A stretch of 64,000 nucleotides of DNA, from the NCBI GenBank assembly GCA_965263235.1, contig OZ253667.1, forward strand, positions 642,189 through 706,188, in the 5' to 3' direction. The stretch comes from Pseudomonadales bacterium. Lineage in GTDB: Bacteria > Pseudomonadota > Gammaproteobacteria > Pseudomonadales > UBA7434. A program made the position numbers and the translations under genes. This document shows positions 1 to 64,000 of the stretch, one piece after another. The number at the start of each line of letters is the position of its first letter. Positions within the stretch are counted from its first letter, which is position 1. The notes beneath the pieces are model-generated. The model had not been told where the DNA came from and did not search any database. It saw only the letters and a list, made by a program, of their open reading frames with translations.

Positions 1-4
1 CTGT

Positions 5-3000
5 ATGAGTAAAGGTCTTTGCACGTCCGAAGACTTTCGGGACAATTGTGGTTTTGGTCTGATCGCCCATATCGAGGGTGAGGCTAGTCATCGCCTTCTT
101 GAAACTGCTATCCAGTCACTTACCTGCATGACGCATCGTGGTGGTATTGCCGCCGATGGGAAAACAGGGGATGGTTGCGGTTTATTGTTTTCAAAACCGG
201 ATAGTTTTTTTCGTACCGAAGCTGACAAGCTAGGCATCGCGTTGGGCGATGACTACGCGGTCGGCATGTTTTTTATGAGCACGGACGCGGATGTTTTTGC
301 CGAGCAGCAAAAAAGTATCGAAGCCCTGGCGCTAGAAAAACAACTTCCGGTAGTAGGCTGGCGGGCGGTCCCTGTAGATCCTTCTGTACTTGGAGAAATC
401 GCAACAGGCAACCAACCCGCTATTTACCAATGCTTTATATCCTGTGACGAGCTGCCTTCGGATACGCAAAGTGAAATTGCGCTATTTGTGCTGCGTCGCC
501 TTATCGAAAAGCAATTAGCGCAAACTAACTTTAATATCGTTACGTTATCCCGCAAGGTGGTTGCCTATAAAGGGCTGGTAATGCCTGCGGATTTGAGTAC
601 CTATTACGCTGATCTTGGCGAGCCAGGGTTGGAGATTTCTATTTGCGTATTTCACCAGCGCTTTTCGACTAACACCTTACCGCAATGGCACTTGGCCCAG
701 CCGTTCAGGATGCTTGCTCATAACGGTGAGATCAACACGGTCTTAGGTAACCGCAATTGGGCAGCGGCTCGCCGCAATAAGTTTGTGTCAGAAAAGTTTT
801 CAGATGCGATGGAAGACATCTGGCCTGTAGTCAACCGTGTGGGTTCGGATTCATCAAGCTTAGACAACATGTTAGAGCTGCTAACCATTGGTGGAATAGA
901 GCTTTACCGCGCAGCACGAATGTTAGTGCCACCTGCCTGGCAGAATGTCGAAACAATGGATTCTGATCTTCGTGCTTTTTATGAATATAACTCCATGCAT
1001 ATGGAGCCGTGGGATGGCCCGGCTGGACTGGTGATGACTGATGGCCGTCACGCGATTTGTATGCTTGACCGTAACGGGTTGAGGCCCGCGCGCTACGTGC
1101 GTACTAAAGATGGTTTTATCACAGTTGCTTCGGAAATTGGCACCTATGACTACGCTGATGAAGATGTGGTAGAGAAAGGTCGTATCGGACCGGGCCAGAT
1201 TTTGTCGATAGACACCGAACAGGGTGAGCTGCTGCACACTATCGATATTGACCATCGTTTGAAAAAGGCCAAGCCTTATAGGCAGTGGTTGCGTGAGCAA
1301 ACAGTAAGAATAGAAGGTATGCGGTTCGATCAAGAGAGTATCGAACCGACTGCGATTAATTCGCAACAGCCTATCGACATTTCGATGAAGATGTTCCAGG
1401 TCAGCTTCGAAGAGCGTGACCAGGTCATGCGCCCTCTTGCGGAAGGTGGTCAGGAAGGTGTGGGTTCGATGGGCGACGATACGCCAATGGCGGTGTTGTC
1501 CGATAAAGTTCGTTCTCTACACGATTACTTTAGACAACAGTTTGCGCAGGTGACTAATCCGCCAATAGATCCGTTGCGTGAGTCTATCGTGATGTCACTG
1601 GAAACATGTGTCGGAGCCGAGCAGAACGTTTTTGAGCAAACGCCAGAGCATGCAAGACGCATAGTGTTGGCTTCTCCCGTGCTCTCGCCGGACAAATACA
1701 GGGCGATGGAGTCTGTTGCTGAAACTAACGAACACTTTAAGTTAGTGGCGCTGGATTTGAATTACGACCCTAAGGTCATGAATTTGCAGCAGGCGGTTGT
1801 CGACGTATGTGATAGAGCTGAAGCTGCGGTTCGCGATGGGGCGGTCATTGTTGTGCTCGATGACCAAAGCCTTTCTAAAGGTAAGTTGCCAATTCATGCC
1901 TTGATGGCAACAGGTGCGGTACATCATCGCTTGTCGGAAGTCGGGCTACGCTGCGATTCAAACATTGTCGTGAAAACCGGTGTGGCAAGAGACTCTCACC
2001 AATTTGCAACCTTAATTGGATTCGGCGCAACAGCGGTATATCCATGGTTGGCCTATGAGGTATTGCAAGACCTGATTCACTCGGGTGAATTGTTGGGTAC
2101 GCAATCGCAATTGTTTAAAAATTTCCGCAAAGGAATAAATAAAGGGCTGCTTAAAATTCTCTCCAAGATGGGCATCTCTACGATTGCTTCATATCGAGGG
2201 GCGCAATTGTTTGAGGCTGTTGGTCTTGCCGACGAAGTCGTCGACCTTTGTTTTAAAGGTGTAAATGTTCGAATTCGCGGTGCGGAATTTAGTGATTTCG
2301 AGCAAGACTTGCATCGTTTGAGTAAGCTTGCCTGGTCAGTAAGAAAGTCTATCCAGCAAGGCGGTATTTTAAAATATGTGCATGGGGGCGAGTACCATGC
2401 GTTTAACCCGGATGTGGTCAGTGCGCTACAAGATGCGGTTCAATCTGGCGACTATAGCTTGTATAGCCGGTACGCTGACCTCGTCAATAAAAGGCCGATT
2501 GCCAACTTACGCGATTTGTTAGGTCTTAAGCTTGCCGACACCGCGTTATCACTTGATGAAGTAGAACCGATTGAAGAAATATTAAAACGGTTTGACTCGG
2601 CAGGAATGTCTCTGGGAGCGTTGTCGCCAGAAGCGCATGAAGCATTAGCGCAAGCAATGAATAGCATGGGAGGCCGCTCGAATTCTGGTGAGGGTGGTGA
2701 AGACCCTGCACGCTATGGTACAGAACGAGTTTCGAAAATTAAGCAGGTTGCCTCGGGTCGATTTGGTGTTACTCCAGCTTACCTTGCTAACGCGGAAGTG
2801 TTGCAAATAAAGGTGGCGCAGGGTGCAAAACCCGGTGAGGGTGGCCAGCTGCCGGGTGGTAAAGTAAACAAGCTTATCGCGCGTCTGCGATACTCGGTTC
2901 CCGGTGTTACTCTTATTTCTCCACCGCCGCATCACGATATCTATTCGATTGAAGATTTGGCGCAGTTGATCTTTGATCTTAAGCAGGTAAACCCCTCAGC

Positions 3001-4465
3001 GCTTGTGTCAGTTAAATTAGTATCCGAGCCCGGCGTTGGAACTATCGCCGCCGGTGTTGCCAAGGCATATGCCGATCTAATTACGATCTCGGGCTATGAC
3101 GGCGGAACAGCCGCAAGTCCATTAACGTCTATCCGCTATGCAGGTTCCCCCTGGGAGCTTGGTCTGGCCGAGACTCACCAGGCCTTGCGCGTAAACCATT
3201 TGCGCGGCCAGGTTCGAGTGCAAACCGATGGTGGCTTAAAGACTGGCCTGGATGTTGTAAAAGCTGCCATTTTAGGTGCGGAAAGCTTTGGTTTTGGTAC
3301 CGCGCCAATGGTCGCGCTAGGTTGTAAGTACCTGCGTATATGTCACCTGAACAATTGTGCGACTGGCGTTGCAACCCAGAAAGATTCGCTACGTGACGAT
3401 CATTTTATTGGTACCGTTGAAATGGTGGTTAACTTTTTCCGCTTTGTTGCAGAAGAAACCCGCGAATGGTTGGCCAGGCTAGGTGTGCCAAGCCTGGAAG
3501 CGCTGGTAGGCAGAGTTGATTTGTTAGAGCGCTTGCCGGGTGCAACTGCAAAGCAAAACAAGCTCGACTTTACGCCTATGCTGACTAGCGAGGCAGCCGA
3601 AGACGCACCCCAGACTTGCCAGGTTGCTTTTAACGAGCCATTTGATAAGGGTGAGCTTGCAGAAAAAATGGTTGCAGAGATGATGTCTGCTGTCGAATCA
3701 AAACAGGGTGGTGATTTCGAATATAGCGTGACGAATTGTGATCGCTCGATTGGCGCACGGCTTTCAGGAGAAATAGCGCTTCGCTATGGCAATACAGGTA
3801 TGAATGATGCGCCGCTGAACCTGACCTTGCGTGGTACGGTCGGTCAGAGTTTTGGTGTGTGGAATGCCGGCGGATTAAATATGACACTATTCGGTGATGC
3901 AAACGACTATGTCGGCAAGGGCATGGCCGGTGGAAGAATAGTATTGCGACCGGGTGAAAAGAGCGAATACGAATCTCGAAAAGCGCCAATTATGGGGAAT
4001 ACCTGTCTGTATGGTGGCACCGGTGGTGTGTTGTATGCGGCAGGAAAAGCTGGAGAGCGGTTTGCTGTTCGAAACTCAGGTGTGCAGGCCGTTATTGAAG
4101 GTGCCGGTGATCACTGCTGCGAGTATATGACGGGCGGCATGGTTGTTGTGTTGGGTAAAACAGGCAATAACTTTGGTGCGGGTATGACTGGCGGCATGGC
4201 ATATGTGTTAGACCAGGATAACGGGTTTGTTGATCGTTATAATCATGAGTTAGTTGAAATCTGCCGAATCAATTCTGAAAGTTTTGAAGGTTATCGAAGT
4301 CATTTGCGCGGCCATATACGTTCTTTTGTAGAGGCGACTGGAAGTGAATGGGGTGCCCATATTCTGGAAAATTGGGATGATTTCATCCGGCTGTTTTGGC
4401 TTGTTAAGCCTAAGGCCGCCAATCTTGAAGGTTTGTTGGAAAGTGTGCGTTCGCGAGCAGCGTAA
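5..4465 (+). CDS. gltB: glutamate synthase (NADPH) large subunit
   Basis: 1486-aa ORF. It has the N-terminal amidotransferase signature [14 protein letters not shown], a central FMN/Fe-S region and a C-terminal glycine-rich beta-helix region, and gltD lies directly downstream. Confidence 0.97.
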
Positions 4466-4518
4466 GCTGTTGGCGCTCCGGCTTCTACAAACGCTCAGGT
4501 TTAAAAGAGTTTGTTTGA

Positions 4519-5997
<1,479 letters not shown>

Positions 5998-6039
5998 GCT
6001 TCGCCAGTCTCTAAGTGTTAGAAAGGGGGATGCCCCCAG

Positions 6040-7128
6040 ATGGTAGGTGTTTCCTTGTCTTTTCCAGAATTAAAAAACGACCGATTTCTAAAAGCACTAC
6101 GACGCCAGCCCGTTGACCGAACGCCCATCTGGATGATGCGTCAGGCCGGCCGCTATTTACCTGAGTATCGCGAAACTCGTCAGCAGGCTGGCAGTTTTCT
6201 TGATTTATGCAAGAACACTGAGCTAGCTTGTGAGGTCACGATGCAACCGTTGCGTCGCTATCCGCTGGATGCAGCAATTCTCTTTTCTGACATTCTTACT
6301 ATCCCGGATGCAATGGGTCTGGGCCTCTATTTTGCCGAAGGAGAGGGGCCAAAGTTTGAGCGGCCTATTCGCTCTGAAAAAGATATCGATAACATTCCCG
6401 CTGATGTTCAGTCTGAACTGCACTATGTAACTGACGCAGTGGCACTAATTCGCCAAGAGCTTGATGGAAAGGTGCCGTTGATCGGTTTCTCCGGAAGCCC
6501 GTGGACGCTTGCGACTTATATGATAGAAGGGCAATCTACACGCGAATTTAAAAATATTAAGCAGTGGCTGTATAAGCAGCCAGAGTTACTGCACCGCTTA
6601 TTGGATAAGTTAGCTGATGCGGTAGTTGTCTATCTTCAGGCGCAAATAGAAGCGGGTGCGCAGGCAGTTCAAATATTTGATACCTGGGGTGGTGTTTTAA
6701 GCGACACTGCCTATCAAAGTTTTTCTTTGCGCTATATGGACACGATTTGCCGAGAGCTTAAGCGTAAGTATCCTGATGTTCCTGTTATCCTTTTTACCAA
6801 AGGGGCGGGCGTTTGGCTTGAAAAGATCGCAGCCACAGGATGTGATGCACTAGGACTGGATTGGTCGGTTAACATTAGAGAAGCCAGGCAAAGATTGCAG
6901 GATAAAGTTGCGCTGCAAGGGAATATGGATCCCGCTGTGTTGCGAGCGCCAGTCGCAGTGATTGAAAGAGAAGTTGCAGAGATACTAAGAAGCTTCGGTA
7001 AGCACGGCGACAATAGCGGACATGTTTTTAATCTGGGCCATGGGATAACCCCAGATATTGACCCGGAGCATGCTGCGGCCTTTATTGATGCTGTGGTCAC
7101 TCAGTCGCCCCCTTATCACAGAAGTTAG
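6040..7128 (+). CDS. hemE: uroporphyrinogen decarboxylase
   Basis: 362 aa. The N-terminus [33 protein letters not shown] and the block [19 protein letters not shown] are characteristic of HemE. An aaggggg Shine-Dalgarno lies upstream of the ATG. Confidence 0.95.
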
Positions 7129-7158
7129 CCTGTCTAGAATAAAAACTGGAGGTTAGAA

Positions 7159-7638
7159 ATGCAAAGTCAATCCGAGCTTCCAAATAAAGAGAATGCACCT
7201 GAGTCAGCTGTGAACGCTGCTTCGACAGAGCTGGTCGATGCCCGCTTGATTCCCCGAATCCGGCGAGCCCAGCGGGCAGTAATGTTTGTTTGCTTGTTAT
7301 TGATCGCTAGCCAGGTGATGGCGTTATTGTTCGCCCTGATAGGCTTCGGGGTGGGCTTGCTCGGTGGGGCAGCGACAATTGTTGTTTCCTGGTTTGCGAC
7401 CCGTAAAGCCAAGGCTAGTGCAAGTTCAACTGCATGGTTTATATTGCCCCCTCTGATTTTTACCGTTATTCCATTGGTGCTTAAATTTTTGTTAAGTGAC
7501 AGGGAAGAGAGTTTAACGCTGCAAATGTTTCTACTAAGTAATTTGCCGTTTGTGCTCGGCTTTTTATTGCCCGTGGTTGTGCTTTTAGCGATTTATTGGC
7601 GCATGGCCAAGTTGATAGAAATGATTGTGGCGAAGTAG
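7159..7638 (+). CDS. hypothetical membrane protein (about 4 predicted TM helices)
   Basis: 159-aa ORF with ggag upstream (tggaggttagaaATG) and long hydrophobic stretches. No family was recognised. Confidence 0.5.
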   Translation: MQSQSELPNKENAPESAVNAASTELVDARLIPRIRRAQRAVMFVCLLLIASQVMALLFALIGFGVGLLGGAATIVVSWFATRKAKASASSTAWFILPPLIFTVIPLVLKFLLSDREESLTLQMFLLSNLPFVLGFLLPVVVLLAIYWRMAKLIEMIVAK

Positions 7639-7642
7639 CAAG

Positions 7643-8536
7643 TTAAAGCCTTCGCTTGATCAAAACGCTGGTAATAGCATCGGCAACTTGAGGGATTACG
7701 GTATCAGGCAGTCCGTGCCCCATACCTTTGACAATATGTAACTCGGAATTAGGTAAATGTTTTGCGGTGTCGATGCCGCATTCAACTCTTACCAGTGGAT
7801 CTTCGTCACCATGAATGACGGCTGTCGGCAATTCGATAGAGCTAAGTAATTTTCTACGGTCAGGTGACGCGATGGCGGCAACGAGTTGTCGACCGCTACC
7901 AGAAGGGTAGTGACTTCTATTAAAATTGTTGGTAACTGATGCTCGTAACACCTCCGGGTTGTAAAAGTGTTTGGAGCCTTGCAGTGTTTGCAGTACTTTC
8001 ATGTTTCTTTCAACTACTGCTTGTGGGCGGCTTGCGTTGGGATGAGGCGTCAATAACGCTTTGCGTGCCCTTCGCGTGGGTTGCGGTAAAAAGCGGTTTC
8101 CTGTTGTAGACATAATCGATGTGAGGGTGAGCACCCGTTCGGGAAAATGGCCTGCGATGAGTTGCGAGATCATGCCGCCCATAGAGACGCCAACAAGATG
8201 TGCTTTTTCGATGTTAAGCGCGTCCAGTATTCCTATAGTATCTCTCGCCATATCCATTAGCGTATAAGGGATGTTTGGACGAAAGCCCAGAACGCTTTGC
8301 AGTACAACTTTTCGAGGGTTTGGTATCCTGGAGTTATCAAATTTTGATGACAGGCCAATGTCCCGGTTGTCAAAGCGCACTACGTGGTAGCCACTGTCGA
8401 CTATCTGTTGGATCAGTCCCATGGGCCAACTCGTTAGTTGCGCGCCCAGCCCCATAATCAGTAGGACAGTTTGATTCTCGGGATTTCCGTGAGTTTCGTA
8501 TTCGAATGTAAGTCCGTTGGCGTTTGCTATCGGCAT
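7643..8536 (-). CDS. alpha/beta-fold hydrolase
   Basis: 297 aa. It has the nucleophile elbow GVSMGG, an HGxxxxxxxW-type N-terminal block (LLIMGLGAQLTSW) and the C-terminal histidine motif GMGHG. Confidence 0.8.
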   Translation of the reverse strand: MPIANANGLTFEYETHGNPENQTVLLIMGLGAQLTSWPMGLIQQIVDSGYHVVRFDNRDIGLSSKFDNSRIPNPRKVVLQSVLGFRPNIPYTLMDMARDTIGILDALNIEKAHLVGVSMGGMISQLIAGHFPERVLTLTSIMSTTGNRFLPQPTRRARKALLTPHPNASRPQAVVERNMKVLQTLQGSKHFYNPEVLRASVTNNFNRSHYPSGSGRQLVAAIASPDRRKLLSSIELPTAVIHGDEDPLVRVECGIDTAKHLPNSELHIVKGMGHGLPDTVIPQVADAITSVLIKRRL

Positions 8537-8555
8537 GGTACTGGTTTTTTTCTGG

Positions 8556-9041
8556 TTACCTTCCTGTTAATGCAAAGGTCGCTGACAAGGTGCTGTTAGC
8601 GTTTTGTGCGTTTTCCCTTGGGTCGTGATTATAGATTTCGGCGCAAACCTCTACTTTACCTTTGTCGCGGCTATTGGCTCTATCGACAAACTTAATCATG
8701 TGTTCTTGTGGTGTTTTAGCCATCGCAAAAAAGCGCTCACTAGTGGTCGGCGCGAGATAATCGATGTTTGCATGGGCAATAACGAACTGGGTTTCTTTAT
8801 GGTTGTTGTTTACCATGTTCAGGTAAGTTAGAGCCCAGGCGCTTGAAAGTGCCAAAACATACTGGCTGCCACCAAAAGCAGTACCCTTGTCGTTATAGTT
8901 TGCGCTGAGCGGTGCTGACAGGATAACACTGTCTGCATCAGCCTTTTCGACCTGGATTTCCAGGCTTTTAAGCGCGGGTAAATATTGAGTGACAAAGCTT
9001 TCCAGTTCGTCATATAGCCACGTTGATTTTGGATTTAACAC
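8556..9041 (-). CDS. hotdog-fold thioesterase-like protein (YiiD C-terminal domain type)
   Basis: 161 aa. The pattern ...NYNDKGTAFGGSQYVLALSSAWALTYL... resembles the putative thioesterase domain at the C-terminus of YiiD. The assignment is by eye only. Confidence 0.55.
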   Translation of the reverse strand: MLNPKSTWLYDELESFVTQYLPALKSLEIQVEKADADSVILSAPLSANYNDKGTAFGGSQYVLALSSAWALTYLNMVNNNHKETQFVIAHANIDYLAPTTSERFFAMAKTPQEHMIKFVDRANSRDKGKVEVCAEIYNHDPRENAQNANSTLSATFALTGR

Positions 9042-9065
9042 AAAGCTACCTTTTGTTGCGCCAGT

Positions 9066-10283
9066 CTAGATGATTTCGAAGGTAAGGCCAGCATTTGCGA
9101 CAAGCCTGTCAATAAGGTTTTGGCCCATCATAGATGATGGCGTCCAAAAGCCACCGCTTGCATCGGTTTCCAGGATGCATATTGCTGCTTCTGATAACAT
9201 TTTTGCTGTGGAGCCATAGCCGGGGTCCCTGTCTCCTGTAACTTTAATTGTGATGATGTTGCCGCTTTTGGTTTCGCCAGCCAGCCATAAGTTAAAGAAA
9301 CCATTTTCCTGTTCGCTTTTCGAAGGGCCTTCTCCAGGTTTTGGAAGAGCAAATTTTGCAAGCAGCTTTCTCGTGGGGGCTGCGGAGATTAATGCCATAA
9401 ATCCTCCCATTCCTCCCGTCATGCCTAACGCACGCAGCCTGCCTTTTGCTCCCGCGCCTGTCATGGTGTACTCAGAATATTTAAAATCTTTGCCGTATTG
9501 ATCGTTGAGTAATGCGTTGCTGCGATGGACAACTTTGGTGTTAATTGCTGCCATGACAAATGGAGCGCACCAGCTTTTCAAATTTTTGCTCTCATAAAAA
9601 GCATTGGTTCGCTGGCGTGTAGTGTAATCGTGGTCTTTTGGGCAAAGCACATATGGATTGCTGGCCTTTTTCCTTAGCGCAGGGTTTTTGGAGGTTTCTT
9701 CTACCGCATTCATTAAGCTTGCGATAGTGCCTCCGCTCATGCCGCCCCTGGCAGCCTTAACGCCCAGCTCAACTTGCGTGCAAGCTTCGCCAAAACGCTC
9801 CTGTGATGCCTGTTGTAGAAAGTAGTTTCCAAGGTCTGAAGGTATCGAGTCAAAGCCACAGCAATGAACGATTTTTGCGCCGCTTTCTATCGCAATGCTT
9901 TCGTATTTGTCGATCATTTCTTCTATCCAAAGCGGCTCGCCGGTAAGGTCGCAATAATGGGTGCCAGATTCTACGCACGCTTTTACTAATGGTTCGCCGT
10001 AGTAGGCGTAGGGGCCGACGGTAGAAATAATGAGTTTGGTCTTTTCACAAAGTGCAGTTAACGACTTTTCGTCGCTAGAGTTTGCGACAAGTGTGGGAAT
10101 AGATTCAGCGGCTTTGCCAAGACTGGATTTGAGCGCCTCCAGTTTCTCAGCTGAGCGAGCAGCGATTGCCCACTTTATATCTTCGTTATCTACACCGTAT
10201 TGTTTCAGAAAATATTCAACCGTAATCTCGCCCACAAAGCTAGTGGCGCCGTAAATAATAATATCGAAGTTTGCAGCAGTCAT
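9066..10283 (-). CDS. saccharopine dehydrogenase-like NAD(P)-binding oxidoreductase
   Basis: 405 aa. It has an N-terminal Rossmann motif IIIYGATSFVGE and the overall pattern of the saccharopine dehydrogenase / trans-acting enoyl reductase family. Confidence 0.75.
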   Translation of the reverse strand: MTAANFDIIIYGATSFVGEITVEYFLKQYGVDNEDIKWAIAARSAEKLEALKSSLGKAAESIPTLVANSSDEKSLTALCEKTKLIISTVGPYAYYGEPLVKACVESGTHYCDLTGEPLWIEEMIDKYESIAIESGAKIVHCCGFDSIPSDLGNYFLQQASQERFGEACTQVELGVKAARGGMSGGTIASLMNAVEETSKNPALRKKASNPYVLCPKDHDYTTRQRTNAFYESKNLKSWCAPFVMAAINTKVVHRSNALLNDQYGKDFKYSEYTMTGAGAKGRLRALGMTGGMGGFMALISAAPTRKLLAKFALPKPGEGPSKSEQENGFFNLWLAGETKSGNIITIKVTGDRDPGYGSTAKMLSEAAICILETDASGGFWTPSSMMGQNLIDRLVANAGLTFEII

Positions 10284-10380
10284 AAATCGGGTATCCTATA
10301 GTGGTGTATTTGCTAACGAGAGACTGGTGGCGCTAGCAAAATTATATGGGTTGTTGAACATTGTTGTAGGGTAGATAAAA

Positions 10381-11226
10381 ATGAGTGATCGCATTAAGGA
10401 TGTTTTTTTTGACTATGATGGTACCTGGTATGTCGGTCGCGAAGGGGCACTGGGCCCCTGGTTGTCTGATGCTTGTCATGCTGGGCCTCCTAGTGCGGCG
10501 CTTGCTCGTGACCTGGAGCAACATTGTCTTTCAAATAAAGGTGATAAAACCTTGTTGCGGATAACAATAAATTTGCTTCGTCCAATACCTATGGAAGGTT
10601 TTCGCATTTCGGTGATTACTGAAAAAGAAGGGAAGACAACCGCGTACCTAAGAGCTGAAATGTTCAGCCGCCAGGGAAATCTTTGTGCGGTAGCTACTTC
10701 GCTACATCAACGATTAGTTGATATCGGTCCTGTTCCCACTATTCCAGATGTTACTCCAGATAAAAAAGCGTTAGACGACTTTTTTCAGCATGGCGAAAAA
10801 AGTGCGTACAGTTTAGAAGGCAGACGTTTATTTCCTTCCGATGCCGGTTTTGCCAAGGCGGTCGACGTGGTTAGCGCCGAGCCGGGAAACCAGGATCCCC
10901 TTGAAGTTAAAACGCCTGGTTCACGCACAATATGGCTGCGTACGCCCCAGCTTATTGCTGAGGAAAAGATGTCTGGCTTTCAATCGTTATGTCCTTTGGC
11001 AGATTGCGGAAATGGATTTGCGGCAAATGCTGGCCTGGACGAATTTCGATATATGAACACTGACCTGACTATTTCCATGCATCGTGCTCCTGAAAGTGAA
11101 TGGCTCGCCTCCACAGCGCAGTCGCATTGGGGTGAACAAAGTCATGGGGCGTCTTACGCGACATTGTTCGATGAGCGAGGCTCGGTAGGGTCAGCAATTC
11201 AAACGTTATATATACAAAAAGCTTAG
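10381..11226 (+). CDS. acyl-CoA thioesterase-like (double hotdog) family protein
   Basis: 281 aa. Its size and two-lobed composition resemble the TesB-like thioesterase superfamily. The assignment is weak and by eye. Confidence 0.5.
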   Translation: MSDRIKDVFFDYDGTWYVGREGALGPWLSDACHAGPPSAALARDLEQHCLSNKGDKTLLRITINLLRPIPMEGFRISVITEKEGKTTAYLRAEMFSRQGNLCAVATSLHQRLVDIGPVPTIPDVTPDKKALDDFFQHGEKSAYSLEGRRLFPSDAGFAKAVDVVSAEPGNQDPLEVKTPGSRTIWLRTPQLIAEEKMSGFQSLCPLADCGNGFAANAGLDEFRYMNTDLTISMHRAPESEWLASTAQSHWGEQSHGASYATLFDERGSVGSAIQTLYIQKA

Positions 11227-11234
11227 ATATCTTT

Positions 11235-11885
11235 CTAACTTGTGGTTCGTGTTGCGTTGATAAAGAATGTGACCGCTTGATCGACAATCGACCCTATTTC
11301 TTCGTTGTCATACTCTTCAACGCCTAGCAGTAATTTGTGTTTCTTGTTGCTGCAGAGCAGTGCGATAAATTGCTCGGCGGCGAGTTCCGCGTCATCGACG
11401 AACAGACGCTTTCTGTCAATCTGGGTTTGCAGGCAATTTACTAGAAACGCTTTAACCCACGCTGGCCCAGCTTGCCAGTACATAAGCGAAGCTTCGGGGT
11501 GGCTACTGGCGCCGGCAATGCAAAGGCTTTCAAGGCGAACTGCGTCTTCACTAAAGATAAGTTCGCAAAGGCGTCGGCCTACACTGCGTAAGGTATCCTC
11601 AAGTGACATATTGTTAATGGTTTCTAGCCCTTCAGGAGTATGCGCGCGACACGCGGATGTGATAGCTTCCTTAAACAAGGCTTCCTTGCTGCCGAAATGG
11701 CTGTACAAGGTTTGCTTGGATACTTCCGCTTTTTGCGCGATTTGTACCATGTTTGCGTTGTCAAAACCTGACTCCAGAAAAACTGAGACTGCGGCCGATA
11801 CTATTGCATAGCGACGCTGCTGTTGGTTTTCCTCGCGAGTGTGAGCAGGATCCATATTCTTTACAGTTAAGTTGTATGGTGGCAA
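11235..11885 (-). CDS. TetR/AcrR family transcriptional regulator
   Basis: 216 aa. It has the N-terminal HTH FDNANMVQIAQKAEVSKQTLYSHFGSKEALF and is divergent from the RND pump genes. Confidence 0.88.
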   Translation of the reverse strand: MPPYNLTVKNMDPAHTREENQQQRRYAIVSAAVSVFLESGFDNANMVQIAQKAEVSKQTLYSHFGSKEALFKEAITSACRAHTPEGLETINNMSLEDTLRSVGRRLCELIFSEDAVRLESLCIAGASSHPEASLMYWQAGPAWVKAFLVNCLQTQIDRKRLFVDDAELAAEQFIALLCSNKKHKLLLGVEEYDNEEIGSIVDQAVTFFINATRTTS

Positions 11886-11948
11886 AAGATTACAGAGAAT
11901 CTCATAGAAAACGTATGTTTACTATAGGCCGTTTTGCGATTGTATCTT

Positions 11949-11970
11949 GACTAGACTGGACAGTCTAGTC
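11949..11970. promoter_or_regulatory. perfect 10-bp inverted repeat, candidate TetR operator
   Basis: The sequence gactagactg-ga-cagtctagtc lies in the tetR/RND divergent intergenic region. It overlaps a ttgact -35-like hexamer. Confidence 0.5.
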
Positions 11971-12065
11971 TAAATTAGGTCTCATCAAGTTGTACTGGGT
12001 GGCCATGAGGCGATTGGAGTTTGTAGTATCTTGGCCGCCTCGCTTTTATACAGGAATAATCACCG

Positions 12066-13289
12066 ATGCATATAGTGTCATTAGGAAGATTGAACAGAGC
12101 TCATTGTCGGGCGATAGCGTGGTCATGGAAAGGCGTAGGTCGATATATCGGCTTGCTGGCATTGGCTTTGGTGGTTGCGGGGTGCGAGAGCCGAGCGGCA
12201 CCTGGCTCAACGACGCAAAAAACTCATCAGAGTGTGTCGGTAAGGCAGGTTCAGGTGCAGTCGTCGTATTTTGTTGGCCGTGAATTTCTGGGTGTCGTCC
12301 AAGCGCCGCAGCGCGTTGACCTTGGGTTCGATTCGTCCGGTGCCATGCTTGAGGTACTGGTTAAAGAAGGTGATTGGGTCGAAGATGGCCAGGTTTTGGC
12401 TAAGCTGGACTCCTCGGTACTAGAGGCAAATTTAGCTTCGGCCGTCGCTTCACGACAGGATTTAAACGCACGCTTAAAGCTGGCCCAAAAAGAGCTGAAG
12501 CGTTTGGAGACACTTAGGGAGAAAAACTACGCGGCTGAAAGCCAAATCGATACGCTGGTATCGCAGCGTCAATCCCTTAGGGCCCAACTAAACGGTGCCC
12601 AGGCAAATATTACTTCCCTCGAAAGACAGCTTGAGAAAAAAGTACTCCATGCACCTTTTTCGGCGCGTGTTGCAGCGCGGTTTGTCGATCGTGGTGCTGT
12701 GGTGCAACCAGGTATGCCAGTGGTGCAGTTGTTAGAAGCGGGCAAGCTTGAAGCACGGGTTGGTATACCTGTCCGTATGGCTAGAAAAATTAAATTGGGA
12801 GCAACGTACACAGCAATTGTAGAAGGTAAAGAGTATCGAGCTATTGTTAAGTCGTTAGGCAGCTCTGTTAATCAAATAAGCAAGACGGTTGCAACTGAGC
12901 TAGAGATAGTCGATATAGACGCTAACAAAAAATTATTAGATGGCCAGATCGTTCGTTTGGTGTTGGATGAAGAGCGTGATAGTGAAGGCGCTTGGATTTC
13001 GGTGGACAGTCTTGTCGCTGGGACGCGAGGAACCTGGGATGTTTATGTCCTGGTAGAGCCTGGCGCTGAAATAAAAGAAGCAGATGGTGTTGATCTGCGA
13101 GTCGTAGAAAGGCGAAAGGTGAGTGTCGAATATATTGGCGGTGGGGGTGCGTACATCAGTTACGGACTGAATTCTGGGGATTGGGTTGCCGATGCTGGCG
13201 TGCAAAAACTTGCCGTTGGTCAGTTGGTTAAAATAGGGCGTAAGGTCAATGTCGCTGACTCGCGTAAGCGGTTTAGCTCGCATCAATAG
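12066..13289 (+). CDS. efflux RND transporter periplasmic adaptor (HlyD/MFP family)
   Basis: 407 aa. It has a lipobox-like LVVAGC, a coiled-coil hairpin region (LNARLKLAQKELKRLETL...) and a beta-barrel C-terminus, and it precedes the RND permease gene. Confidence 0.85.
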   Translation: MHIVSLGRLNRAHCRAIAWSWKGVGRYIGLLALALVVAGCESRAAPGSTTQKTHQSVSVRQVQVQSSYFVGREFLGVVQAPQRVDLGFDSSGAMLEVLVKEGDWVEDGQVLAKLDSSVLEANLASAVASRQDLNARLKLAQKELKRLETLREKNYAAESQIDTLVSQRQSLRAQLNGAQANITSLERQLEKKVLHAPFSARVAARFVDRGAVVQPGMPVVQLLEAGKLEARVGIPVRMARKIKLGATYTAIVEGKEYRAIVKSLGSSVNQISKTVATELEIVDIDANKKLLDGQIVRLVLDEERDSEGAWISVDSLVAGTRGTWDVYVLVEPGAEIKEADGVDLRVVERRKVSVEYIGGGGAYISYGLNSGDWVADAGVQKLAVGQLVKIGRKVNVADSRKRFSSHQ

Positions 13290-13414
13290 ATTCGTTTAAT
13301 TTCTTGGGCGCTGCGTTTAATGGCGGTTTTTTAATTGTTGCTTGAGCGTTATTGCACGAACACTCTTGTATGAAAGTTCTGGTTAAGACGATGTTGTTAG
13401 GCTAATTCGGGCGG

Positions 13415-16400
13415 TTGCTTGTGGTTGAAAAAATTCTTGGTAATGCTCGAACGATCTTGCTATTTGTTGCGCTGATAGTTGTTGCGGGGCTTTCGGCTTT
13501 TTCGCAATTGCCTCGTACCGAGGATCCTTACTTTCCGGCACGCTTTGCGTTTGTGCAAACACAATTCCCTGGCGCCGATGCAGAACTGATTGAGTCGCTG
13601 CTTACCGAGCCGTTAGAGCGTGCACTACGAACGAAGAAAGTGGTAAAAAATATTGAGTCCAATTCTTCCTTCGGTTTTTCTACTATCGTCATTGAGTTAG
13701 AGCACTACCTGCACAGGGATGAACTTGACGATGCATGGTCTGAAATTCTGGATGAAGTCGATTTATTTAGCGTACGTTTGCCGGAGGGGGCATCAAAGCC
13801 TTTTCTTGAGAAGGAGCGGTTTCCCGGCTACACCATGGTTTATGGGTTAACGCTCGAGAATGCCGGTGATAGCGACATCGATAATGACGTCGTTCTACTA
13901 AGCCGTATTGCGCAGGATGTGGAAAGTGAGCTCCTTTCGGTGCCCGGTACAGTCTATGTTGATACAGTCGGCGATCCTGGTGAAGAGGTCCTTGTCGAAC
14001 TGGATATGGCTAAAGTTATTACCAGTGGGCTCAGTATTGCCGAGATCAGTCGCCGTATTGCTGCGGCCGACACCAAGGTTTCTGCGGGTTCAATTACTGG
14101 TGGCAAGCATCGGTTTGCGATAGAAGTCTCGGGTAGTTTTAAAGATCTCGAGCGATTGCGAAAAATCCCATTACTAACCAGCAGCGAAGGAGCGCTGCTG
14201 CTAGGCGACGTGGCAACAGTAAAAAGGACCCCTGTTTCGCCCGCGCCGGTTTACGCGCTAATTTCTGGTGAGCGAGGCCTGGCAGTTGGCGCGAGGATGA
14301 ACGCTGATTTGCGGAGCGATCGATGGTCGAAGAATGTGAAGGATCGCATGCAGGAATATCAACAGTCGCTACCCTCAAACGTTAGTTTGCAGCTTATTTT
14401 TAATCAGGATGATTACACCAGTGACCGTTTGCTGAATCTGGTCATAAACGTTTTGATTGGTTTCTCGCTTATCTTTTTGGTGTTGTTGTGTACGCTGGGT
14501 TGGCGGTCGGCGCTGATCGTCGCGGCTTCTTTGCCATTGACAATACTTTTTGCGCTTTCGGCGATGAATATTCTAGGTCGATCAATCGACCAGATGTCGG
14601 TGACCGGCTTAATTATTGCGTTAGGTATTATGGTTGATAACGCTATTGTTATGGCTGATACCGTGGCTCGTTATCGCGGGTTGGGGCTTTCGCGTATCGA
14701 AGCGCAAATTAAGTCGGTTAAACGTCTATGGATGCCGTTGCTGGGCTCTACACTAACGACTGTATTTGCGTTTATGCCAATGGCTGTTCAGCAGGGGCCG
14801 ACCGGAGAGTTTATATCGGGTCTTGGAGTCTCGGTTATTTTTTCTTTAATCGGATCGTTTATTGTTTCACAGATCTTTGTGGCCGGAATGGCAGCGAGGT
14901 TTCTAAGCGCAAAGAAAGGAAAGGTAAATTGGTTTGCGTCCGGAGTAAGATTGCCGTTTTTGGGAAGCTTTTTGCGTAGGGCGATCGATTCCGCCATTAG
15001 GCATCCTGTGATTGCGGTACTACTGTTAATTACGCCGTCAGTAGCGGGCATATACGGCGCCTCAACGCTGCCGACGGAGTTTTTTCCTCCCTCCGATCGG
15101 GACATGATCAATATTGAAGTCTACATGCCGGTTTCTAATAATGCGGCGTCGACGAAATCGTTGATAGAGCAGGTTGATAGTGAGTTGGCCGGTGATGAAG
15201 AAATTGAATCTCTACACTGGTTTATTGGTTCAAATGCGCCCAAGGTCTATTACAACCTGCTTTACAGCGCAGACGGTGCACAGCACTATGCGCAAGCAAT
15301 GGTGCGCATGACCGACTTTAAAGTCGCCAATCGTAAGGTTTCAGAACTACAGCGCCTTCTGGACGCGAAATTTCCAGAAGCGCAGTTTGTTATTCGGCGT
15401 TTTCAGCAGGGGCCACCTTTTGCGCCGATTGAAGTTCGTGTGTTTGGGGATGATATTGATACCCTGTCGATGTTGGGCGAAAAGATAAAAGCAAGATTGT
15501 TGTCGTTGCCAGGTGTTATTAACGGCCAAACATCTATTTCCCAGGGAGAGCCAAAAGCCTTGTTAGCGGCAGACGAGGGTATTTTGCAGAGTATTGGTTT
15601 GACGATGAGCGACACAGCAAGCCAGACATTAGCAGCTACTGACGGCCTTGTTCAGGCGCAGTTGCTCGAGGACACGCAATCAGTGCCGATTAAGGTGCGT
15701 GCAAACTACTATAAGGAAGATACCGGTGTATTGCTGACGGATATTCCGTTGCAAGGACGGCTTGAAGGTGACGATGGGCTTTTTAGTACGCCACTGTCTT
15801 CGCTGGCCGACGTCGTTTATATTCCCGTGCGCAATACTATCGCGAGGCGAAACGGAAAGCGCATGAATAATATCACCGCGTATTTAGAAGACGGTGTTTT
15901 ACCCAGCGAGGTATTAAAGGTTTTTCGAGAGTCGTTGCTAAGCGACCCAATAGAGTTTCCTCAAGGTTACGAGATTGGATACGGCGGAGAGGCGGAGCAA
16001 AGTGATGAGGCGATAGGAGGCTTGTTTGCCACCTTTGGTTTGATTGCCGTGTTGATGGTGACATCGATCGTAATGGCGTTTAACTCGTTTCGTTTAACCG
16101 CACTGATACTCTTCGTAGGATTTCTTTCCGCAGGCCTGGGCATGCTTTCTTTGTGGGTGTCTCAATTTCCGTTTGGGTTTACGACCATTTTAGGCATCAT
16201 GGCGATGATTGGCCTGGCAATTAACGCTGCCATTGTCATCCTTGCCGAGTGCCGGTCAAACGCACAAGCCTGTCGAGGCGAGCGTGAGGCGATTGTTCAT
16301 TCTGTAATGCATTGCTCCCGTCATATAACTTCTACGACGATAACGACAATTATGGGGTTTTTGCCATTGCTGCTTGCGGGTGGCGGTTTTTGGCCACCGT

Positions 16401-16513
16401 TTGCCATCGTTGTTGCGGGTGGGACCTTACTTACCACCATATTGTCGCTGCTATTGGTGCCTGTTATATTTTCCCAGCTCGCTCGGCGCCGCACCTTTAC
16501 GGTTGTTCACTAG
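13415..16513 (+). CDS. efflux RND transporter permease (AcrB/HAE family)
   Basis: 1032 aa with a 12-TM/two-large-loop architecture and conserved TM4 region GLIIALGIMVDNAIVMAD. The TTG start is the most upstream start in the ORF. No outer-membrane factor gene is adjacent. Confidence 0.9.
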   Translation: MLVVEKILGNARTILLFVALIVVAGLSAFSQLPRTEDPYFPARFAFVQTQFPGADAELIESLLTEPLERALRTKKVVKNIESNSSFGFSTIVIELEHYLHRDELDDAWSEILDEVDLFSVRLPEGASKPFLEKERFPGYTMVYGLTLENAGDSDIDNDVVLLSRIAQDVESELLSVPGTVYVDTVGDPGEEVLVELDMAKVITSGLSIAEISRRIAAADTKVSAGSITGGKHRFAIEVSGSFKDLERLRKIPLLTSSEGALLLGDVATVKRTPVSPAPVYALISGERGLAVGARMNADLRSDRWSKNVKDRMQEYQQSLPSNVSLQLIFNQDDYTSDRLLNLVINVLIGFSLIFLVLLCTLGWRSALIVAASLPLTILFALSAMNILGRSIDQMSVTGLIIALGIMVDNAIVMADTVARYRGLGLSRIEAQIKSVKRLWMPLLGSTLTTVFAFMPMAVQQGPTGEFISGLGVSVIFSLIGSFIVSQIFVAGMAARFLSAKKGKVNWFASGVRLPFLGSFLRRAIDSAIRHPVIAVLLLITPSVAGIYGASTLPTEFFPPSDRDMINIEVYMPVSNNAASTKSLIEQVDSELAGDEEIESLHWFIGSNAPKVYYNLLYSADGAQHYAQAMVRMTDFKVANRKVSELQRLLDAKFPEAQFVIRRFQQGPPFAPIEVRVFGDDIDTLSMLGEKIKARLLSLPGVINGQTSISQGEPKALLAADEGILQSIGLTMSDTASQTLAATDGLVQAQLLEDTQSVPIKVRANYYKEDTGVLLTDIPLQGRLEGDDGLFSTPLSSLADVVYIPVRNTIARRNGKRMNNITAYLEDGVLPSEVLKVFRESLLSDPIEFPQGYEIGYGGEAEQSDEAIGGLFATFGLIAVLMVTSIVMAFNSFRLTALILFVGFLSAGLGMLSLWVSQFPFGFTTILGIMAMIGLAINAAIVILAECRSNAQACRGEREAIVHSVMHCSRHITSTTITTIMGFLPLLLAGGGFWPPFAIVVAGGTLLTTILSLLLVPVIFSQLARRRTFTVVH

Positions 16514-16669
16514 TTAGCTAGAGAAATATTCCCGATTGCCATACGGATACTCGCTTCTCGCGCCGGTAATCTGTTGATTAAATAAAGCCGCTTTTCCATT
16601 CGCATCGTATCTATTTAGCGTAAAATACGCGCGCCTTTGATTTGATAGATTTATTGGATTTTAACCATT

Positions 16670-18460
16670 ATGTATGACTACAAAGCACCTGTTCGCGATT
16701 CTGAATTTGTTTACTTTGAACTATTCGATTTTGAGTCGCTGTATCAAGAGTTAGGCTACGGTGATGTTACTCGAGAGTTGTGGCTGTCCATCGCCAAAGA
16801 AGCTGCCAAGTTTGCAGAAGAAGAGGTAGCGCCTGTCTGGCAAAGTGGTGATAGTGAGGGCTGTACCTGGAAAGATGGCGAGGTAACTACGCCTAAAGGG
16901 TTTAAAGAGGCATACCAAAAGTTCATGGAAAGTGGCTGGCCTTTGATGGACTACAGTGAGGACGAAGGCGGGCAGGCGCTTCCCGAGTCGGTGCGTACCG
17001 CTGTTTCGGAATATTGGGCTACCGCGAACTATGCGTGGTCAACTTTTATTGGTTTTGGCTGGGCAGGCAGTAAGAGTTTGCGAGGCTTTGCGTCTAAGGC
17101 GCTACAAGATAAATATATTCCCAAGTTTGCAACCGGAGAGTGGCTAGGCACGATGTGTCTAACAGAACCACACTGTGGTACAGATCTTGGCCTGATGCGA
17201 ACAAAAGCAACGCCAAAAGGTGAAGATGGTGTTTACGAGATTTCTGGAACAAAAATATTTATAACCTCTGGTGAGCACGACTTTACCGAAAATATCGTGC
17301 ATTTGGTGTTGGCAAAGATTGAGGGCGCGCCGGAAGGTACAGCGGGTATTTCCCTGTTTGTAGTGCCTAAGTTTCTTAGCGATGACGAAGGTAATCTCGG
17401 TGAAAGAAACGGTGTGAGCTGTGGCTCTCTTGAGCACAAGATGGGTATTAAGGCTTCGGCGACTTGCGTAATGAACTTTGATGGTGCTGAAGGCTATCTC
17501 GTTGGTGAACAGCATCGCGGCTTACAGGCGATGTTTTTAATGATGAATGCCGCGCGAATCGGCACGGGCCTGCAAGGTATGGCGCACGCTGAGCTCGGTT
17601 TGCAAAAATCAGTTGGCTACGCGCGCGAACGTTTGCAAATGCGTTCGCTGGCAGGCCCGCAAGCGCCCGAGCAAAAAGCTGATCCTATTATCGTTCACCC
17701 CGATGTTCGTCGCATGTTGCTTACGCAAAAAGCGATCGCTGAGGGCGGTCGTATGTTTGTTGCGTATTGCGCGAGACTTGTTGATATCAATAAAGCGCAC
17801 GCAGATGAAAAAGTGCGTGCACATGCGGATATGCAACTTTCGTTTGTTACGCCAATCGTTAAGGCACTACTCACGGAGCTAGGTTTTGAGAGTTCGAGCC
17901 TGGGTATGCAGTGTTACGGTGGGCACGGGTATATTAAAGAGTGGGGGATGGAACAGAACGTTCGCGATTCCCGTATTGCCATGTTGTATGAAGGAACCAC
18001 AGGGGTTCAAGCGTTAGATTTACTTGGTCGAAAAATGCTTGCTACCCAGGGTAAAGCGGCTGAGCCGTTTTTTGCTGAGGTTGCTGCATTTTGTGCGGAG
18101 CATCAAGATGATGAGCGTGTACAGATGCTTGCCAGCTTGTTGCCGCGACTACAAAAGATTACCCAGGCCGTTGGCGAAAAAGCAATGAGCGATCCCAACG
18201 AAGTGGGCGCTGCGTCGGTTGATTATCTGATGTTCACTGGTTACACAATTTTAGGGTACCTTTGGGCAAAAGCTGCTAACCTTGCGCAAAGCAAAATTGA
18301 CGCTGGCGATAATTCTGATTTTTACCAGGCGAAAGTTGCCACTGCGAACTTTTACTATGCCAAAATTTTGCCGCGCGTCGAAGCATTAGAAGCAAGTATC
18401 TTAAATGGTGGCGCTTCTTTATCGGCAATGACAGAAGACCAGTTTTTGGCACACTTATAA
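16670..18460 (+). CDS. long-form acyl-CoA dehydrogenase
   Basis: 596 aa. It has ACAD signatures (CLTEPHCGTDLG, YEGTTGVQALDL) and an extended C-terminal domain. Confidence 0.9.
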   Translation: MYDYKAPVRDSEFVYFELFDFESLYQELGYGDVTRELWLSIAKEAAKFAEEEVAPVWQSGDSEGCTWKDGEVTTPKGFKEAYQKFMESGWPLMDYSEDEGGQALPESVRTAVSEYWATANYAWSTFIGFGWAGSKSLRGFASKALQDKYIPKFATGEWLGTMCLTEPHCGTDLGLMRTKATPKGEDGVYEISGTKIFITSGEHDFTENIVHLVLAKIEGAPEGTAGISLFVVPKFLSDDEGNLGERNGVSCGSLEHKMGIKASATCVMNFDGAEGYLVGEQHRGLQAMFLMMNAARIGTGLQGMAHAELGLQKSVGYARERLQMRSLAGPQAPEQKADPIIVHPDVRRMLLTQKAIAEGGRMFVAYCARLVDINKAHADEKVRAHADMQLSFVTPIVKALLTELGFESSSLGMQCYGGHGYIKEWGMEQNVRDSRIAMLYEGTTGVQALDLLGRKMLATQGKAAEPFFAEVAAFCAEHQDDERVQMLASLLPRLQKITQAVGEKAMSDPNEVGAASVDYLMFTGYTILGYLWAKAANLAQSKIDAGDNSDFYQAKVATANFYYAKILPRVEALEASILNGGASLSAMTEDQFLAHL

Positions 18461-18495
18461 GGGCTTTAATATAGGGGCTTTAAAAACTGTTTGCA

Positions 18496-18527
18496 AAAAA
18501 GGGCCGCTATTAGCGGCTCTTTTTTTA
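18496..18527 (+). terminator. rho-independent terminator after the acyl-CoA dehydrogenase gene
   Basis: The hairpin aaaaaagggccgcta-t-tagcggctc is followed by a T7 run. Confidence 0.7.
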
Positions 18528-18601
18528 TGGTGTTAAGTTTGTCGGACGTTTTCTTTTTACAGGCTGTTTGCTCAGTGGGAATCTAACATAACGGTTTACG
18601 T

Positions 18602-19825
18602 GTGCAGGAAATCTTCCAAACATCTTTAAGTGATGGAGCGTTGCGTCTTCTTCGTAATGGTGAGCGTAGCAGCACATTGCGAGCCTGGGATACTGCTGAT
18701 CTCTATTTGCTTCGTGAGTTTGAAAAACAATGGCGAAACAAGGTTTTTCCGGTTGAGGAGCGCTGCTGTGTTTGGTTGCTGAACGATAATTTTGGCGCGT
18801 TAACGGTTGCCCTGCAAGCCTGGGCGATTGAGCATAATCTGGCGCTAGATCTCATTTGTTATAGCGATTCTTGTTTAGCGAAGCAGGCGGTTTGCGCAAA
18901 TCTGGGCCGCAACAACCTGAGTGATCTCACCAGTGCGATAAGGTATGTGGATGATATAGAAGCGCTAGAAAACTGTGAAACACCAAATATTGTTATTGGT
19001 CGCGTGCCAAAAGCAAAGGCGCAATTGAGTTATCTTGCCTGTTCACTTCGTGAGAGTGTGGAGCACAATACATTGTTGATGCTTGCAGGAATGGACAAGC
19101 ATTTGTCGAAGGGTCAGTTCGACGCGATATCAACGTATTATGGCGAGGCTTCCTTTCTTCCCGCTGTGCAAAAAGCGCGAGTTTGGCTGGCATATTGCGA
19201 TCATTCGCTGAGTGCAGCTTTTAATCCGGCGGTTAGTTATCAAATTTCGGATATGAAAACCGACGACAAACTGGCCCTGGTTTCGCTTCCCAATAACTTT
19301 AGTTATGGCAAGCTTGATATAGGGACACGCTTTTTACTCGAGAACCTGGCCAAAGCGCCTGTCTGTGAAAAGGTGGTCGACCTGGCTTGTGGAAATGGGG
19401 TTATCGGGCTTGTTTATGCCCGCTTAAATGCACCAAAACATTTGATGTTCTCTGACGAGTCCTTTCAGGCGATTCAAGCGGCTAGAAAAAATGTTGAGCA
19501 ATGGGAAAATAATGGTTGGCTAGCTAGAGGCGAAACCTCGTTTCAGTTTTCGGTTGATGACGCGTTAAAAGAGCAGGGTACTCATTCCGTCGATTTTATC
19601 TTATGTAATCCACCGTTCCATCAAGCGACGAGTGTCGGGCGAAGAGTGGCTGCTTCAATGTTTCGTGAGGCGCATCGTTGCCTGAGTTCCAGCGGCGTAT
19701 TGTGGGTGGTCGCAAACCGGCATTTGGGATATCACCAATCCATTAAAGCAGCCTTTAAGAACTGCGAAGTGGTGGCGGGAAATAACAAGTTTGTCATCCT
19801 CAGCGCGCAAAAGCGTTGTGGTTAG
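18602..19825 (+). CDS. rlmG: 23S rRNA (guanine-N2)-methyltransferase RlmG-like
   Basis: 407 aa with a GTG start. It has the N-terminal pattern LRAWDTADLYLLREF, the SAM motif VVDLACGNGVIG and the catalytic NPPFH. Confidence 0.7.
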   Translation: MQEIFQTSLSDGALRLLRNGERSSTLRAWDTADLYLLREFEKQWRNKVFPVEERCCVWLLNDNFGALTVALQAWAIEHNLALDLICYSDSCLAKQAVCANLGRNNLSDLTSAIRYVDDIEALENCETPNIVIGRVPKAKAQLSYLACSLRESVEHNTLLMLAGMDKHLSKGQFDAISTYYGEASFLPAVQKARVWLAYCDHSLSAAFNPAVSYQISDMKTDDKLALVSLPNNFSYGKLDIGTRFLLENLAKAPVCEKVVDLACGNGVIGLVYARLNAPKHLMFSDESFQAIQAARKNVEQWENNGWLARGETSFQFSVDDALKEQGTHSVDFILCNPPFHQATSVGRRVAASMFREAHRCLSSSGVLWVVANRHLGYHQSIKAAFKNCEVVAGNNKFVILSAQKRCG

Positions 19826-19879
19826 ATAGTTAGACCAAGCGCAACGCTTTTAAACGCTAGCTACAAAGGTTGAAGATGG

Positions 19880-20065
19880 TTATCTTTCGCCTGGGAAAGT
19901 GGTGCCCGAAGAGTCGCAGGATATTTTGCATAGCTGGTCGCCGTAGTAATTGTTGGCATAATTGCAAACTAAACTTTCCCTGCCTGAATCAGTAATCGAG
20001 TTTTTTTCGCCCTGACGATGCTTTGTCGTTGTAGATCTTAATAACTGGATGAGCGCATTTTTCAT
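19880..20065 (-). CDS. hypothetical small protein (61 aa, 3 Cys)
   Basis: An intergenic ORF with a strong Shine-Dalgarno (gcaaaggagaccactATG). No family was recognised. Confidence 0.35.
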   Translation of the reverse strand: MKNALIQLLRSTTTKHRQGEKNSITDSGRESLVCNYANNYYGDQLCKISCDSSGTTFPGER

Positions 20066-20174
20066 AGTGGTCTCCTTTGCTTGTTGAGCGTTAGCAAGTT
20101 GATGACCTTAGTATTCAATGCCGAAGACATTAAGTACAACCATAAAAAGCGAAGTTATGATTCGAAATTATAAA

Positions 20175-21449
20175 TCAAGTGCTATGAATGTCGGTGCGAT
20201 GTTGCGCGTATGCCCACTCCAAAAAACGGTGGATAGCGGCTATCGTAAGCTCAGTGCGTGGTGAGTGGATTAACTCGAACGCATGATCAGCGCCAATGAG
20301 CTTTGCAAAAGCGACCGGATTGGTTGATTTGTTCTCTAGCGTCAACGCAAAAGCGCTGGATTCTTCGATAGGGATAATACTGTCTCGAGTACCATGGATA
20401 ATAAAAAATGGCGGCGCGTGGGGGCCTACCTGGTCGACGGGAGAATAGTTTTGCCAGGCTTCCGGCTCTTCGTCGGGAAGGCTGTGCATGATCTGCTGTT
20501 CCAGAAACTTTTGTGTCTCTTTGCCGCGTACTGCGGGGTTATACCGGGTGAACAGGTCGAAAGCACCGAATAGCGGCACGCAAGCCTGTACACGGGTGTC
20601 GACCTTGATATCGTCCGGCTGCAGCGAGGGGTTATTAGCTGTTAGTCCCATCAGGGCAGTCAAGTGGCCGCCCGCTGAACCACCGGTCGTAGCAACAAAA
20701 TTTGTATCCATGCCATACTCGCCGCCGTGCGTTTTTATCCAGTCTAACGCTTTTTTGCAGTCATGCAGATGCTTGGGGTAGCCAACACTTGGGCTCAGCC
20801 GATAATTTATCGCAACACATGTCCAGCCGCGTCGTGCCATGAGGTGCATTAAGGGTAAGCCCTGATGCGATTTGTCGCCTATGATCCACGCGCCGCCGTG
20901 AATTTGTAATAGTACTGGGCTGCCCGCGTCAGGAATATTTTTTCTGGTATCGCCTGCAGGGCGATAAATGTCGAGTGTTTGTCGAATACCGCCATTGTCG
21001 TAGGGGATATTGCGAATAATCTCGATCCTGTCATCGCTAAATGAGATCGGATTTTTCCAGTCGTCAAACGTTATCGTGCTTTTAAACAGCGCGCGCCTTG
21101 CTTGCGGAATTGCCTGTTGGTAGTTGTCGCCCAGTGCCTCACGCAAAGCGACTTCGAGCTGGCGATCTGTTTTAAAGGCGCGAAAGAAGTGCCATGCAAG
21201 CACAGGCCAGCAGATGATTAAAATCCACATGGCGAGAATTCCAATCGGAGAAAACAGCGCGCCAAATAGAATAAGCACAAATGCAGATATTATTTGCAGT
21301 GCCAACAATAGCCATGCTAGCTCGATCGTAAAGTTGGAAAATGCAAAAACGAGCACTGTCCAGTACATGTTGGGATAACGGCGAGGTATTAACGAGAAGG
21401 CCACTCCGGTCGCGCTAGCGAATGCGAGCATTAGCAAAAGAATCGACAT
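20175..21449 (-). CDS. membrane-anchored alpha/beta hydrolase (esterase/lipase, Abhydrolase_3 type)
   Basis: 424 aa. The N-terminus has about 3 TM helices. It carries the oxyanion motif HGGAW and the nucleophile elbow GGSAGGH. Confidence 0.8.
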   Translation of the reverse strand: MSILLLMLAFASATGVAFSLIPRRYPNMYWTVLVFAFSNFTIELAWLLLALQIISAFVLILFGALFSPIGILAMWILIICWPVLAWHFFRAFKTDRQLEVALREALGDNYQQAIPQARRALFKSTITFDDWKNPISFSDDRIEIIRNIPYDNGGIRQTLDIYRPAGDTRKNIPDAGSPVLLQIHGGAWIIGDKSHQGLPLMHLMARRGWTCVAINYRLSPSVGYPKHLHDCKKALDWIKTHGGEYGMDTNFVATTGGSAGGHLTALMGLTANNPSLQPDDIKVDTRVQACVPLFGAFDLFTRYNPAVRGKETQKFLEQQIMHSLPDEEPEAWQNYSPVDQVGPHAPPFFIIHGTRDSIIPIEESSAFALTLENKSTNPVAFAKLIGADHAFELIHSPRTELTIAAIHRFLEWAYAQHRTDIHST

Positions 21450-21807
21450 TAAGCAGTTACCTTTGAGGTTATATTCCGATCTTATAGGTTGTCAGGTTAA
21501 TGGGCTAACGATTATGTTTTGTGCAATCAAATGATGGAGCTTTATATCACACGCAAAACGAATTCTTATATTCAAACTGCCAAAAGTTGACGCCAATCAT
21601 GTGTTATTGAAAAGCTCGCACGGCTTCTTTTTGGTGCTTCGCGCACCAAGGCGGCGCTATCTATCCATCGGCACGCTAGAGTAAAATTCGATCTATTTTA
21701 ATGCATCTAATTGAATATTATGTAGAAAATGTTCTTGGCTTGGTATGTGCGTGATAGCAATCGTCCGTACCCTTGTCATACGAGACAATACATTCTAGTT
21801 AAGAAAT

Positions 21808-21940
21808 AGAGCGCTAGGGTTCCGGTTGGCATTTAAAGTTTGTTTGCCAACGTCTGGTCCGAGAGCGGTCGACCTCAACCTTTCGGTGCGCTGCATTGAT
21901 AAGGCATGGGTTACACGGCGGGAAAAAAGCCCGGGAGACT
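21808..21940 (+). promoter_or_regulatory. guanidine-I (ykkC/yxkD) riboswitch aptamer
   Basis: All three hallmark conserved blocks are present in order: ctagggttccgg (21814-21825), ctggtccgagag (21854-21865) and acacggcgggaaaaaagcccgggaga (21913-21938). The element lies 77 nt upstream of an NMT1-type ABC / carboxylase operon, which is the classic genomic context. Confidence 0.85.
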
Positions 21941-22016
21941 TGCTTGGTCTTGGATGCCAGGGGTACTCCGTGTCAATCACATGCTTTTTGCTTAGCGCAA
22001 ACTGAGAGGTCCTTCC

Positions 22017-23000
22017 ATGAAACGTCTTTCCACATTTGTTTTAGCCCTAACTTATTCATTGCTCGCGTTGCTGGGTTCGTCTGGCAGCTATGCCGAGCCT
22101 GCTTTAAAAATTGGATACAGCGATTGGCCTGGCTGGGTAGCCTGGGAGATCGCTATTGAAAAAGACATGTTTGAAAAAGCTGGTGTTGACGTTGAGTTTG
22201 AGTGGTTTGATTACGTTGCAAGTATGGACGCGTTTGCCGCGGGTCAGCTAGATGCCGTCGCTATGACTAACGGTGATACCCTGGTGACTGGTGCAACGGG
22301 AGCGCAGGGAGTGATGATTTTGATCAATGACTACTCCAACGGCAACGACATGGTAGTAGCTCGGCCTGGCATTGAGTCCGTTGCTGACTTGAAAGGGAAG
22401 AAAATTGGCGTTGAAATCGGCTTCGTTGGGCATTTACTGTTGTTGAATGCGCTAGAAAAAAATGGCTTGAGCGAAAGCGATGTGAAGCTTGTGAATGTGC
22501 CTACTAACGAAACTCCCCAGGTTTTGGCGTCAGGTGATGTGGATGCGATTGTCGCGTGGCAGCCTAACTCTGGTCAGGCACTTGATCTAGTCCCTGGCTC
22601 AACTCGCATTTACTCAAGCGCGGATGAACCTGGCTTAATCTATGACGTGTTAGCTGTTTCACCATCGAGCTTGCAAGCGCGAAAAGCAGACTGGAAGAAG
22701 GTGCTGAAAGTTTGGTATGAAGCGGTAGATTTCTTGAATGACCCAGCTACGCGAGAAGAGGCAGTATCTATCATGGCAGCGCGTGTTGGTCTTGAGCCAG
22801 ATGTTTACAAAGGCTTTATTAGCGGCACTAAAATTCTAACGCTGGAAGAGGCGAAGGCATTTGTAGGTAAAGAAGCCGGGTTCAAATCTTTGTACGGTTC
22901 TTCAAAAATTTCTGACGAGTTTAATGTGGCGAACGAAGTTTATAGTGACGTTCAGGATCTGGATATCTATATCGATACAAGTATCCTGGAGTCAATGTAG
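22017..23000 (+). CDS. ABC transporter substrate-binding protein (NMT1/THI5-like, urea-carboxylase-associated type)
   Basis: 327 aa with a signal peptide ([14 protein letters not shown]) and the NMT1-like pattern [12 protein letters not shown]. It is the first gene after the riboswitch. Confidence 0.85.
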
Positions 23001-23063
23001 CTACTCATATAGAAAGCGCCCTTGCGACTTTAAATTCTATGAGCATGTTCCTGTTGCCTGATT

Positions 23064-24026
23064 ATGTCTAACGAACTCCTTAAAGTGTGCTTGCCCATGA
23101 GCAGGCCAAAAAGGCGCTTCGTAACGCTGTTGAGCTTTGTTTTTCCTATTCTTTTATGGTGTGCAGTGAGTTACCTGCCTTTTTTCTGGCATCCGATGGT
23201 TAAGATTGAGCAGCCGGGTGATGTTGGATATTTCAAGCAGGGGATGCTGGTGGAAAGGGAATTGTTCAACAAGGAATATGCTGGTGTTGAGAGTGCGGGC
23301 GGCGCTGTGCCTAGCGGCGCTCGTGCCAATCCGATCTACCTGCCGGCACCGCATGAGGTGGTAACGGCACTTTACACGTCGTTCACAACCGAGCCTCAAC
23401 GTCGCAGCGAAAAGTGGTTGCATGAAAGCCTTTGGAGCAGTATCCAGGTGATATTCTGGGGCTTCTTCCTATCATCGTTGTTCGGTGTGCCACTGGGTAT
23501 TCTTGCAGGAACATATGATTTCTTTTCGAGATTATTCGAGCCTTTTATTGAGTTCTTTCGCTATCTTCCCGCGCCAGCATTTGGTGCATTGGCAGTGGCA
23601 ATTCTCGGGATTTATAACGCGCCGAAAATAGCGATTATTTTTATAGGCACCTTCTTTCAACAGGTGTTGGTAATCGCAAATACAACGCGGAAATTAGATC
23701 GCTCACTTGTAGAGGCAGCGCAAACGCTCGGGGCAAAGAACAAGTCCCTGTTGTTTAAGGTTGTTGTTCCAGGTGTGTTGCCAGACCTCTACCGAGATAT
23801 GCGCATATTGTTAGGCTGGGCCTGGACCTATTTAATAGTTGCAGAATTAATTGGGACTAGCTCAGGTATTACCTGGTTTATAACTCAGCAGGCGCGCTAC
23901 AAAAATTTTGATAACGTGTTTGCCGCGATTTTTATCATCGGAATTATCGGATTGACATCAGACCTTTTATTGGCAGCGCTGGGTAAACGCCTTTTCCCAT
24001 GGCAGAAAACTGAGGCGGGTTCTTAA
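23064..24026 (+). CDS. ABC transporter permease
   Basis: 320 aa, multi-TM, with the EAA-like loop [23 protein letters not shown]. Its stop overlaps the next start (TAATG). Confidence 0.85.
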
Positions 24027-24940
24027 TGAGTCTTGCAGATATCCCCAGTTATCTCGACCAGTCTGAGGCAGTTCGTGATCGATTTGAGCGCTTAAAGCAA
24101 AGGCCGGTTTCTCTGGAAGTAAAGAATTTAAGCAAGCAGTTTCAAACAGCTAAGTCTACTGTCACTGCGTTGGATAATATTAACTTTAGGGCGTATAAGC
24201 GCGAATTCGTTTGCGTAATAGGCCCGTCGGGTTGCGGAAAATCTACGCTGGTTAGAATTCTAGCGGGGCTTGAAAGCGCTAGTAGTGGTGAGGTTCTGCT
24301 TAACGGCGAGATTATAGATAGTCCTGGTTCGGATCGGGGGATGGTATTTCAGGGTTACACCTTGTTCCCCTGGCTTAGCGTAAAGCGGAACGTTATGTTT
24401 GGTTTGCTCGAATCGGGATGCGGAGTGGTTGAGGCAGAAGAGCAGGCTTTGCAGTGGATTGACCTGGTTGGGCTGTCAAAGTTTGTCGACGCATATCCAC
24501 ACCAGCTTTCGGGCGGAATGAAACAGCGAGTGGCGATTGCAAGAGCGCTGGCAAACCAGCCAAAGATATTATTAATGGATGAGCCGTTTGGCGCGTTAGA
24601 CCCGCAGACGCGCTGTAAAATGCAATCTCATCTTATGGAAATTTGGCAAAACATTGATATCACAGTTGTGTTTATTACGCATGATCTCGATGAGGCAATT
24701 TACCTTGCCGATCGGATACTGGTGCTTGATGCACACCCTGGCCGTGTGCGCGAGGTAATAGAGGTGCCCGTGCCTCAGCCGCGAGATAGCAGCCAGCTTT
24801 TAAGCCCAGAGTTTCTCGCCACAAAACAAAGGTTGGAAGAACTTGTCCACCCGGAAGATATTGAAACGTCCGACAGTGAAGACAAACTGAATATGGTGCG
24901 TATGGTCGGTTTAGATGGCGATGTACCGAGTGTATTTTAA
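24026..24940 (+). CDS. ABC transporter ATP-binding protein
   Basis: 304 aa with Walker [10 protein letters not shown], signature LSGGMKQR and Walker B LLMDEPF. Confidence 0.92.
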
Positions 24941-24988
24941 ATCGCGGTTTCAAAAGTAAATTTGCGAAGATCTAACTAAAAACATTTT

Positions 24989-25738
24989 ATGAGTGAGTAT
25001 ATTAAATCCATTGATTATAAGACGCGGTTGCCGTCGGGAGCGCACTGGTCGCTGCGCGCACGTAAGGGCACGATTATGCGCCTGACTGATCCCGGAGGAT
25101 CTGCCAATGTCGGCATGATGTTCTACAATCCAGAAAATCTGCTTGAGCGATATAACGCACCGGATACGCTTAAATGCCAGCACACATTTAAATTAACTCG
25201 TGGTAATTGTCTTTATTCAGATATGGGGCGTATTTTCGCTTCGGTAGTTGATGATGAATTTGGTTGGCACGATACTGTTTGTGGAAATATCAGGGCAGAG
25301 CATGTCGAAGAGCGATGGGGTGAAAGAAATTATCAGCAAGACCGAAACGGGTGGAAACAAAATGGCCACGACTCGTTTCTTGTAGAGCTCGCCAAATACG
25401 GTCTGGGGCCTGCCGATCTGGGCGCAAATGTTAACTGGTTTAGTAAAGTTGTTGTCGATGACGATGGTAATCTAACACTCGACACAGATGAGTCCTCTGC
25501 TAACGATAGTGTTATTCTGCGCTTCGAAATGGATACGTTGGTTGTTATGCACACTTGCCCGCACCCCTTCGATGTTAGCGACGATTACCCAAAGTTCTCA
25601 GTTGGTGTCGAGCTTGGCCTCGCGCAACCTGTTCAAGATGAAGACTATTGTAAGAACTTTCGACCTGAAAACGAGCGTGGCTTTGCAAACAATGCGCTCT
25701 ACCTGTTGGGTTTTGATGTTGCTGGAGCTGCTTTATGA
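24989..25738 (+). CDS. urea-carboxylase-associated DUF1989 protein (carboxyguanidine deiminase subunit-like)
   Basis: 249 aa. It is one of a paired DUF1989-type set immediately upstream of the carboxylase. Its stop overlaps the next start (ATGA). Confidence 0.75.
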
Positions 25739-26376
25739 TTCTTGAATCCCAACTGGAAGTCGAAAAATCGATTCTACGTGAAGTGGTTGAAGCGGGCGAT
25801 TATTATATTGGCGTCGCAAAGGAGGGGGAAACGTTTCGTATCTTGGATCTGGAAGGTAACCAGGCTGCCGATATCCTGTTTTTCAATGCCAATAATCCTG
25901 AGGAGCGCTATAGCGCGATGGACACTATCCGGGAGCAGGGCAATGTTTATCTAACGGCTGGATCACAGTTGCGCTCCAGCAGTAATAATGTGATGTTGAC
26001 CATTACCGCAGATACCTGTGGTCGCCACGATACTTTAGGTGGCGCTTGCGCTACAGAGAGTAATACAGTGCGTTACGATCTGGAAAAACGCCATATGCAC
26101 GCCTGCCGCGATAGCTGGATGTTGGCTATCGCCGAAAACCCGCATTATGGCATCGACAAAAGCAATATAGGTCACAATATCAATTTTTTTATGAACGTGC
26201 CTATTACCAGGGAAGGCGGATTGACCTTTGCAGACGGTATTTCAGCGCCGGGTAAATATGTAGAGCTTCGTGCAGAAATGGACGTTATCGTACTTATTTC
26301 AAACTGTCCGCAGTTAAACAATCCCTGCAATGCTTACAACCCTACGCCAATTGAATACTTGCTCTGGAGCGCTTAA
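25735..26376 (+). CDS. urea-carboxylase-associated DUF1989 protein (second subunit-like)
   Basis: 213 aa. It is a paralogue-like partner of the preceding ORF and is translationally coupled to it. Confidence 0.75.
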
Positions 26377-26476
26377 GCCCTTTTTCATAACCTCGGCGGA
26401 CGACCGCTGTTGTATTGATTCGCATCTGCTTTAGTTGCGGAGCTACGTGATTCGGGACGGCCCGGGACAAAGTCAG

Positions 26477-29400
26477 GTGTTTAAAAAAGTTCTAATCGCT
26501 AATCGTGGCGCAATCGCGAACCGGATTATTCGCACGTTAAAAAAGCACTCAATCACTTCGGTTGCGATGTACGCTGAAAGTGATATCGACAGCCTGCATG
26601 TTCAAAATGCTGACGAGGCGTATAGTCTTGGAGAAGGTGCTGCGGCTCAAACTTATCTCGACCAGCAGAAGGTGATTGCTATCGCGAAGCGTTGCGGTGC
26701 GGAAGCCATTCATCCTGGCTATGGTTTTCTTTCTGAAAACCCCGACTTTGTTGAGCTATGTAAAAAAAATAATATTGTTTTTATCGGTCCTACTAGCGAC
26801 CAGATGCAGGTTTTCGGATTAAAGCATCGTGCGCGTGAAGTTGCCGAGCAGGCAAATGTTCCGCTACTCCCTGGCAGTGATTTGCTCAAAGACCTTTCCT
26901 CAGCAATATCTAGTGCCGAGGAAATTACCTATCCCCTTATGTTGAAAAGCACGGCTGGCGGCGGGGGTATTGGTATGCAATTGTGTCACTCGCAGGCAGA
27001 GCTAGAGCAAGCATTTGATTCGGTTAAGCGCTTGAGCGCGAATAATTTTTCAAATGATGGTGTGTTTCTAGAAAAATTTATTGCACGTGCCCGGCATATC
27101 GAAGTTCAGGTTTTTGGCGATGGCAAAGGAAGCGCGCTTGCTATTGGGGAGCGCGATTGTTCGAGCCAGCGACGAAATCAAAAAGTGGTAGAGGAGTGCC
27201 CTGCGCCAAATCTGAATGACGTGATAAGGCATAGGCTTTATCAAACCGCCGAACAGCTGTTGTCCAGCGTGAACTATCGTAATGCCGGGACAGTGGAGTT
27301 TATCCTCGACGCAGATACTAACGAATTTTATTTTCTTGAGGTAAATACACGTCTGCAGGTAGAGCATGGTGTTACCGAAGAAGTCTATAAGGTGGATTTG
27401 GTCGAGTGGATGTTGCGCTGTGCTGCCGGCGAAAATCTAAGCCTGGCCGAAAAGCGTGAGGCGTTAGTGCCAGAAGGTCACGCGATACAAGTACGTATCT
27501 ATGCAGAGGATCCCTGTAAAGATTTTCAGCCCAGCCCTGGTTCGCTAAGTAAAGTTCAGTTTCCAAAAAAGGCTGGGTTGCGTGTCGATCACTGGGTAAC
27601 GTCTGGAATTGAAATTCCACCCTATTTTGACCCAATGATCGCGAAGCTTATTTTTCACGCGCAAGATAGAGTCGCTGCTATAAGTGGTTTGCAAAAAGCG
27701 CTTGGTGAAACATGCCTGTATGGCAGCCAAACCAATTTGTCTTATGTGAAAGCTTTGTTGGATGACAAAGTAATACGCGATGGGCAGGTTACTACGCGTT
27801 ATTTAAATGATTTTAAGTTTTCATCTGCGCGTATCGATGTTGTAAGTGGTGGTACGCAAACAACTATTCAGGACTATCCTGCACGGACGGGATATTGGGA
27901 TGTTGGCGTCCCTCCTTCTGGCCCCTTTGACAGTTATGCGTTTCGACTTGCTAACCGTTTGCTGGAAAATGAAGAGCAGGCAGCAGGTCTGGAAATTACC
28001 ATGCAGGGGCCAACATTGCATTTTAGCTGCGACATGCAGTTTGTGCTTGCTGGCGCAGAAATTGATGCAGCGATTGACGGGGCGGTAGTTCCACTTAATG
28101 CGGTAGTTAGTATTAAGGCAGGACAAACGCTTGTTCTGGGCCGCGTTGCTGAGCAGGGTTCGCGGACATACCTTTGTGTGCGCGGCGGATTACAATGCCC
28201 ACGATATTTGGGTTCGCGATCTACGTTCACGCTGGGTCAATTTGGCGGCCACAATGGTCGGGCGCTCTGTGCTGGGGATGTGTTACAGCTAAATGCATCG
28301 GCGACGGAATGTGAACAAAAAACGCTGGACAAGGCTCTAGTGCCGGTTTTTTCTAATCAATGGGATTTGCGTGTTGTTTATGGTCCACATGGTGCTCCCG
28401 ATTTTTTTACCAAAGAAGATATCGATGCATTTTTTGATGTTGACTGGGAGGTGCACTATAACTCCAGCCGGACTGGAATTAGGTTGGTGGGGCCAAAGCC
28501 TCAATGGGCACGTAAAGATGGTGGTGAAGCGGGGCTGCATCCATCTAACATACACGATAATGCGTATGCGTTTGGCACCGTCGATTTTACCGGGGATATG
28601 CCTGTAATTCTTGGGCCAGATGGTCCTTCGCTGGGTGGCTTTGTATGTCCTGCCACTGTTATCCAGGCGGATTTGTGGAAGCTGGGCCAGCTGCGTGCCG
28701 GCGACAAGATCCGGTTTGTATCAGTGAATGTCAAGACGGCCGTGCAGCTTGAAAAAGAACAGCTTCAGTTAATAGACAAGCTAAAACCTGTTGACGTTGT
28801 TGCGCCTTTTGTAGAAAGAACCTCCCCAATATTAGCCAGGCTCGACAAAGCCGAGGTTGGCGTTGATGTCGTTTATCGTGCAGCGGGAGATCATTTTTTA
28901 TTGGTTGAGTATGGTGATTTGGTACTCGACATCGAGCTTCGTTTTCGCGCACATGCCTTAATGCGATGGCTGGAAGAGAATCGGGTAGACGGTGTCAGGG
29001 AGTTAACTCCAGGGATACGCTCGTTACAAATTCATTATGACAGCCAGCTTATTGGTTGTGATTCGCTAATAGAGCATGTTCAGTGTGGTGAACGGGAGTT
29101 AGCTGGCAAGCTGGATGAGATTAAAGTGCCTTCGCGAATTGTCTACCTTCCGTTGTCCTGGGACGACAAAGCTTGTAAGCATGCCGTAGAAAAATATGAG
29201 CAAAGCGTTAGGGAAAATGCGCCATGGTGTCCAAGTAATTTAGAATTTATCCGGCGTATTAACGGACTTAATTCCATTGAAGATGTTAAAGAGATTGTAT
29301 TTTCAGCATCGTATCTGGTGATGGGTTTAGGTGATGTTTATTTGGGTGCGCCTGTGGCGACGCCAATCGACCCTCGACATCGCCTTGTTACTACTAAATA

Positions 29401-30064
29401 TAATCCCGCGCGTACATGGACTGCCGAAAACTCGGTTGGTATTGGTGGTTCCTATTTGTGTGTTTATGGAATGGAAGGGCCGGGGGGCTATCAGTTTGTC
29501 GGTCGAACGTTGCAAATGTGGAACCGATTTAAAAAGACTAACGAATTTTCCAAGCCCTGGCTGCTGCGCTTTTTCGACCAGATTCGATTCTATCCGGTTT
29601 CTCACGATGAGCTTATGCAAATCCGTAAGGATTTTCCGCAGGGGCGTTACTCGCTTCGTATTGAAGAAAACGAGTTTAGTGTTGGCGAATATAAGCGGTT
29701 TGTTGCAAGTAATCAGTCGGAAATTGATAAGTTTAGCGTTTCTCGAGAGTCGGCTTTTAATGCAGAACTGGAAAACTGGCATGCGACGGGCCAGTTCAAC
29801 TTTACACCTAAAGAACAAACATCTACCGAAGCTAGCGTCGAATGGCCAGAGGGTAGCTCAGTAGTTGATAGCCCGGTTTCTGGCAGTGTTTGGAAGATTG
29901 AAGTTGAAACTGGTCAGCTGGTTGAATCGGGAGAGTGCCTGATGATTTTGGAGTCGATGAAGATGGAAATACCAATCCACGCACCTGTCGCTGGCGTGGT
30001 CAATCATGTTTTGCTTAAAGAAGGTCAGCGGGTAAATGCTGGTCAGGCCCTGTTGGTTCTGTGA
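26477..30064 (+). CDS. biotin-dependent urea/guanidine carboxylase
   Basis: It has a biotin carboxylase N-terminus (KKVLIANRGAIANRI), an ATP-grasp domain, allophanate-hydrolase-subunit-like (KipA/KipI) central domains and a C-terminal biotinyl motif ESMKME. The ORF is open from 26435, but an in-frame GTG at 26477 gives the usual MFKKVLIANRG-type N-terminus. Confidence 0.9.
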   Translation: MFKKVLIANRGAIANRIIRTLKKHSITSVAMYAESDIDSLHVQNADEAYSLGEGAAAQTYLDQQKVIAIAKRCGAEAIHPGYGFLSENPDFVELCKKNNIVFIGPTSDQMQVFGLKHRAREVAEQANVPLLPGSDLLKDLSSAISSAEEITYPLMLKSTAGGGGIGMQLCHSQAELEQAFDSVKRLSANNFSNDGVFLEKFIARARHIEVQVFGDGKGSALAIGERDCSSQRRNQKVVEECPAPNLNDVIRHRLYQTAEQLLSSVNYRNAGTVEFILDADTNEFYFLEVNTRLQVEHGVTEEVYKVDLVEWMLRCAAGENLSLAEKREALVPEGHAIQVRIYAEDPCKDFQPSPGSLSKVQFPKKAGLRVDHWVTSGIEIPPYFDPMIAKLIFHAQDRVAAISGLQKALGETCLYGSQTNLSYVKALLDDKVIRDGQVTTRYLNDFKFSSARIDVVSGGTQTTIQDYPARTGYWDVGVPPSGPFDSYAFRLANRLLENEEQAAGLEITMQGPTLHFSCDMQFVLAGAEIDAAIDGAVVPLNAVVSIKAGQTLVLGRVAEQGSRTYLCVRGGLQCPRYLGSRSTFTLGQFGGHNGRALCAGDVLQLNASATECEQKTLDKALVPVFSNQWDLRVVYGPHGAPDFFTKEDIDAFFDVDWEVHYNSSRTGIRLVGPKPQWARKDGGEAGLHPSNIHDNAYAFGTVDFTGDMPVILGPDGPSLGGFVCPATVIQADLWKLGQLRAGDKIRFVSVNVKTAVQLEKEQLQLIDKLKPVDVVAPFVERTSPILARLDKAEVGVDVVYRAAGDHFLLVEYGDLVLDIELRFRAHALMRWLEENRVDGVRELTPGIRSLQIHYDSQLIGCDSLIEHVQCGERELAGKLDEIKVPSRIVYLPLSWDDKACKHAVEKYEQSVRENAPWCPSNLEFIRRINGLNSIEDVKEIVFSASYLVMGLGDVYLGAPVATPIDPRHRLVTTKYNPARTWTAENSVGIGGSYLCVYGMEGPGGYQFVGRTLQMWNRFKKTNEFSKPWLLRFFDQIRFYPVSHDELMQIRKDFPQGRYSLRIEENEFSVGEYKRFVASNQSEIDKFSVSRESAFNAELENWHATGQFNFTPKEQTSTEASVEWPEGSSVVDSPVSGSVWKIEVETGQLVESGECLMILESMKMEIPIHAPVAGVVNHVLLKEGQRVNAGQALLVL

Positions 30065-30075
30065 GAGAGTTTTAG

Positions 30076-31920
30076 ATGGCTACTGGTTTCGAAGAATTAG
30101 ATGTTTTGTCTATTGGGGCAGTTCGAGACGCATATTTGCGCGATCAATTAACGCCTGCACAGCTGTTGGCTGAGCTCGACAGGAGAAACGAGCAGTACGA
30201 ATCACATAATATCTGGATATACCGGTTGAGCGATAAGGAGTTAACACCTTATATTGAGGGTCTCAAAGAAAAGGATCCAGAAACACATTCATTGTGGGGC
30301 GTCCCCTTTGCGATTAAAGATAATATTGATTTAGCAGGTGTTCCGACGACTGCCGCTTGCCCCGAGTTTTCTTATATGCCTCGCGAATCTGCAACTGTGG
30401 TGCAGAAGTTGATTGATGCTGGCGCGATACCGATCGGCAAAACCAATCTTGATCAATTTGCAACAGGGCTGAATGGTACTCGCTCGCCTTATGGAGAATG
30501 TAGAAACGCGTTTAATGCCGATTATATCAGCGGTGGATCGAGCGCTGGTTCTGCGGTGTCGGTCGCGCTGGGTTTGGTCAGTTTTAGCCTGGGTACAGAT
30601 ACGGCTGGTTCGGGCCGAGTGCCAGCCTGCTTTAATAATTTGATTGGTGTAAAACCAACGCGGGGTTTGCTGTCGGCGAAAGGTATGCTGCCTGCGTGCA
30701 AGAGTTTAGACTGTATGACAGTATTTGCGCTTCACGCGAATGACGCAAATACGGTGCTCTCGGTTGCCGAGGGCTTTGATTTTGGTGATGCTTATAGTAA
30801 AAAAAATACCTACGCTAATTCAGCTCGGCAATTTGGTAGTCATGAAGGCGAGCTCAAAGTAGGCGTGATAAAACCTGAGCAACTGCAGTTTTTTGGCAGC
30901 TCCGCCTACCAGCAAGCTTATGCGCAAACAGTTGAAACGTTAGATCAGGGCATTGCGGATCATTGCAGAATTGAATGGGTGGAAATTGACTACATACCAT
31001 TTGATGAGGCTGCGAAGCTTTTGTATGAAGGCCCGTGGGTGGCTGAGCGCTACTTAGCTACGCAGCCGTTAATCGATGATAACCCCGATGCAGTTTTTCC
31101 AGTCGTGCGCGGAATTATCGAGCAGGGTAAGCAGCCAAAAGCCAGCGAACTGTTTAAGGCGCAGTATCGGCTGCAGGCTCTAAAGCAAGTGTGTGATGCC
31201 GCTATCGAAAAAGTTGATTGTCTTTTGTTACCCACTGCTGGTTGTTGTTTTACCATTAAAGAAATGTTAGATCAGCCGGTGCTGCGAAATAGTCAGCTAG
31301 GCCACTACACCAATTTTATGAATTTACTCGATTACGCTGCTGTTGCTGTGCCGACCCAGATTGCGAGTAACGGTCTGCCATTCGGAATTACGTTGGTTGC
31401 CGATGCCTTTAGTGATCGCAAATTACTATCGATTGCTAATGGTTTTAGCAATCTATTTGATTTGCCTTTGGGCGCATCAGATATGCGTGAAAAAAAATCG
31501 GTAAGGGCTGGTGTGAGTGATCTTAACCAAGTTGATGTGTTGGTATGCGGCGCGCACCTGTCTGGTTTGCCGTTGAATTGGCAGCTTGTCGAACGCGGGG
31601 CAAAGCTTAAAACCGCCACTAAAACGGCTTCCCAGTATCGCATGTATGCGCTCGCTGGTGGGCTGCCGTTTAGGCCAGGGCTTATTCTAGATAAGCAAAA
31701 AGGTAAAGCGATTGATGTCGAAGTGTGGCTCATGCCAATGAGCGAATTTGGTAGCTTTGTTAACGGCATACCCGCGCCGTTAGGGATAGGAAAGGTTGAG
31801 CTTGCGGACGGCTCGCATGTGAGTGGCTTTATTTGTGAGCCCTATGGTGTTGAAGGTGCTGAAGAAATCACTGAGTTAGGTGGTTGGAAAAAGTATTTAC
31901 AGCAAAAAAACTCCGCATAA
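30076..31920 (+). CDS. atzF: allophanate hydrolase
   Basis: 614 aa. It has the amidase signature GGSSAGSAVSVALG...GTDTAGSGRVPA plus the AtzF-type C-terminal domain, and it directly follows the carboxylase. Confidence 0.9.
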   Translation: MATGFEELDVLSIGAVRDAYLRDQLTPAQLLAELDRRNEQYESHNIWIYRLSDKELTPYIEGLKEKDPETHSLWGVPFAIKDNIDLAGVPTTAACPEFSYMPRESATVVQKLIDAGAIPIGKTNLDQFATGLNGTRSPYGECRNAFNADYISGGSSAGSAVSVALGLVSFSLGTDTAGSGRVPACFNNLIGVKPTRGLLSAKGMLPACKSLDCMTVFALHANDANTVLSVAEGFDFGDAYSKKNTYANSARQFGSHEGELKVGVIKPEQLQFFGSSAYQQAYAQTVETLDQGIADHCRIEWVEIDYIPFDEAAKLLYEGPWVAERYLATQPLIDDNPDAVFPVVRGIIEQGKQPKASELFKAQYRLQALKQVCDAAIEKVDCLLLPTAGCCFTIKEMLDQPVLRNSQLGHYTNFMNLLDYAAVAVPTQIASNGLPFGITLVADAFSDRKLLSIANGFSNLFDLPLGASDMREKKSVRAGVSDLNQVDVLVCGAHLSGLPLNWQLVERGAKLKTATKTASQYRMYALAGGLPFRPGLILDKQKGKAIDVEVWLMPMSEFGSFVNGIPAPLGIGKVELADGSHVSGFICEPYGVEGAEEITELGGWKKYLQQKNSA

Positions 31921-32098
31921 AAAATCACCATGTTACACATGGGTGACGATAATAAGAAATCGATTTCACAAATAGGTAGAAAAATCGAAATAAACTAGTC
32001 ACGCTCTTTTCACGAGCGGGCCGCAAGATAAAGAGATAAGTAGTGGCTTGTACGACTTAACGAGCCGCATACCTTCTTTCCTATAGCGGGCCGTTTCG

Positions 32099-35000
32099 AT
32101 GCAAATATCTAACACAGCTGTTTTTGTTTCTTTTTTATCAATTGCTTCGTTGTTATTTACAAGCAATGCCTTTGCTCGTTTCAAAGATATTGTAGCCAGC
32201 GCTGATGCACATATTGCCAGCGCTCAGGCGGGGGCTGTATTTGGCACTAATTCAAGCTTATTTCTTCAAAAAGGTGATGCGGGCGACGCGTTTGGCGATG
32301 AGCATGTCTGGTTGCAATTCGACCTCTCCGAACAGATTCCTGATAGTGCAACTATTTCGGAAGCAACGGTAAGGTTCTATATCTGGCGTGATCAAAATGA
32401 CAATGCTGATCTGGCTATAGAAGCAATAGGTGTTGAAGATAATTGGGATGAGACGAACCTCAGCTGGACTAGCGCGCAAAGTGTCACCGTCCTGGACATG
32501 ACTCCTGCGTCAGGGAACCTGGCTTCTACGGCCACGCTAAAGCAATCGCATGAGTTTTTGTGGTATGAACTGGATGTTACAGACTTTGTTGTCGATCAAT
32601 TTGCTAACGACGTCACTAAGAAAATAAGTGTTGCACTGCAAATAGATTCTGGGGTTGCCGTTCCGGCGACTGACATTCAGTTTCGTGCTAACTCGACTGA
32701 GTTTGATCCTGGCGATATCGCGCTTGGTACGTTTGCGCCGCGCTTGCGAGTGGAGTACAGCGGTGCATGGCCCACGTCGGCAAACGATATCACTATTATC
32801 CATACCAATGATATGCATTCGCGCCTGAATACGCATGACCTGGATTTTCCAGATGCTGACGGTGAAGCGCCGGCCTATGAAGAAGCGGGTGGCGCGCAGA
32901 ATGTTGCTGCGAAGGTTGTAGAGTTAAAACAAGCTAATCCTAACGCTTTAGTTCTGGATGCTGGTGATATATCTGAAGGTGGACCTCTCGGTGACTTGCG
33001 AGGTAACGGCGGAACCGTCGATTACTTTCAGATACTTAATTCGGCACTTGTTGGCCTCGGCGGGCGCGGAATCGATGGAATCGTAGTGGGTAATCACGAT
33101 GTGCGTGAAGCAGCCATGCTGGACAACATGCGTAATCCTGATGGCGACACACTTATCAACGGATGGATTAACTCTGGCGATCCGACTAGCTTTAGCGGTT
33201 TTGACACATTTAATGATCCGGCAATCACTGACCCCAACGATGTTCCCTATCTTGCAGTTAACTTGCTAACCGAAGGCGCTAGCATTCCTTCACCAGCCGA
33301 TTGGCCAATTGAATTGCCGTATCGTCCGTTCAATTTTATCACGATGCCTGATGGCACCAATGTAGCAGTGTTAGGTTACTTAACCGATGACTCGGCAGTG
33401 CTGACTGCCGAAACAGAAAACCTCATCGATGTTAAAGAGACCGTCTGGACAGATAGCGACACTAACACTGTCGATCTAAAAGATTGGGTCGAGTACCTGC
33501 GCAACACCAAAAACGCAGATGTTGTGGTCTTGCTTTCACATATTGGTCATCGTCGACTTAATGCAACAACTCAGCCCTTGCTGGGCTATGACGGCGATGT
33601 TGCGCCGCCAGATGTTGTAGTTTCGGGACACTGGCATACATGGACCAGAACTGCGTGGCAACCATCCAATTTAAACTATCTAACCACTAATGTTGAAGCG
33701 GCTTCTTATGGCCAGTATGTGGGTGAGCTAACGATAACGCCTAAAGGGCGTTACCTAAACGCAACCAAGCACGCGATGAAAGTCGCTGATATTGTTATTC
33801 CGGTGTCTGGAGCGGTGCGTGATGTTTACGACGATGTAAATCAGCTTTTGGCGGATTTGAACACCGAGTACAACAACCAGACTGCCGCAGATGCTGAGCA
33901 TGACCCCTGTGTCCTTGTCGAGGAAGGTCATTTAACGGCGGCTCAGGTTCAGGTTGGCTTCCCTGCTTTTAGCGCAGGCGACAACTGTCCGCTGGATCTC
34001 GTGGTAGGGCAGTCGTTGGTTGACCTAAACCTCGATAAAGACAAGTGGAATACGTTAAGTGAGTTTCCGTGGAGTGGAGATAACACCGCAGGCGGATGGA
34101 TTACTGATGGCATGGTTTGGAAGGTTGAAGATCTTGGGCTTGTGGCGGATCTTGCGTTTCAAACGGGTGGTGGCATTCGTCGCGACCTGGCAGCGGGTGA
34201 TCTCACTTATCGCGAAATTTACGAAGCCTATCCGTGGGATGATGATGGCATGGTGCGGGTACAAATGACCAGCGAACAGGTTGTCGATTTTATCGAAGAC
34301 AAGTTCGTAGGTGCGTCGGTGTCTTCACGCTGGCAGATCGTTGCAACTGATGGCCAGGTAGATTCGGTATCTGTTGACACTGATAGCAACGGTAGTTTTG
34401 AAACTGTGCTTGATCGCACTGACGCCGTGACGACATGGAATGTGGTTATCAGTGAGTACATGTACGAAAACGAAGACTTTATTAGTGAGTCTACTGGCAG
34501 TTCCCAGACGTTCGATCAGATTGACCCTACTCCCGAGTTTATTGATGAAAACGGAAACATTTCTGGAACGCTTCCCGCGAGTCCGTTAGAGATTCGAAAT
34601 AGTGTAATCGAATACACGCATCTAAATAGCCCTATTGACGTCAATGGGCCTCGTTACGTTTTGAACACCGAAATTGCCGGTGAGTTTGAGGCTGTTGTGA
34701 CGATGGTCAACGATATGGAAGATCAGCCCTATTTTGAAGCAGTGTTTGTCCGATTGCTTAATCCCACAAGTGAAACGTTAGCACGCAGAAACCTGCCGGG
34801 TGATGACTGGGGCCTGGATGGTCTGCTTAACGAGGATGGTAGCTTTGTCGACGGGCATCGTTTTACTGAAACCATGCTTTATCGCAGCCATTTAGGGTTC
34901 CCCGACGGTTATCTGCAGGTCGGAGACGTGTTAACCATTAAAGGAGAGTTTGGTTTCTTCAACGGTAACCCTCAGTTTGTTGACCAGGAAGGTATTTTGA

Positions 35001-36376
35001 GCTCGGAAGAAGAGTTTGATATTCAATCTAATGACCCTTCTCTGGCTTTGCCAAACTTTATGCCCGATACCGCGAGCTTTATGAATCAGGCGCAGGAAAA
35101 CCATTTAGTTAAGTTTTATGCAGAGCGAGTGTCTAACAATACCGTTCGTGACAGCAATGGCGAGGAAATTACTGCCTATCGGGAAGGCGGTTTTTTTAGT
35201 TCTTCGACACTGTTAGCAGGAGCCAACGGCGATTGTTTGTTGCTTACTGGTGTGCAAACTGAGCGTGCCGACGGTTCGCCAGACCGACGATTTAGATTAA
35301 GAGACTCTAGCGTTGTGTCTAGTAATCCAGCTAGTTGTTATCCGCCTTCGTCGGTAGCTGTTGTCAGTGGTACACCTGAAGTCGGTGAATCATTAAGTCT
35401 TAGCGCAACCGCAATGGATAACAACGGCGTTCAAGTTGCGGGCCAAAGTCTTGTCGGATCGTTTATTTCATACAGTAACGTTCAAGGCGCGAACGTATTT
35501 GCAGCGATGGATATTGATGGAGAGGGTGCAGCGGCAACGCAAACGCTAAGCTTTAATTCAATAGATATAACCGGCCAAACCAATTTGGAATTCTCGGCTT
35601 ATTTTGCAGAAGATGACGACGGATCTAATCAGGACTGGGATGCTTCAGATGCTTTCCTTGCTGAATATCGGATTGATGGTGGCGCCTGGCAAAACCTGTT
35701 TGCTATCCGCAATGACGGTTCTCCCTTCAACGCGGCTCCCCAGGTCGATACGGATTTTAACGCTATAGGCGATGGGACTGAAATTACCGATACGCTTACA
35801 CAGTTTATCCAGCCAATTGTCGGTACGGGTTCTTCCCTGGAAGTGCGTTTTACATTGACACTCAACTCAGGGGATGAGGATATTGCTTTCGACAACGTTG
35901 AGGTTACAGCTGATTCTGGTCAACTGTTTATCGAAGATTTTGAGGATGCATCGGTTAATTACAGTACTTCAATCGCAGAATTTAGTGATGGTTCAGGAGA
36001 TTTTTTTACTCGTACGGGCATCGGTTCTGGAAGTAATACGCAGCTGACGGGTACGGTGACTCAGATAGAGTTTTTCTATGTGCTTAACGGTGGTTCTCCT
36101 GTTTCGATCGGCGTTGATGCGAACGACGTAGATGGCTGGTCGGTTGATTTTATTCCAGCGAACGCTGGAGAGTACGAGTTTTACAGTGTTGCTACGGATG
36201 ATGATGGCAACGTTGAATGGTCGCCTGTTTATGCAGACCAGAGCTTAACTGTTAGTGAGTCACAGCTTGAGGTTCAGGTGCCTGCCCTGCCATATGCTGG
36301 TGTGCTCTTGTTGCTGGCTGGTTTAACGTTAACTACAGCGTCACGCAAGCGTTTTAATTCTGTCAGCGAACACTGA
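32099..36376 (+). CDS. secreted multidomain metallophosphatase/5'-nucleotidase with C-terminal PEP-CTERM-like anchor
   Basis: 1425 aa with a signal peptide (...LFTSNAFA/RF). Calcineurin-like motifs are present (IIHTNDMHSRL, DAGDISEG, GNHD, SHIGH, SGHWHT), as is a 5'-nucleotidase C-terminal-like region (GGGIRRDL...YREIYEAYPW). The C-terminus is VPALPYAGVLLLLAGLTLTTASRKR. Confidence 0.8.
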   Translation: MQISNTAVFVSFLSIASLLFTSNAFARFKDIVASADAHIASAQAGAVFGTNSSLFLQKGDAGDAFGDEHVWLQFDLSEQIPDSATISEATVRFYIWRDQNDNADLAIEAIGVEDNWDETNLSWTSAQSVTVLDMTPASGNLASTATLKQSHEFLWYELDVTDFVVDQFANDVTKKISVALQIDSGVAVPATDIQFRANSTEFDPGDIALGTFAPRLRVEYSGAWPTSANDITIIHTNDMHSRLNTHDLDFPDADGEAPAYEEAGGAQNVAAKVVELKQANPNALVLDAGDISEGGPLGDLRGNGGTVDYFQILNSALVGLGGRGIDGIVVGNHDVREAAMLDNMRNPDGDTLINGWINSGDPTSFSGFDTFNDPAITDPNDVPYLAVNLLTEGASIPSPADWPIELPYRPFNFITMPDGTNVAVLGYLTDDSAVLTAETENLIDVKETVWTDSDTNTVDLKDWVEYLRNTKNADVVVLLSHIGHRRLNATTQPLLGYDGDVAPPDVVVSGHWHTWTRTAWQPSNLNYLTTNVEAASYGQYVGELTITPKGRYLNATKHAMKVADIVIPVSGAVRDVYDDVNQLLADLNTEYNNQTAADAEHDPCVLVEEGHLTAAQVQVGFPAFSAGDNCPLDLVVGQSLVDLNLDKDKWNTLSEFPWSGDNTAGGWITDGMVWKVEDLGLVADLAFQTGGGIRRDLAAGDLTYREIYEAYPWDDDGMVRVQMTSEQVVDFIEDKFVGASVSSRWQIVATDGQVDSVSVDTDSNGSFETVLDRTDAVTTWNVVISEYMYENEDFISESTGSSQTFDQIDPTPEFIDENGNISGTLPASPLEIRNSVIEYTHLNSPIDVNGPRYVLNTEIAGEFEAVVTMVNDMEDQPYFEAVFVRLLNPTSETLARRNLPGDDWGLDGLLNEDGSFVDGHRFTETMLYRSHLGFPDGYLQVGDVLTIKGEFGFFNGNPQFVDQEGILSSEEEFDIQSNDPSLALPNFMPDTASFMNQAQENHLVKFYAERVSNNTVRDSNGEEITAYREGGFFSSSTLLAGANGDCLLLTGVQTERADGSPDRRFRLRDSSVVSSNPASCYPPSSVAVVSGTPEVGESLSLSATAMDNNGVQVAGQSLVGSFISYSNVQGANVFAAMDIDGEGAAATQTLSFNSIDITGQTNLEFSAYFAEDDDGSNQDWDASDAFLAEYRIDGGAWQNLFAIRNDGSPFNAAPQVDTDFNAIGDGTEITDTLTQFIQPIVGTGSSLEVRFTLTLNSGDEDIAFDNVEVTADSGQLFIEDFEDASVNYSTSIAEFSDGSGDFFTRTGIGSGSNTQLTGTVTQIEFFYVLNGGSPVSIGVDANDVDGWSVDFIPANAGEYEFYSVATDDDGNVEWSPVYADQSLTVSESQLEVQVPALPYAGVLLLLAGLTLTTASRKRFNSVSEH

Positions 36377-36479
36377 GATTATAAATCGCGTAGGTTTATT
36401 TCCCCTTTTTATTTGAATGGTTGTTTCGATTTTTTTGGTCGATATTGGTGTGCTAAAAAGTAGCCTGGAGTTATTTGAA

Positions 36480-37205
36480 ATGAATACAAAGCAAGTTTTA
36501 TTTGGAATTACGCTTGGTAGTTTGGTCATGCAATCTCATGCAGCGATCGTAGGCTTTACAAGTTTTGAAGAGCCTTCAACTGGAGGCAAGTACACCGATG
36601 CAGATACATCAAGCCATGCGTTAAGCAACGTAGCTGGGCTAGCTGATGTGGTTTATGCCTCAACGGGTTCAGAGCTTGGATTTTCCGCGTTCTTTACTAG
36701 TACTGGGGGATCTGGCCTGTCAGACGACGACTTTATTGGTGTTACTAGCTTTACGGGCGCAGTCGGAAGTTTTAGCGATGGAAGCCAGGGCTATCAGCTT
36801 TCAGATACTGATGGAATAGTAACAGTCACAACTGACAGTGTGGCGTTACTAGATGGTTTGAGCAGCGTCTCTATTGACTTCTTTCTGGACACAACGGGGT
36901 ATGAGTCAACTGACAGGACTCGTATATGGGCAGAAGTTGATGGCGGCGTAGAAATTGACCTGTTAAATACTGCTGGCAGCGATATAAATGATTTGGGCAT
37001 AGAAGGCAGTTGGCTCACAGTGACGGCGGATTTAACTGGGTACACCAGTGCTCAATTACATTTTGAAGCCGAGTTTAACGCCGCATCCGAAACAATTTAT
37101 TTTGACAATGTAGTTTTCGATTCTGTTGCTGCCGTGCCTGTGCCAGCCGCAGCCTGGCTATTTATTTCTGCGTTGAGTGGCATGGTTGTGGTTCGACGTA
37201 AATAG
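36480..37205 (+). CDS. secreted protein with VPxPA/PEP-CTERM-like sorting tag
   Basis: The ORF is open from 36417, but the ATG at 36480 gives a clean signal peptide, MNTKQVLFGITLGSLVMQSHA/A. The C-terminus is VPVPAAAWLFISALSGMVVVRRK. The body resembles the C-terminal beta-rich domain of the upstream 1425-aa protein (..IYFDNVVF vs ..IAFDNVEV). Confidence 0.65.
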   Translation: MNTKQVLFGITLGSLVMQSHAAIVGFTSFEEPSTGGKYTDADTSSHALSNVAGLADVVYASTGSELGFSAFFTSTGGSGLSDDDFIGVTSFTGAVGSFSDGSQGYQLSDTDGIVTVTTDSVALLDGLSSVSIDFFLDTTGYESTDRTRIWAEVDGGVEIDLLNTAGSDINDLGIEGSWLTVTADLTGYTSAQLHFEAEFNAASETIYFDNVVFDSVAAVPVPAAAWLFISALSGMVVVRRK

Positions 37206-37479
37206 GGTTGCCCATTTGCTAGCGATAACAAATGTCTCGATTAATTGTTGTGAGCGAACAGAGGTTTGATTAATAAGTGATCAGCAGTCATAAAACCTTC
37301 TTAAGGCTGTTATTTACACAGTTAATTTCTTGGGATAGCATCTGAGTCCCAAGTTTTAGAGCGGCGGGCAAGCAAAAAATAAATGCGAGTCTGCCGCTAA
37401 TAAGCGCTCTAATGTGACAAGTATGTTTTTAGTTAGCAGCAACTTCCGTTGATGTTGTTGCTGGCCCTGGAGTCTGGAA

Positions 37480-38295
37480 ATGATAATTAGAAGTTTCACA
37501 CGTGCTTTTGCGATAAGCGCGGTTGCATTGTCTGGTTTTGCCAGCTTTGACGCATTATCTTCAACTGTTAACCCATCTGGTACAGGTCTATTTGTAGAGC
37601 TGGCAGATGAGGCCGGGCAGATTTTTGATGTTTGGGCTACGCCAGATTGGAATTCTCAAAGCCCATCGGATCAGGTGCCAGTCACTGGAATGTTGCAGGG
37701 TATAGGCACCGAAGGCGATATAGATTTTAGTTGGGATGTTAAGTACAACCCTGACCCATTTTTGCTGGTGACTTTTACGCTCAAAAACCTTTCGGCAAAT
37801 ACAAAAACATTTAGCTTGAATAGTAGTGTTCCCGTTTCTCCAGCAATACCCGGCGCCGTTTACTATGGAGGTTCATTGATCACTACGGTAAGTGATACGA
37901 GTAATGACGGTTTCGCACAGGTGGCAGGAGTTTCCGGTGGTGCAATTTTTGATGGAATGATTGATAGCGCATCCACTTTATTGCTAGGCGCAATATCGAC
38001 CAGTTGTGCGTCCGGTGGTGGTGGATGTACAAATACAACCTCAGACAGTGAAGGCTTAGCGGTAGCACCAGTAAATGTTGGAGATCCGCTTCCTTTACCA
38101 TCGTTACTCGACAATTCCTTGAGCGCTCTGACAGGTCCTTCAACTGATATTGGAATTGATCTGGACTTTACCCTTACCAGTGGAGATACGGCTACCTTTG
38201 TTGGCTATTTTGAAGTGCAAGCAGTTCCAGTACCAGCCGCAGCCTGGCTGTTTATGTCTTCGGTTATTGGTTTGATGGCCCTTCGGCGAAAATAA
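37480..38295 (+). CDS. secreted protein with VPxPA/PEP-CTERM-like sorting tag
   Basis: 271 aa with a signal peptide (...FASFDALS/ST). The C-terminus is VPVPAAAWLFMSSVIGLMALRRK. Confidence 0.65.
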   Translation: MIIRSFTRAFAISAVALSGFASFDALSSTVNPSGTGLFVELADEAGQIFDVWATPDWNSQSPSDQVPVTGMLQGIGTEGDIDFSWDVKYNPDPFLLVTFTLKNLSANTKTFSLNSSVPVSPAIPGAVYYGGSLITTVSDTSNDGFAQVAGVSGGAIFDGMIDSASTLLLGAISTSCASGGGGCTNTTSDSEGLAVAPVNVGDPLPLPSLLDNSLSALTGPSTDIGIDLDFTLTSGDTATFVGYFEVQAVPVPAAAWLFMSSVIGLMALRRK

Positions 38296-38316
38296 TTTTT
38301 ATATTTGTAAGCTCGA

Positions 38317-38344
38317 AAGCCCCGCAAAAAAGCGGGGCTTTTTG
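38317..38344 (+). terminator. rho-independent terminator
   Basis: The hairpin aaagccccgc-aaaaaa-gcggggcttt is followed by a T-run. Confidence 0.75.
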
Positions 38345-38577
38345 TATTAAAGGCAGTAACATTCAGGATATTTGAAGCGTTTGCAATATAACCTATTGAT
38401 TTTAAAAATATAAAAATAATTAGAACAATCGTTGAGCCCCCAGGCGAGCGCCTTCAAATTGATCTTCTAGTCATGTTTTTGGCAATTTAATTCGAGATTG
38501 GCCAGCCAAATACAGGCTTGCCATATATATTAGTATATGCTAAATTAGATATTACTTAATTTACGAGGCTCATATTT

Positions 38578-38898
38578 ATGGTTGATCTTGCGGCATTGTC
38601 AGAGCTGGAGGAAAACGCGAAGGCAGCGTCTGACTTGATGAAAGAGCTTTCTAACGAGTATCGCTTGATGATTCTTTGCTCGTTGGCTGGCGGCGAGTTG
38701 TCGGTGGGGCAGATCAACGATTTGATGCCGCTCAGCCAGTCTGCGGTGTCTCAGCATCTTGCAAGGTTGCGAGCATCCCAACTGGTCGCAACCAGACGAG
38801 AGTCGCAGTCGATTTTTTATCGCCTTAACGGCGACGCAGCTATTCGGGTGATCGAAGTCTTGCAGTCTATTTACTGCCCAGATCTAAAGACCGGTTGA
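38578..38898 (+). CDS. ArsR/SmtB-family regulator, BigR/SqrR-like (persulfide-sensing type)
   Basis: 106 aa with the wHTH LSVGQINDLMPLSQSAVSQHLARLR. Two Cys residues (C34 in ILCSL, C100 in IYCPD) sit where BigR/SqrR carry their redox pair. It is the first gene of a sulfur-stress operon. Confidence 0.8.
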   Translation: MVDLAALSELEENAKAASDLMKELSNEYRLMILCSLAGGELSVGQINDLMPLSQSAVSQHLARLRASQLVATRRESQSIFYRLNGDAAIRVIEVLQSIYCPDLKTG

Positions 38899-38957
38899 TT
38901 TCCAAGGCGGCTCCCAGCTGAGCTGCTCATACAAGCACAAGCCTACAGGAGGAAATA

Positions 38958-39476
38958 ATGAGCGTATCCATTAGTGCTGAAAACTTCAAAGAGCTTTATA
39001 GCCAGGGAGGTATACAGGTGCTCGACGTCAGGACTCGTGTAGAGACGAGTACACAGTCAATTTCCGGTGCTCTCCACGTGCCGCTAGATGAGCTTAACTC
39101 TTCCGAGGCTCTGGAGCAGTTGGCAAAGATTCAAGGAGAGCTCTATCTGTTATGCAAAAGCGGTAAGCGTGCGGGTATGGCGAGGAATCAATTGTCGGAG
39201 AAGATTGGCGCCAAACTGACTGTCATTGATGGCGGCATTGATGCCCTGGCTAACTGCGGGTTAAAGACGCGCTCGAGTAACTCTGTCTGGAGCCTTGAGC
39301 GGCAAGTTAGATTTACCGCGGGGATGATAGTTGTCATCGGCTGTTTAGTGGCACTTTTTGCCGCGCCAGGTGCGGTGTGGATACCACTTTTGGTCGGCTG
39401 TGGTTTGATGCTAGCCGCGGCAACAGATAGTTGCGCCATGGGCTTGTTGTTAGCACGAATGCCCTGGAACCGTTAA
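38958..39476 (+). CDS. rhodanese domain protein with C-terminal DUF2892 membrane domain (YgaP-like)
   Basis: 172 aa with the rhodanese active-site loop CKSGKRAG. The C-terminus has two TM helices ending ...CAMGLLLARMPWN. Confidence 0.8.
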   Translation: MSVSISAENFKELYSQGGIQVLDVRTRVETSTQSISGALHVPLDELNSSEALEQLAKIQGELYLLCKSGKRAGMARNQLSEKIGAKLTVIDGGIDALANCGLKTRSSNSVWSLERQVRFTAGMIVVIGCLVALFAAPGAVWIPLLVGCGLMLAAATDSCAMGLLLARMPWNR

Positions 39477-39492
39477 ATAGTAAGCTAACGAA

Positions 39493-40335
39493 ATGCTTAT
39501 ATTCGCGGTTGGTATCTGTATTGGGCTGGTATTGGGGCTTACGGGCGCTGGAGGATCGGCGCTGGCAGTGCCGCTTCTGGTTATTCTTGCTGGGCTCCCG
39601 GTTCAGGACGCAGTAGGTATAGCGCTATTGGCAGTTGCGGTAAGTGCGGCTTTGGGTGCGATCCAGTCGCTAAGGGTCGGTGCCGTATTAAGAAATCCCG
39701 CTATTGTGCTTGCTATTTCGGGCGCACTTTTTGCGCCGATAGGTAATGCCGTCGGGTCGAATATTAGTCCTGAGTTGTTAGCTACGCTGTTTGCCGCCCT
39801 CGCTCTGGTGATTGCGATTCGGTTGTTTGTGCAGGCGCTAAAATCGGCGGATGAAGACATCGTTGTTCGAGCGGGTATAAGTGATCGCTATAACGCTGTC
39901 GAACCGATTTGCCGGATGAACTCAAGTGGCTCTGGTTTTGAATGGAGGCCCCGCTGCGTTGGATCGTTAGCGGCAGGCGGTACCGCGGTGGGCTTTCTGG
40001 CTGGGTTGTTTGGTGTTGGTGGGGGTTTTCTTATTGTTCCTTTGTTGTTGTATCTCACTAACACTTCGATGCATCAAATCGTCGGCACCTCTCTTGTTGT
40101 TATCACGCTGACAAGTGCGACAGCTTTTTTGGCTTATCTTTTGCGGACGTCTATTGAAGAGCGCGATGCGTTGATTCTTGCTTCGGTGGGCGCTCTCGTC
40201 GGTATGAGCGTAAGTATAACCGTCGCGGGGAAAGTCCCCGGAATTCTGCTTCAAAAACTATTCGCGCTCACGCTCGTAGCTTTCGCCCTGTTGCTGCTAG
40301 CAAAATCAGCGACAGCTGTGTTGGGCAATCTCTAA
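39493..40335 (+). CDS. TauE/SafE family sulfite/anion exporter
   Basis: 280 aa, polytopic, with an internally duplicated 4-TM pattern (GLTGAGGSALAVPLL ... GLFGVGGGFLIVPLL). Confidence 0.85.
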   Translation: MLIFAVGICIGLVLGLTGAGGSALAVPLLVILAGLPVQDAVGIALLAVAVSAALGAIQSLRVGAVLRNPAIVLAISGALFAPIGNAVGSNISPELLATLFAALALVIAIRLFVQALKSADEDIVVRAGISDRYNAVEPICRMNSSGSGFEWRPRCVGSLAAGGTAVGFLAGLFGVGGGFLIVPLLLYLTNTSMHQIVGTSLVVITLTSATAFLAYLLRTSIEERDALILASVGALVGMSVSITVAGKVPGILLQKLFALTLVAFALLLLAKSATAVLGNL

Positions 40336-40355
40336 ATTAACTGGTGGACAAGGCA

Positions 40356-41054
40356 ATGATTTTTAGGCAACTGTATGATCTAGAATCCTCCACATATACT
40401 TATCTTTGTGGAGATGAGCAAACCAAAAAGGCGATTCTTATCGACCCGGTGATCGCCCAGACAGAAGTTTATCTGCAATTGTTAGAGCAACTTGGTCTTA
40501 GTCTGGATAAAGCGTTGGACACGCATACCCATGCGGATCATGTGACGGCGCTTGGGGAGTTGCGAGCAAGAACGGGTTGCACAACGATGATGGGAGAACA
40601 GTCAGAGGCTGATTGCGTCTCACTTAAGTTTTCTCATGATGATGAAATTTCAGCGGGAAATATAAGATTAAAGGCAATCTACACACCAGGGCACACGGAT
40701 GATTCCTATAGCTTTTTTACACAAGCCGAAGGGCAGGGTTATCTTTTTACAGGAGATACCTTGCTAATTCGTGGTACCGGCAGAACCGATTTTCAAAACG
40801 GAAGCGCTGCAGACCAGTACGACAGTATTTTCTCCAGGCTTTTGCAATACCCAGACGATACCCTGGTTTATCCAGGGCATGATTATAAAGGATGGACAGT
40901 TTCCACGATAGGTGAGGAGAGAGCACATAATCCGAGAATCAATGTGGAAGGATTGGCCGAGTATATAAGGTTAATGGATTCGCTAAATTTGCCCGATCCA
41001 AAATTGATGGATATCGCAGTTCCAGCCAATAAGGCCTGCGGTGCTAACGGTTAA
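40356..41054 (+). CDS. MBL-fold persulfide dioxygenase-like hydrolase (ETHE1/Blh type)
   Basis: It has the N-terminus MIFRQLYDLESSTYTYL, the metal motif THTHADH and GHTDDS. The ORF is open from a GTG at 40344, but the ATG at 40356 matches the usual N-terminus. Confidence 0.8.
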   Translation: MIFRQLYDLESSTYTYLCGDEQTKKAILIDPVIAQTEVYLQLLEQLGLSLDKALDTHTHADHVTALGELRARTGCTTMMGEQSEADCVSLKFSHDDEISAGNIRLKAIYTPGHTDDSYSFFTQAEGQGYLFTGDTLLIRGTGRTDFQNGSAADQYDSIFSRLLQYPDDTLVYPGHDYKGWTVSTIGEERAHNPRINVEGLAEYIRLMDSLNLPDPKLMDIAVPANKACGANG

Positions 41055-41089
41055 CATCAGGGCTTTTCTAGCTACCGAGGTATTTACAA

Positions 41090-41503
41090 GTGAAACCTGA
41101 AGGGCATTTTGTTGATTTAATTTTCCGCGTTTCCCTTAGCCTTATTTTTGTAATTGGGGGGCTGGGACATTTCGTTAGGCAGGAGTGGATGTTGCAGCGA
41201 TTAACGGATTCGCCGTGGTCAGATTGGGTGGAGGCGATTGGGAGTCCAGCCTTTTACCTCGAATTGTCCGGTGCGGTCATGATGGTCGCCGGGCTGTCTT
41301 TGCTATCAGGGTTTTATACCAAGCTAAGTGCGTTAGCACTTTTTGTCACGTTGGTGCCGATAACCTTTGTGATACATATTGCTCCCGATCACACCGGGCC
41401 ACTTTTTAAAAACGTGGCGATTTTGGGGGCGCTTCTGCACTTTGTTGTTTATGGTGCTTCCAACTACAGCGTTGATAGTGTTATCGCGAGTAAAAAGATA
41501 TAG
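41090..41503 (+). CDS. DoxX family membrane protein
   Basis: 137 aa with 4 TM helices, including LIFVIGGLGHF and the pattern LLHFVVYG. Confidence 0.7.
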   Translation: MKPEGHFVDLIFRVSLSLIFVIGGLGHFVRQEWMLQRLTDSPWSDWVEAIGSPAFYLELSGAVMMVAGLSLLSGFYTKLSALALFVTLVPITFVIHIAPDHTGPLFKNVAILGALLHFVVYGASNYSVDSVIASKKI

Positions 41504-41527
41504 CAGATAATTTGCTGAGGTAATGAT

Positions 41528-41758
41528 ATGAGTGCCAGGGTCCATGCGACAGTTAGTGAAGAGACGCCACTAACTTTTATGCAGCTATTTTGGAGCGTTC
41601 TTGCGGCAGCATTTGGTGTCCAGACCAATAGTAATCGCCGACGTGATTTTGAGCGTGGAAAGCCACTTCACTTTATTGCAATAGGGATTATTTTCACCAC
41701 GCTATTTGTGGTGTTGATGATTGTTATTGTGAGAGTCGTGCTTGGTTTGTATGTATGA
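41528..41758 (+). CDS. DUF2970 small membrane protein
   Basis: 76 aa. The pattern FWSVLAAAFGVQTNSNRRRDFERGKPLHFIAIGIIFT is typical of DUF2970. Confidence 0.6.
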   Translation: MSARVHATVSEETPLTFMQLFWSVLAAAFGVQTNSNRRRDFERGKPLHFIAIGIIFTTLFVVLMIVIVRVVLGLYV

Positions 41759-41789
41759 AGGCTTACAGGTGGCGATGCTGGATTAAAGT

Positions 41790-41958
41790 GGGAGTGTAGA
41801 AACAACCTCCTGTGTTTCACCCTTCGGGCGCCTTACGCGCGCGCTAAATCGCTCCAGGCATTTGGTGAACCCGCTTCTTGTATTCACCTGTCGCAAACCT
41901 CGGCCAATAAAAAACCCCAACCGGAAAACGGTTGAGGTTTGTTTATTGGTGGACGGCG
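41790..41958. repeat. left copy of a ~170-nt direct repeat (structured spacer, hairpin terminator and 12-nt ssrA 3'-end fragment)
   Basis: It aligns by eye with 47466-47637, with about 5 substitutions and 4 small indels. It ends tggtggacggcg, the complement of the tmRNA 3' terminus, then diverges. Confidence 0.85.
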
Positions 41959-42209
41959 ACAGTCTGATTTGAGTGGTAACTAATTGATAATAAAGGCTAT
42001 TCAATATCTGTCTTGTCATTGATACCCCCAAAAGTACCCCCAGCGGAAAGCATTTTAAGCTTGGTTAGAGCGATAATTAGGCAATTTTGCGAAGTTATTA
42101 AAAAACGCAATTTTTGAGAGGGTGAACAGCGTACTTGCAGAAATTGCTGTTTTTTCGCAAGTACAGTGCTAAGCTTGCGAGAAATAGCCAGTTTTCGAAA
42201 GTACATGCT

Positions 42210-43301
42210 ATGTATGACCCCACAAAACCTTATTACGATCTGCCGAAGCTGCCGCCAGCGCAATCGCTGGAATCACTGGAGCTGTACAAGTCTTTGCTGC
42301 CTGCATCGGAGGCATTGGCAAAGCTTTCAGCTACGGCAGAGCACCTACCTAACCAGGCTGCGCTATACCAGAGTGTGATTCTGCTTGAAGCAAAAGCTTC
42401 GTCAGAGATTGAGCAGGTCATTACGACAGATGAAAAACTGTTTAGCAGTGACCCAGCCCAGCACGCTACGGACCCTATGACTAAAGAAGTACTGAGTTAT
42501 GGAGAGGCCATTCACTGTGGAATGCAAAGTGATAGGCCCATTTGTACGCCGCTTATCGAAGAGATTTGTACAATTATCAAAGGCATGGAGATGCAGGTTA
42601 GAAAGGTGCCAGGCACATCGCTCAAGCGTCCCTCAACTGGTGAAATCGTATATACACCACCCGATGGCGAGAAACTGTTGAGAGATTTACTTGATAATTT
42701 GTTTGGTTGGATGAACGACAATGATGGCGTTCATCCCATCATTAAGGCCGCTATCGCACATTACCAGTTTGAGTCGATACATCCCTTTACCGATGGAAAT
42801 GGCCGGAGTGGTCGAATTATGGTGGTGCTTTATTTGGTGGAGCAAAAATTGCTGACTTCTCCAGTCTTGTTTTTATCGGGTGAAATTCTTGCTGATAAAA
42901 AAAGCTACTATTCGCTGCTTCAGTCTACTAGAGAGGATAACGATTTTATCCCTTATCTAATTTGGTTTGCGAATGTTGTACATCGAGCGTCGTTACAATC
43001 AACGATCCGAGCCTATAACGTGCGGCTTGCGATGCAGGAAGTTAAGCATGAACTAAGAGCTCTAGATTCAAAAATGTACTCACAAGATTTAGTTAATACA
43101 ATGTTTAGAGGGCCTATTATATTTGCCAACCAACTGGTCGAGCGTGACATAGTTGGGAGCATATCGACGGCACATACTTATTTAAGAAAGCTTGAGTCAG
43201 CTGGATTGTTAGTGAAATCGGACAGGAAATACCATCGCAAAACAGGGTACATCAATACTCGGTTGTTGAACGCATTAAGCGGGGAAATTGATCTGGGTTA
43301 A
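42210..43301 (+). CDS. Fic family protein (AMPylase-type active site, Fic_N-type N-terminus)
   Basis: It has the active-site motif HPFTDGNGRSGR and the N-terminus MYDPTKPYYDLPKLPP typical of Fic_N proteins. An inhibitory-helix-like ASSEIEQV is present. The ORF is open from a TTG at 42135, but the ATG at 42210 fits the family N-terminus. Confidence 0.88.
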   Translation: MYDPTKPYYDLPKLPPAQSLESLELYKSLLPASEALAKLSATAEHLPNQAALYQSVILLEAKASSEIEQVITTDEKLFSSDPAQHATDPMTKEVLSYGEAIHCGMQSDRPICTPLIEEICTIIKGMEMQVRKVPGTSLKRPSTGEIVYTPPDGEKLLRDLLDNLFGWMNDNDGVHPIIKAAIAHYQFESIHPFTDGNGRSGRIMVVLYLVEQKLLTSPVLFLSGEILADKKSYYSLLQSTREDNDFIPYLIWFANVVHRASLQSTIRAYNVRLAMQEVKHELRALDSKMYSQDLVNTMFRGPIIFANQLVERDIVGSISTAHTYLRKLESAGLLVKSDRKYHRKTGYINTRLLNALSGEIDLG

Positions 43302-43315
43302 AGGGGGTAATAACT

Positions 43316-43546
43316 ATGGTAAGCAAACTAAAATCTAAAACCAACAATCCTGTCGCTAAGCAGGCCAGGCGGTTTAATAAATCAGTGGTTTTTAAAGACC
43401 GTAAACAATCCCATAAACGGGGTTATATTAAACACAAAGGGCGTCAATACGAGCGCCCTTGTTTTTTGGTGGGACGGCGGGAGTTGATATTGATTTATAG
43501 GAACCTGATAAGAAGATATACCCCTAAAACCTATTTTCTAGCCTAA
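43316..43546 (+). CDS. small basic protein, candidate alternative ribosome-rescue factor ArfA-like (likely made from a non-stop transcript)
   Basis: A strong SD (aagggggtaataactATG) lies 14 nt after the fic stop. The basic sequence NNPVAKQARRFNKSVVFKDRKQSHKRGYIKHKGR loosely parallels the ArfA core (..[22 protein letters not shown]). An intrinsic terminator lies inside the ORF at codons ~41-51. The 3' tail overlaps the convergent nuclease gene. Confidence 0.5.
   Translation: MVSKLKSKTNNPVAKQARRFNKSVVFKDRKQSHKRGYIKHKGRQYERPCFLVGRRELILIYRNLIRRYTPKTYFLA
43437..43467 (+). terminator. intrinsic terminator located inside the ArfA-like ORF
   Basis: A 7-bp stem aagggcg / cgccctt with a 10-nt loop is followed by gTTTTTT. 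Confidence 0.65.
43467..43487. repeat. partial copy of the ssrA 3' end (att-like core)
   Basis: tggtgggacggcgggagttga compares with tggtggagacggcgggagttga at the true ssrA 3' end (47624-47645). The match extends into the preceding T-run. Confidence 0.75.
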
Positions 43547-44536
43547 ATCGGCGACATAAATCTGCTTGAGAGGGAGTATCGATCTGTATTTCGGGAGCAT
43601 GCTTGGGTAGTGCTCAAGAATCAAATCAACCAGTTCTTCGCCGTCAATCAATCGCAGTTTAGGTTTGTTGCGTTCCAGCAATCTGGCTGGTCGTGAGTAG
43701 GAGCCTAGATTTACGAATAAGCCATACTCTCCTTCGCCCAGTGAGCCTAACAATTGGTTTACTTCGGGCTCACCATTTGATGTGAGCGATTTTTTGCACT
43801 GCACTTTGATGATGGGCGGCTCGAATCCGAGTTCATCACTGTGGGCGATGACATCGACACCGCCATCACCGCTTTTGGACGATACTCTGGCTTTGTAGCC
43901 CATACATTCCAACAGGTGCGCGACGAAGTATTCAAACTCGTAACCATCGAGTTTGGCGTGCAGTTGCTTAATAATAAAATCCTCTGTTGTTTGCTGAGCT
44001 TGAAAAGAAATGGTTTCAGTGATGCTCTCATCGTCGGCAGTTTCATCATCACTAACATCTCTAGTTGTGCTGTTTGCGAGCCCAATTTTGGTTAAAAACT
44101 CTTGCGAGTGAGTTTTTACCGCAAAGAGCGTTAATGCAGAGCCAATTTCGTTTAAAGCTGACTGGCTAAATTCATTGCGTTCAAAGTGGCCAAGCCATTC
44201 TACCTGTCTGTGATTGGTATAGTCGTGTGGGTCGTCTGCAACGTAAATGTAATCACTAGTTACTCTCCCGATATTAACCACACGATCCTTGGACGGATAT
44301 ATAACAATATCCCCCTGTTTTATCTCGTTAACAAATCTAAATAACACGCCAGCGTTTTGCGGGATCGCACCTTTTTTTGATTCGGGCAGTGCTTTACTGA
44401 GAGCTTCTTTTAAGCTTTCTCTAGACACTGAGTATTGTTTTAAATCGCCAAGCTGTTCCCAACCTATACCAACATAATTGTTGTCTATGGGAGCCGATCC
44501 AGCTTTTTCTCCCATATGTATTCCCCAGACGTTCAT
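43538..44536 (-). CDS. Mrr-catalytic-domain restriction endonuclease with unassigned N-terminal domain
   Basis: 332 aa. The C-terminal Mrr_cat pattern is FEYFVAHLLECMGYKARVSSKSGDGGVDVIAH...IIKVQCKK. The N-terminal ~150 aa (WGIHMGEKAG...VGIGWEQLGDL...IKQGDIVIY) is not the Mrr winged-helix N-domain. A strong SD (aaggaagg) lies 13 nt after the upstream gene's stop. Confidence 0.85.
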   Translation of the reverse strand: MNVWGIHMGEKAGSAPIDNNYVGIGWEQLGDLKQYSVSRESLKEALSKALPESKKGAIPQNAGVLFRFVNEIKQGDIVIYPSKDRVVNIGRVTSDYIYVADDPHDYTNHRQVEWLGHFERNEFSQSALNEIGSALTLFAVKTHSQEFLTKIGLANSTTRDVSDDETADDESITETISFQAQQTTEDFIIKQLHAKLDGYEFEYFVAHLLECMGYKARVSSKSGDGGVDVIAHSDELGFEPPIIKVQCKKSLTSNGEPEVNQLLGSLGEGEYGLFVNLGSYSRPARLLERNKPKLRLIDGEELVDLILEHYPSMLPKYRSILPLKQIYVADLG

Positions 44537-44549
44537 TTTTTCCTTCCTT

Positions 44550-47312
44550 TTAACTGGTTGATGAAGTTTTCTTTCTTGCTTTTCGCTTTGGCTTTTCTTG
44601 TTTAGGCAAAAGGCTCGTGTATTGCTGATAGAGATTAAATAAAAAAGCTACGCGCTCAGCTTCTGATTTAAAACTGCGTTTTCCGTAGGCGGCGTCTACC
44701 GCTTTGTCGAGTGCTTGATGTGCTTTAAATAGAGCAGGAGGCATAGTTAGCGGGTCGTATAGGTCAGCCAAAGTCGAATCAGGGAATTGGTCGCGAGCAT
44801 CTAAAACTGCTTGGGCTTTTTCTTCAATTGCGGCTTTCTGTTTTACAGTTGGGGCTGGCGGCCAGGGGAAATTATTGTAAACAATATCTTTGGAATATCT
44901 GTAACGACTCTCTAGTCTTCCACATACGGCTCTTACCCATGAATTGTGCATCGTTGAAAGGAGTAAGCCCAAATGGTATGCGCTTGCGCTTGGGACGATT
45001 TTTACTAAATTGCTACAAAACGTTTCAGGTTGCTCGAAACCGATGGGGATAAATTGCCTTCTTTCGGATGAAACTTCGGGAACTATTAGATATGTATCAG
45101 AAGGTATGTTTTCTACATGAAATCTTGTGGGTGTGGCCGCCAATTTCTGTGTTGGATGGCTCTTGCTTGCTAACCTAACCGCTTTGACGGCTTCTACACG
45201 CTTTAAAGCCTCTGGCATTTTTTTTAGTTCATTTGGCGGGCATTCGCCCAACCACAAACACCAACGCTCATAACCATTAATAAACTCGTGAGCACCCAGC
45301 CAGCGTTTAAACCATCTTTCGGACAGAGGTTCTGTTTTTATAAACGCTTCTTTTTCCTCGGTGGTGAACAAGTAATTGCCACCATCAATTGGTTTATTGC
45401 CAATGCCTATCTCGGGGACGTTGCAAATAGGTTTTGCCCGTCTCGTTAAGACTACGTTAGCAGCGTCTACTAGATAGGGGTTGATGTTTTTTATTTCAAG
45501 TTCTAGTGGATCGCCTTTAATGTCTTCATATTCAAAAAGCCTTTTTTTGGTGGGGTATCGTTTGCTAAATCCCACAATAACACAATGGACGGCAGCGTTG
45601 TTTGCGGCTTCATTACTCCAGCAAAAGGTTCTATGAGCAAAGTCTATGGCAATTTCTTTTGCTAATAGATACCCCCACAGCACACCAACTTGCTCCCCTA
45701 AGCATATTGAGTTAGTAGAAACGAATGCACACGCAACGTTTTTATTCTCAGCTAGATATTCAGATGCTTTAATATACCAAGCTGCCACTAAATCAAGTAA
45801 GCCAGAGTTTTTTATACCTTTCAATACTAATGCCGTATCTTTTCTCTGTTCAGAATCAAGATACTTTGCGCCCACAAATGGTGGATTGCCAAAAATAAAG
45901 TTTGTTCTAGGTTTGGGTAACACATCTTCCCAGTCCATAGTCAGCGCATTGCCGCATTCAACTCTAGCCGACGATTTCAGTGGTATCCGCGCAAAATACA
46001 AACCAAACTCTTCAGAAACTAACAGATTCATTTGGTGATCCATCAACCACAATGCAACCTGTGCAATTTGAGCAGGAAATTCTTCAATCTCTATGCCATA
46101 AAACTGGTCAACGTCCAACTGCAACATAGAATGAATATCAAAAGTCTGCTGACCACTTTCACTCGATGCTCTTAAAATCTCTAGCTCAAGTGTTCGTAAT
46201 TCTCTGTAAGCAATTACCAGGAAGTTTCCGCAGCCACAAGCTGGGTCAAAAAAAGTAAGTGTTCGGAGCTTTTTATGAAATTCAAAAAGCTTGTTCTTGT
46301 TATTCTTGACTTTTTCGAACTCAGCTCGTAGATCATCCATGAAAAGCGGATTTATTAGCTTGAGGATGTTTTTTTCGCTGGTGTAGTGTGCTCCAAGGTT
46401 TCGCCGTTTCTTCTTATCCATGATTGATTGAAATAGCGAGCCGAATATTGCGGGCGATATAAGGCTCCAATCCAGCGCGCAGCAATCGAGCAATGCCTGG
46501 CGCATGGCTGTGTCGAAAGCTGCAATCGGCAAAGACTCTTCGAAGAGTTTGCCATTGATATATTCAAAGGCTGCGAGTTGTTCATCACGATTACTAAGGC
46601 GCTTTTCGTGTGGTGTATTCAGAACCTGGAAAATGGTGCTCAAGTGCATGGCTAAATCTGAACCATCTTCGGCTGTTCGGTCGATAATGTAGCTTTCGAA
46701 CTGTTGCTGCTCAAAGATCCCTGTGTCTTCTGCGAACATACAAAACAGCAGTCGCACAAGATAGACTTCTAAAACATGCCCTTCGTATCCAGACTCCTTC
46801 ATTTGGTCGTGCAGCTTACCCATAGCTTCCGCTGCCTCAATGTTGACGGGATCTTGTTCTTTGATTTTGTGAGTTTGGTAACCCGCTATAAAGCCGAATA
46901 GATTTATATTGTTGTGTAGTTCTTCCAGCGAAAACTCGGTCTGTGTGTCTTCGTCCAGATCGTAGAGGCGAAACTTCGCAAAGTCGGAAACAATCACATA
47001 GCGCGGTAAATCACGCTCCTTGAGTCCCTCGAAGTAGGAAAGGGCTTGTTCGCGGGCACTGTCTAAGTCTTTTCCTCGCGATTTATGTTCTATCAGTAAC
47101 TTACCCTTCCAAAGCAAGTCGATATAGCCATCTTTGCCATCAATCTTTTTAACGTGGGTTTCAAATGTTGCGATTCGGCGGCGAGTGACGCCGAAGATAT
47201 TGAAAAAACCGTCCCAAAAGCTTTTGGCTTCGGCATGTTCTGACGATTCCTCCGCCCAATCCTTTGAGAATTGAAATGCGCGTGATCTGATCTCGTTCCA
47301 GCTCAGAGGCAT
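44550..47312 (-). CDS. MmeI-family type IIL (IIG) restriction-modification enzyme (fused nuclease, m6A methyltransferase and TRD)
   Basis: 920 aa, collinear with my recollection of MmeI (about 919 aa). The N-terminus is LSWNEIRSRAFQFSKDW and the PD-ExK motif is IDLLWKGKLLIEHKSRGKDL. SAM motif I is FFDPACGCGNFLV and motif IV is GNPPFVG. It also has the conserved C-terminal GRLESRYRYS and LYDPLTMPPAL. Confidence 0.9.
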   Translation of the reverse strand: MPLSWNEIRSRAFQFSKDWAEESSEHAEAKSFWDGFFNIFGVTRRRIATFETHVKKIDGKDGYIDLLWKGKLLIEHKSRGKDLDSAREQALSYFEGLKERDLPRYVIVSDFAKFRLYDLDEDTQTEFSLEELHNNINLFGFIAGYQTHKIKEQDPVNIEAAEAMGKLHDQMKESGYEGHVLEVYLVRLLFCMFAEDTGIFEQQQFESYIIDRTAEDGSDLAMHLSTIFQVLNTPHEKRLSNRDEQLAAFEYINGKLFEESLPIAAFDTAMRQALLDCCALDWSLISPAIFGSLFQSIMDKKKRRNLGAHYTSEKNILKLINPLFMDDLRAEFEKVKNNKNKLFEFHKKLRTLTFFDPACGCGNFLVIAYRELRTLELEILRASSESGQQTFDIHSMLQLDVDQFYGIEIEEFPAQIAQVALWLMDHQMNLLVSEEFGLYFARIPLKSSARVECGNALTMDWEDVLPKPRTNFIFGNPPFVGAKYLDSEQRKDTALVLKGIKNSGLLDLVAAWYIKASEYLAENKNVACAFVSTNSICLGEQVGVLWGYLLAKEIAIDFAHRTFCWSNEAANNAAVHCVIVGFSKRYPTKKRLFEYEDIKGDPLELEIKNINPYLVDAANVVLTRRAKPICNVPEIGIGNKPIDGGNYLFTTEEKEAFIKTEPLSERWFKRWLGAHEFINGYERWCLWLGECPPNELKKMPEALKRVEAVKAVRLASKSHPTQKLAATPTRFHVENIPSDTYLIVPEVSSERRQFIPIGFEQPETFCSNLVKIVPSASAYHLGLLLSTMHNSWVRAVCGRLESRYRYSKDIVYNNFPWPPAPTVKQKAAIEEKAQAVLDARDQFPDSTLADLYDPLTMPPALFKAHQALDKAVDAAYGKRSFKSEAERVAFLFNLYQQYTSLLPKQEKPKRKARKKTSSTS

Positions 47313-47460
47313 AGGCTTTTGCGTGTCCTTAAATATAAAATTGTTTGAATTTTGACTCCAGTTTGCATTGTATTATTAAGCCCCGAAAGACCCTAGTACA
47401 TATTTTTAGGGAAGGTGTTTAGGGTCGAGGTAAAACTTGTCACACAAGACAAACAAAGGA

Positions 47461-47471
47461 ACGGCGGGAGT
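47461..47471. repeat. 11-nt partial copy of the ssrA 3' core
   Basis: acggcgggagt is identical to 47632-47642 inside ssrA. It lies exactly at the left edge of the right ~170-nt repeat. Confidence 0.5.
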
Positions 47472-47637
47472 GTATGAAACACCTCCTGTGTTTCACCCTT
47501 CGGGCGCCTTACGGGCGCGCTAAATCGCTCCAGGCGATTTGGTGAGCCCGCTTCTTGTGTTCATCTGTCGCAAACCTCGGCCAATAAAAAACCCCAACCG
47601 GAAAACGGTTGAGGTTTGTTTTTTGGTGGAGACGGCG
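47466..47637. repeat. right copy of the ~170-nt direct repeat (runs into the authentic ssrA 3' end)
   Basis: See 41790-41958. It contains the ssrA terminator ccccaaccg-gaaaa-cggttgagg (47592-47614). Confidence 0.85.
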
Positions 47638-47980
47638 GGAGTTGAACCCGCGTCCGTCAGTCCTCTGCCATCGGCTCTACATGCTTAGATCCGCCTATTA
47701 ATTTTATCTCTCTCGGCCCAGCGGTCGGGGTGATGAGAGACGAGCCCGGTAAAAGGTTTCGCGCATTGGCCCCGAACGTGTCGCTGCGCTAGCTTGTTCT
47801 GTATGACAGTCACTTCTTGTTTACAAGCATCCAATGGTGACTGCTAGCAGGGTTTAAGCCGCTAGAGCGTAGTTTTCGTCGTTGGCAACTATAAAGTTAC
47901 AGCGATTGTTTTACGAGAGTCACTACCCTCTCGGCATGCACCTTTGGTTTCGTAACCGGCGTCGAATCCAGATCGTCCCC
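47624..47980 (-). ncRNA. ssrA: tmRNA (transfer-messenger RNA)
   Basis: On the minus strand the 5' end reads GGGGACGATCTGGATTCGACGCCGG and the 3' end reads GGACGCGGGTTCAACTCCCGCCGTCTCCACCA. The internal tag reading frame encodes ANDENYALAA followed by a stop. Confidence 0.96.
47854..47886 (-). other. tmRNA tag-peptide reading frame (ANDENYALAA plus stop)
   Basis: The minus-strand sequence is GCC AAC GAC GAA AAC TAC GCT CTA GCG GCT TAA. Confidence 0.9.
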
Positions 47981-48071
47981 AATGTGTCATCTAATTATAA
48001 CGCAACTGTTAAGACAGCGAGTTGGGCTGTGGGTTCTATTTGCGTGGTTTATCGCACAGTGTGATAAATGC

Positions 48072-49133
48072 TTATAGTTGCAGCCATTCGGGGACAGGTA
48101 AGCCTTTGTTTTCCAGGAAAACTGGATTGAATAGCTTACTTTGGTAGCGGGTGCCGTAATCGCAGAGAATAGTGACGATGGTGTGACCGGGCCCCAGATC
48201 TTTGGCGAGTGCGATGGCGCCAGCGACGTTTACACCGGATGAACTGCCAAGGCACAGCCCCTCATGTTGTAGAAGGTCGAAAATAATCGTTAATGCTTCA
48301 TGGTCGCTAATCTGGTAGGCAAAATCAATTTCCGCATCGGCGAGGTTGGGGGTTATGTGGCTGATGCCAATGCCCTCTGTGATTGATGAGCCTTCGGATC
48401 GGAGTTCGCCATCTTTATAAAAATGGAATAACGATGATCCCATTGGGTCGGCAATGCCAATTTTGATGTCTTTATTATGTTCTTTGAGTCGCTGCGAGAC
48501 GCCACCTAACGTTCCGCCTGTGCCAACCGCGCAACAAAACCCGTCTATCTTGCCTTCCGTTTGGGCGATGATTTCTTCGGCTGTAGTTTGATAGTGAATG
48601 TCGCGATTGGCGGTGTTGCCAAATTGATTGGCCCAAATGGCGTTACCTGAGCTTGCGTTAAGCTCCTCGGCAATGCGTTTGGCGGTATGTGTGTAATGAT
48701 TAGGGTCGTCGTAAGATGTTGCCCCAACAAGGCGCAAATCTGCACCAATCATTTCGAGCATGTCGATTTTTTCTTTGCTTTGTGTCATTGGCATGACAAT
48801 AACGGATTTATAGCCGCGTGCATTCGCTAACAAAGTTAGCCCAATACCTGTGTTGCCTGCAGTGCCTTCGACGATGGTGCCACCTGGTGCTAGATCGCCG
48901 CTTTTCTCTGCCGCATTTACAATGCCGAGTGCAGTTCGGTCTTTCACAGAGTTACCAGGATTTAAGAATTCCCCTTTGCCGTATATGTTGCAGCCCGTAA
49001 GTTCAGAGGCCGCTTTGAGTTTTACAAGGGGCGTGTTTCCGATGATGTTTGAAAGTGGGTCAACAGTGGTCAAAATGTATTTCCTTGGTGCTAAATGAAC
49101 GCCCGCTGGCTTGCTTATTAATCTGGTGGCCAA
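48072..49133 (-). CDS. PLP-dependent cysteine synthase / cystathionine beta-synthase family protein
   Basis: 353 aa with the PLP-lysine motif NPGNSVKDR, GNTGIG and GTGGTLGG. It has an N-terminal extension relative to classical CysK. Confidence 0.85.
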   Translation of the reverse strand: MATRLISKPAGVHLAPRKYILTTVDPLSNIIGNTPLVKLKAASELTGCNIYGKGEFLNPGNSVKDRTALGIVNAAEKSGDLAPGGTIVEGTAGNTGIGLTLLANARGYKSVIVMPMTQSKEKIDMLEMIGADLRLVGATSYDDPNHYTHTAKRIAEELNASSGNAIWANQFGNTANRDIHYQTTAEEIIAQTEGKIDGFCCAVGTGGTLGGVSQRLKEHNKDIKIGIADPMGSSLFHFYKDGELRSEGSSITEGIGISHITPNLADAEIDFAYQISDHEALTIIFDLLQHEGLCLGSSSGVNVAGAIALAKDLGPGHTIVTILCDYGTRYQSKLFNPVFLENKGLPVPEWLQL

Positions 49134-49579
49134 GTGTATCGTAAATGCGGCTTGAGCGTAGGTGTTAAAGTGGCGCTAACTACCAATACATGGCTGTAGA
49201 GTCTTGACCAGAAAGGCTGTTTGCGTGTAGTTTAGCGGGGCTTGGGTGTGTTTTCTGTCTGTTTGCGAGTTTCTAGCGGAAGTCTTTCTAGTGTTTCCTT
49301 CTAGTCAAAAAATGTCATCTTGGTGTATGCGTCGCCAATGGTTTGCGTTGTCCTGTTTTTTTGGGCAAGGCTGGTCAGAAGTATGGTGTTCGTTTTAATT
49401 AATATATGGGGGCTAGCCGGCAAGTAACTGCAATATTACGTGGGTAGGTTAGAGATAGCTAAAGCGTAGATTTCGTAGGGAAAGCAAAGAAAGGCTTGTA
49501 GAAAACCAAGTGTATTGCCTTTAGGAATGTTATAAGGCTGCGTAAGGTGCAAGAAGAATATTTGTGTTAGAGGTTTAAA

Positions 49580-49789
49580 ATGTCAGATAAAGTAACAGGT
49601 ACAGTGAAGTGGTTTAATGAATCAAAAGGGTTTGGGTTTATCGAGCAGCAATCGGGCCCTGATGTTTTTGTTCATTTTAGCGCGATTAAAATGGATGGCT
49701 TTAAAGCTTTAAAAGATGGTCAGCAAGTAGAATTTAAAATCATCGATGGCCAAAAGGGGCCGCAAGCTGAAGAAGTTATGCCAGTATAG
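49580..49789 (+). CDS. cold-shock protein (CspA family)
   Basis: 69 aa with [15 protein letters not shown] (RNP1) and VFVHFSAI (RNP2). An upstream non-coding region of about 440 nt is consistent with a long csp 5' UTR. Confidence 0.95.
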
Positions 49790-49828
49790 TTTGACCTGTA
49801 CTAGTTAAATACAGCTAGTTAGAAAAAT

Positions 49829-49858
49829 AAAGGCGCTGGTAACAGCGCCTTTATTTTT
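49829..49858. terminator. hairpin terminator between convergent csp and smpB (potentially bidirectional)
   Basis: aaaggcgctg-gtaa-cagcgccttt is flanked by an A-run and a T-run. Confidence 0.7.
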
Positions 49859-49897
49859 GGTTGTTAATTTTCTAGAGCCTAATGGCCTAAATATCGC

Positions 49898-50377
49898 CTA
49901 TCGATTAGCTTCTCTTACCAGTCGTTGTTTTTGTCTTGCCCAGTCTTTGGCTTTCTCGCTGGCGCGCTTATCAAAGTTTTTCTTACCCTTTGCGATACCT
50001 ATCTCGCACTTAACCAGGTGTTTTTTCCAGTACATTGATAGTGCGACGCAGGTGTAGCCTTCTTGTTGGGTGGCACCAAAAAGCTTGCCCAGCTCGCGCT
50101 GGTTGAGCAGAAGTTTACGCGTTCGGTCGGGGTTGGCCACGACATGTGTGCTTGCGGAGTTTAACGGCTCTATATGGGCGCCTAGCAGCCACGCTTCACC
50201 GTCTTTTAAAAGCACATAGCTGTCCACGAGCTGACATTTGCCAGCACGAATACTTTTCACTTCCCAGCCTTGAAGGGCAAGTCCAGCTTCGAAAGTATCT
50301 GTTATCAGATAATCGTGCCGCGCTTTTTTAAACTGCGCAATTACATTGCTGGGCGTTTTGGGTTTTTTCTTGCTCAT
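49898..50377 (-). CDS. smpB: SsrA-binding protein
   Basis: 159 aa with the patterns [24 protein letters not shown] and a basic C-terminal tail. Confidence 0.95.
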
Positions 50378-50439
50378 AGTGATTAGTATAATATCGTGGT
50401 GCGCTTTATTTCTTCTAGTAACTTTCTCGGTCGTTTTTT

Positions 50440-50754
50440 ATGGCTACACAAGAACCCTCGGCAATGATTGATGTAGAAGTTGCTTATGCGTTGCCCGATA
50501 AGCAAAAAATAATTGCCCTGCGCGTGCCTGAGGGTACTACCGCGCAGGATGCGGTTGAACAGTCGGGAATCGCCAATGAGTTCGCTGGTTTAGATGTGGG
50601 TAGCGCGAAGATTGGTGTTTTTGGTAAGGCAGTTAAGGCGACTCACGTGCTGGTGCAGGGCGATCGTGTTGAGATTTACCGGCCCTTGATCAACGATCCC
50701 AAGGCATCACGCAAAGAGCGAGCCGCAAAGGCAAAAGCGGCTAAGACTGGTTAG
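50440..50754 (+). CDS. rnfH: RnfH family ubiquitin-like protein
   Basis: 104 aa with the patterns IDVEVAYALPDKQKIIALRVPEGTT and GDRVEIYRPL. Confidence 0.8.
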   Translation: MATQEPSAMIDVEVAYALPDKQKIIALRVPEGTTAQDAVEQSGIANEFAGLDVGSAKIGVFGKAVKATHVLVQGDRVEIYRPLINDPKASRKERAAKAKAAKTG

Positions 50755-51103
50755 CGGGTATTCTTGGTTGTAGAACCGGTAAGGTTTTTTCGATACGAAC
50801 CAGTTCGTCGTTTTCAAAGTCGAGTTGTAGGCGTCGCTCTCTTAAAATTTTTGTATCGACTCGCTCGTTGTATAGATAAATCCAGCGATCAGATGTGAAC
50901 ACGTCAATAACCATTGGTGTACCAAGCAAAAAGTTTACTTGCTCTTTGTTCATGCCGAGCGCTAATTGATCAATGTTTTTTGCATCTGTCCAACTACCCT
51001 GCACAACCGGAACTTTGTGTGGCTCGAAAAAACTACAGCCAACGAAGCCACTAATCGCTATGCAAAGCGTTAATGCCAGGCTAAAAGACTTTTTATGTTG
51101 CAA
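50741..51103 (-). CDS. bamE: outer membrane protein assembly factor BamE
   Basis: 120 aa with the lipobox ISGFVGC and the SmpA/OmlA pattern QGSWTDAKNIDQLALGMNKEQVNFLLGTP. Confidence 0.8.
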   Translation of the reverse strand: MQHKKSFSLALTLCIAISGFVGCSFFEPHKVPVVQGSWTDAKNIDQLALGMNKEQVNFLLGTPMVIDVFTSDRWIYLYNERVDTKILRERRLQLDFENDELVRIEKTLPVLQPRIPANQS

Positions 51104-51280
51104 AATATATAGGCCTTTACAATAGGTGCGAGAGAGGTTTTAAGCACTTTTGGTTTGACGCTCGCGTGAATTCCTGCGGCGAAAATTGCGACAATCCAGC
51201 GCGCGGCATTGTATACTAGCTCGCATTATATTGGGAAAGCGTAGGCGCTTTTTTGTAATATTCAGACAATGGGTGTTCAT

Positions 51281-51700
51281 ATGAGTTCAGAGAATCAGGA
51301 GTTACGCCGCGCCGGGCTAAAAGTCACGCTGCCGAGAGTAAAGGTTTTGCAGTTGCTTGAAAGCTCGGCGGAGCGTGACAGGCATATGAGCGCAGAAGAT
51401 GTTTATAAGGCGTTGCTTGATGCCGGTGAAGACGTTGGTTTGGCGACAGTCTATCGGGTGTTAACGCAGTTTGAGTCGGCGGGTTTGGTCACTCGACATA
51501 ACTTTGAAGGTGGTCACGCGGTGTTTGAAATTGCCAGCGAGGAGCACCACGACCATATGGTGTGTACCGAGTCTGGCGAGATAATCGAGTTTTTTGATGA
51601 AGAGCTAGAAAAACTTCAGCACAAAATTGCGGATCGACGGGGGTTCGAAATAGTCGATCACAGTCTGGTGCTTTACGTTAAGCCAAAAGCGATTGAATAA
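51281..51700 (+). CDS. fur: ferric uptake regulator
   Basis: It has LKVTLPRVKVLQLL, ATVYRVLTQFESAGLV and HHDHMVC. The ORF is open from 51269, but the ATG at 51281 gives the usual N-terminus. Confidence 0.95.
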   Translation: MSSENQELRRAGLKVTLPRVKVLQLLESSAERDRHMSAEDVYKALLDAGEDVGLATVYRVLTQFESAGLVTRHNFEGGHAVFEIASEEHHDHMVCTESGEIIEFFDEELEKLQHKIADRRGFEIVDHSLVLYVKPKAIE

Positions 51701-51713
51701 TATTTGCGTAGCG

Positions 51714-53411
51714 TTATTCGCTATTGATCATCAGCTCGTCCGCCTGGGCGAGCGAAGCCTCGGTAATATCAACTCCACTCATCATTCTTGCAAGTTCGCG
51801 TTTTCTTTCGTTGGTGTCAAGTAAGCGCAAGGTTGTCGAAACACTTTTCTTATTAATATCTTTGCTGACCAGACAGTGCTGGTCTGCCTTTGACGCCACC
51901 TGGGCTAGATGAGTGACGCAAAGCACTTGTCGATGTTCGCTAAGCGCCTTAATTAATTCGCCAACGATTTCTGCCACGCCCCCGCCAATACCAACGTCGA
52001 CCTCATCGAATATCAGGGTTCCTGCCCCTTTGGTGGCCGCAGCTACAACTTTAATTGCCAGGCTGATGCGTGACAGTTCGCCACCTGAAGCAACCGAATT
52101 AAGTGCAGCGGGTGGTTTGCCGGGGATAGTGGAGATTAAAAAAGCGATCTGATCCAGCCCCCCCTGTGGTAACACGGTTTGTTTGGCGGGTTTATTTTCT
52201 TCGAGCGCGTTTTTTTCTACGCTGACTTTAAACGTGCAATGCTTCATCGACAGCTGGGCTAGCTTTTGGTTAACGGCCTGCTCGAATTTTTTTGCCTGGG
52301 CAGCGCGTTTTTTTGACACTTTTTGCGCGAGGCTGCTGTAATCACCAACCGTTTTTTTTATCGACTCTGCAATAGATTTTGCATCCGCATCTGCGTTATC
52401 GATGCTCTCCAGTTCTGACTGCAGGTTTTCTTTTAGAAGATGGAGGTTGTTGGAGTCGACTTGATGCTTACGAGCGACGCTGTAAAGCTGGTCGAGTCGT
52501 TGTTCTATTTGGCTTAGTTTTTCCGGGTCGGCATCTAAATTATTTAGTGTGTGTTCGATTTCGTTGCCTGCCTCTTCAAGCTGGATTAGTGCTGAATCTA
52601 ACAGTTCGACTACGTTTTTAAGATCGCTTTGAATATCGCTCTGCTTACGTAGTTCGGCAAGCGTGGCTTTCAGGGTTTGCAGGCTTTGATTGTCGCCGTC
52701 CTCGTCCAGACAAATAGATTTTGCGGTGCATAGCGCGGCCTGGAGGCTGTCTACCTGGCTGAGCTGTTTAAGCTGGGTTTCCAGGCGATGCGCTTCATTT
52801 TCTTGTGGAGCAAGTTCAATGAGCTCTTCAAGCTGGTAACTGAGCAGTTGTTGTTTTGCGTTAAGCGCTTGCTTGCTGTCTTGCAGCGCTTGTAGTTGTT
52901 TGCTTAAGCTATTTGCATGATGGGCGAGGTTATCAAGTTCCCTAACGTCATTGCTAATGCCTGCGTAATCATCGAGTAGGCTGGCATGTGCTTTTTTATC
53001 AAGCAATGCGTGATGTGCGTGTTGGCTGTGTTGTTCGACAAGCAAAGGAGACAGCTCTTTGAGCAGGTTTAAATTAACCGGAGTGTCGTTAATAAACGCT
53101 CTACTTCTGCCATCAGTTTTGATGCTGCGGCGCAACAATAAGTCTTCGTTAACCGAGTAGGGGATTTCTTTTTCGTTTAGCCAGTGGCAAACAGGGTCGT
53201 TTAAGCTAAAACTGGCACTAAGCTCGGCGGCTTTGTTGTTATCGCGCTGCACATCTCCACTTAGTCGCCCCCCGAGCGTCAGGTTAATCGCCTCTAGCAT
53301 TACCGATTTTCCCGCGCCGGTCTCGCCCGTAATAGCTATAAACCCCGTATCTACCTCAAGATGAAGCTTGTCGACGGTCGTAAAGTTGTTAATGGATAGC
53401 GCGCTAAGCAT
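51714..53411 (-). CDS. recN: DNA repair protein RecN
   Basis: 565 aa with Walker A GETGAGKS, a long coiled coil, the signature SGGELSR and Walker B LIFDEVD. Confidence 0.95.
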   Translation of the reverse strand: MLSALSINNFTTVDKLHLEVDTGFIAITGETGAGKSVMLEAINLTLGGRLSGDVQRDNNKAAELSASFSLNDPVCHWLNEKEIPYSVNEDLLLRRSIKTDGRSRAFINDTPVNLNLLKELSPLLVEQHSQHAHHALLDKKAHASLLDDYAGISNDVRELDNLAHHANSLSKQLQALQDSKQALNAKQQLLSYQLEELIELAPQENEAHRLETQLKQLSQVDSLQAALCTAKSICLDEDGDNQSLQTLKATLAELRKQSDIQSDLKNVVELLDSALIQLEEAGNEIEHTLNNLDADPEKLSQIEQRLDQLYSVARKHQVDSNNLHLLKENLQSELESIDNADADAKSIAESIKKTVGDYSSLAQKVSKKRAAQAKKFEQAVNQKLAQLSMKHCTFKVSVEKNALEENKPAKQTVLPQGGLDQIAFLISTIPGKPPAALNSVASGGELSRISLAIKVVAAATKGAGTLIFDEVDVGIGGGVAEIVGELIKALSEHRQVLCVTHLAQVASKADQHCLVSKDINKKSVSTTLRLLDTNERKRELARMMSGVDITEASLAQADELMINSE

Positions 53412-53563
53412 GGTTTTGGTCGTTTTGCTGTTGCCGTAGTTACTTTCTTGCCAACCGTAGCAAAGCGAGCGCTTAACTTCGCACCTTGTCCTGAGCTTTG
53501 TAGGTTGATATTGTTGCGATAGTTTACTTGAATCTTAGGACTTGCGACCAAGATATTGTGGGA

Positions 53564-54598
53564 ATGTCTTCTCTCTCTGAGCGAAATAACCAGCTGCTGA
53601 ATGCTTTAGTCGATCGCTATATTCGCGAGGGCGTTCCCGTGGGGTCAAAAACCCTGTCTGCCGATAAAAATGTGCAGCTAAGTTCGGCCAGTATTCGCAA
53701 TGTTATGTCGGAGCTTGAAGAGCGTGGCTATCTGAGTTCGCCACATACTTCGGCGGGGCGTGTGCCCACCGCCAAGGCCTATCGCTTGTTTGTCGATAGT
53801 GTCGTTACTGGCTGCAAGGTGAGTCGTGCTGTGGTCGAGGCGGTGCAGGATCAGCTTGAGCAGAAAGTTACTTCCGAGCTCGCCGAAAGCGCATCGGGAA
53901 TAATCTCCGAGCTATCGAGCCAGGCCGGTTTGGTATTGTTGCCTAGTCGCTCGGACATGTCGTTTCATCACATTGAGTTTTTGCCGTTATCGAGTAATCG
54001 AGTGCTGGTGGTGTTGGTGCTAGACCAGCAGGAGGTGCAAAATCTGGTGATTAACACCGAAAAAGAATACTCGCGTGATGAGTTACTGCAAGCGGCAGCG
54101 TTTGTGAACGACAACTTTTCTGGCTGTAGCGCCCGGGAAGTACACAGGCTATTGCTGGAAAGCATGGAGAATGATCGTAGTAATATCGACCAGATGATGC
54201 GTGATGCGATGGATTTTGCGCAGCAGGCGTTAGAAGAAGTGAGCGCTCATGATAGTGATTATGTGGTGGCGGGGCAGGCAAACCTTTTGCAGCAAGATGC
54301 CGCGCAGCTTGAAAACGCTGCGCGGCTCAAAGAGCTTTTTGACGCGTTCCAGCAAAAGAAAGATATTCTCCATTTAATGCAACGATGTGCTGACTCGCCC
54401 GGAGTACAGGTCTTTATTGGGGAGGAGTCCGGTTACGAAGTGCTAGAGGATTTCAGCGTAATCACAGCGCCATTTGAAAGCGGCGCTTCTACGCTTGGAG
54501 TGCTCGGCGTGATCGGGCCAACCCGTATGGCTTACGAGAAAGTCGTGCCGCTTGTAGATATTACCGCCAGGTTGATGAGCGCCGCGTTAAAAAATTAG
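53564..54598 (+). CDS. hrcA: heat-inducible transcription repressor HrcA
   Basis: It has LSERNNQLLNALVDRYIREGVPVGSKTL and GVLGVIGPTRMAY. The ORF is open from a TTG at 53528, but the ATG at 53564 is the likely start. Confidence 0.9.
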   Translation: MSSLSERNNQLLNALVDRYIREGVPVGSKTLSADKNVQLSSASIRNVMSELEERGYLSSPHTSAGRVPTAKAYRLFVDSVVTGCKVSRAVVEAVQDQLEQKVTSELAESASGIISELSSQAGLVLLPSRSDMSFHHIEFLPLSSNRVLVVLVLDQQEVQNLVINTEKEYSRDELLQAAAFVNDNFSGCSAREVHRLLLESMENDRSNIDQMMRDAMDFAQQALEEVSAHDSDYVVAGQANLLQQDAAQLENAARLKELFDAFQQKKDILHLMQRCADSPGVQVFIGEESGYEVLEDFSVITAPFESGASTLGVLGVIGPTRMAYEKVVPLVDITARLMSAALKN

Positions 54599-54636
54599 GC
54601 TTCGATCGAAACTGTACAAATCTGTGCAGCATTTTC

Positions 54637-54665
54637 CTTGATATTTTTTCCCCAGTCCCCATAGT
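54637..54665 (+). promoter_or_regulatory. sigma32-type heat-shock promoter upstream of grpE
   Basis: cttgata, a 13-nt spacer, then ccccatagt. The consensus is CTTGAAA-N13-15-CCCCATnT. Confidence 0.6.
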
Positions 54666-54772
54666 GCCACCAGCGCGAAAGTGGCCTATAAGATCGTCTT
54701 TTACAGGCGTTCAGTTGACGGGTTTTGGTGCGCACTAGCTCAAAGATTAATCAATTTTGAAGTGGCGAGAGA

Positions 54773-55354
54773 ATGGCAGACAGCGATTCAGAACTAGAGA
54801 AGAATGCAGTTGAAGAACAGGTGCAGGACAAAGAGCCGGTAGAGCAAGACAGCGGTGAAGAGGCTTCATCTGGAGCGGATGAGCTAGCGGCGCTTAAGGC
54901 TGAGATTGAAACACTTAAAGGCCAGGCATCTGAGGCAAAAGATCAGGCCTTAAGAACGGCCGCCGAAATGCAGAATTTGCGCCGTCGAACCGAGCGCGAT
55001 GTAGAAACCGCGCACAAATTTGGCCAGGAAAAGCTAATCAATTCGTTGTTGCCAGTGCTGGACAATCTCGATCGCGCTTTGAGTTCGGGCGAGAACGCCG
55101 ATGGCGAAGACGCGCTGAAGGCGCTTATCGAAGGCGTTGAATTAACGCGCAAAAGCGCCTTTGACGCGCTAAGCAAGCACTCCGTTGAGATACTCGACCC
55201 GGTTGGCGAACCTTTCGACCCCGAGTACCACGAAGCGATGACCATGGTGCCAAGCGAAACGGCTGAGCCTAACTCGGTTATTGATGTGCTACAGAAAGGC
55301 TACACGCTCAATGGCAGGTTGCTGCGCGCAGCGATGGTGGTTGTCGCAAAGTAG
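54773..55354 (+). CDS. grpE: nucleotide exchange factor GrpE
   Basis: 193 aa with an acidic N-terminus, LRTAAEMQNLRRRTERD and FDPEYHEAM. Confidence 0.95.
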   Translation: MADSDSELEKNAVEEQVQDKEPVEQDSGEEASSGADELAALKAEIETLKGQASEAKDQALRTAAEMQNLRRRTERDVETAHKFGQEKLINSLLPVLDNLDRALSSGENADGEDALKALIEGVELTRKSAFDALSKHSVEILDPVGEPFDPEYHEAMTMVPSETAEPNSVIDVLQKGYTLNGRLLRAAMVVVAK

Positions 55355-55400
55355 AAGGCCGTCACGTTTAAAGCGAGTCGGGCGGGCAGCAAACTTACGG

Positions 55401-55429
55401 CTTGAAACTTATTTGAAAGGCCCCATATA
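55401..55429 (+). promoter_or_regulatory. sigma32-type heat-shock promoter upstream of dnaK
   Basis: cttgaaa, a 13-nt spacer, then ccccatata, 37 nt upstream of the dnaK ATG. Confidence 0.7.
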
Positions 55430-55465
55430 GGGGATAGACACAGAATTTATGTTGGAGACAGAGTA

Positions 55466-57382
55466 ATGAGCAAAATTATCGGTATCGACCTGGGAACGAC
55501 CAACTCTTGCGTTGCGGTTTTAGATGGCGACAGCGCACGTGTAATCGAGAACTCTGAAGGCGATCGCACGACCCCTTCGGTAGTTGCCTACACAGATGAA
55601 AACGAAGTGTTGGTCGGTCAGGCTGCAAAGCGTCAGGCGGTAACCAACCCAACCAACACGTTATTTGCGGTTAAGCGCTTGATCGGTCGTAAGTACGATG
55701 ACCAGGTCGTGCAAAAAGATATCTCCATGGTGCCTTATGGCATTGTTAAGGCCGATAACGGTGATGCATGGGTTGAAGCGGGCGGAGAGAAAATGGCGCC
55801 GCCGCAAATATCAGCTCAAGTGCTTATGAAAATGAAAAAGACTGCTGAAGACTTTCTTGGTGAAGAAGTTACTCAGGCGGTTATTACTGTTCCAGCATAT
55901 TTTAATGACTCGCAACGCCAGGCTACAAAAGATGCCGGTAAGATCGCGGGTCTTGAAGTGAAGCGTATTATTAATGAGCCAACAGCAGCAGCCCTGGCTT
56001 ATGGCATGGATAAGGCTGGTGGTGATCGTACCATCGCAGTTTACGACCTTGGTGGTGGTACTTTCGATATATCGATTATCGAAATTGCTGATGTTGATGG
56101 CGAAAAACAGTTTGAAGTGCTTTCGACCAACGGTGATACATTCCTGGGTGGTGAAGATTTTGACTTAACCCTTATCGACTATCTTGCGGAAGAGTTCAAG
56201 AAAGACAGTGGTGTTGATCTTAAAGGCGACCCGCTTGCCATGCAGCGCTTAAAAGAGGCCGCTGAAAAAGCCAAGATTGAACTGTCCAGTTCGCAACAGA
56301 CAGAAGTTAACTTGCCATATATTACGGCAGATGCTTCTGGGCCAAAGCATTTGGTTGTTAAGCTGAGCCGCGCCAAGCTCGAATCGTTAGTTGGCGATTT
56401 GGTTGAGCGTTCAATGGAGCCGGTTAAAGTCGCACTAAAAGATGCTGGCATGAGCGCATCAGAAGTCGATGAAGTTTTACTCGTGGGCGGCCAGACACGT
56501 ATGCCGCTGGTGCAAGAAAAGGTTTCTGCTTTCTTTGGCAAAGAGCCTAAGAAAGACGTAAACCCGGACGAAGCAGTGGCAATGGGTGCGGCTATTCAGG
56601 GCGCGGTATTGGCTGGTGATGTAAAAGACGTGCTTTTGCTTGACGTTACACCACTGACGTTGGGGATCGAAACCATGGGCGGTGTTGCGACACCGTTGAT
56701 CGAGAAAAACACGACGATTCCAACGAAAAAATCGCAGATTTTCTCGACGGCGGAAGACAATCAAACAGCCGTTACGATACATGTTGTACAAGGTGAGCGT
56801 AAGCAGGCATCAGGAAATAAATCGTTAGGTCGATTTGATTTGGCTGATATTCCGCCTGCACAGCGTGGTATGCCCCAGATCGAAGTGACTTTCGATATTG
56901 ATGCTAACGGTATCCTAAACGTGTCGGCAAAAGATAAGGCGACGGGCAAAGAACAGTCGATTGTCATTAAGGCGTCGTCGGGGCTCTCTGATGAAGAGAT
57001 TGACCAAATGGTTCAGGACGCTGAAGCGAATGCAGAGGCTGATCGTATCTTTGAAGAGCTGACGACTGCGCGCAATACTGCAGAAAGCATGGCAAACGCA
57101 TCGCGTAAAACCTTAGAGGAAGCCGGCGATAAAGCGACAGCTGAAGAAAAATCAGCTATCGAAGCGGCAATTAACGAGGTTGAAGAAGCGGTGAAAGGCG
57201 ACGACAAGGAAGCTATTGAAGCTGCAACTAACAAGTTGACTGAGGCGTCATCTGGTTTGGCGCAGAAAATGTACGCTGAAGCGCAACAGCAGGGTGAGGC
57301 TGCGCCAGAAGCGGAAGGATCTGCTGCGGGTGCCGAAGATGTTGTCGATGCCGAGTTTGAAGAAGTCAAAGATGATAAGTAA
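55466..57382 (+). CDS. dnaK: molecular chaperone DnaK (Hsp70)
   Basis: 638 aa with [21 protein letters not shown] and [11 protein letters not shown]. Confidence 0.98.
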
Positions 57383-57428
57383 TCGCTAGGTTTGTATTTG
57401 TCTAACGATTATTAGTCTTAGATCAAAA

Positions 57429-57460
57429 AGGCCGGCGCAATGGTTGTGCTGGCCTTTTTT
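57429..57460 (+). terminator. hairpin plus T-run between dnaK and dnaJ (partial terminator/attenuator)
   Basis: aggccggc...gctggcct is followed by TTTTTT. Confidence 0.6.
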
Positions 57461-57482
57461 ACTGTAAGCAACGAGTCAATTT

Positions 57483-59514
<2,032 letters not shown>

Positions 59515-59724
59515 GCTAGTGCGGCAAGCCTGTCAATAGGCTGTTTTTGTTTGCGCGCGTGCCGAATTCACATGGACAGCTTGGTGGATTTTTTTTACAC
59601 TCCGCGCCCAGCTTTTGAGCCAGCACCCTCCTTGAAACACACTGGGTCGCTCGCTCATTATCACGCGCTCTATAAAAGCTAGGTTCTCAGTCCGCTATTG
59701 CGGTACGTTAAGTTGGAGTTTCAT

Positions 59725-60876
59725 TTGTCTTCTAATTCAGCTGTTCTTGCTCTCGCGGACGGTAGTGTTTTCTACGGCACTTCGATAGGGGTTGATGGTA
59801 GCTCGGTCGGCGAGGTGGTATTCAATACCGCGATGACTGGGTATCAGGAGATTCTTACAGATCCTTCCTACGCTAAGCAGATTGTTACGCTGACTTACCC
59901 CCATATTGGCAACACTGGTGCAAACCGCGAGGATGAAGAATCGGGTTCGGTATGGGCCGCCGGTTTGGTCATTCGCGACTTGCCATTGCTGGCAAGCAAT
60001 TTCCGTTCTGAGCAATCGCTGGGCGAGTATCTCGTTGCCAATCGTGTGGTAGCGATTGCCGATATTGATACGCGCCGATTGACCCGATTGTTGAGAGAGA
60101 AAGGTGCACAAAGTGGTGTTATTTGCGCCGCCGCAGAAGGCGTAAGCGAAGCTCAAATTCAAGATGCGATTAAGCAAGCAGCGTCTTTTGCCGGTTTGGC
60201 GGGAATGGATCTGGCGAAAGAAGTAACTTGCAAGACAGTCGAAAGCTGGAAAAGTGGGAGCTGGATTCTGGGAGAGGGGCATAGCGAAAAACAATTTGAT
60301 GACCCCTTGAAAGTTGTAGCCTACGATTTTGGCGCGAAGCGGAACATTTTGCGGATGCTGGTGGATAGAGGCTGCGAAGTGACCGTCGTACCCGCGCAAA
60401 CGCCGGTCAGCGATGTGCTGGCGCAGAACCCTGATGGTGTGTTTTTGTCTAATGGCCCTGGTGATCCAGAGCCTTGTGATTACGCTATCGGCGCTATACG
60501 GGAATTGTTAGATAGAGATATGCCGCTGTTTGGCATCTGCCTGGGGCATCAGTTGCTAGCGTTAGCGAGCGGCGCGAAAACAACAAAAATGAAGTTTGGT
60601 CACCATGGCGCGAATCATCCGGTCAAGAACCATGACGACGGGACGGTGATGATTACCAGCCAAAACCATGGTTTTGCGGTAGATCAGTCGAGCTTGCCAG
60701 ATTATCTGCGAGTCACTCACACCTCGCTTTTTGATGGGAGCTTGCAAGGTATAGAACGTACCGATAAGCCCGCGTTCGGGTTTCAAGGGCATCCAGAAGC
60801 CAGCCCTGGGCCACATGATGCGGCGCCATTATTTGATAAATTTATTTCCTCAATGCGCGCAAATAAATCAGCGTGA
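59725..60876 (+). CDS. carA: carbamoyl-phosphate synthase small (glutaminase) subunit
   Basis: It has [13 protein letters not shown], the class-I GATase active site GICLGHQ and HHGANHPV. The ORF is open from 59698. The TTG at 59725 has a ggag located 7 nt upstream and gives the usual N-terminal length. E. coli carA is also known to start with UUG. Confidence 0.92.
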
Positions 60877-60912
60877 GTTTAGGCCGTCGATAGATTAGCT
60901 GGAGTTATAAAC

Positions 60913-63900
60913 TTGCCAAAGCGTAACGATATAAACAGTATTTTGATTCTTGGTGCGGGGCCAATTGTTATTGGCCAGGCGTGCGAGTTTGATTATTCGG
61001 GCGCGCAGGCGTGCAAGGCGCTAAAGGAAGAAGGTTTGCGGGTGATATTGGTGAACTCCAATCCCGCGACCATTATGACTGACCCGGCGATGGCCGATGC
61101 AACTTACATCGAGCCTGTAGAGTGGAATACGGTCGCGAAAATTATCGAAAAAGAAAAGCCCGACGCAATTTTGCCGACGATGGGTGGGCAGACGGCGCTC
61201 AATTGTGCGTTAGATCTGGCGCGACACGGTGTGCTCGAAAAGTATGGCGTACAAATGATAGGCGCCACGCGAGAAGCAATTGATAAAGCGGAAGACCGGG
61301 ATTTGTTCGATAAAGCGATGAAGCGTATCGGTCTCGAAACTCCGCGCTCCAGGATCGCGCACAGCTTTGAAGAAGCGTTAGAGGCGCAAAAGGAGCTAGG
61401 GTTTCCAACCATTATTCGTCCGTCTTTTACGATGGGGGGGTCGGGTGGCGGAATCGCTTATAACAAGGAAGAGTTCGAAGAAATCTGCAAGCGTGGCCTT
61501 GATTTATCGCCAACCAATGAGCTGCTGTTAGATGAGTCGTTGATTGGCTGGAAAGAATACGAAATGGAAGTTGTGCGTGATAAAAACGACAACTGCATTA
61601 TTATTTGTTCGATCGAAAACTTTGATGCGATGGGTGTGCATACGGGCGACTCGATAACGGTAGCGCCAGCCCAAACACTCACTGATAAAGAATACCAGAT
61701 CATGCGTAACGCCTCGTTAGCGGTGTTGCGAGAGATTGGTGTAGAAACCGGCGGCTCGAATGTGCAGTTTGGGGTTAATCCCAAAGATGGTCGTATGGTT
61801 ATTATCGAAATGAATCCACGTGTGAGTCGTTCGTCTGCGCTGGCTTCAAAAGCAACCGGCTTTCCTATCGCCAAGGTCGCGGCCAAGCTAGCAATTGGTT
61901 ATACGCTGGATGAGCTTTCAAATGACATCACTGGTGGCGTGACTCCTGCTTCGTTCGAGCCTTCTATCGATTATGTTGTCACGAAAATCCCGCGCTTTAC
62001 TTTCGAGAAATTTGCGGCAGCAGAACCTGTTTTAAGTACGCAGATGAAGTCTGTCGGCGAGGTGATGGCTATTGGTCGTTCTTTCCAGGAGTCGGTGCAA
62101 AAAGCATTGAGAGGCCTGGAGGTGGGTTCATCTGGCTTTGAGCCTGTGATCGATCTTGCTGATGTTGATGCCGGAAGTGATATTCGAGCGCAATTAATTA
62201 CACCAGGTCCAGATCGAATCTGGGTGGTAGGCGATGCGTTTCGCGCTGGCATGAGCGTCGATGAAGTGTATGAGCTATCGGGTATTGACCCATGGTACCT
62301 GGTGCAGATTGAAGAGTTGATCAAGCTGGAGAGTGAAGTTGAGCGCATCGGTCTCGATGGGCTGGACAAGGCTTTGTTGTTGAAGTTAAAGCGTAAAGGC
62401 TTTTCGGATCAACGGCTGGCAACATTGGCTGGCTGCAGTGAGCAATCGGTGAGAGAGAAAAGGCTGTCTGCAGGTGTGAAGCCTGTGTACAAGCGGGTTG
62501 ATACCTGTGCCGCTGAGTTCGCCAGCTCGACCGCGTATATGTATTCCACTTACGAAGAAGAGTGCGAGTCACAGCCAAGCGAAAAAGACAAAATCATCGT
62601 GCTTGGTGGTGGGCCAAACCGAATTGGGCAGGGTATTGAGTTCGATTACTGTTGTGTACACGCGGCGCTTGCGATGCGCGAAGACGGTTACGAAACCATA
62701 ATGGTGAATTGTAATCCCGAAACAGTTTCAACAGATTACGACACCTCTGATCGCCTGTATTTCGAGCCGGTTACGCTGGAAGATGTGTTGGCCATAGTTG
62801 AGGTGGAAAAACCCAGGGGTGTGATTGTTCAGTTTGGCGGGCAGACGCCGCTTAAGCTGGCAAATGCCTTGGCCGATTTGGGTGTGCCCATTGTGGGGAC
62901 GACGCCTGACGCGATTGATCGCGCTGAAGATAGAGAGCGTTTCCAGCAGATGATTGTTAGTTTGGGATTACTGCAACCAGAAAATAAAACGGTAATGTCG
63001 AGCGATGCCGCAATTGAGGCGGCGGGGAAAATTGGTTATCCATTGGTTGTGCGTCCGTCTTATGTGTTGGGCGGTCGCGCGATGGAGATAGTTTATTCTG
63101 AGGCAGAGTTAAATCGTTATATGCGAGAAGCGGTGCAGGTTTCTAACGAAAGCCCTGTGCTGCTTGATCGTTTCCTGGATGCGGCGGTAGAGGTTGATAT
63201 CGATGCAGTGTGTGATGGTAAGCAGGTAGTTATTGGTGCTGTGATGCAGCATATCGAGCAAGCGGGCGTGCATTCGGGTGATTCGGCATGCTCGCTTCCG
63301 CCGTACAGCCTGGATGAGCAGACACAAAGTCAGATGCGCGAGATCGTTAAGGCTATGGCGCTAGAATTAGGTGTTGTCGGGCTGATGAATGTCCAGCTTG
63401 CGGTTCAGGACGGAAAGATTTACGTGATCGAGGTAAATCCTCGTGCATCGCGAACGGTTCCATTCGTCTCGAAATGTGTCGGTTCATCATTAGCCAAGAT
63501 TGCAGCACGGTGCATGGTTGGTGTGAGCCTGTCCGATCAGGGGTTTACTGAAGAGCGCATACCTCCTTTTTATAGCGTTAAGGAAGCAGTATTTCCGTTT
63601 GCCAAATTCCAGGGTGTCGATCCTATTTTAGGGCCAGAGATGAAATCGACTGGTGAGGTGATGGGTTCAGGTGAAAGCTTTGCTGAGGCTTTTGCGAAGG
63701 CGGTAATTGGGGCAGGCTCAGTGTTGCCTCGTCAAGGAAAAGCATTCTTGAGTGTGCGGGATCGCGACAAGCAGGGGCTTGTGTCGGTAGCGCAGGAACT
63801 CATCGCTCTAGGTTTTGAGTTGGTAGCGACAGGCGGCACACACACGTTTTTGGCAGATAATGGTGTGGTATCAGAGAAAGTGAATAAGGTAGCTGAAGGG

Positions 63901-64000
63901 CGGCCTCATATTGTGGACGCCATCAAAAACCACGAGATATCACTTATCGTTAACACGACAGAAGGCCCGAAGGCAATTGCGGACTCTGCCACGATTCGTC
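60913..64000 (+). CDS. carB: carbamoyl-phosphate synthase large subunit (3'-truncated by the window end)
   Basis: It is not in the supplied ORF track because no stop occurs in the window. Translation from the TTG at 60913 gives (M)[41 protein letters not shown] ggag lies 8 nt upstream. An in-frame stop at 60880-60882 leaves TTG as the only start candidate. Confidence 0.95.

Follow-up and report, generated by a model that had tools for sequence, protein, structure and literature searches.

The locus analysed here lies in a 64-kb stretch of DNA (the window) and raises three questions: is the RNA element ahead of its carboxylase genes a genuine guanidine-I riboswitch, does that element act on transcription or on translation, and how many of the genes behind it does it serve? 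A sequence-only reading had recognized the element and weighed both levels of control. Guanidine-I riboswitches are generally described as terminator-based; the loci studied here suggest a translational version, in which a strand of helix P2 is reused as an anti-Shine-Dalgarno (anti-SD) sequence. Two further features suggested by these loci are an accessory leader helix and a coupling to nitrogen control through sigma-54.

Identity of the aptamer

Infernal cmscan of the whole 64-kb window against Rfam 15, the check proposed in the sequence-only reading, gave a significant match to the Guanidine-I family (RF00442) at 21803-21939 of the forward strand, with a score of 77.9 bits against a gathering score of 63 and an E value, computed for the whole window, of 3.7e-12. 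The match spans the entire model (1-107) and is untruncated. Two hits in the window exceeded the gathering score, this one and a distant tmRNA. The loops of the element are larger than those of the RF00442 consensus, by 11 nt in the P1b loop and by 32 nt in P2, and the 137-nt segment folded alone adopts the consensus structure of the family (-43.6 kcal/mol). Its parts are as follows.

21803-21939, forward strand: Guanidine-I (ykkC subtype 1) aptamer, from the RF00442 match, the isolated fold and covariation
21809-15 with 21864-70, forward strand: helix P1
21818-24 with 21855-60, forward strand: helix P1a
21825-31 with 21845-51, forward strand: helix P1b
21871-75 with 21908-12, plus an extension, forward strand: helix P2
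21919-22 with 21930-33, forward strand: helix P3
21934-39, forward strand: 3' tail
21913-21939, forward strand: P3 and 3' tail, ACACGGCGGGAAAAAAGCCCGGGAGAC, the predicted guanidinium pocket by comparison with PMC5340920

The three sequence blocks of the guanidine-I family lie where the sequence-only reading had placed them, ctagggttccgg at 21814-21825, ctggtccgagag at 21854-21865 and acacggcgggaaaaaagcccgggaga at 21913-21938. Residue roles for the guanidinium pocket and for the docking of P3 on L1 are known from the crystal structure of the Dickeya dadantii (Dda) RNA (PMC5340920). Equivalents of Dda C64, C66, G67, G68, the A-loop and G84-G87 are all found within 21913-21939: ACACGG, which holds the counterparts of C64, C66, G67 and G68, at 21913-18, the A-rich P3 loop at 21923-29, and GGAG, corresponding to G84-G87, at 21934-37. 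The AG platform of L1 is present in GGUCCGAGAG at 21856-65.

We aligned the aptamer of the window with 17 homologues that precede related transporter genes (n = 18). The pocket columns 21913-21939 are invariant in this alignment, and 95.7% of the cells in the aptamer helices are paired, compared with 24-55% in slid controls. Both partners had changed in ten pairs, and the observed covariation score was not matched by any of 500 column shuffles. The element is thus confirmed as a Guanidine-I (ykkC subtype 1) aptamer, far beyond chance, and a chance match to the family is rejected. The RNA is predicted to bind guanidine.

Relatives of the locus

The first gene behind the aptamer encodes a periplasmic binding protein (SBP), whose best homologues, among 185,579 species genomes and the JGI metagenomes, are at most 81% identical to it; a lookup of the exact protein gave no entry. 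They come from marine Gammaproteobacteria, including Cellvibrionaceae, Oceanospirillales-type bacteria, Thiodiazotropha and others. Since identity reaches 81% at most, and close relatives are thus lacking, fine-scale covariation of the window's own linker (the segment between aptamer and first gene) cannot be analysed. A covariance model built from the aptamer alignment was used to search 160 homologous transporter loci, and guanidine-I aptamers were found in 50 of them. About 38 of these aptamers are located 49-84 nt ahead of the start codon of the SBP gene. The window fits this pattern: the end of its aptamer and the first ATG (22017) are 77 nt apart, just as the sequence-only reading had counted. 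The aptamers of the remaining relatives are divergent or are placed after the transporter genes.

The closest SBP homologues have no riboswitch at the position equivalent to that in the window. In 47 of the 160 transporter loci, the closest ones included, an exact GTATTAC-N14-GTAATAC inverted repeat replaces the riboswitch and overlaps a predicted sigma-54 start site; this repeat is absent from the window.

Predicted pairing between the aptamer and the linker

Read as a reverse complement, and with interruptions, the linker matches the 3' half of the aptamer. The minimum free energy (MFE) fold of 21803-22040 keeps the P1 domain, and in it a long interrupted hairpin replaces P2 and the outer pairs of P3. 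We refer to this fold as OFF, in keeping with the state proposed for it below. Its helices, and the strands that contribute to them, are listed here.

21934-40 with 21962-69, forward strand: OFF helix in the MFE fold, tail GGAGACU with GGU-A-CUCC
21909-16 with 21970-78, forward strand: OFF helix in the MFE fold, ACAC and GGUU with GUGU-C-AAUC
21901-08 with 21980-87, forward strand: OFF helix in the MFE fold, AAGGCAUG with CAUGCUUU
21878-95 with 21989-22010, forward strand: OFF helix in the MFE fold, ACCUUUCGGU-GCGCU-GCA with UGC-AGCGC-ACUGAGAGGU (10 + 5 + 3 bp)
21878-21895, forward strand: candidate anti-SD strand ACCUUUCGGUGCGCUGCA inside the 32-nt P2 insertion, from MFE pairing and duplex rank
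21943-21969, forward strand: linker hairpin and gamma strand with a CUUGGU:GCCAGG local hairpin, from the folds and from AUCUCUCG of the relatives
21968-21987, forward strand: delta strand CCGUGUCAAUCACAUGCUUU, complementary to the P2 3' strand and to invariant GGUUACACGG (21901-21918)
21985-21989, forward strand: U5 tract directly after the long OFF stem, a possible weak or atypical intrinsic terminator
21989-22019, forward strand: SD-containing strand, with SD GAGAGG at 22004-22009 and ATG at 22017

The pairing of ccgtgt (21968-73) with acacgg (21913-18), which the sequence-only reading had pointed out, appears in the MFE fold, and its counterpart recurs in the relatives; it is confirmed to belong to a larger design that recurs there with different sequences. 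The pairing of GGUUACAC with 21970-78 in the MFE fold bears this out, and it too recurs in relatives. That reading had also picked out catgcttttt at about 21980 (its exact span is 21980-21989) and GAGAGG as the SD; the motif is present, but it starts at 22004 and not at 22003.

The whole-region fold is unremarkable in energy (z-score -1.45), and for this reason we used the interaction energy between aptamer and linker, compared with that of shuffled linkers. The interaction amounts to -18.3 kcal/mol, against -7.6 +/- 3.4 kcal/mol for 200 dinucleotide-shuffled linkers (z = -3.1; 1 of 200 as low). The mean z among 35 relatives is -2.1, and in 16 of them z is below -2. At -24.5 kcal/mol, the duplex of the P2 5' strand with the SD strand is among the strongest 1.1% of 18190 genomic windows; RNAduplex nulls are broad (shuffles reach -37 kcal/mol, which we verified as genuine), and only empirical ranks are reported for such duplexes. 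By its sequence, which is GACCUCC-like, the conserved 5' strand of P2 has an inherent anti-SD character. The SD window puts 0.72 of its pairing probability on the anti-SD strand 21878-21895, and its mean unpaired probability is 0.27 in the free ensemble versus 0.43-0.44 when the aptamer is closed, so that the SD is predicted to become modestly more accessible.

The linkers of the relatives follow one order: a hairpin, then CYGUGYAAC, which is complementary to invariant GGUUACACGG, and then the SD. Their post-tail hairpin closes with AUCUCUCG or with CCUCUC, complementary to CGGGAGA, and 98.8% of the cells of the AUCUCUCG:CGGGAGA pairing are paired in a 12-sequence alignment. When the ensembles are left unconstrained, P2 strands are the partner of the SD in 24 of 31 relatives, and the linker is that of GGUUACACGG in 23 of 31. 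The OFF helices as a whole are 91.3% paired in the 12-sequence alignment, compared with 35-58% in slid controls; double-sided compensatory changes are essentially absent from this group, so that the figure reflects conservation and not covariation.

The leader and its probable promoter

The sequence-only reading had assigned the operon a 570-nt leader. That length is the intergenic distance to a divergent esterase gene upstream, whose coding region ends the intergenic region at 21449. The leader itself is probably about 255 nt long, with about 40 nt of it ahead of the aptamer, because a conserved sigma-54-type element is found at 21736-21750, from which a transcription start near 21761 is predicted. 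This promoter element and a second element, just downstream of the predicted start, are the following.

21736-21750, forward strand: sigma-54-type -24/-12 element TGGCTTGGTATGTGC (TGGC-N8-TGC), at a conserved offset
21767-21786, forward strand: leader element alpha GUACCCUUGUCAUACGAGAC, 5' strand of a P0-like long-range helix with the linker, in the proposed ON state

Of the 35 loci where the riboswitch leads to an SBP gene, 27 have the TGGC-N8-TGC motif no more than 300 nt ahead of the aptamer, against a background of 0.058 per 300 nt. Its position is conserved as well: in 23 of these 27 loci it stands 67-77 nt before the start of the aptamer, and in the window it stands at -67. A sigma-70 consensus scan gave a weak match at 21489-21518, at chance level. 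Sites resembling those of NtrC, defined as at least 10 of 12 matches to TGCACC-N5-GGTGCA, lie at -92 to -139 in 10 of 27 relatives (background 0.023); the best such site in the window, at 21643-59, matches 9 of 12 positions, below the 10/12 threshold. The sigma-54-type promoter suggests a nitrogen input into the locus. In the literature that we searched, no paper ties guanidine riboswitches to sigma-54 or to NtrC.

Leader element alpha is complementary to the first part of the linker. Leader 21767-86 and linker 21947-66 can form a helix of 11 + 6 bp (-26.9 kcal/mol), and only 4 of 1000 shuffled leaders did as well; with 26 foreign linkers, the leader of the window gave a mean of -10.0 and a best value of -12.7 kcal/mol. 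In a fold that holds the aptamer to its consensus structure, the leader:linker helix forms and encloses the aptamer. Linker 21962-69 pairs with the aptamer tail in the OFF fold and linker 21947-66 pairs with the leader in the ON fold, and the leader:linker helix and the tail:linker hairpin are mutually exclusive. Including the leader lowers the computed energy gap between OFF and ON from 18.3 to 9.2 kcal/mol.

A similar arrangement is seen in the relatives. Their leaders carry, between the predicted start and the aptamer, an element of the type CGAGAG(A/C)U that mimics the tail of the aptamer; its extensive complementarity to the initial half of the linker covers about 19 bp in one relative (L129) and more than 25 bp in another (L065). 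The leader and linker sequences of the window differ from those of the relatives, and the complementarity is retained. In the 12-sequence group the leader helix is 94.7% paired, against 26-61% when slid, without double-sided changes. We suggest that the leader element is an anti-sequestor or antiterminator, which would capture the linker once guanidine locks the tail.

Proposed mechanism of switching

On balance we favour an ON switch that acts mainly on translation initiation of the first gene, set in a leader of about 255 nt behind a sigma-54-type promoter. ON polarity would follow from the behaviour of the family and from the logic of the pathway. The level of control leans translational, because a consensus terminator scan found no site between the aptamer and the ATG and because the SD strand complements the P2 5' strand.

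Transcription from the sigma-54-type promoter at 21736-50 would run into the leader. In the absence of guanidine, the linker would unzip the 3' half of the aptamer: the GGAGACU tail would pair with 21962-69, GGUUACAC with 21970-78, and the P2 3' strand with 21980-87. The P2 5' strand (21878-95), thereby freed, would pair with the Shine-Dalgarno strand (21989-22010) and place the ribosome-binding site of the first gene at the base of a long interrupted hairpin, which would keep expression OFF. Binding of guanidine would lock P2, P3 and the tail, and linker 21947-66 would pair with leader 21767-86 in a helix that closes around the aptamer. The SD would then be more accessible, and expression would be turned ON. 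In the computation, the OFF fold exceeds the ON fold in stability by 9-18 kcal/mol; a change between the two would thus have to be kinetic (co-transcriptional), or to draw on tertiary or ligand energies that lie outside the folding model.

The same hairpin can be read as a transcriptional ON switch, where 21901-21987 followed by UUUUU (21985-89) would terminate transcription without guanidine, guanidine would allow read-through, and pairing of the SD would be secondary or incidental. In the published guanidine-I examples, control is exerted by transcription terminators (PMC12186494, PMC5340920), the usual platform being an intrinsic terminator with a 5' arm that shares sequence with the tail, and in the window the lower stem (GCAUG-GGUU-ACAC with GUGU-AAUC-CAUGC) abuts the U5 tract. 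Clear terminators that use the tail strand are also found in four relatives (L131, L076, L072 and L152), in which a U-run stands right after the gamma strand. However, the consensus scan returned no terminator-like site in the window, and an 87-nt hairpin whose interior is branched and whose lower stem is only moderately rich in GC would be an atypical intrinsic terminator. The complementarity, moreover, runs 20 nt past the U tract into the SD, and in about 20 of the 35 relatives the complementarities of SD, P2 and GGUUACACGG are retained although a U-run is missing altogether. We therefore regard control by termination as the main mode of action as rather unlikely. Within the mainly translational switch that we favour, the U5 tract at 21985-89 may still contribute some termination, or control may be dual.

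We suggest, tentatively, that the arrangement is a module of wider occurrence. In marine Gammaproteobacteria, guanidine-I aptamers may be built into a unit composed of a conserved sigma-54 promoter (often of NtrC type), a P0-like leader helix and a zipper running from P2 to the anti-SD pairing, which would act on translation; such a module is undescribed in the literature searched. If this holds, a sigma-54 (often NtrC-type) promoter and a riboswitch in series would form a gate that needs both nitrogen limitation and guanidine.

Genes behind the riboswitch

Seven co-directional open reading frames follow the aptamer, from 22017 to 31920. The sequence-only reading had described a carboxylase operon here, and Pfam and NCBIfam searches bear this out, identifying the genes of the guanidine carboxylase pathway together with an importer, as described for other bacteria (PMC12186494, PMC11410670).

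22017-23000, forward strand: periplasmic binding protein (SBP) of an ABC importer, NMT1/SsuA-like (Pfam/NCBIfam)
23064-24026, forward strand: permease of the ABC importer (Pfam/NCBIfam)
24026-24940, forward strand: ATPase of the ABC importer (Pfam/NCBIfam)
24989-26376, forward strand: two DUF1989 paralogues, predicted subunits of a heteromeric carboxyguanidine deiminase (TIGR03425, 309 bits; TIGR03424, 321 bits)
26435-30064, forward strand: biotin-dependent guanidine carboxylase of 1209 aa (TIGR02712, 1836 bits)
30076-31920, forward strand: allophanate hydrolase (TIGR02713, 767 bits; Pfam Amidase and AH_C)

The scores for TIGR03425, TIGR03424 and TIGR02713 all exceed the curated cutoffs, and the function of the DUF1989 pair as a carboxyguanidine deiminase has been described (PMC12186494, PMC11410670). 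Guanidine carboxylases, those of the type encoded at 26435-30064 included, are usually annotated as urea carboxylases. They have Asp at the positions corresponding to 1330 and 1584 of the K. lactis enzyme, and Asp versus Asn at 1330 separates them from urea carboxylases (PMC11410670). Alignment to 3va7/5i8i places Asp717 of the window's enzyme opposite K. lactis Asn1330, and Asp967 opposite Asp1584; with Asp at both discriminating positions, it carries the guanidine signature. The operon is predicted to import guanidine and to degrade it to ammonia, and the organism is predicted to use guanidine as a nitrogen source. The locus thus adds the annotation of a complete, single-leader guanidine assimilation operon in a marine-type gammaproteobacterium.

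A single guanidine-I riboswitch appears to serve all seven genes. The aptamer could instead control the transporter genes only, with carboxylase and hydrolase regulated separately, as the guanidine-II element that stands before carboxylase and hydrolase genes in enterobacteria (PMC12186494), and the guanidine-II elements about 4.9 kb downstream of the SBP start in several related loci, would suggest. In the window, however, cmscan of all 64 kb with Rfam 15 found neither guanidine-II nor any other riboswitch within the gene cluster, and the genes are separated by gaps of 63, 48, 58 and 11 nt or, in two cases, overlap, which leaves scant space for a second leader; separate control is accordingly improbable.

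That the RNA is instead a subtype-2 ykkC variant sensing ppGpp, PRPP or a nucleoside diphosphate, with which guanidine-I shares its overall fold, is very improbable, given that the positions equivalent to Dda G67 and A38 are occupied by pyrimidines in subtype-2 RNAs (PMC5340920) whereas in the window the counterpart of G67 (21917) is a G and the GAGAG dinucleotide platform is intact, that its neighbours are genes of the guanidine carboxylase pathway and not purine or nucleotide genes, and that a permissive Rfam scan of 21400-22100 returned no other meaningful RNA family, none at E up to 1. Subtype-2 ligand specificity is rejected on the pocket residues and the gene context.

Comparison with known systems

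The aptamer is a standard member of the guanidine-I family, and its gene context is the most typical one of the family. The Dickeya dadantii guanidine-I RNA (PMC5340920) has the same P1/P1a/P1b/P2/P3 fold, the same invariant blocks and the same pocket residues as the RNA of the window, and in both RNAs the final P3 residues and the tail can pair with an alternative strand further downstream. In D. dadantii this partner is the arm of a terminator (PMC5340920), whereas the window has no canonical terminator; its alternative pairing continues through the GGUUACACGG junction and P2 to the SD, for which the 32-nt insertion in P2 supplies the putative anti-SD strand.

The gene set is the same as in the riboswitch-controlled operons of Raoultella terrigena / Klebsiella michiganensis and of Pseudomonas syringae (PMC12186494, PMC11410670). 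In enterobacteria the cluster is split, with guanidine-I before the importer and deiminase genes and guanidine-II before those for carboxylase and hydrolase (PMC12186494), whereas in the window one guanidine-I element stands ahead of all seven genes.

For the proposed nitrogen link, the closest parallel among the systems compared is the Synechocystis gdmH gene, which has a guanidine-I riboswitch and is controlled by NtcA, so that nitrogen limitation and guanidine are both required (PMC12704784). We propose the same logic for the window. The Synechocystis gene encodes a guanidinase and has another type of promoter (PMC12704784), whereas the window encodes a carboxylase, and sequence motifs alone point to its nitrogen link.

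The helix between leader and linker resembles P0 of the ykkC subtype-2 RNAs for PRPP and ppGpp, which is likewise formed between the 5' and 3' flanks of the ykkC fold (PMC6031431). That paper presents P0 as a component of the aptamer that contacts the ligand, and the guanidine aptamer itself as having no P0. The flanking helix of the window, by contrast, lies 22 nt and 7 nt from the aptamer and overlaps a strand used in the OFF state; unlike the subtype-2 P0, it would act as an anti-sequestor or antiterminator.

Three features, all from computation only, would go beyond the textbook picture: one switch for seven genes, an apparently translational expression platform in which P2 supplies the anti-SD strand, and a conserved context of sigma-54 promoter and leader helix. 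Aptamer and gene context are those of the textbook, and the novelty of the locus, which is modest, seems to lie in how this aptamer is wired to a nitrogen-type promoter on one side and to a ribosome-binding site on the other.

Sigma-54-type promoter element and possible nitrogen input

A conserved sigma-54-type -24/-12 element lies 5′ of the riboswitch, and in relatives it occupies a position ~70 nt upstream of the aptamers. The element was found in 27 of the 35 relatives (homologous loci in which a riboswitch leads to the gene for the periplasmic binding protein, SBP), where the background frequency is 0.058 per 300 nt, and 10 of these 27 also have NtrC-like sites at -92 to -139. Judged from sequence, the sigma-54-type element together with the NtrC-like sites suggests dual control by nitrogen limitation and guanidine. 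The window has the following features upstream of the predicted transcription start:

21632-21659, palindrome TTGGTGC-N5-GCACCAA (21632-21650) overlapping a 9/12 match to the NtrC consensus, CGCACCAAGGCGGCGCT (21643-21659)
21736-21750, sigma-54-type -24/-12 element

The palindrome is ~118 nt 5′ of the predicted start. It may serve as a binding site for an activator or form a small hairpin, and taken alone it has no statistical support.

Operon end and downstream region

31928-31942, short hairpin CCATGTGTAACATGG with a minus-strand T-run
47624-47980, minus strand, full-length tmRNA gene (ssrA; RF00023, 204.6 bits, E 4.7e-82)

The hairpin is located directly 3′ of the stop codon of the allophanate hydrolase gene, the last of the operon. 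Only on the minus strand was it scored as terminator-like, whereas the ORFs on either side both read in the plus direction; the operon, therefore, has no clearly marked end. At ~42-48 kb of the window, GC content is reduced (0.42-0.46) and there is a local dip in GC skew. Since tmRNA genes are common integration sites, a genomic island adjoining this one is possible.

Alternative arrangements in related loci

We noted that an exact inverted repeat, GTATTAC-N14-GTAATAC, precedes the SBP gene in 47 of the 160 homologous transporter loci compared (L001-L015, L019, L021-L023 and others; for example, L001:3953-3980), these being orthologous loci lacking the guanidine-I riboswitch; a search of the window for the repeat found none. 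The N14 spacer is AT-rich and constant in length, but its sequence varies. For 42 of these 47 loci, the first base of the repeat is 20-23 nt past the start of a sigma-54-type element (TGGC-N8-TGC); the repeat thus overlaps the predicted transcription start, while its 3′ end is just upstream of the SD. The repeat looks like an alternative regulatory element that replaces the riboswitch, either as a protein operator or as a 5′ RNA hairpin.

Guanidine-II (mini-ykkC) riboswitches were found 3′ of the transporter genes in L001, L004, L009, L014 and L015, ~4.9 kb past the SBP start, and in L011 and L012 guanidine-I aptamers are on the minus strand, facing a divergent operon. Given these differing placements among relatives, one gene set is wired to guanidine riboswitches in several ways.

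What the first reader, a model, noticed from the sequence alone, without database searches (positions are those of the whole stretch)
41790..47645. Composite, integrase-less island at the tmRNA 3' end, delimited by ~170-nt direct repeats and four copies of the ssrA 3' core
Two direct repeats are visible by eye at 41790-41958 and 47466-47637, differing by roughly 5 substitutions and 4 small indels. Each comprises a hairpin-rich spacer, the hairpin terminator ccccaaccg-gaaaa-cggttgagg with a T-run, and the complement of the ssrA 3' terminus. Only the right copy continues into a complete tmRNA.

Two more partial ssrA 3' cores lie inside the interval: tggtgggacggcgggagttga at 43467-43487 and acggcgggagt at 47461-47471. 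The cores partition the interval into three parts:
- a 1.5-kb fic/arfA-like module;
- a 4.0-kb restriction module;
- a 0.17-kb duplicate of the native ssrA terminator region.

This is the scar pattern expected from serial site-specific insertions at ssrA. However, the interval contains no integrase, excisionase, transposase or phage gene, and one repeat copy appears to have been imported together with flanking DNA. A short tandem motif taccccca-N4-taccccca (42023-42042) sits just inside the left junction and could be an arm-type site remnant. The mobilisation mechanism is unclear: it could use an integrase acting in trans, or homologous replacement via the 170-nt flanks.
Basis: partly seen in the sequence, partly recalled or inferred. 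Interest (0 to 1): 0.75.

Follow-up and report, generated by a model that had tools for sequence, protein, structure and literature searches.

The report
Integrase-less defence island array at ssrA
A 5.7-kb stack of two decayed mobile islands carrying three anti-phage systems sits just downstream of the tmRNA gene and is absent from a 98.5%-identical relative; this is a well-documented kind of island, not a new one.

Summary
An intact tmRNA gene (47624-47980, minus strand) is followed by two copies of a ~170-nt unit made of the ssrA terminator and a hairpin-rich spacer (41790-41958 and 47466-47637). They bracket 5.5 kb. Extra ssrA 3'-end cores lie at 47461-47471, 43467-43487 and 41947-41967.

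A same-species metagenomic contig (98.5% identical) has the predicted empty site: cysK, ssrA, one unit, DUF2970.

The cargo is three defence systems: SoFic, an Mrr-like PDC-S02 nuclease and an MmeI-type IIG restriction enzyme. A small DUF7230 gene is also present. There is no integrase.

The same GGGGGTA-N4-TGGGGGTA pair sits at the same distance from the displaced core in a metagenomic ssrA island that does encode a P4-type integrase.

Best reading: serial integration by P4-family integrases, loss of the integrase genes, then exchange between strains by homologous recombination. A tract with roughly five-fold higher divergence abuts the island, which supports the last step.

How the unit came to be duplicated is unresolved. 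The "arfA-like" label fails every homology test, but the gene does carry an in-ORF terminator.

Verdict: new member of a known kind, with moderate interest.

The parts
47624..47980 (-). Intact ssrA (tmRNA) gene, tag peptide ANDENYALAA. Its last 22 nt (47624-47645) are the reference att core TCAACTCCCGCCGTCTCCACCA.
   Evidence: ARAGORN. Rfam RF00023, 204.6 bits, full length.
47466..47623 (-). Right copy of the T-U unit: the ssrA intrinsic terminator (47589-47617) plus a hairpin-rich spacer ending in ACTCCC.
   Evidence: Direct repeat, terminator scan, folding. Homologous to the single unit of L145, L083 and L081.
47458..47471 (-). Core 1: ACTCCCGCCGT(-)TCC. It is 11 nt exact, or 14/15 with one gap, and lacks the final CCACCA. 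It forms a novel joint J1 (unit end ACTCCC | GCCGT...) that is absent from the empty site.
44550..47312 (-). MmeI-family type IIG restriction-modification enzyme (920 aa).
   Evidence: Pfam MmeI_N, _hel, _Mtase, _TRD and _C domains. PADLOC REase_MTase_IIG, 1234 bits. Nearest homologs are only 75% identical and taxonomically scattered.
43538..44536 (-). Mrr-type nuclease (332 aa), matching the candidate defence protein PDC-S02.
   Evidence: Pfam Mrr_cat E = 6e-25. PADLOC PDC-S02 E = 5e-136.
43467..43487 (-). Core 2: TCAACTCCCGCCGTC-CCACCA (21/22), the boundary between the restriction module and the Fic module.
   Evidence: The same 1-nt-deleted variant lies after the unit in L081.
43437..43468 (+). 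Intrinsic terminator hairpin plus T-run. It lies inside the DUF7230 ORF and abuts core 2. Read on the minus strand, it may have terminated ssrA when this island lay next to ssrA.
   Evidence: Terminator scan, fold.
43316..43546 (+). DUF7230 small basic protein ORF (76 aa; conserved part is aa 7-47). The ORF reads through the terminator and through core 2.
   Evidence: Pfam PF23876 E = 5e-12. Homologs.
42210..43301 (+). SoFic-type Fic adenylyltransferase (363 aa), a known single-gene defence system.
   Evidence: Pfam Fic_N, Fic and SoFic-like_C. NCBIfam ProtAdlyltaseSoFic, E = 8e-101 but 337.6 bits, below the 550-bit cutoff. PADLOC SoFic E = 9e-89.
42023..42041 (-). Tandem GGGGGTA-N4-TGGGGGTA, a candidate arm-type integrase binding site pair. 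In the ssrA reading direction it lies 56-74 nt upstream of the start of core 3 (41967).
41947..41967 (-). Core 3: TCAGACTGTCGCCGT--CCACCA, the attR-type joint of the Fic island, followed directly by the left unit.
41790..41946 (-). Left copy of the T-U unit (terminator at 41912-41940). It is contiguous with the native DUF2970 flank exactly as in the empty site.
41189..41789 (.). Left flank (3' part of DoxX, DUF2970) with raised divergence from the empty-site relative: 19 differences in 600 nt, against 16 in 2600 nt further left.
   Evidence: Poisson p = 1.5e-8.

Best explanation
This is a decayed tandem array of two small genomic islands that entered at the 3' end of the tmRNA gene by tyrosine-integrase site-specific recombination.

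The first island (41959-43466) carries SoFic and DUF7230. The second (43488-47460) carries an Mrr-like nuclease and an MmeI-type IIG enzyme. Each insertion left an ssrA-like core at its far end. The integrase genes and the ssrA-proximal arms were later lost, so the array is now a non-autonomous, CIME-like defence islet.

At least the Fic island derives from a P4-family element of the type seen intact in metagenomic locus L137, because it keeps that family's tandem arm-type sites at the right spacing.

The ~170-nt direct repeats are two copies of a lineage-wide module: the ssrA terminator, hairpins, and a secondary ssrA core. In related bacteria this module serves as a second landing site. The most likely origin of the duplication runs as follows. 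The islands sat behind this module in a donor. They were moved as one block together with the module, by excision between the outermost cores. The block then re-inserted at ssrA in a strain that had its own copy.

Among present-day strains the whole block is gained or lost by homologous recombination in the flanking genes.

Shown: the anatomy, the empty site, the non-random cores, the shared arm motif, and the diverged flank. Inferred: the order of events, the loss of the integrase, and the block-transfer step.
For: - An empty site with one unit exists in a 98.5%-identical relative. Two collinear blocks overlap by exactly the 172-nt unit.
- ssrA cores lie at all three internal boundaries, with 0 expected by chance.
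- The novel joint ACTCCC|GCCGT after the right unit continues the ssrA core, whereas the native unit ends ACTCCC|ACTTTA.
- Among 239 fetched loci, the tandem GGGGGTA-N4-TGGGGGTA pair occurs only in L137 and L102. In L137 it occurs twice: once beside a P4-type integrase and once 57-79 nt upstream of the displaced core. In L102 it lies upstream of a degenerate core. The window and L137 arms are collinear from the motif to CCACCA.
- Related marine gammaproteobacteria show every intermediate: ssrA followed by the unit and a full second core; islands starting at the second core (L092, L108, L140); islands starting at ssrA itself (L130, L137); units sandwiched between islands; two units flanking two islands on one contig (L135+L116); and complete core-bounded islands without an integrase (L130, L113, L116).
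- The cargo is defence genes with GC 43.3%, against 47.9% for the window.
- The flank 41189-41789 is about five times more diverged from the empty-site strain than DNA further left (p = 1.5e-8).
- Precedent for tandem ssrA islands, integrase-less members and accretion: PMC3146451. Precedent for stacked remnants with partial tRNA or tmRNA repeats: bioRxiv 10.1101/2020.12.28.424599.
Against: - No integrase is present in the 64-kb window, so action in trans or loss is inferred, not seen.
- Cores 1 and 3 are damaged, so the array may no longer be able to excise.
- A profile of the conserved 70-nt island ends from the GCCGCC-core clade hits the two window junctions only at E = 17-18, which is not significant, and the second hit is out of register. 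The restriction island's family is therefore unassigned.
- Private changes in the two unit copies (R,L,R,R,L,L,L,L along the unit) do not fit 'left copy native, right copy imported' cleanly.
- Only one close relative was available, so gain in this lineage cannot be told apart from loss in L145.
- L145 is a low-coverage (about 4x) metagenomic contig.
Confidence: 0.6

Rival explanations
1. Islands landed in a pre-existing tandem duplication. The ancestor already had ssrA, unit, full core, unit, as several related genomes do. Both islands integrated one after the other into the middle core. Both unit copies are then native and nothing was imported with the islands.
For: Cargo-free tandem arrays of core, terminator and unit exist in L086 (4 cores), L126, L143, L117, L142 and L131. 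Islands do start at secondary cores in L092, L108 and L140. Both window copies are about equally distant from the L145 unit (6 and 8 differences) and each has private changes.
Against: All three relatives nearest to the window (L145, L081, L083) have a single unit. In L145 the secondary core is reduced to ACTCCC. A tandem ancestor would therefore need a separate duplication and then a loss, or a loss in L145.
Confidence: 0.2
2. RecA-mediated Campbell insertion. A circular DNA carrying one unit plus the two islands recombined homologously with the resident unit. No integrase acted in this genome, and the 170-nt direct repeats are simply the duplicated homology.
For: A single crossover automatically gives direct repeats the length of the shared homology. 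The private changes cluster: the right copy's 3 lie in the proximal 85 nt, and 4 of the left copy's 5 lie in the distal 80 nt. That is the chimeric pattern expected if the incoming unit was L145-like. There is independent evidence for homologous exchange at this locus.
Against: The clustering is weak (about p = 0.07, my count). The pattern fits only if the resident unit was the diverged one. The model still needs a site-specific origin for the circle, because cores mark every internal boundary. 170 nt at about 95% identity is a poor RecA substrate compared with the kilobases of flanking homology.
Confidence: 0.12
3. The unit is itself a miniature non-autonomous element. It would consist of a terminator-bearing P' arm and a pseudo-core-bearing P arm, and would be copied to ssrA in trans. 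The right copy is then a third, most recent insertion, made after the two islands.
For: In L081 the unit is followed by a near-complete core and then a different terminator, as if the unit had displaced the original one. Units are multiplied in tandem in several genomes. Their hairpins are conserved with lineage-specific complementary stems.
Against: A 170-nt circle is far below the size at which lambda- or P4-type integrases are known to work (my own knowledge). The units carry no GGGGGTA-type arm sites. RNAalifold found no net covariation support.
Confidence: 0.08
4. There is no mobile-element history. The repeats and cores are chance similarity or an assembly artefact.
For: None beyond the low coverage of the empty-site contig.
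Against: Shuffle controls give 0 expected matches. The two copies differ at 15 alignment columns and have different flanks. The empty-site contig has its own private SNPs and is not the chimera that a collapsed assembly would give.
Confidence: 0.01

Closest known systems
Tandem ssrA-specific genomic islands of Dehalococcoides (McMurdie et al. 2011, PMC3146451)
   Same: Several islands are stacked downstream of the single tmRNA gene. [quoted passage not shown] Extra sequence conservation surrounds the repeats. Some members lack the integration module and were interpreted as cis-mobilizable elements moved by accretion.
   Different: Those islands use a serine recombinase (DsiB) and carry dehalogenase cargo. 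Here the related integrase-bearing element (L137) has a P4-type tyrosine integrase and the cargo is anti-phage defence. In addition, a 170-nt terminator-plus-hairpin module is duplicated along with the core.
Cis-mobilizable elements (CIMEs) and accretion-mobilisation of ICE-derived elements in streptococci (my own knowledge; cited in PMC3146451)
   Same: DNA flanked by attL- and attR-type sites with no recombination or transfer genes, lying in tandem at a tRNA-like integration site and presumed to depend on an integrase supplied in trans.
   Different: Mobilisation in trans has not been shown here. Two of the three internal cores are damaged, so the array may be fixed.
P4-family ssrA islands and prophages of enterobacteria such as CP4-57 (Williams 2003, 'Traffic at the tmRNA gene', my own knowledge, paper not retrievable; CP4-57 in PMC10107115)
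   Same: Integration at the ssrA 3' end, arrays of elements, damaged att sites, and elements that bring their own ssrA terminator.
   Different: Those elements keep their integrase next to ssrA. Here it is absent, and the terminator region brought along is a near-copy of the host's own 170-nt downstream module.
Tycheposon islands of Prochlorococcus (bioRxiv 10.1101/2020.12.28.424599)
   Same: Marine bacteria. Islands lie next to tRNA and tmRNA genes and are built by repeated integration that pushes older elements outward, leaving degenerate remnants and scattered partial tRNA repeats.
   Different: A different integrase family and a different host phylum. No equivalent of the conserved terminator-and-hairpin module is described there.

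Membership tests
tDNA/tmRNA-integrated genomic island (Islander-type definition) | Target gene regenerated and intact | tested here: met
   Full-length tmRNA call, 204.6 bits.
tDNA/tmRNA-integrated genomic island (Islander-type definition) | Displaced 3' fragment of the target gene as a direct repeat at the far end | tested here: met
   Cores at 43467-43487 (21/22), 47461-47471 and 41947-41967.
tDNA/tmRNA-integrated genomic island (Islander-type definition) | Integrase gene inside the island | tested here: not met
   The four genes are Fic, DUF7230, Mrr_cat and MmeI. tblastn with a P4-type integrase finds nothing in the window.
tDNA/tmRNA-integrated genomic island (Islander-type definition) | Sporadic presence, with a precise empty site in a close relative | tested here: met
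   L145, 98.5% identical, has ssrA, one unit and DUF2970.
Cis-mobilizable element (CIME) / accretion array | Flanked by att-type repeats but lacking recombination and transfer genes | tested here: met
Cis-mobilizable element (CIME) / accretion array | Shares att and arm sequences with an autonomous, integrase-bearing element | tested here: met
   For the Fic island only: the tandem GGGGGTA pair and the spacing to CCACCA are shared with L137, which encodes a P4-type integrase. For the restriction island the result is inconclusive.
Cis-mobilizable element (CIME) / accretion array | Excision or transfer when an integrase is supplied in trans | not testable with these tools
   Needs PCR or long reads for circles, or a genetic test. 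The rest of the 2.98-Mb source genome could not be retrieved.
ArfA (alternative ribosome-rescue factor A) for the DUF7230 gene | Sequence homology to ArfA | tested here: not met
   Pfam at E <= 10 lists only DUF7230. PDB phmmer and profile searches give no ArfA hit. BLASTP against E. coli ArfA gives E = 20 (the ArfA sequence was verified). hhalign probability is 0.14%.
ArfA (alternative ribosome-rescue factor A) for the DUF7230 gene | mRNA truncated before the stop codon by a hairpin or terminator inside the ORF | tested here: inconclusive
   A hairpin follows the KHK motif in the window gene and in 4 of 4 close non-viral homologs. In 30 distinct viral-contig homologs, most have an ordinary stop 3-10 codons after the motif and no strong hairpin. 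Transcript ends were not measured.
REP/BIME-like dispersed intergenic repeat (for the 170-nt unit) | Many copies dispersed through the genome and unrelated to ssrA | tested here: not met
   Only two copies in 64 kb. In relatives and metagenomes the unit follows ssrA or a displaced ssrA core.
Known anti-phage defence systems (cargo) | Profile matches to SoFic, type IIG RM and PDC-S02 | tested here: met
   PADLOC: SoFic E = 9e-89, REase_MTase_IIG 1234 bits, PDC-S02 E = 5e-136.

The most novel reading that the evidence does not exclude
The small DUF7230 gene on the Fic island may be a tmRNA-sensing gene of the ArfA/BrfA type. [quoted passage not shown] The terminator abuts the ssrA att core, so it may once have served as the ssrA terminator as well. 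An ssrA-integrating island would then carry its own back-up for disturbance of tmRNA, and DUF7230 would be a new family of ribosome-rescue or ribosome-binding peptides that is widespread in phages.
Probability: 0.15. Interest if true: 0.75.

Novelty: new member of a known kind. Interest (0 to 1): 0.4.

Why it matters
Taken alone, this is one more example of the tmRNA gene acting as a hotspot where mobile islands pile up and decay, here delivering three anti-phage systems to a marine gammaproteobacterium.

Three things give it some extra value:
- It is a clean, fully resolved case, with occupied and empty alleles at 98.5% identity. It shows how an integrase-less defence islet persists and moves between strains by homologous recombination after its site-specific machinery is gone.
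- It links an orphan islet to a specific integrase family through a shared arm-type site, which gives a testable partner.
- It exposes two features that appear undescribed in the searches I could run. One is a clade-wide 'terminator, hairpins, second ssrA core' module that acts as a secondary landing site and is often multiplied. The other is a subgroup of DUF7230 genes with an in-ORF terminator.

Tried and rejected
- **Exact-protein look-ups of the window's CysK and DUF2970.** Nothing found. P0001, the 100% match, also had no retrievable DNA, so the rest of the source genome could not be searched for an integrase.
- **The single genome-contig scan, with CysK.** It gave only relatives at 75% identity or less, with no ssrA nearby. 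In effect wasted.
- **First metagenome and viral scans with a 22-nt piece of the unit.** Nothing found.
- **Viral scan with the 21-nt ssrA end.** It found jumbo-phage tmRNA genes only and no attP. One search was a script error.
- **A fuzzy-regex core search.** Timed out and was replaced by blastn-short.
- **A profile of the conserved 70-nt island ends from the metagenomic clade.** It did not significantly match the window junctions (E = 17-18). I do not claim that family for the window's islands.
- **Contexts of the nearest homologs.** The nearest MmeI homologs are at most 75% identical, and I did not fetch their genomic contexts. The nearest SoFic homologs are also at most 75% identical; in the two contexts I fetched they sit as solitary genes elsewhere, away from ssrA and without a DUF7230 partner.
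- **ArfA homology of DUF7230.** Rejected.
- **RNAalifold on nine units.** It recovered only the terminator and a few pairs, with an unfavourable covariation term. The 'conserved structure' claim for the unit therefore rests on single-sequence folds and inspection.
- **Deciding which unit copy is native from private substitutions.** Inconclusive.
Full report
**1. What is in the sequence**

ARAGORN and Rfam both find one complete tmRNA gene at 47624-47980 on the minus strand, with tag ANDENYALAA. I describe the locus in the direction in which ssrA is transcribed, that is, towards lower coordinates.

- The gene is followed by a 12-bp terminator hairpin with a T-run (47617-47589) and a hairpin-rich spacer. 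Together they form a ~160-nt unit that I call T-U.
- The unit ends in ACTCCC and runs on as ACTCCCGCCGT-TCC (47471-47458). This is an 11-nt exact copy of part of the ssrA 3' end (14/15 with one gap).
- Two minus-strand genes follow: an MmeI-family type IIG restriction-modification enzyme (44550-47312) and an Mrr-type nuclease (43538-44536).
- Next comes a 21/22 copy of the ssrA end (43487-43467).
- Two plus-strand genes follow: a DUF7230 small ORF (43316-43546) and a SoFic-type Fic protein (42210-43301).
- Then a third, degenerate core (41967-41947, TCAGACTGTCGCCGT--CCACCA) and a second T-U copy (41946-41790).
- The second copy abuts the DUF2970 gene (41528-41758).

The two T-U copies are 93-96% identical in ungapped blocks. 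With the core included they share 166 of 181 alignment columns.

The 11-mer ACGGCGGGAGT occurs three times in the window, against none in 100 shuffles. The terminator and a 31-nt piece of the unit occur only in the two copies. No other significant core copy exists in the 64 kb.

**2. The empty site**

Close relatives were reached through the CysK-like gene that lies just upstream of ssrA.

- A cluster mate of the window's protein led to L145, an ENA metagenomic contig.
- blastn gives two collinear blocks: L145 1-1959 matches window 49424-47466 at 98.6%, and L145 1788-5358 matches window 41958-38389 at 98.5%.
- The 172 nt shared by the two blocks is a single T-U unit.
- L145 therefore reads cysK, ssrA, one unit, DUF2970, DoxX and onward.
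- The window carries an extra 5.68 kb: 5.5 kb of island plus a second unit.
- L145 is not a collapsed assembly of the occupied allele. It has private SNPs, and its unit is not the chimera (right-copy-like near ssrA, left-copy-like distally) that a collapse would give.
- More distant relatives (L081 with CysK 88% identical, and L082-L084 at 83%) also have a single unit after ssrA, followed by unrelated genes.
- Synteny with L081 resumes only at window ~36.1-36.5 kb. The ssrA-distal region is thus variable over about 11 kb in this group.

**3. What the 170-nt unit is**

A 20-nt piece of the terminator that is invariant in the window, L081 and L083 retrieved 60 metagenomic loci. About 50 of them belong to a clade of marine gammaproteobacteria whose ssrA ends in TTCCCGCCGCCTCCACCA.

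In that clade ssrA is followed by the same terminator, a 90-135-nt hairpin-rich spacer and, in most of the loci recovered, a second copy of the 18-nt core. Three further points follow.

- Cargo-free tandem arrays of core, terminator and spacer occur (L086 with four cores; also L126, L143, L117, L142, L131).
- Both cores are used as landing sites. Islands start directly at ssrA in L130 and L137, and at the secondary core in L092, L108 and L140. About 27 loci show an island end followed by a displaced core and the terminator unit.
- One contig (L135+L116) has two units flanking two islands, which is the window's own architecture.

Single-sequence folds give the same series of hairpins in L083 and L086 (z = -2.5 and -2.9), with different but complementary stems. 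Examples are AAATCGC/GCGATTT, AAAATTGTC/GACAATTTT and AAAACGTC/GACGTTTT. The window's two copies fold less well, and RNAalifold gave no net covariation support.

The unit is therefore an ssrA-linked, lineage-wide module with a secondary att core. It is not a dispersed repeat. In the window's own species the secondary core has decayed to ACTCCC (L145).

**4. Evidence for site-specific origin and for the integrase family**

Cores mark all three internal boundaries. The joint after the right unit reads ACTCCC|GCCGT, continuing the ssrA sequence, whereas the native unit reads ACTCCC|ACTTTA. That is a recombination joint, not an inherited sequence.

- Among 239 fetched loci (about 2 Mb), this tandem pair occurs only in L137 (twice) and L102.
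- L137 is a 4.4-kb island directly downstream of ssrA. It encodes a P4-type integrase with Arm-DNA-bind_3, Phage_int_M and Phage_integrase domains.
- One L137 pair lies beside the integrase gene. The other lies 57-79 nt upstream of the displaced distal core.
- The window's Fic-island end and the L137 end align collinearly from the pair to CCACCA.
- L132, whose integrase is 68% identical to that of L137, has GTTGGTA-N5-GTTGGTA at the same place.
- The displaced cores of L137 (CAACAGACCCCGCC-CCACCA) and L102 are 'degenerate' in the same way as the window's core 3. These may therefore be element-borne pseudo-cores, with the crossover at or near CCACCA, rather than decay products.

I conclude that the Fic island is an integrase-less derivative of an L137-type P4-family element.

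The restriction island cannot be assigned to a family. A profile of the 70-nt conserved ends that about 28 metagenomic islands share hits both window junctions only at E = 17-18, and one hit is out of register.

Complete core-bounded islands without any integrase are common in the clade: L130, L113 and L116 carry metabolic cargo. Only L137 and L132 showed a P4-type integrase.

**5. Evidence for homologous exchange**

Differences between the window and L145 are unevenly spread.

| Region (window coordinates) | Differences | Rate |
|---|---|---|
| 38589-41188 | 16 in 2600 nt | 0.6% |
| 41189-41789 (abutting the island) | 19 in 600 nt | 3.2% |
| Each unit copy | 6-8 in 172 nt | about 4% |
| Right flank | | about 1.2% throughout |

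The left-flank excess has Poisson p = 1.5e-8.

The presence/absence polymorphism is thus embedded in a recombination tract whose left end lies near 41.2 kb, inside DoxX. Either the occupied allele was imported into this lineage from a strain about 3-4% diverged, or an empty allele was imported into L145's lineage. Homologous recombination in the flanking genes is how the islet now moves. One relative is not enough to say which way it moved.

**6. How the unit came to be duplicated**

This is unresolved. I considered four routes.

- (a) The islands sat behind the unit at a full secondary core in a donor. Excision between the ssrA core and the outermost core captured the unit. Re-integration at ssrA in a strain with its own unit gives exactly the observed order.
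- (b) The islands landed in the middle core of a pre-existing tandem unit.
- (c) A circle carrying a unit inserted by a RecA-mediated single crossover.
- (d) The unit is itself a miniature element.

Polarised against L145, the right copy has three private changes, all in the ssrA-proximal 85 nt. The left copy has five, four of them in the distal 80 nt. This clustering (about p = 0.07) hints at a crossover inside the unit but is not significant.

I favour (a). The three nearest relatives all have one unit, and accretion with outer-site excision is the documented behaviour of such arrays (PMC3146451).

**7. Cargo**

PADLOC identifies SoFic (E = 9e-89), PDC-S02 (E = 5e-136) and a type IIG RM enzyme (1234 bits). 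The islet is therefore a compact defence island with GC of 43.3%, against 47.9% for the window.

The nearest MmeI and SoFic homologs are only about 75% identical and are scattered across phyla. In the two SoFic homolog contexts I fetched, the gene sits alone at non-ssrA sites.

**8. The 'arfA-like' gene**

The 76-aa ORF is a DUF7230 member. It shows no detectable homology to ArfA:

- Pfam at E <= 10 lists nothing but DUF7230.
- PDB searches give no ArfA hit.
- BLASTP gives E = 20 against a verified ArfA sequence.
- hhalign probability is 0.14%.

It does have the regulatory hallmark of ArfA and BrfA. An intrinsic terminator (43437-43460 plus T-run) lies inside the ORF, immediately after the conserved KHKG motif, and the ORF then runs on through unconserved sequence, including core 2.

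All four close non-viral homologs whose DNA I could fetch have a strong hairpin at the same place. The family is abundant in viral contigs (220 relatives). Of the 30 distinct viral loci examined, most end with an ordinary stop 3-10 codons after the motif, a few are fused to much longer ORFs, and there is no hairpin signal (median z = -0.4).

The in-ORF terminator is therefore a trait of a subgroup, not of the family. A non-stop, tmRNA-repressed gene on an ssrA island would be notable, given that excision of CP4-57 inactivates ssrA and switches E. coli to ArfA (PMC10107115) and that BrfA is regulated the same way (PMC6881298). This remains a hypothesis.

**9. Verdict**

The finding is accurate and its interpretation is essentially right. 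The object is a tandem array of integrase-less island remnants at ssrA, a kind already described in Dehalococcoides ssrA-GIs, CIMEs with accretion, enterobacterial ssrA arrays and tycheposon islands.

Its particular features are:
- the duplicated terminator module;
- the defence cargo;
- a traceable link to a P4-type integrase family;
- a clear footprint of homologous exchange.

I rate it a new member of a known kind with moderate interest. Two side observations are worth following up: the clade-wide ssrA landing-pad module and the DUF7230 in-ORF terminator.

Noticed in passing
window 43316-43546 (+); terminator 43437-43468; homologs L151 80-280, L152 994-1194, L153 478-624, L154 3001-3192: The DUF7230 ORF reads through an intrinsic terminator placed right after its conserved KHKG motif, as in ArfA and BrfA. 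Four of four close non-viral homologs have a strong hairpin at the same place. Of 30 distinct viral-contig homologs, most have ordinary stops and none shows a strong hairpin. There is no sequence homology to ArfA.
   Followed up: partly
L086 1-600; L126 3100-3500; L142 150-520; L143 11800-12100; L092 200-460; L135+L116 (one contig): In a clade of marine gammaproteobacteria, ssrA is followed by a terminator, a hairpin spacer and a second full ssrA core. This module occurs in cargo-free tandem arrays of up to four copies and is sandwiched between islands. Both cores are used as insertion sites.
   Followed up: partly
L130 59-10077; L113 478-6045; L116 3344-10566; about 28 island ends listed: Complete islands bounded by ssrA cores carry metabolic cargo (TonB receptors, PPK2, phytase, acyl-CoA ligase) and no integrase. 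They nevertheless share a highly conserved ~70-nt end (GGATGTAACAAAAGCGGATTTTTAAACCCATTAAACCTATATTAATCAATAGCTTACAGTCTAAGTACAG) and a conserved start (own terminator plus TAGCTTTCAATTG). This looks like a family of non-autonomous cassettes that depend on an integrase in trans.
   Followed up: partly
window 36400-38950, compared with L145 5358-11353 and L081 11700-20700: Homology with the 98.5% relative L145 stops at window 38389, with 10 differences in the last 200 nt. Beyond that point L145 has capsule-synthesis genes, whereas the window has two ORFs with no Pfam match (36417-37205 and 37480-38295). Synteny with L081 resumes only at ~36.1-36.5 kb. A second variable segment therefore lies to the left of the sulfur-gene cluster.
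   Followed up: partly
window 21803-21939 (+): A Guanidine-I riboswitch (Rfam 77.9 bits). About 4.5-10 kb downstream on the same strand lie a urea/guanidine-carboxylase-like gene (26435-30064) and an allophanate hydrolase gene (30076-31920), with several ORFs I did not annotate in between. This resembles the known pairing of the riboswitch with such genes, but operon membership was not checked.
   Followed up: no
window 48072-49133 (-): A CysK-like PLP enzyme sits between smpB/cspA and ssrA. Outside the immediate genus its best genome-collection matches are only 62-75% identical, and most are Alphaproteobacteria, where it is not next to ssrA. This may be an older horizontal acquisition at the same locus.
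   Followed up: no
L156, L157, L158, L159 (IMG/VR contigs of 82-352 kb): Large phage contigs encode their own tmRNA genes, whose last 21 nt are identical to the window's ssrA 3' end.
   Followed up: no
L144 3993-4370: A different, distantly related Fic-family gene lies directly downstream of ssrA in another metagenomic lineage. Fic-type cargo at ssrA may therefore recur.
   Followed up: no

Follow-up and report, generated by a model that had tools for sequence, protein, structure and literature searches.

A type IIL RM enzyme and a predicted modification-dependent nuclease share a compact defence islet beside the tmRNA gene of a Pseudomonadales bacterium

Introduction

In the 64,000-nt stretch of contig OZ253667.1 analysed here (the window), a gene encoding an MmeI-family restriction-modification (RM) enzyme is closely followed by a second gene whose product carries an Mrr-type nuclease domain. 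Does this pair encode a two-part machine, or two defences that merely travel together? We addressed this question by domain and fold assignment, delimitation of the locus, and a survey of the genomic partners of the nuclease family.

Results

Gene organization and the MmeI-family enzyme

The coordinates originally predicted for both open reading frames (ORFs) were confirmed (Table 1). The 13-nt gap between them, TAA-AAGGAAGGAAAAA-ATG, contains the sequence that had been proposed as a Shine-Dalgarno of the second gene's own. No terminator-like site was found between the two genes, and since the spacer is too short to accommodate one, we regard them as co-transcribed.

Table 1. Features of the defence islet and its surroundings (positions in the window)
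Feature	Coordinates	Strand	Basis
Distal copy of 164-nt block and degenerate tmRNA core	41790..41963	.	Direct repeats D1, D2; sequence
Neighbouring islet, separate defence cargo outside the operon	41964..43461	+	Pfam, PADLOC
att-like copy of tmRNA 3′ core, distal edge of the MmeI-nuclease islet	43462..43487	.	Direct repeat D8, 26 nt, 85% identity
Complete gene of the 332-aa protein, PADLOC candidate family PDC-S02	43538..44536	-	PDLC04819
Mrr_cat PD-(D/E)xK domain, residues 195-306 of the 332-aa protein	43619..43954	-	Pfam; contains GDGGVDVIAH, VQCKK
DUF8426 (PF28530), residues 1-155 of the 332-aa protein	44072..44536	-	Precomputed Pfam, AF2, Foldseek
13-nt intergenic spacer with Shine-Dalgarno AGGAAGGA	44537..44549	-	Sequence
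MmeI-family type IIL RM enzyme, 920 aa	44550..47312	-	Pfam, PADLOC, PDB 5HR4 alignment
Proximal repeat block	47458..47645	.	Direct repeats D1, D2, D6, D8
tmRNA (ssrA) gene, tag ANDENYALAA; 3′ end is the islet attachment site	47624..47980	-	ARAGORN

Judged by its sequence, the 920-aa protein is a true type IIL member of the MmeI family, with that family's presumptive activities. Its domains run in the order PD-ExK nuclease, spacer, gamma-class N6-adenine methyltransferase, TRD, and C-terminal domain, and all five MmeI Pfam domains (MmeI_N, _hel, _Mtase, _TRD, and _C) were detected with E values of 3e-45 to 3e-93. The protein scored 1234 bits against PADLOC REase_MTase_IIG and aligned end to end with MmeI of Methylophilus methylotrophus (type IIL, PDB 5HR4; 1221 bits), with which it is collinear over 911 residues and all five domains. 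Consistently with the earlier claim of intact motifs, D70-x9-E80-x-K82 of MmeI is matched by IDLLWKGKLLIEHK, and motif I (FFDPACGCGNF) and the NPPF motif (GNPPFVG) are the same in both enzymes. According to the MmeI recognition code (PMC4833311, PMC2731914), the TRD residues specifying positions 3 (E/N) and 6 (E/R) are unchanged, whereas those for positions 1 (S718/H732/V733), 2 (I637 instead of Y642), and 4 (L769 instead of A774) differ. With these three positions altered, the recognition site is probably not the TCCRAC of MmeI, and N-(A/C)-C-G-A-C is predicted instead. As in other members of the family, the enzyme would methylate adenine on one strand of a 6-bp asymmetric site and would cleave unmodified invading DNA ∼20 nt away from it. 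The present locus further differs from MmeI by the nuclease gene added downstream.

Islet boundaries at the tmRNA gene

Beside the tmRNA gene, the two genes make up a compact defence islet of ∼4 kb that was acquired horizontally and lacks an integrase. The proximal repeat block consists of the tmRNA 3′ core (47620-47645), 158 nt of native downstream sequence, which includes a terminator hairpin at 47617-47589, and a second copy of the core (47461-47471). The 11-mer ACGGCGGGAGT occurs exactly at 47632 and 47461 (chance expectation, 0 matches) and again at 43474-43484, within the distal att-like copy. Core copies thus flank exactly the MmeI-family and nuclease genes, and this placement between exact copies indicates that the pair was probably acquired as one unit. 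GC content is 42 to 43% at the islet versus 47 to 50% over most of the flanking window. The neighbouring islet encodes SoFic (42135-43301; Pfam Fic_N, Fic, and SoFic-like_C; PADLOC SoFic, E = 9e-89) and a small DUF7230 ORF (43316-43546). Its far side is closed by the distal 164-nt block, which is 93 to 96% identical to 47466-47630 and constitutes the outer boundary of a 5.7-kb insert.

A predicted modified-base reader fused to an Mrr-type nuclease

The 332-aa protein belongs to a family already catalogued as PDC-S02, being a full-length match to its HMM (E = 5e-136; residues 2-330 of 332). PDC candidates were derived by 'guilt-by-embedding' in type I RM, BREX, and DISARM systems (Payne et al., bioRxiv 10.1101/2024.01.29.577857). 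This defining embedding in RM operons is also seen at the present locus; the main text of that study and the accessible part of its supplement make no mention of MmeI or type IIG partners. The C-terminal Mrr_cat domain, as originally assigned, was retrieved by Pfam with E = 5.8e-25 (88 bits versus a cut-off of 21), and residues E202, D224, D228, K244, Q246, and K248 of this region are invariant across 50 homologues. It also matches PDB restriction endonuclease 4F0P weakly, and this half of the AF2 model is of moderate confidence only (pLDDT, 50 to 83).

The first ∼150 residues had been described as an unassigned domain, PUA/EVE-like rather than an Mrr winged helix. Residues 1-190 indeed had no match in the local Pfam copy, Mrr_N included; newer precomputed Pfam data assign the region to DUF8426. 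The AF2 model of this domain is confident (pLDDT, 85 to 94), and its best Foldseek matches were the EVE proteins PH1033, MJECL36, VcaM4I, and Rpa0253 (E, about 1e-4), followed by YTH domains (about 3e-3), all 22 of the 22 best PDB fold matches being EVE or YTH readers. The relationship is at the fold level only (TM, about 0.5; rmsd, 5 to 7 Å): unlike EVE/PUA nucleases, the protein gave no sequence-level EVE signal in profile searches against PDB sequences and one EVE domain. DUF8426 occurs in 3094 cluster representatives, and its fusion partners elsewhere are McrB-type AAA_5, Mrr_N, EVE, and TIR. Six of the 10 long proteins inspected join it to AAA_5, with or without Mrr_N or EVE in tandem, an arrangement that marks a type IV reader module. 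We thus predict from the model that DUF8426 is an EVE/YTH-like (PUA-superfamily) modified-base reader.

Such an architecture has precedents. It had been predicted that EVE-PD(D/E)XK fusions act as type IV enzymes, and the same work links EVE proteins with type I RM (PMC7641849). VcaM4I couples an EVE domain to an HNH nuclease and has been placed in one group with the TspA15I enzymes, which prefer 5mC/5hmC (PMC6765204). The 332-aa protein shares with these fusions (Bell et al. 2020) and with the VcaM4I/TspA15I group the N-terminal PUA-superfamily reader and the C-terminal nuclease, and VcaM4I is a direct fold match of its reader, but its catalytic domain is Mrr-type PD-(D/E)xK, not HNH.

EVE and YTH domains classically bind RNA (PMC6765204), and the CoCoNuTs, relatives of McrBC, are predicted to target RNA (PMC11090510). 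The reader might hence bind modified RNA, which would make the 332-aa protein an abortive-infection/toxin-like effector or an island-maintenance (addiction) gene rather than a DNA restriction enzyme. In the sole assay, one PDC-S02 representative (subfamily not given) failed to protect E. coli B from T4, T5, or T7, which counts against a type IV-like defence role and would suit this alternative. We nonetheless consider it very improbable, given that the genomic context consists of DNA restriction systems and that DUF8426 accompanies DNA-binding readers (Mrr_N winged helix, MGMT-type DNA_binding_1) in McrB-like proteins. To our knowledge, Mrr_cat is also a DNA endonuclease domain in every characterised member.

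The nuclease gene recurs at the 3′ end of RM operons

A survey of about 60 informative loci with nuclease homologues revealed an adjoining adenine-methyltransferase RM system on the same strand in about two-thirds, often at 0 to 30 nt. Represented among the partners are type I, ISP, MmeI-like IIL/IIG, type III, and BREX systems. Co-occurrence with MmeI-like enzymes beyond chance, as anticipated, is evident from 10 further non-redundant loci with such an enzyme upstream on the same strand (1 to 30 nt in 8 of the 10) and from another on the contig of an 82%-identical homologue. The pairing is nevertheless not specific: relatives 73 to 79% identical to the 332-aa protein follow type ISP and type I systems, and type III and BREX systems precede more distant ones. 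In the nuclease tree the partner types are intermixed, and the clade of the 332-aa protein (at least 73% identity) contains genes paired with MmeI, ISP, or type I systems as well as unpaired ones. No RM neighbour was detected at about one-third of the loci, so the gene can also stand alone. On plasmids, MmeI homologues were found in 316 records and the nuclease in only 8, leaving ∼97% or more of the MmeI homologues without it; in the closest of them (pPME5), the 3′ slot is taken by an Abi-family gene that lies 10 nt downstream. Time and again the nuclease gene, a portable module, takes the 3′ slot of adenine-methyltransferase RM operons.

PUA-domain modification-dependent nucleases have a methyltransferase within 3 kb in <6% of cases (PMC6765204), compared with about two-thirds in the present family. 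So frequent an association is unusual for a type IV enzyme that acts independently, and the functional tie to RM could be a closer one: the nuclease might act as a second effector that MmeI recruits or licenses, or as a PrrC-like guard that the RM enzyme silences until that enzyme is disabled by a phage anti-restriction protein. Tight operon structure here and in the 8 closely spaced MmeI-like pairs, stop/start codon overlap of the nuclease with hsdR at three loci (L010, L011, and L023), and the att cores that bound the pair as a single unit would all fit coupling. So would three loci (L033, L034, and L098) whose upstream ISP-like protein has no nuclease or helicase domain matches, functions that the nuclease might supply (the L034 and L098 proteins were domain-scanned; L033 was classed by tblastn only). 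Against coupling, near-identical nucleases pair with structurally unrelated RM architectures or none, MmeI is self-sufficient (PMC4833311), most plasmid homologues lack the nuclease, and in pPME5 an Abi-family gene takes its place. No MmeI-nuclease fusion protein was seen, P0140 resembling gene-calling read-through. The PrrC anticodon nuclease, likewise an effector encoded inside an RM operon, is tied to one RM type and regulated by the type Ic system EcoprrI. Payne et al. (10.1101/2024.01.29.577857) cite PrrC as being confined almost entirely to positions inside type I RM systems, whereas the present family switches among at least five RM classes. Functional coupling is thus distinctly unlikely overall; since MmeI homologues overwhelmingly lack the nuclease, a dedicated MmeI-nuclease complex, as once envisaged, is unlikely as well.

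The partners also bear on what the nuclease might read. All those identified (∼40 loci) are of the adenine N6 or N6/N4 class, and no C5-cytosine system was seen among them. Together with the YTH m6A readers among the fold matches and a known 6mA-stimulated PUA-superfamily nuclease, ScoA3V (PMC6765204), this would suit a backstop for adenine-methylating RM: through a YTH-like pocket, the nuclease would read N6-methyladenine and cut foreign or densely adenine-methylated DNA, for example, that of phages hypermethylating adenines against RM, while tolerating sparse hemimethylated host marks. E. coli K-12 Mrr restricts m6A DNA even though it adjoins EcoKI. However, EVE matches outrank YTH ones, a generic m6A reader behind RM systems with ever-changing motifs would risk self-restriction, and the adenine bias may mirror operon type rather than chemistry, because type I, ISP, IIG, and BREX are inherently adenine systems. 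We regard m6A reading as unlikely.

Discussion

Since the nuclease family usually ends RM operons of many types, we read the pair as independent anti-phage defences, not as a new two-part machine. With some reserve, we favour a type IIL RM enzyme and a predicted type IV-like modification-dependent nuclease that are co-transcribed, stacked, and mechanistically independent. The original prediction was right on domains, motifs, and co-occurrence; the pairing, however, is not specific, the N-terminal domain now has an assignment, and a dedicated complex is unlikely.

A close parallel is the E. coli K-12 immigration control region, hsdRMS-mrr-mcrBC, where an Mrr_cat nuclease likewise adjoins an adenine-methylating RM system and modification-dependent restriction is combined with modification-blocked restriction. 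E. coli Mrr, however, has an N-terminal winged helix (Mrr_N) and its own transcription unit, whereas the present gene encodes a DUF8426 reader of EVE-like fold and shares its operon with the gene of a single-chain type IIL enzyme.

In the favoured reading, foreign DNA would be bound at a modified base by DUF8426 and cut by the Mrr-type domain, which a disordered linker connects to the reader. Phages use modified cytosines and hypermodified bases to evade classical RM. These would be the likeliest targets, a specificity that we infer and that would fit a host marking its own DNA sparsely with m6A. If this is true, the pair would act against invaders with and without modified DNA.

Operon structure and the MmeI-family enzyme

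The original prediction placed an MmeI-family type IIL restriction-modification (RM) enzyme of 920 aa and an Mrr-type nuclease of 332 aa in one operon, and both reading frames were recovered as described (see table). A Shine-Dalgarno sequence of its own had been claimed for the second gene; the 13-nt gap between the ORFs indeed holds AGGAAGGA, five bases before the ATG, and a terminator search found no terminator-like structure between them. The first ATG is the real start of the nuclease gene, since the N-terminus MNVWGIHMG is kept among homologues, with W4 and G5 nearly invariant and M8 invariant. Upstream of the MmeI gene, a simple promoter scan of the minus strand, itself uninformative, returned no sigma-70-like site.

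All five Pfam domains of MmeI (MmeI_N, hel, Mtase, TRD, and C) are present in the 920-aa protein, well above cut-offs (E = 3e-45 to 3e-93), and residues 1 to 911 are collinear with MmeI (PDB 5HR4; 1221 bits), which bears out the single-chain architecture. The PADLOC type IIG model scored 1234 bits, and the PADLOC model "mad2" was matched as well (E = 2e-56). The catalytic motifs proved intact, as claimed: D-x9-E-x-K in IDLLWKGKLLIEHK, FFDPACGCGNF, and GNPPFVG (NPPF motif IV) align with those of 5HR4. Enzymes of this family modify one strand with m6A and cleave about 20/18 nt from the site. To read the probable recognition sequence, we mapped the published base-contact residues of MmeI (PMC4833311, PMC2731914) onto the 5HR4 alignment. 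At position 3, E746/N768 equal MmeI E751/N773, which specify C; at position 4, R occurs with L769, and the MmeI substitution A774L is known to accept G only; position 6 has E/R, indicating C; position 2 has I637/K640, and either A or C has been reported for an I+K pair; and the position 1 residues S718, H732, and V733 are unlike those of MmeI. Read through this code, the TRD residues predict N(A/C)CGAC, not TCCRAC, as the site of the enzyme.

The nuclease combines an Mrr catalytic domain with a predicted EVE/YTH-like fold

The C-terminus was confirmed as Mrr_cat, a PD-(D/E)xK domain at residues 195 to 306 (Pfam, 88 bits against a cut-off of 21), and E202, D224, D228, K244, Q246, and K248 of the catalytic region are invariant in 50 homologues (58 to 82% identity). 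Mrr itself carries an N-terminal winged helix, Mrr_N (PF14338), before the same type of catalytic domain, whereas our nuclease has no Pfam match to Mrr_N and carries DUF8426 instead. A local Pfam copy that lacks the DUF8426 model (PF28530) returned nothing in residues 1 to 190; in precomputed annotation, the identical database protein P0001 carries the domain, as does every one of the 120 homologues listed.

An AlphaFold2 model built from the 50 homologues was confident for the N-terminal domain (residues 1 to 155; pLDDT 85 to 94), less so for the nuclease domain, and disordered along the acidic linker between them (159 to 179). Foldseek searches of the PDB with the N-terminal domain returned 22 best matches that were all EVE proteins or YTH m6A readers, with EVE ranked above YTH. 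The EVE matches were PH1033 (1WMM and 2HD9; E about 1e-4), MJECL36 (2P5D), Rpa0253 (2GBS), and VcaM4I (6YEX), an EVE-HNH enzyme grouped with the 5mC/5hmC-preferring TspA15I enzymes (PMC6765204). For the EVE structures, the Foldseek probability was about 1.0 at E = 1e-4, with a modest TM of about 0.5 on the target. The modeled structure suggests an EVE/YTH-like identity of DUF8426, limited to the level of fold because a profile search of PDB sequences gave no sequence-level link to solved structures and the relationship was invisible in an hhalign comparison with one EVE domain; Pfam EVE did not match the 332-aa protein either.

In isolation, the N-terminal domain matches 3094 cluster representatives. 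Six of the 10 long proteins examined fuse it to a McrB-type AAA_5 domain, and TIR+DUF4268 and DUF4145 were further fusion partners in this set. On the AAA_5 proteins the domain is sometimes duplicated or stands in tandem with other readers; the arrays of P0246, P0215, P0134, and P0143 include Mrr_N followed by DUF8426 and a canonical EVE domain, DUF8426 followed by Mrr_N and an MGMT-type DNA-binding domain, and two DUF8426 copies. Swapping of N-terminal readers between McrB and nucleases is the hallmark of type IV restriction. These architectures, along with the Foldseek matches, support the earlier guess that a PUA/EVE-like reader replaces the Mrr winged helix, and the reader-like fold and fusion partners suggest that cleavage would depend on modified DNA. 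The apparent HsdR-DUF8426 fusion P0140, a would-be "Rosetta stone," was set aside as an apparent gene-calling read-through with low-complexity filler.

Over its full length (residues 2 to 330), the nuclease matches the PADLOC model PDLC04819 of the phage defense candidate PDC-S02 (E = 5e-136). Such candidates were nominated through their embedding in RM, BREX, or DISARM operons (Payne et al., bioRxiv 10.1101/2024.01.29.577857). In the only published test of PDC-S02 that we found, one representative, of unstated subfamily and expression, did not protect E. coli B from T4, T5, or T7.

RM partners of the nuclease family

We gathered 18 species-representative loci and 80 metagenome loci, together with the contigs carrying the two nearest homologues (loci are designated L), and classified neighbors by tblastn with probes and by Pfam. 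A first reading of no co-occurrence, based on tblastn and the absence of MmeI from the first 18 loci, was overturned by the Pfam neighbor scan and the metagenome loci. An RM system directly adjoins the nuclease gene on the same strand in about two-thirds of the roughly 60 nonredundant loci for which 1.5 kb or more of sequence was available upstream, so that the nuclease shares with PDC-S02 its embedding behavior in addition to the profile match.

The predicted co-occurrence of the two families holds: an MmeI-like IIL/IIG partner occurs in 10 further nonredundant loci, 8 of which have it 1 to 30 nt upstream of the nuclease start (4 nt in L028, 18 in L038, 14 in L042, 2 in L045, 30 in L050, 7 in L064, and 1 each in L065 and L069), and the remaining two, L019 and L046, about 3 kb upstream. 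These partners fall in several lineages, with 46%, 45 to 48%, 32%, and 26 to 27% identity to the window's enzyme. On the contig of an 82%-identical homologue, a 1078-aa protein (MmeI_Mtase, Eco57I, TaqI_C) lies 78 nt upstream. Type I systems lie upstream of the nuclease in 14 nonredundant loci, overlapping or abutting hsdR in four (L010, L011, L023, and L035), and downstream in 4. Type ISP or ISP-like partners were found in 8 loci, Eco57I-like IIG enzymes in 2, a type III system in 1, and BREX in 1, after BrxL. All partner methyltransferases identified are of the adenine type (N6, or the N6/N4 class), and no C5-cytosine system was seen among the partners at the roughly 60 loci.

Marine Gammaproteobacteria harbor relatives of the nuclease, and two plasmids carry the pattern into Firmicutes and Enterobacterales: pCY186, where a type I operon encloses the gene, and pHFK418-NDM, where it follows methyltransferase, helicase, and GIY-YIG nuclease genes. 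In a neighbor-joining tree of the nucleases, the RM classes of the partners, at least five in number, are intermingled, and solo loci exist. In the clade that contains the window's nuclease (73% identity or more), the partner is MmeI (the window and L019), ISP (L002, L003, and L005), type I (L001), or absent (L004 and L006). The pairing is lopsided: an MmeI-family gene is present in 316 PLSDB records, a DUF8426-Mrr nuclease in only 8. A dedicated MmeI-nuclease complex, offered as an alternative in the original prediction, is disfavored because partners are promiscuous, solo loci occur, and most MmeI homologues are without the nuclease gene.

The frequency of RM neighbors sets the family apart from EVE/PUA modification-dependent nucleases, of which fewer than 6% have a DNA methyltransferase within 3 kb (Lutz et al., PMC6765204), and this contrast with about two-thirds here keeps a closer functional tie to RM as a minority hypothesis. 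DUF8426-Mrr would then be a dedicated accessory of adenine-methylating RM, its EVE/YTH-like domain reading adenine-methylation status; the nuclease would destroy invaders that evade the partner, e.g., by hypermethylation or anti-restriction, and might itself cut where an ISP-like partner gave no nuclease domain match. Such a role would account for the short translational distance to RM genes at about two-thirds of the loci and for the contrast with other PUA-domain nucleases, which avoid methyltransferases. We nevertheless consider it improbable. RM-guard effectors of the PrrC type have one obligate RM partner, whereas DUF8426-Mrr occurs with at least five RM classes and alone.

Several neighborhoods merit separate mention. 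ISP-like proteins of about 1040 aa lie 5 to 7 nt upstream of the nuclease, beside an integrase, at L034:3847-6993, L098:3885-6995, and L033:3728-6941; the first two match methyltransferase and Type_ISP_C TRD models in Pfam but no Mrr_cat_2 nuclease or helicase model, and the third was classed by tblastn only. DUF8426-Mrr might be the sole nuclease of these modules. A four-gene set, likewise beside an integrase, recurs at L019:2203-15001 and on pHFK418-NDM (1-8002): a large methyltransferase (assigned to the MmeI family in L019 but labeled just "DNA methyltransferase" in the plasmid), a DEAD/ResIII helicase, a small protein (228 aa or the GIY-YIG nuclease), and DUF8426-Mrr. This arrangement may be a distinct multigene system. 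A conserved gene pair lacking annotation (about 388 and 259 aa, no Pfam match) accompanies the nuclease at L002:11027-14967, at L006:11033-12926, and on the contig of homologue P0002, adjoining AlpA, HTH_17, and integrase genes, and is either backbone or further cargo of one integrative-element family. At two unrelated loci (L011:829-6798 and L018:11147-16642), the type I RM and nuclease genes are bordered by very large DUF4011/AAA_11/AAA_12/MTES_1575 helicase-nuclease genes (1831 to 1989 aa). Finally, the closest plasmid homologue of the MmeI enzyme (64% identity; Pseudomonas mendocina pPME5, 5001-8577) has an "abortive infection family protein" gene 10 nt downstream, so that the defense cargo at the 3′ slot of MmeI genes differs between elements.

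Tandem islets at the tmRNA gene

Features of the islet region in the window
Feature	Position	Strand	Remarks
MmeI-family enzyme, 920 aa	44550-47312	-	
DUF8426-Mrr nuclease, 332 aa	43538-44536	-	
tmRNA gene	47624-47980	-	immediately upstream of MmeI gene
tmRNA 3′-end 11-mer, exact copies	47632, 47461, 43474		
tmRNA 3′-end copy	43462-43487		26 nt; directly past nuclease stop codon
164-nt block (tmRNA 3′ tip and terminator region)	47466-47630, 41790-41953		93-96% identity
MmeI-nuclease islet			about 4 kb; contains these two genes only
Second, neighboring islet	41790-43546		
SoFic	42135-43301	+	second islet; PADLOC, E = 9e-89
DUF7230 small ORF	43316-43546	+	second islet; Pfam
Terminator-like hairpin	43437-43460		
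Sulfur-related cluster	38578-41503		just beyond the islets

The 11-mer ACGGCGGGAGT from the tmRNA 3′ end occurs exactly at only three positions within the window, where none is expected by chance, and a degenerate tmRNA core follows the distal copy of the 164-nt block. The core is thus present in four copies, three exact and one degenerate, and the block copies (within 41790-41963 and 47458-47645) sit 5.7 kb apart. Because core and block recur, we read the region as tandem islets at ssrA, and it resembles a series of cargo islets that tmRNA-targeting elements have left behind; no integrase is present in these islets. GC content across the MmeI-nuclease islet is 42 to 43%, versus 47 to 50% in most of the flanking window, and this lower value, together with the two-gene content between core copies, suggests that the MmeI and nuclease genes were probably acquired as one unit.

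The DUF7230 ORF continues through the terminator-like hairpin and the copy of the att core and has a 9-nt overlap at the nuclease stop codon; the islet junction probably gave rise to the last ∼30 codons of this ORF. In the sulfur-related cluster, translation motifs rather than scans point to an ArsR-type regulator and to rhodanese-domain, TauE/SafE-like membrane, metallo-beta-lactamase-fold, and DoxX-like proteins.

Interpretation and significance

Both components belong to catalogued families, MmeI on the one hand and PDC-S02 (DUF8426 plus Mrr_cat) on the other, and the stacking of a type IV enzyme on RM has precedents. The data fit a DUF8426-Mrr nuclease that is a portable module and has repeatedly joined RM operons at their 3′ end, i.e., the same embedding phenomenon that nominated the PDC candidates. 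The predicted combination of a reader with a nuclease favors a type IV-like enzyme whose activity depends on modification. The two defenses would complement each other, the MmeI enzyme attacking unmodified DNA and the nuclease attacking DNA that escapes classical RM through its modified bases. Modified cytosines or hypermodified bases are the favored target because EVE outranks YTH and the partners write adenine marks; for the latter reason, a reader of marks other than m6A would automatically be self-compatible. An m6A reader limited by sequence context or methylation density is possible, for which the precedent would be E. coli K-12, with Mrr beside EcoKI. We nonetheless favor the cytosine or hypermodified-base target. 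EVE-PD(D/E)XK fusions have been predicted to be type IV enzymes, and EVE proteins have been associated with type I RM (Bell et al., PMC7641849).

New in this analysis are the model-based placement of DUF8426, at the level of fold, among EVE/YTH-like readers, the observation that DUF8426-Mrr nucleases also accompany MmeI-type, ISP, type III, and BREX systems and often change partners, and the definition of an ssrA islet reduced to two genes. A Pfam domain of uncharacterized function thereby gains a probable role as a modified-base reader, and a catalogued, unvalidated defense candidate proves to accompany adenine-methyltransferase RM of five or more classes, in contrast with other PUA-domain restriction enzymes. 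If the accessory role were true, it would be considerably more interesting than independent stacking. The operon itself offers a two-gene model of about 3.8 kb for how a modification-blocked enzyme of the MmeI type and a predicted modification-dependent one coexist in one transcript, and if the specificity of the reader were determined, the nuclease might serve epigenetic mapping as a new modification-dependent restriction enzyme.

What the first reader, a model, noticed from the sequence alone, without database searches (positions are those of the whole stretch)
43316..43546. ArfA-like mini-ORF with an intrinsic terminator inside its reading frame, abutting a tmRNA 3'-end fragment
A 76-codon ORF starts 14 nt after the fic stop and has a strong SD (aaggggg). 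Its product is very basic, and residues 10-43 (NNPVAKQARRFNKSVVFKDRKQSHKRGYIKHKGR) loosely parallel the ArfA core (..[22 protein letters not shown] in E. coli).

A 7-bp GC-rich hairpin plus T6 (43437-43467) sits at codons ~41-51, well before the stop at 43546. The remaining tail overlaps the convergent nuclease gene. ArfA is known to be synthesised from non-stop mRNAs, produced either by RNase III cleavage or by an in-ORF terminator. As a result it accumulates only when tmRNA is limiting.

Here the in-ORF terminator's T-run merges directly into a 21-nt copy of the ssrA 3' end. A backup ribosome-rescue factor would therefore be physically embedded in the ssrA integration hotspot and possibly co-transcribed with a Fic toxin-like enzyme. 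An alternative reading is that this is an unrelated basic peptide, such as a Fic partner.
Basis: partly seen in the sequence, partly recalled or inferred. Interest (0 to 1): 0.7.

Follow-up and report, generated by a model that had tools for sequence, protein, structure and literature searches.

The report
Stop-less small gene, ArfA-style design
A tiny, very basic protein gene of an uncharacterised family (DUF7230) has a transcription terminator inside its own reading frame; this trait is conserved in about a hundred bacterial genomes and is otherwise known only from the backup ribosome-rescue factors ArfA and BrfA, so the family is a strong new candidate for a tmRNA-controlled rescue factor.

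Summary
A 76-codon ORF (43316-43546) starts 14 nt after a Fic gene. An 8-bp hairpin plus T6 (43437-43467) lies at codons 41-51, and it runs directly into a 21-nt copy of the ssrA 3' end.

The protein is not an ArfA homologue. It does not match PF03889, a profile comparison is negative, and composition-matched shuffles score as well as real ArfA. It belongs to Pfam DUF7230 (46 bits, cut-off 27).

The ArfA-like design is real and is a family trait:
- 85 of 103 distinct genome loci, mostly Acinetobacter chromosomes, have a terminator inside the ORF. It begins at the conserved KHK codons, and the stop codon lies 42-165 nt further on.
- The stem shows compensatory changes.
- Other gammaproteobacteria instead have 13-27-bp hairpins that enclose the ORF end.
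- Read-through products often end in ...AA, like an ssrA degron.
- A bona fide arfA shows the same layout under the same analysis.

The position next to ssrA is incidental. The gene sits in one of two tandem defence islets (SoFic; Mrr-like plus type IIG enzyme), and 83 other loci have no tmRNA nearby.

Phage copies mostly have ordinary stop codons, and some are N-terminal fusions to larger proteins.

The rescue function is inferred, not shown.

The parts
43303..43308 (+). Shine-Dalgarno sequence (AGGGGG), 7 nt upstream of the ATG
   Evidence: Read directly from the sequence.
43316..43447 (+). Conserved coding core of the DUF7230 protein (codons 1-44), with the motif NPVAK..FNK..V..DRK..K.GY.KHKG
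   Evidence: Pfam PF23876 match at 46.2 bits, cut-off 27. There are 121 cluster representatives in the exhaustive search. Alignment A1 shows the motif. dN/dS is about 0.1 against L001 and L002.
43437..43460 (+). Hairpin inside the ORF. The 5' arm is the K-G-R codons and the 3' arm is the E-R-P-C codons; 8 pairs, 8-nt loop
   Evidence: -13.2 kcal/mol. The same hairpin sits at the same codons in L001 and L002. Its counterpart in Acinetobacter shows covariation.
43461..43467 (+). G plus T6 tract of the terminator (codons 49-51). This is the predicted 3' end of the mRNA, which would then lack a stop codon
   Evidence: A T-run is invariant at this position in 79 Acinetobacter sequences.
43468..43546 (+). 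Unconserved read-through tail of the annotated ORF, up to the first in-frame stop. It is made of island-junction sequence and overlaps the Mrr-like gene by 9 nt
   Evidence: The tails of P0001, P0002 and P0003 are unrelated.
43467..43487 (-). Second copy of the ssrA 3' end (att-like direct repeat), marking the junction between the two islets
   Evidence: (repeat family D6).
42210..43301 (+). Fic-domain gene, a full-length match to the SoFic anti-phage defence protein. It lies upstream of the DUF7230 gene and is probably co-transcribed with it
   Evidence: Pfam Fic_N, Fic and SoFic-like_C. PADLOC SoFic, E = 9e-89.
41946..41958 (-). Third, degenerate copy of the ssrA 3' end (TGGTGGACGGCG), at the far end of the Fic-DUF7230 islet
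   Evidence: read directly from the sequence.
41790..41953 (.). 164-nt direct repeat of the sequence immediately downstream of ssrA (47466-47630), 93-96% identical, including the same terminator hairpin
   Evidence: (repeat families D1 and D2).
43538..44536 (-). Mrr-like restriction endonuclease gene (PADLOC candidate defence family PDC-S02), convergent with the DUF7230 gene
44550..47312 (-). MmeI-like type IIG restriction-modification enzyme gene
   Evidence: All five MmeI Pfam domains match. PADLOC REase_MTase_IIG scores 1234 bits.
47624..47980 (-). tmRNA gene (ssrA), tag peptide ANDENYALAA
   Evidence: ARAGORN and Rfam RF00023 at 204.6 bits.

Best explanation
The ORF encodes a genuine small, very basic protein of the uncharacterised family DUF7230. 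Its gene is built so that the mRNA normally ends without a stop codon.

Proposed mechanism:
1. An intrinsic terminator starts at the last conserved codons (K-H-K-G-R) and ends in a T-run, well before the first in-frame stop codon.
2. Ribosomes that translate the terminated transcript should run to its 3' end and stall there.
3. While trans-translation works, tmRNA tags the roughly 50-residue peptide for degradation.
4. When tmRNA capacity is exhausted, the untagged peptide accumulates.

This is the regulatory logic of ArfA and BrfA. The most likely function is therefore a backup ribosome-rescue factor that binds the ribosome through its Lys/Arg-rich segment (DRK..K.GY.KHKG). At the least, it is an effector that reports failure of trans-translation.

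In many relatives the rare read-through product ends in ...AA. That resembles the ssrA degron and would give a second lock on expression.

The abutting ssrA fragment is an att-type scar. The Fic-DUF7230 pair is one of two integrase-less islets stacked at the ssrA 3' end.

Shown: family membership, purifying selection on the protein, conservation and covariation of the in-ORF hairpin, position of the stop codon beyond the T-run, enrichment of the AA tail, and the islet structure.

Inferred: that termination really occurs there, that tmRNA tags the product, that the protein binds the ribosome, and that it rescues stalled ribosomes.
For: Family and coding status:
- DUF7230 matches at 46 bits against a cut-off of 27.
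- dN/dS is about 0.1 over codons 1-44.

The in-ORF hairpin is conserved:
- The two closest homologues carry the same hairpin and T-run at the same codons, in unrelated genomic contexts.
- In a genome scan, 85 of 103 distinct loci have a terminator wholly inside the ORF, with the stop codon 42-165 nt after the motif. Of control ORFs in the same loci, 38 of 989 have a comparable site with a stem of at least 8 bp.
- In the 79-sequence Acinetobacter alignment, 94.6% of cells are paired and 5 of 11 pairs show changes on both sides. One pair reads CG 40, AU 31, GU 8, with none unpaired. No shuffle out of 500 reaches the observed score.
- The compensating change in the 3' arm turns Arg into Leu, so selection acts on the RNA structure and not on the tail peptide.
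- Further independent lineages (L246, L247, L249) again have a hairpin that starts at the KHKG codons.
- Other gammaproteobacteria have near-perfect 13-27-bp hairpins that enclose the ORF end and stop codon, like the RNase III target in E. coli arfA (PMC8012679).

Possible second lock:
- A C-terminal AA occurs in 22 of 90 distinct tails against 11 of 597 control ORFs (p = 2e-13).
- The Ala codons in the ...LMAA tails vary synonymously.

Comparison with known cases:
- A real arfA gene (L250), analysed the same way, has a hairpin and T-run inside the ORF and a stop codon 18 nt later.
- arfA and brfA are the known genes expressed from stop-less mRNA (PMC8012679, PMC6881298).
- The gene is chromosomal with lineage-specific conserved neighbours: ptsP in Acinetobacter, rarA-crcB-serS in another lineage, and hrpB in a third.
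- A few UniProt entries for the Acinetobacter proteins are already named 'Ribosome alternative rescue factor ArfA'.
Against: - There is no sequence relationship to ArfA, and no solved structure is related. The rescue function therefore rests on gene architecture and amino-acid composition alone.
- Phage copies are common: 31 phage genomes and at least 120 IMG/VR contigs. Most stop 3-10 codons after the motif, with weak or no hairpins.
- About ten phage copies are N-terminal fusions to proteins of 150-600 residues. That is hard to reconcile with a C-terminal tail threading into the mRNA channel.
- Some bacterial members, such as those from Arenicellales, have an early ordinary stop codon.
- In the AA-tailed long-hairpin class the stop codon lies inside the hairpin, so loss of the stop codon there requires an unproven RNase III cut.
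- No transcript 3'-end data, protein data or genetic data exist for any member.
- I could not check whether the window's genome has arfA or arfB.
- The family was not seen in A. baumannii.
Confidence: 0.5

Rival explanations
1. It is an ordinary small basic protein, probably phage-derived and binding nucleic acid or the ribosome, whose role is unrelated to ribosome rescue. The terminator overlaps the reading frame only because the gene is compact, and the stop-less transcript has no regulatory meaning.
For: The family is abundant in T4-like and jumbo phages. There it usually has a normal stop codon, and sometimes it is the N-terminal module of a larger protein. It has no similarity to any known rescue factor.
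Against: A protein that is needed would not tolerate having its stop codon beyond the terminator in 85 of 103 loci. The stem is kept by compensatory changes that alter the encoded residue. The AA tails are enriched and preserved through synonymous changes. Hairpins of unrelated sequence arose at the same codon position in several lineages.
Confidence: 0.2
2. It is a tmRNA-gated toxin or alarm rather than a rescuer. The peptide accumulates only when trans-translation is blocked, for example by phage or by stress, and then shuts down translation. This would fit its place beside SoFic in a defence islet.
For: The stop-less architecture is the same. The window copy sits between the SoFic defence gene and a restriction islet. 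One homologue lies next to a BrnA antitoxin gene.
Against: In most genomes the gene is at core chromosomal positions, not in defence islands. No PADLOC model matches it. Phages carry it themselves with normal stop codons, which is unexpected for a host suicide factor.
Confidence: 0.12
3. It is a true but highly diverged member of the ArfA family.
For: E. coli ArfA gives a weak sub-threshold hit to the DUF7230 model (E = 0.11, 13 bits). Some UniProt entries name the Acinetobacter proteins ArfA. Size, charge and gene layout are alike.
Against: No member hits PF03889. hhalign gives a probability of 0.14%. Real ArfA scores -3.9 bits against a DUF7230 HMM, no better than 93% of shuffles. The KGKGS motif is absent. 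The ArfA profile available here was narrow, built from enterobacterial sequences only, so deep homology is not excluded.
Confidence: 0.07
4. It is a partner, antitoxin or accessory of the adjacent Fic (SoFic) enzyme.
For: It lies 14 nt downstream of fic on the same strand, with no terminator in between.
Against: None of the other loci examined has a fic neighbour. The Fic protein matches the whole single-gene SoFic model and has its own Fic_N region.
Confidence: 0.04
5. It is a leader peptide whose translation through the terminator regulates read-through into downstream genes (attenuation).
For: A translated ORF that overlaps a terminator is the layout of pyrBI-type attenuators (established knowledge).
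Against: The peptide is strongly conserved across bacteria and phages. The downstream gene is convergent in the window and in Acinetobacter, so there is nothing to attenuate.
Confidence: 0.03

Closest known systems
ArfA (alternative ribosome-rescue factor A, PF03889; E. coli yhdL)
   Same: Both are small, Lys/Arg-rich proteins of about 50-60 residues. Both have a hairpin and T-run inside the ORF shortly after the basic segment, followed by a short hydrophobic, unconserved tail before the stop codon. A second gene class with a long hairpin resembles the RNase III route of E. coli arfA (PMC8012679).
   Different: There is no detectable sequence similarity. The KGKGS motif is absent and a different conserved motif is present (NPVAK..FNK..DRKK..KRGY.KHKG). 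Many members end in an ...AA degron-like tail. The family is widespread in phages, partly as fusion proteins. Its function is untested.
BrfA (Bacillus subtilis YqkK)
   Same: The gene contains a rho-independent terminator before the stop codon, so the active protein is made from stop-less mRNA and is repressed by trans-translation (PMC6881298, PMC8012679). Like DUF7230, BrfA is unrelated to ArfA in sequence.
   Different: BrfA is a different protein family restricted to the Bacillus group. BrfA is experimentally proven to recruit RF2, whereas nothing is proven for DUF7230.
ArfT (Francisella tularensis)
   Same: A very small basic protein with a positively charged C-terminal stretch, unrelated to ArfA. 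It was found because no known backup factor existed in that organism (PMC6299226).
   Different: arfT has no terminator or RNase III site before its stop codon and is not regulated by tmRNA (PMC6299226). DUF7230 genes have such a site.
Genomic islands integrated at the ssrA 3' end
   Same: There are direct repeats of the tmRNA 3' end at the islet borders, and the cargo consists of defence genes.
   Different: No integrase gene lies in either islet. A 164-nt duplication of the flank downstream of ssrA brackets the whole 5.7-kb insert.

Membership tests
ArfA (PF03889) | Significant match to the ArfA family profile | tested here: not met
   The window protein and four other DUF7230 members give no PF03889 hit at E up to 10. 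E. coli ArfA itself scores 89.5 bits in the same search. NCBIfam gives 0 families.
ArfA (PF03889) | Sequence similarity to ArfA beyond composition, including the KGKGS motif | tested here: not met
   hhalign probability is 0.14%. Against a DUF7230 HMM, ArfA scores -3.9 bits, and 18,568 of 20,000 shuffles score at least as well. The protein has KRGY where ArfA has KGKGSY. Caveat: the ArfA profile was built from enterobacterial sequences only.
ArfA/BrfA-type regulation (works like) | A terminator or cleavable hairpin inside the ORF upstream of the stop codon | tested here: met
   Window. Homologues. Covariation. Positive control arfA.
ArfA/BrfA-type regulation (works like) | Transcripts actually end before the stop codon, and the product is tagged by tmRNA and accumulates without ssrA | not testable with these tools
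   This needs 3' RACE or Term-seq, and immunoblots in wild-type and ssrA-deficient strains.
Release-factor-dependent rescue factor | Releases peptidyl-tRNA from stop-less ribosome complexes together with RF1 or RF2, and is synthetically lethal with ssrA | not testable with these tools
   No experimental data were found for any DUF7230 member.
DUF7230 (PF23876) | Match above Pfam's gathering score | tested here: met
   46.2 bits against a cut-off of 27, E = 5e-12, residues 8-44. PHROG phrog_1359 matches at E = 4e-10.
Intrinsic (rho-independent) terminator | G+C-rich stem-loop followed directly by a T-run | tested here: met
   8 pairs (5 G-C), an 8-nt loop, then GTTTTTT. Stability is -13.2 kcal/mol. 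Actual termination was not tested.
ssrA-targeted genomic island | Direct repeat of the tmRNA 3' end at the distal border | tested here: met
   Copies lie at 43467-43487 and 41946-41958, and the gene's own end is at 47624-47645.
ssrA-targeted genomic island | An integrase gene next to the attachment site | tested here: not met
   The only genes between 41959 and 47623 are fic, the DUF7230 gene, the Mrr-like gene and the MmeI-like gene.
SoFic defence system (the neighbouring gene) | Full-length match to the PADLOC SoFic model | tested here: met
   PDLC03963, E = 9e-89, residues 11-357 of 363.

The most novel reading that the evidence does not exclude
DUF7230 is a fourth, independently evolved family of backup ribosome-rescue factors, after ArfA, ArfT and BrfA. 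It is a chromosomal gene at conserved positions in environmental Acinetobacter and several marine gammaproteobacteria, and T4-like and jumbo phages have borrowed it.

It would be held off by a double lock. The mRNA lacks a stop codon, so tmRNA tags the product. Read-through product carries a genome-encoded ...AA degron. The factor would therefore appear only when trans-translation, and possibly ClpXP capacity, fails.
Probability: 0.35. Interest if true: 0.85.

Novelty: new variant of a known kind. Interest (0 to 1): 0.72.

Why it matters
Stalled ribosomes on stop-less mRNA must be rescued for a bacterium to survive, and trans-translation is being pursued as an antibiotic target. Whether a species has a backup factor decides whether blocking tmRNA kills it.

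Only three release-factor-dependent backup families are known. Each was found by genetics in a single organism. Surveys based on ArfA and ArfB profiles report no backup system in some lineages, for example none in 188 A. baumannii genomes (PMC8522692).

This case suggests that gene architecture, a conserved terminator inside a small basic ORF, can flag candidates that sequence profiles miss. Here it points to a whole Pfam family of unknown function that has hundreds of members in bacteria and phages.

The prediction can be tested directly with a few standard experiments. If it holds, the phage copies would indicate that large phages manage ribosome rescue during infection.

Tried and rejected
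1. My first idea was that the hairpin was the native ssrA terminator, displaced by island insertion. I rejected this because the closest homologues carry the same hairpin at the same codons with no ssrA sequence nearby.
2. Homology to ArfA was tested with Pfam, NCBIfam, PDB phmmer, hhalign and a shuffle-calibrated HMM score. All were negative. The only hint was a 13-bit sub-threshold cross-hit, which my own HMM did not reproduce.
3. A PDB profile search found no related structure.
I used a hand-made degenerate DNA pattern instead.
5. The word-index protein search found only the query itself, and the exact-sequence contig look-up failed. The organism of the window therefore stays unidentified. 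It is a 2.98-Mb contig in NCBI/ENA.
6. Gene neighbourhoods gave no link to translation genes beyond one lineage where the gene sits upstream of serS.
7. The long phage fusion proteins have no recognisable second domain.
8. Literature searches found no paper on DUF7230 or on a rescue factor in Acinetobacter.
9. I did not run structure prediction, because an isolated 50-residue basic peptide was judged uninformative.

Full report
**The observation**

The ORF at 43316-43546 (+) is present as described. It has 76 codons, starts with ATG 14 nt after the TAA of the upstream Fic gene, and follows an AGGGGG ribosome-binding site.

The hairpin pairs AAGGGCGT (43437-43444) with GCGCCCTT (43453-43460) and has an 8-nt loop. 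G plus T6 follow at 43461-43467. This covers codons 41-51, and the first in-frame stop codon is 79 nt further on. Predicted stability is -13.2 kcal/mol.

The last T of the run is the first base of TGGTGGGACGGCGGGAGTTGA (43467-43487). This is a copy, one base short, of the reverse complement of the 3' end of the tmRNA gene at 47624-47980 (-). The exact 15-mer occurs only at those two places in the window, against none expected by chance.

Taken alone, the hairpin is not remarkable. The region holds 8 terminator-like sites against 7.1 expected, and the fold z-score is -1.4. Its significance comes from comparison with relatives.

**What the protein is**

The protein matches Pfam DUF7230 (PF23876) at 46.2 bits against a cut-off of 27. 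It does not match ArfA (PF03889) or any NCBIfam model. It also matches phage family phrog_1359, of unknown function.

An exhaustive HMMER search found 121 cluster representatives, mostly 40-70 residues long. They share the motif NPVAK-H-A-x-x-FNK-x-x-V-x-x-DRKK-x-x-K-R-GY-x-KHKG.

Among the window copy and its two closest relatives (71% identity), codons 1-44 give dN of 0.17-0.29 and dS of 1.7-2.5. The gene is therefore a real protein-coding gene under purifying selection.

**Relationship to ArfA**

I verified my recalled E. coli ArfA sequence against PDB chain 5H5U_3 and collected 120 ArfA homologues. The tests for similarity were negative:

- Profile-profile comparison gives a probability of 0.14%.
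- ArfA scores -3.9 bits against a DUF7230 HMM, and 18,568 of 20,000 composition-matched shuffles do at least as well.
- Neither the protein nor the family profile finds ArfA or any other solved chain.

The only hint was a 13-bit, E = 0.11 cross-hit of E. coli ArfA to the Pfam DUF7230 model. I could not reproduce it.

One caveat applies: the ArfA profile available to me was enterobacterial only.

**The terminator belongs to the gene, not to ssrA**

I first suspected that the hairpin was the native ssrA terminator, displaced by island insertion. That is wrong.

The two closest homologues lie in unrelated contexts. One sits between an MFS transporter gene and a CitMHS transporter gene. Neither has a tmRNA gene or an ssrA fragment nearby. 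Both carry AAAGGGCGC-loop-GCGCCCTT plus a T-run at the same codons (K-G-R paired with E-R-P). Their tails beyond it are unrelated, and their stop codons lie about 45 nt further on.

**The terminator is a family trait**

About 100 of them are Acinetobacter chromosomes.

- In 85 of 103 distinct loci, a hairpin of typically 10-12 bp plus a T-run lies wholly inside the ORF. It begins at the end of the KHK motif, and the stop codon is 42-165 nt after the motif.
- Several of the 15 loci scored as having no terminator are the same hairpin with a mismatch, as the refolding shows.
- Among control ORFs in the same loci, 38 of 989 have a comparable site (stem of at least 8 bp) in their last 30 codons.

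In an ungapped alignment of 79 distinct Acinetobacter sequences:

- 94.6% of cells are paired, against 40-72% when the partner column is slid.
- 5 of 11 pairs show changes on both sides.
- One pair reads CG 40, AU 31, GU 8, with none unpaired.
- No shuffle out of 500 reaches the observed score.

The change in the 5' arm is synonymous (CGA to AGA). The compensating change in the 3' arm turns Arg into Leu. Selection therefore acts on the RNA stem, not on the peptide it encodes.

Three further lineages fetched individually again have hairpins of different sequence starting at the KHKG codons inside the ORF.

**A second hairpin class and a possible degron**

Other gammaproteobacteria (Marinobacterium, Oleiphilaceae, Hahellaceae and others) instead have near-perfect hairpins of 13-27 bp. 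These enclose the end of the ORF and its stop codon. This is the kind of structure that RNase III cuts in E. coli arfA (PMC8012679).

Their ORFs end in ...IAA...VAA or ...QAA. Overall, 22 of 90 distinct tails end in AA, against 11 of 597 control ORFs (p = 2e-13). Among the 121 representatives, 13 end in AA.

In Acinetobacter, the ...LMAA stop codon lies 14-16 nt past the stem, and the two Ala codons vary synonymously between species. The read-through product is therefore translated often enough for its C-terminus to be under selection.

A C-terminal ...AA resembles the end of the ssrA tag that ClpX recognises (established knowledge). That it acts as a degron here is my inference.

**Positive control**

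A bona fide arfA gene from the Citrobacter freundii complex (PF03889; next to mscL), analysed in the same way, shows a hairpin plus T-run at codons of about 51-66, inside the ORF. A short hydrophobic tail and the stop codon follow 18 nt later. The layout is the same as in DUF7230 genes.

According to the literature, arfA and brfA are expressed from stop-less mRNA made by an internal terminator or by RNase III, and both are repressed by trans-translation. arfT is not regulated this way (PMC8012679, PMC6881298, PMC6299226).

**The ssrA context**

The window holds three copies of the ssrA 3' end:

- the gene's own end at 47624-47645;
- a second copy at 43467-43487;
- a degenerate third copy at 41946-41958.

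In addition, the 164 nt immediately downstream of ssrA (47466-47630) are repeated at 41790-41953 with 93-96% identity.

Two integrase-less islets are therefore stacked at ssrA. One carries an MmeI-like type IIG enzyme and an Mrr-like nuclease (PADLOC family PDC-S02). The other carries a full-length SoFic defence gene followed by the DUF7230 gene.

None of 83 other DUF7230 loci has a tmRNA gene within the fetched flanks, and Fic is not a recurrent neighbour. Elsewhere the gene sits at lineage-specific conserved chromosomal positions:

- convergent with the genes downstream of ptsP, with its own promoter, in Acinetobacter;
- in the order rarA-crcB-DUF7230-serS in another lineage;
- next to hrpB in a third.

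The link to ssrA in this window is thus an accident of island integration. The shared T-run and A-run may have served as the junction, but that is speculation.

**Phage copies**

The family is common in T4-like and jumbo phages: 31 phage genomes and at least 120 IMG/VR contigs.

Most phage copies stop 3-10 codons after the motif and have weak or no hairpins. A jumbo-phage group keeps the hairpin but places the stop codon at its foot. In phage Munch the terminator is annotated inside the CDS.

About ten copies are N-terminal modules of proteins of 150-600 residues with no recognisable second domain. These fusions are the main evidence against a strictly ArfA-like mechanism in which the C-terminal tail enters the mRNA channel.

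Phage carriage in itself is not evidence against a rescue role. A pelagiphage gene with a PF03889 ArfA domain has been reported (PMC12753301).

**Interpretation**

The best-supported reading is that this is a DUF7230 gene expressed from stop-less mRNA and therefore gated by tmRNA. By analogy with ArfA and BrfA, the most probable role is backup ribosome rescue.

My estimates are about 0.7 for tmRNA-gated expression and about 0.4 for rescue activity. The value of 0.5 given for the best explanation covers a slightly broader statement: a tmRNA-gated protein that acts as a rescue factor or, at the least, as an effector reporting failure of trans-translation.

The rivals are:

- an unrelated basic protein whose terminator overlap has no meaning;
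- a tmRNA-gated toxin or alarm;
- a very diverged true ArfA;
- a Fic partner;
- an attenuator leader peptide.

The last two are contradicted by the gene contexts.

**Prior knowledge**

Pfam and NCBI list the family as of unknown function. A few UniProt entries for the Acinetobacter proteins carry the name 'Ribosome alternative rescue factor ArfA'.

I found no paper on the family. One survey reported no ArfA, ArfB or RQC in 188 A. baumannii genomes (PMC8522692). However, I did not find DUF7230 in A. baumannii either, so that gap is not filled by this family.

Noticed in passing
window 41790-41953 and 47466-47630: A 164-nt direct repeat (93-96% identical) of the sequence just downstream of ssrA, including the same 12-bp terminator hairpin. 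It brackets the whole 5.7-kb insert. This suggests the composite islet entered by recombination through a carried copy of the ssrA flank, not by a resident integrase.
   Followed up: partly
window 42210-43301 (+), 43538-44536 (-), 44550-47312 (-): The ssrA hotspot is a small defence island with no integrase gene. It holds a full-length SoFic protein (PADLOC E = 9e-89), an Mrr-like nuclease of candidate family PDC-S02 (451 bits), and an MmeI-like type IIG restriction-modification enzyme (1234 bits).
   Followed up: partly
L004, L021, L025, L035, L037, L064, L067, L089, L112, L118, L248: DUF7230 genes outside Acinetobacter carry near-perfect 13-27-bp hairpins that enclose the ORF end and stop codon. 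Many of these ORFs end in IAA, VAA or QAA. Whether RNase III cuts these hairpins is unknown.
   Followed up: partly
IMG/VR loci L127, L133, L151, L171, L183, L214, L227; proteins P0056, P0069, P0073: In some phage contigs the DUF7230 motif is the N-terminal 40 residues of proteins of 350-1100 residues with no other recognisable domain. One of them has a weak HNH hit.
   Followed up: partly
L122 (Salmonella phage Munch, CDS 371-523; annotated terminator 497-521): In this jumbo phage the depositors themselves annotated a terminator inside the DUF7230 CDS. Here the stop codon sits at the foot of the stem, so terminated transcripts probably keep it.
   Followed up: yes
L246 3-759: One metagenomic homologue lies between an overlapping 92-residue ORF and a BrnA antitoxin gene. 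It appears to be inserted within, or next to, a BrnT/BrnA-like toxin-antitoxin pair.
   Followed up: no
window 49504-49897: Several sub-threshold Rfam hits overlap here: cspA thermoregulator (32.6 bits), BjrC1505 (38.4 bits) and STnc40 on both strands. They end in a strong terminator at about 49830-49858, which may mark a cold-shock gene leader or a small RNA.
   Followed up: no
window 37131-37204 and 38221-38294: A 74-nt direct repeat at 74% identity, spaced 1090 nt apart, probably marks paralogous coding segments.
   Followed up: no
L025, L118, L248: In one gammaproteobacterial lineage the DUF7230 gene has a fixed place between crcB and serS, in the order rarA-crcB-DUF7230-serS.
   Followed up: partly
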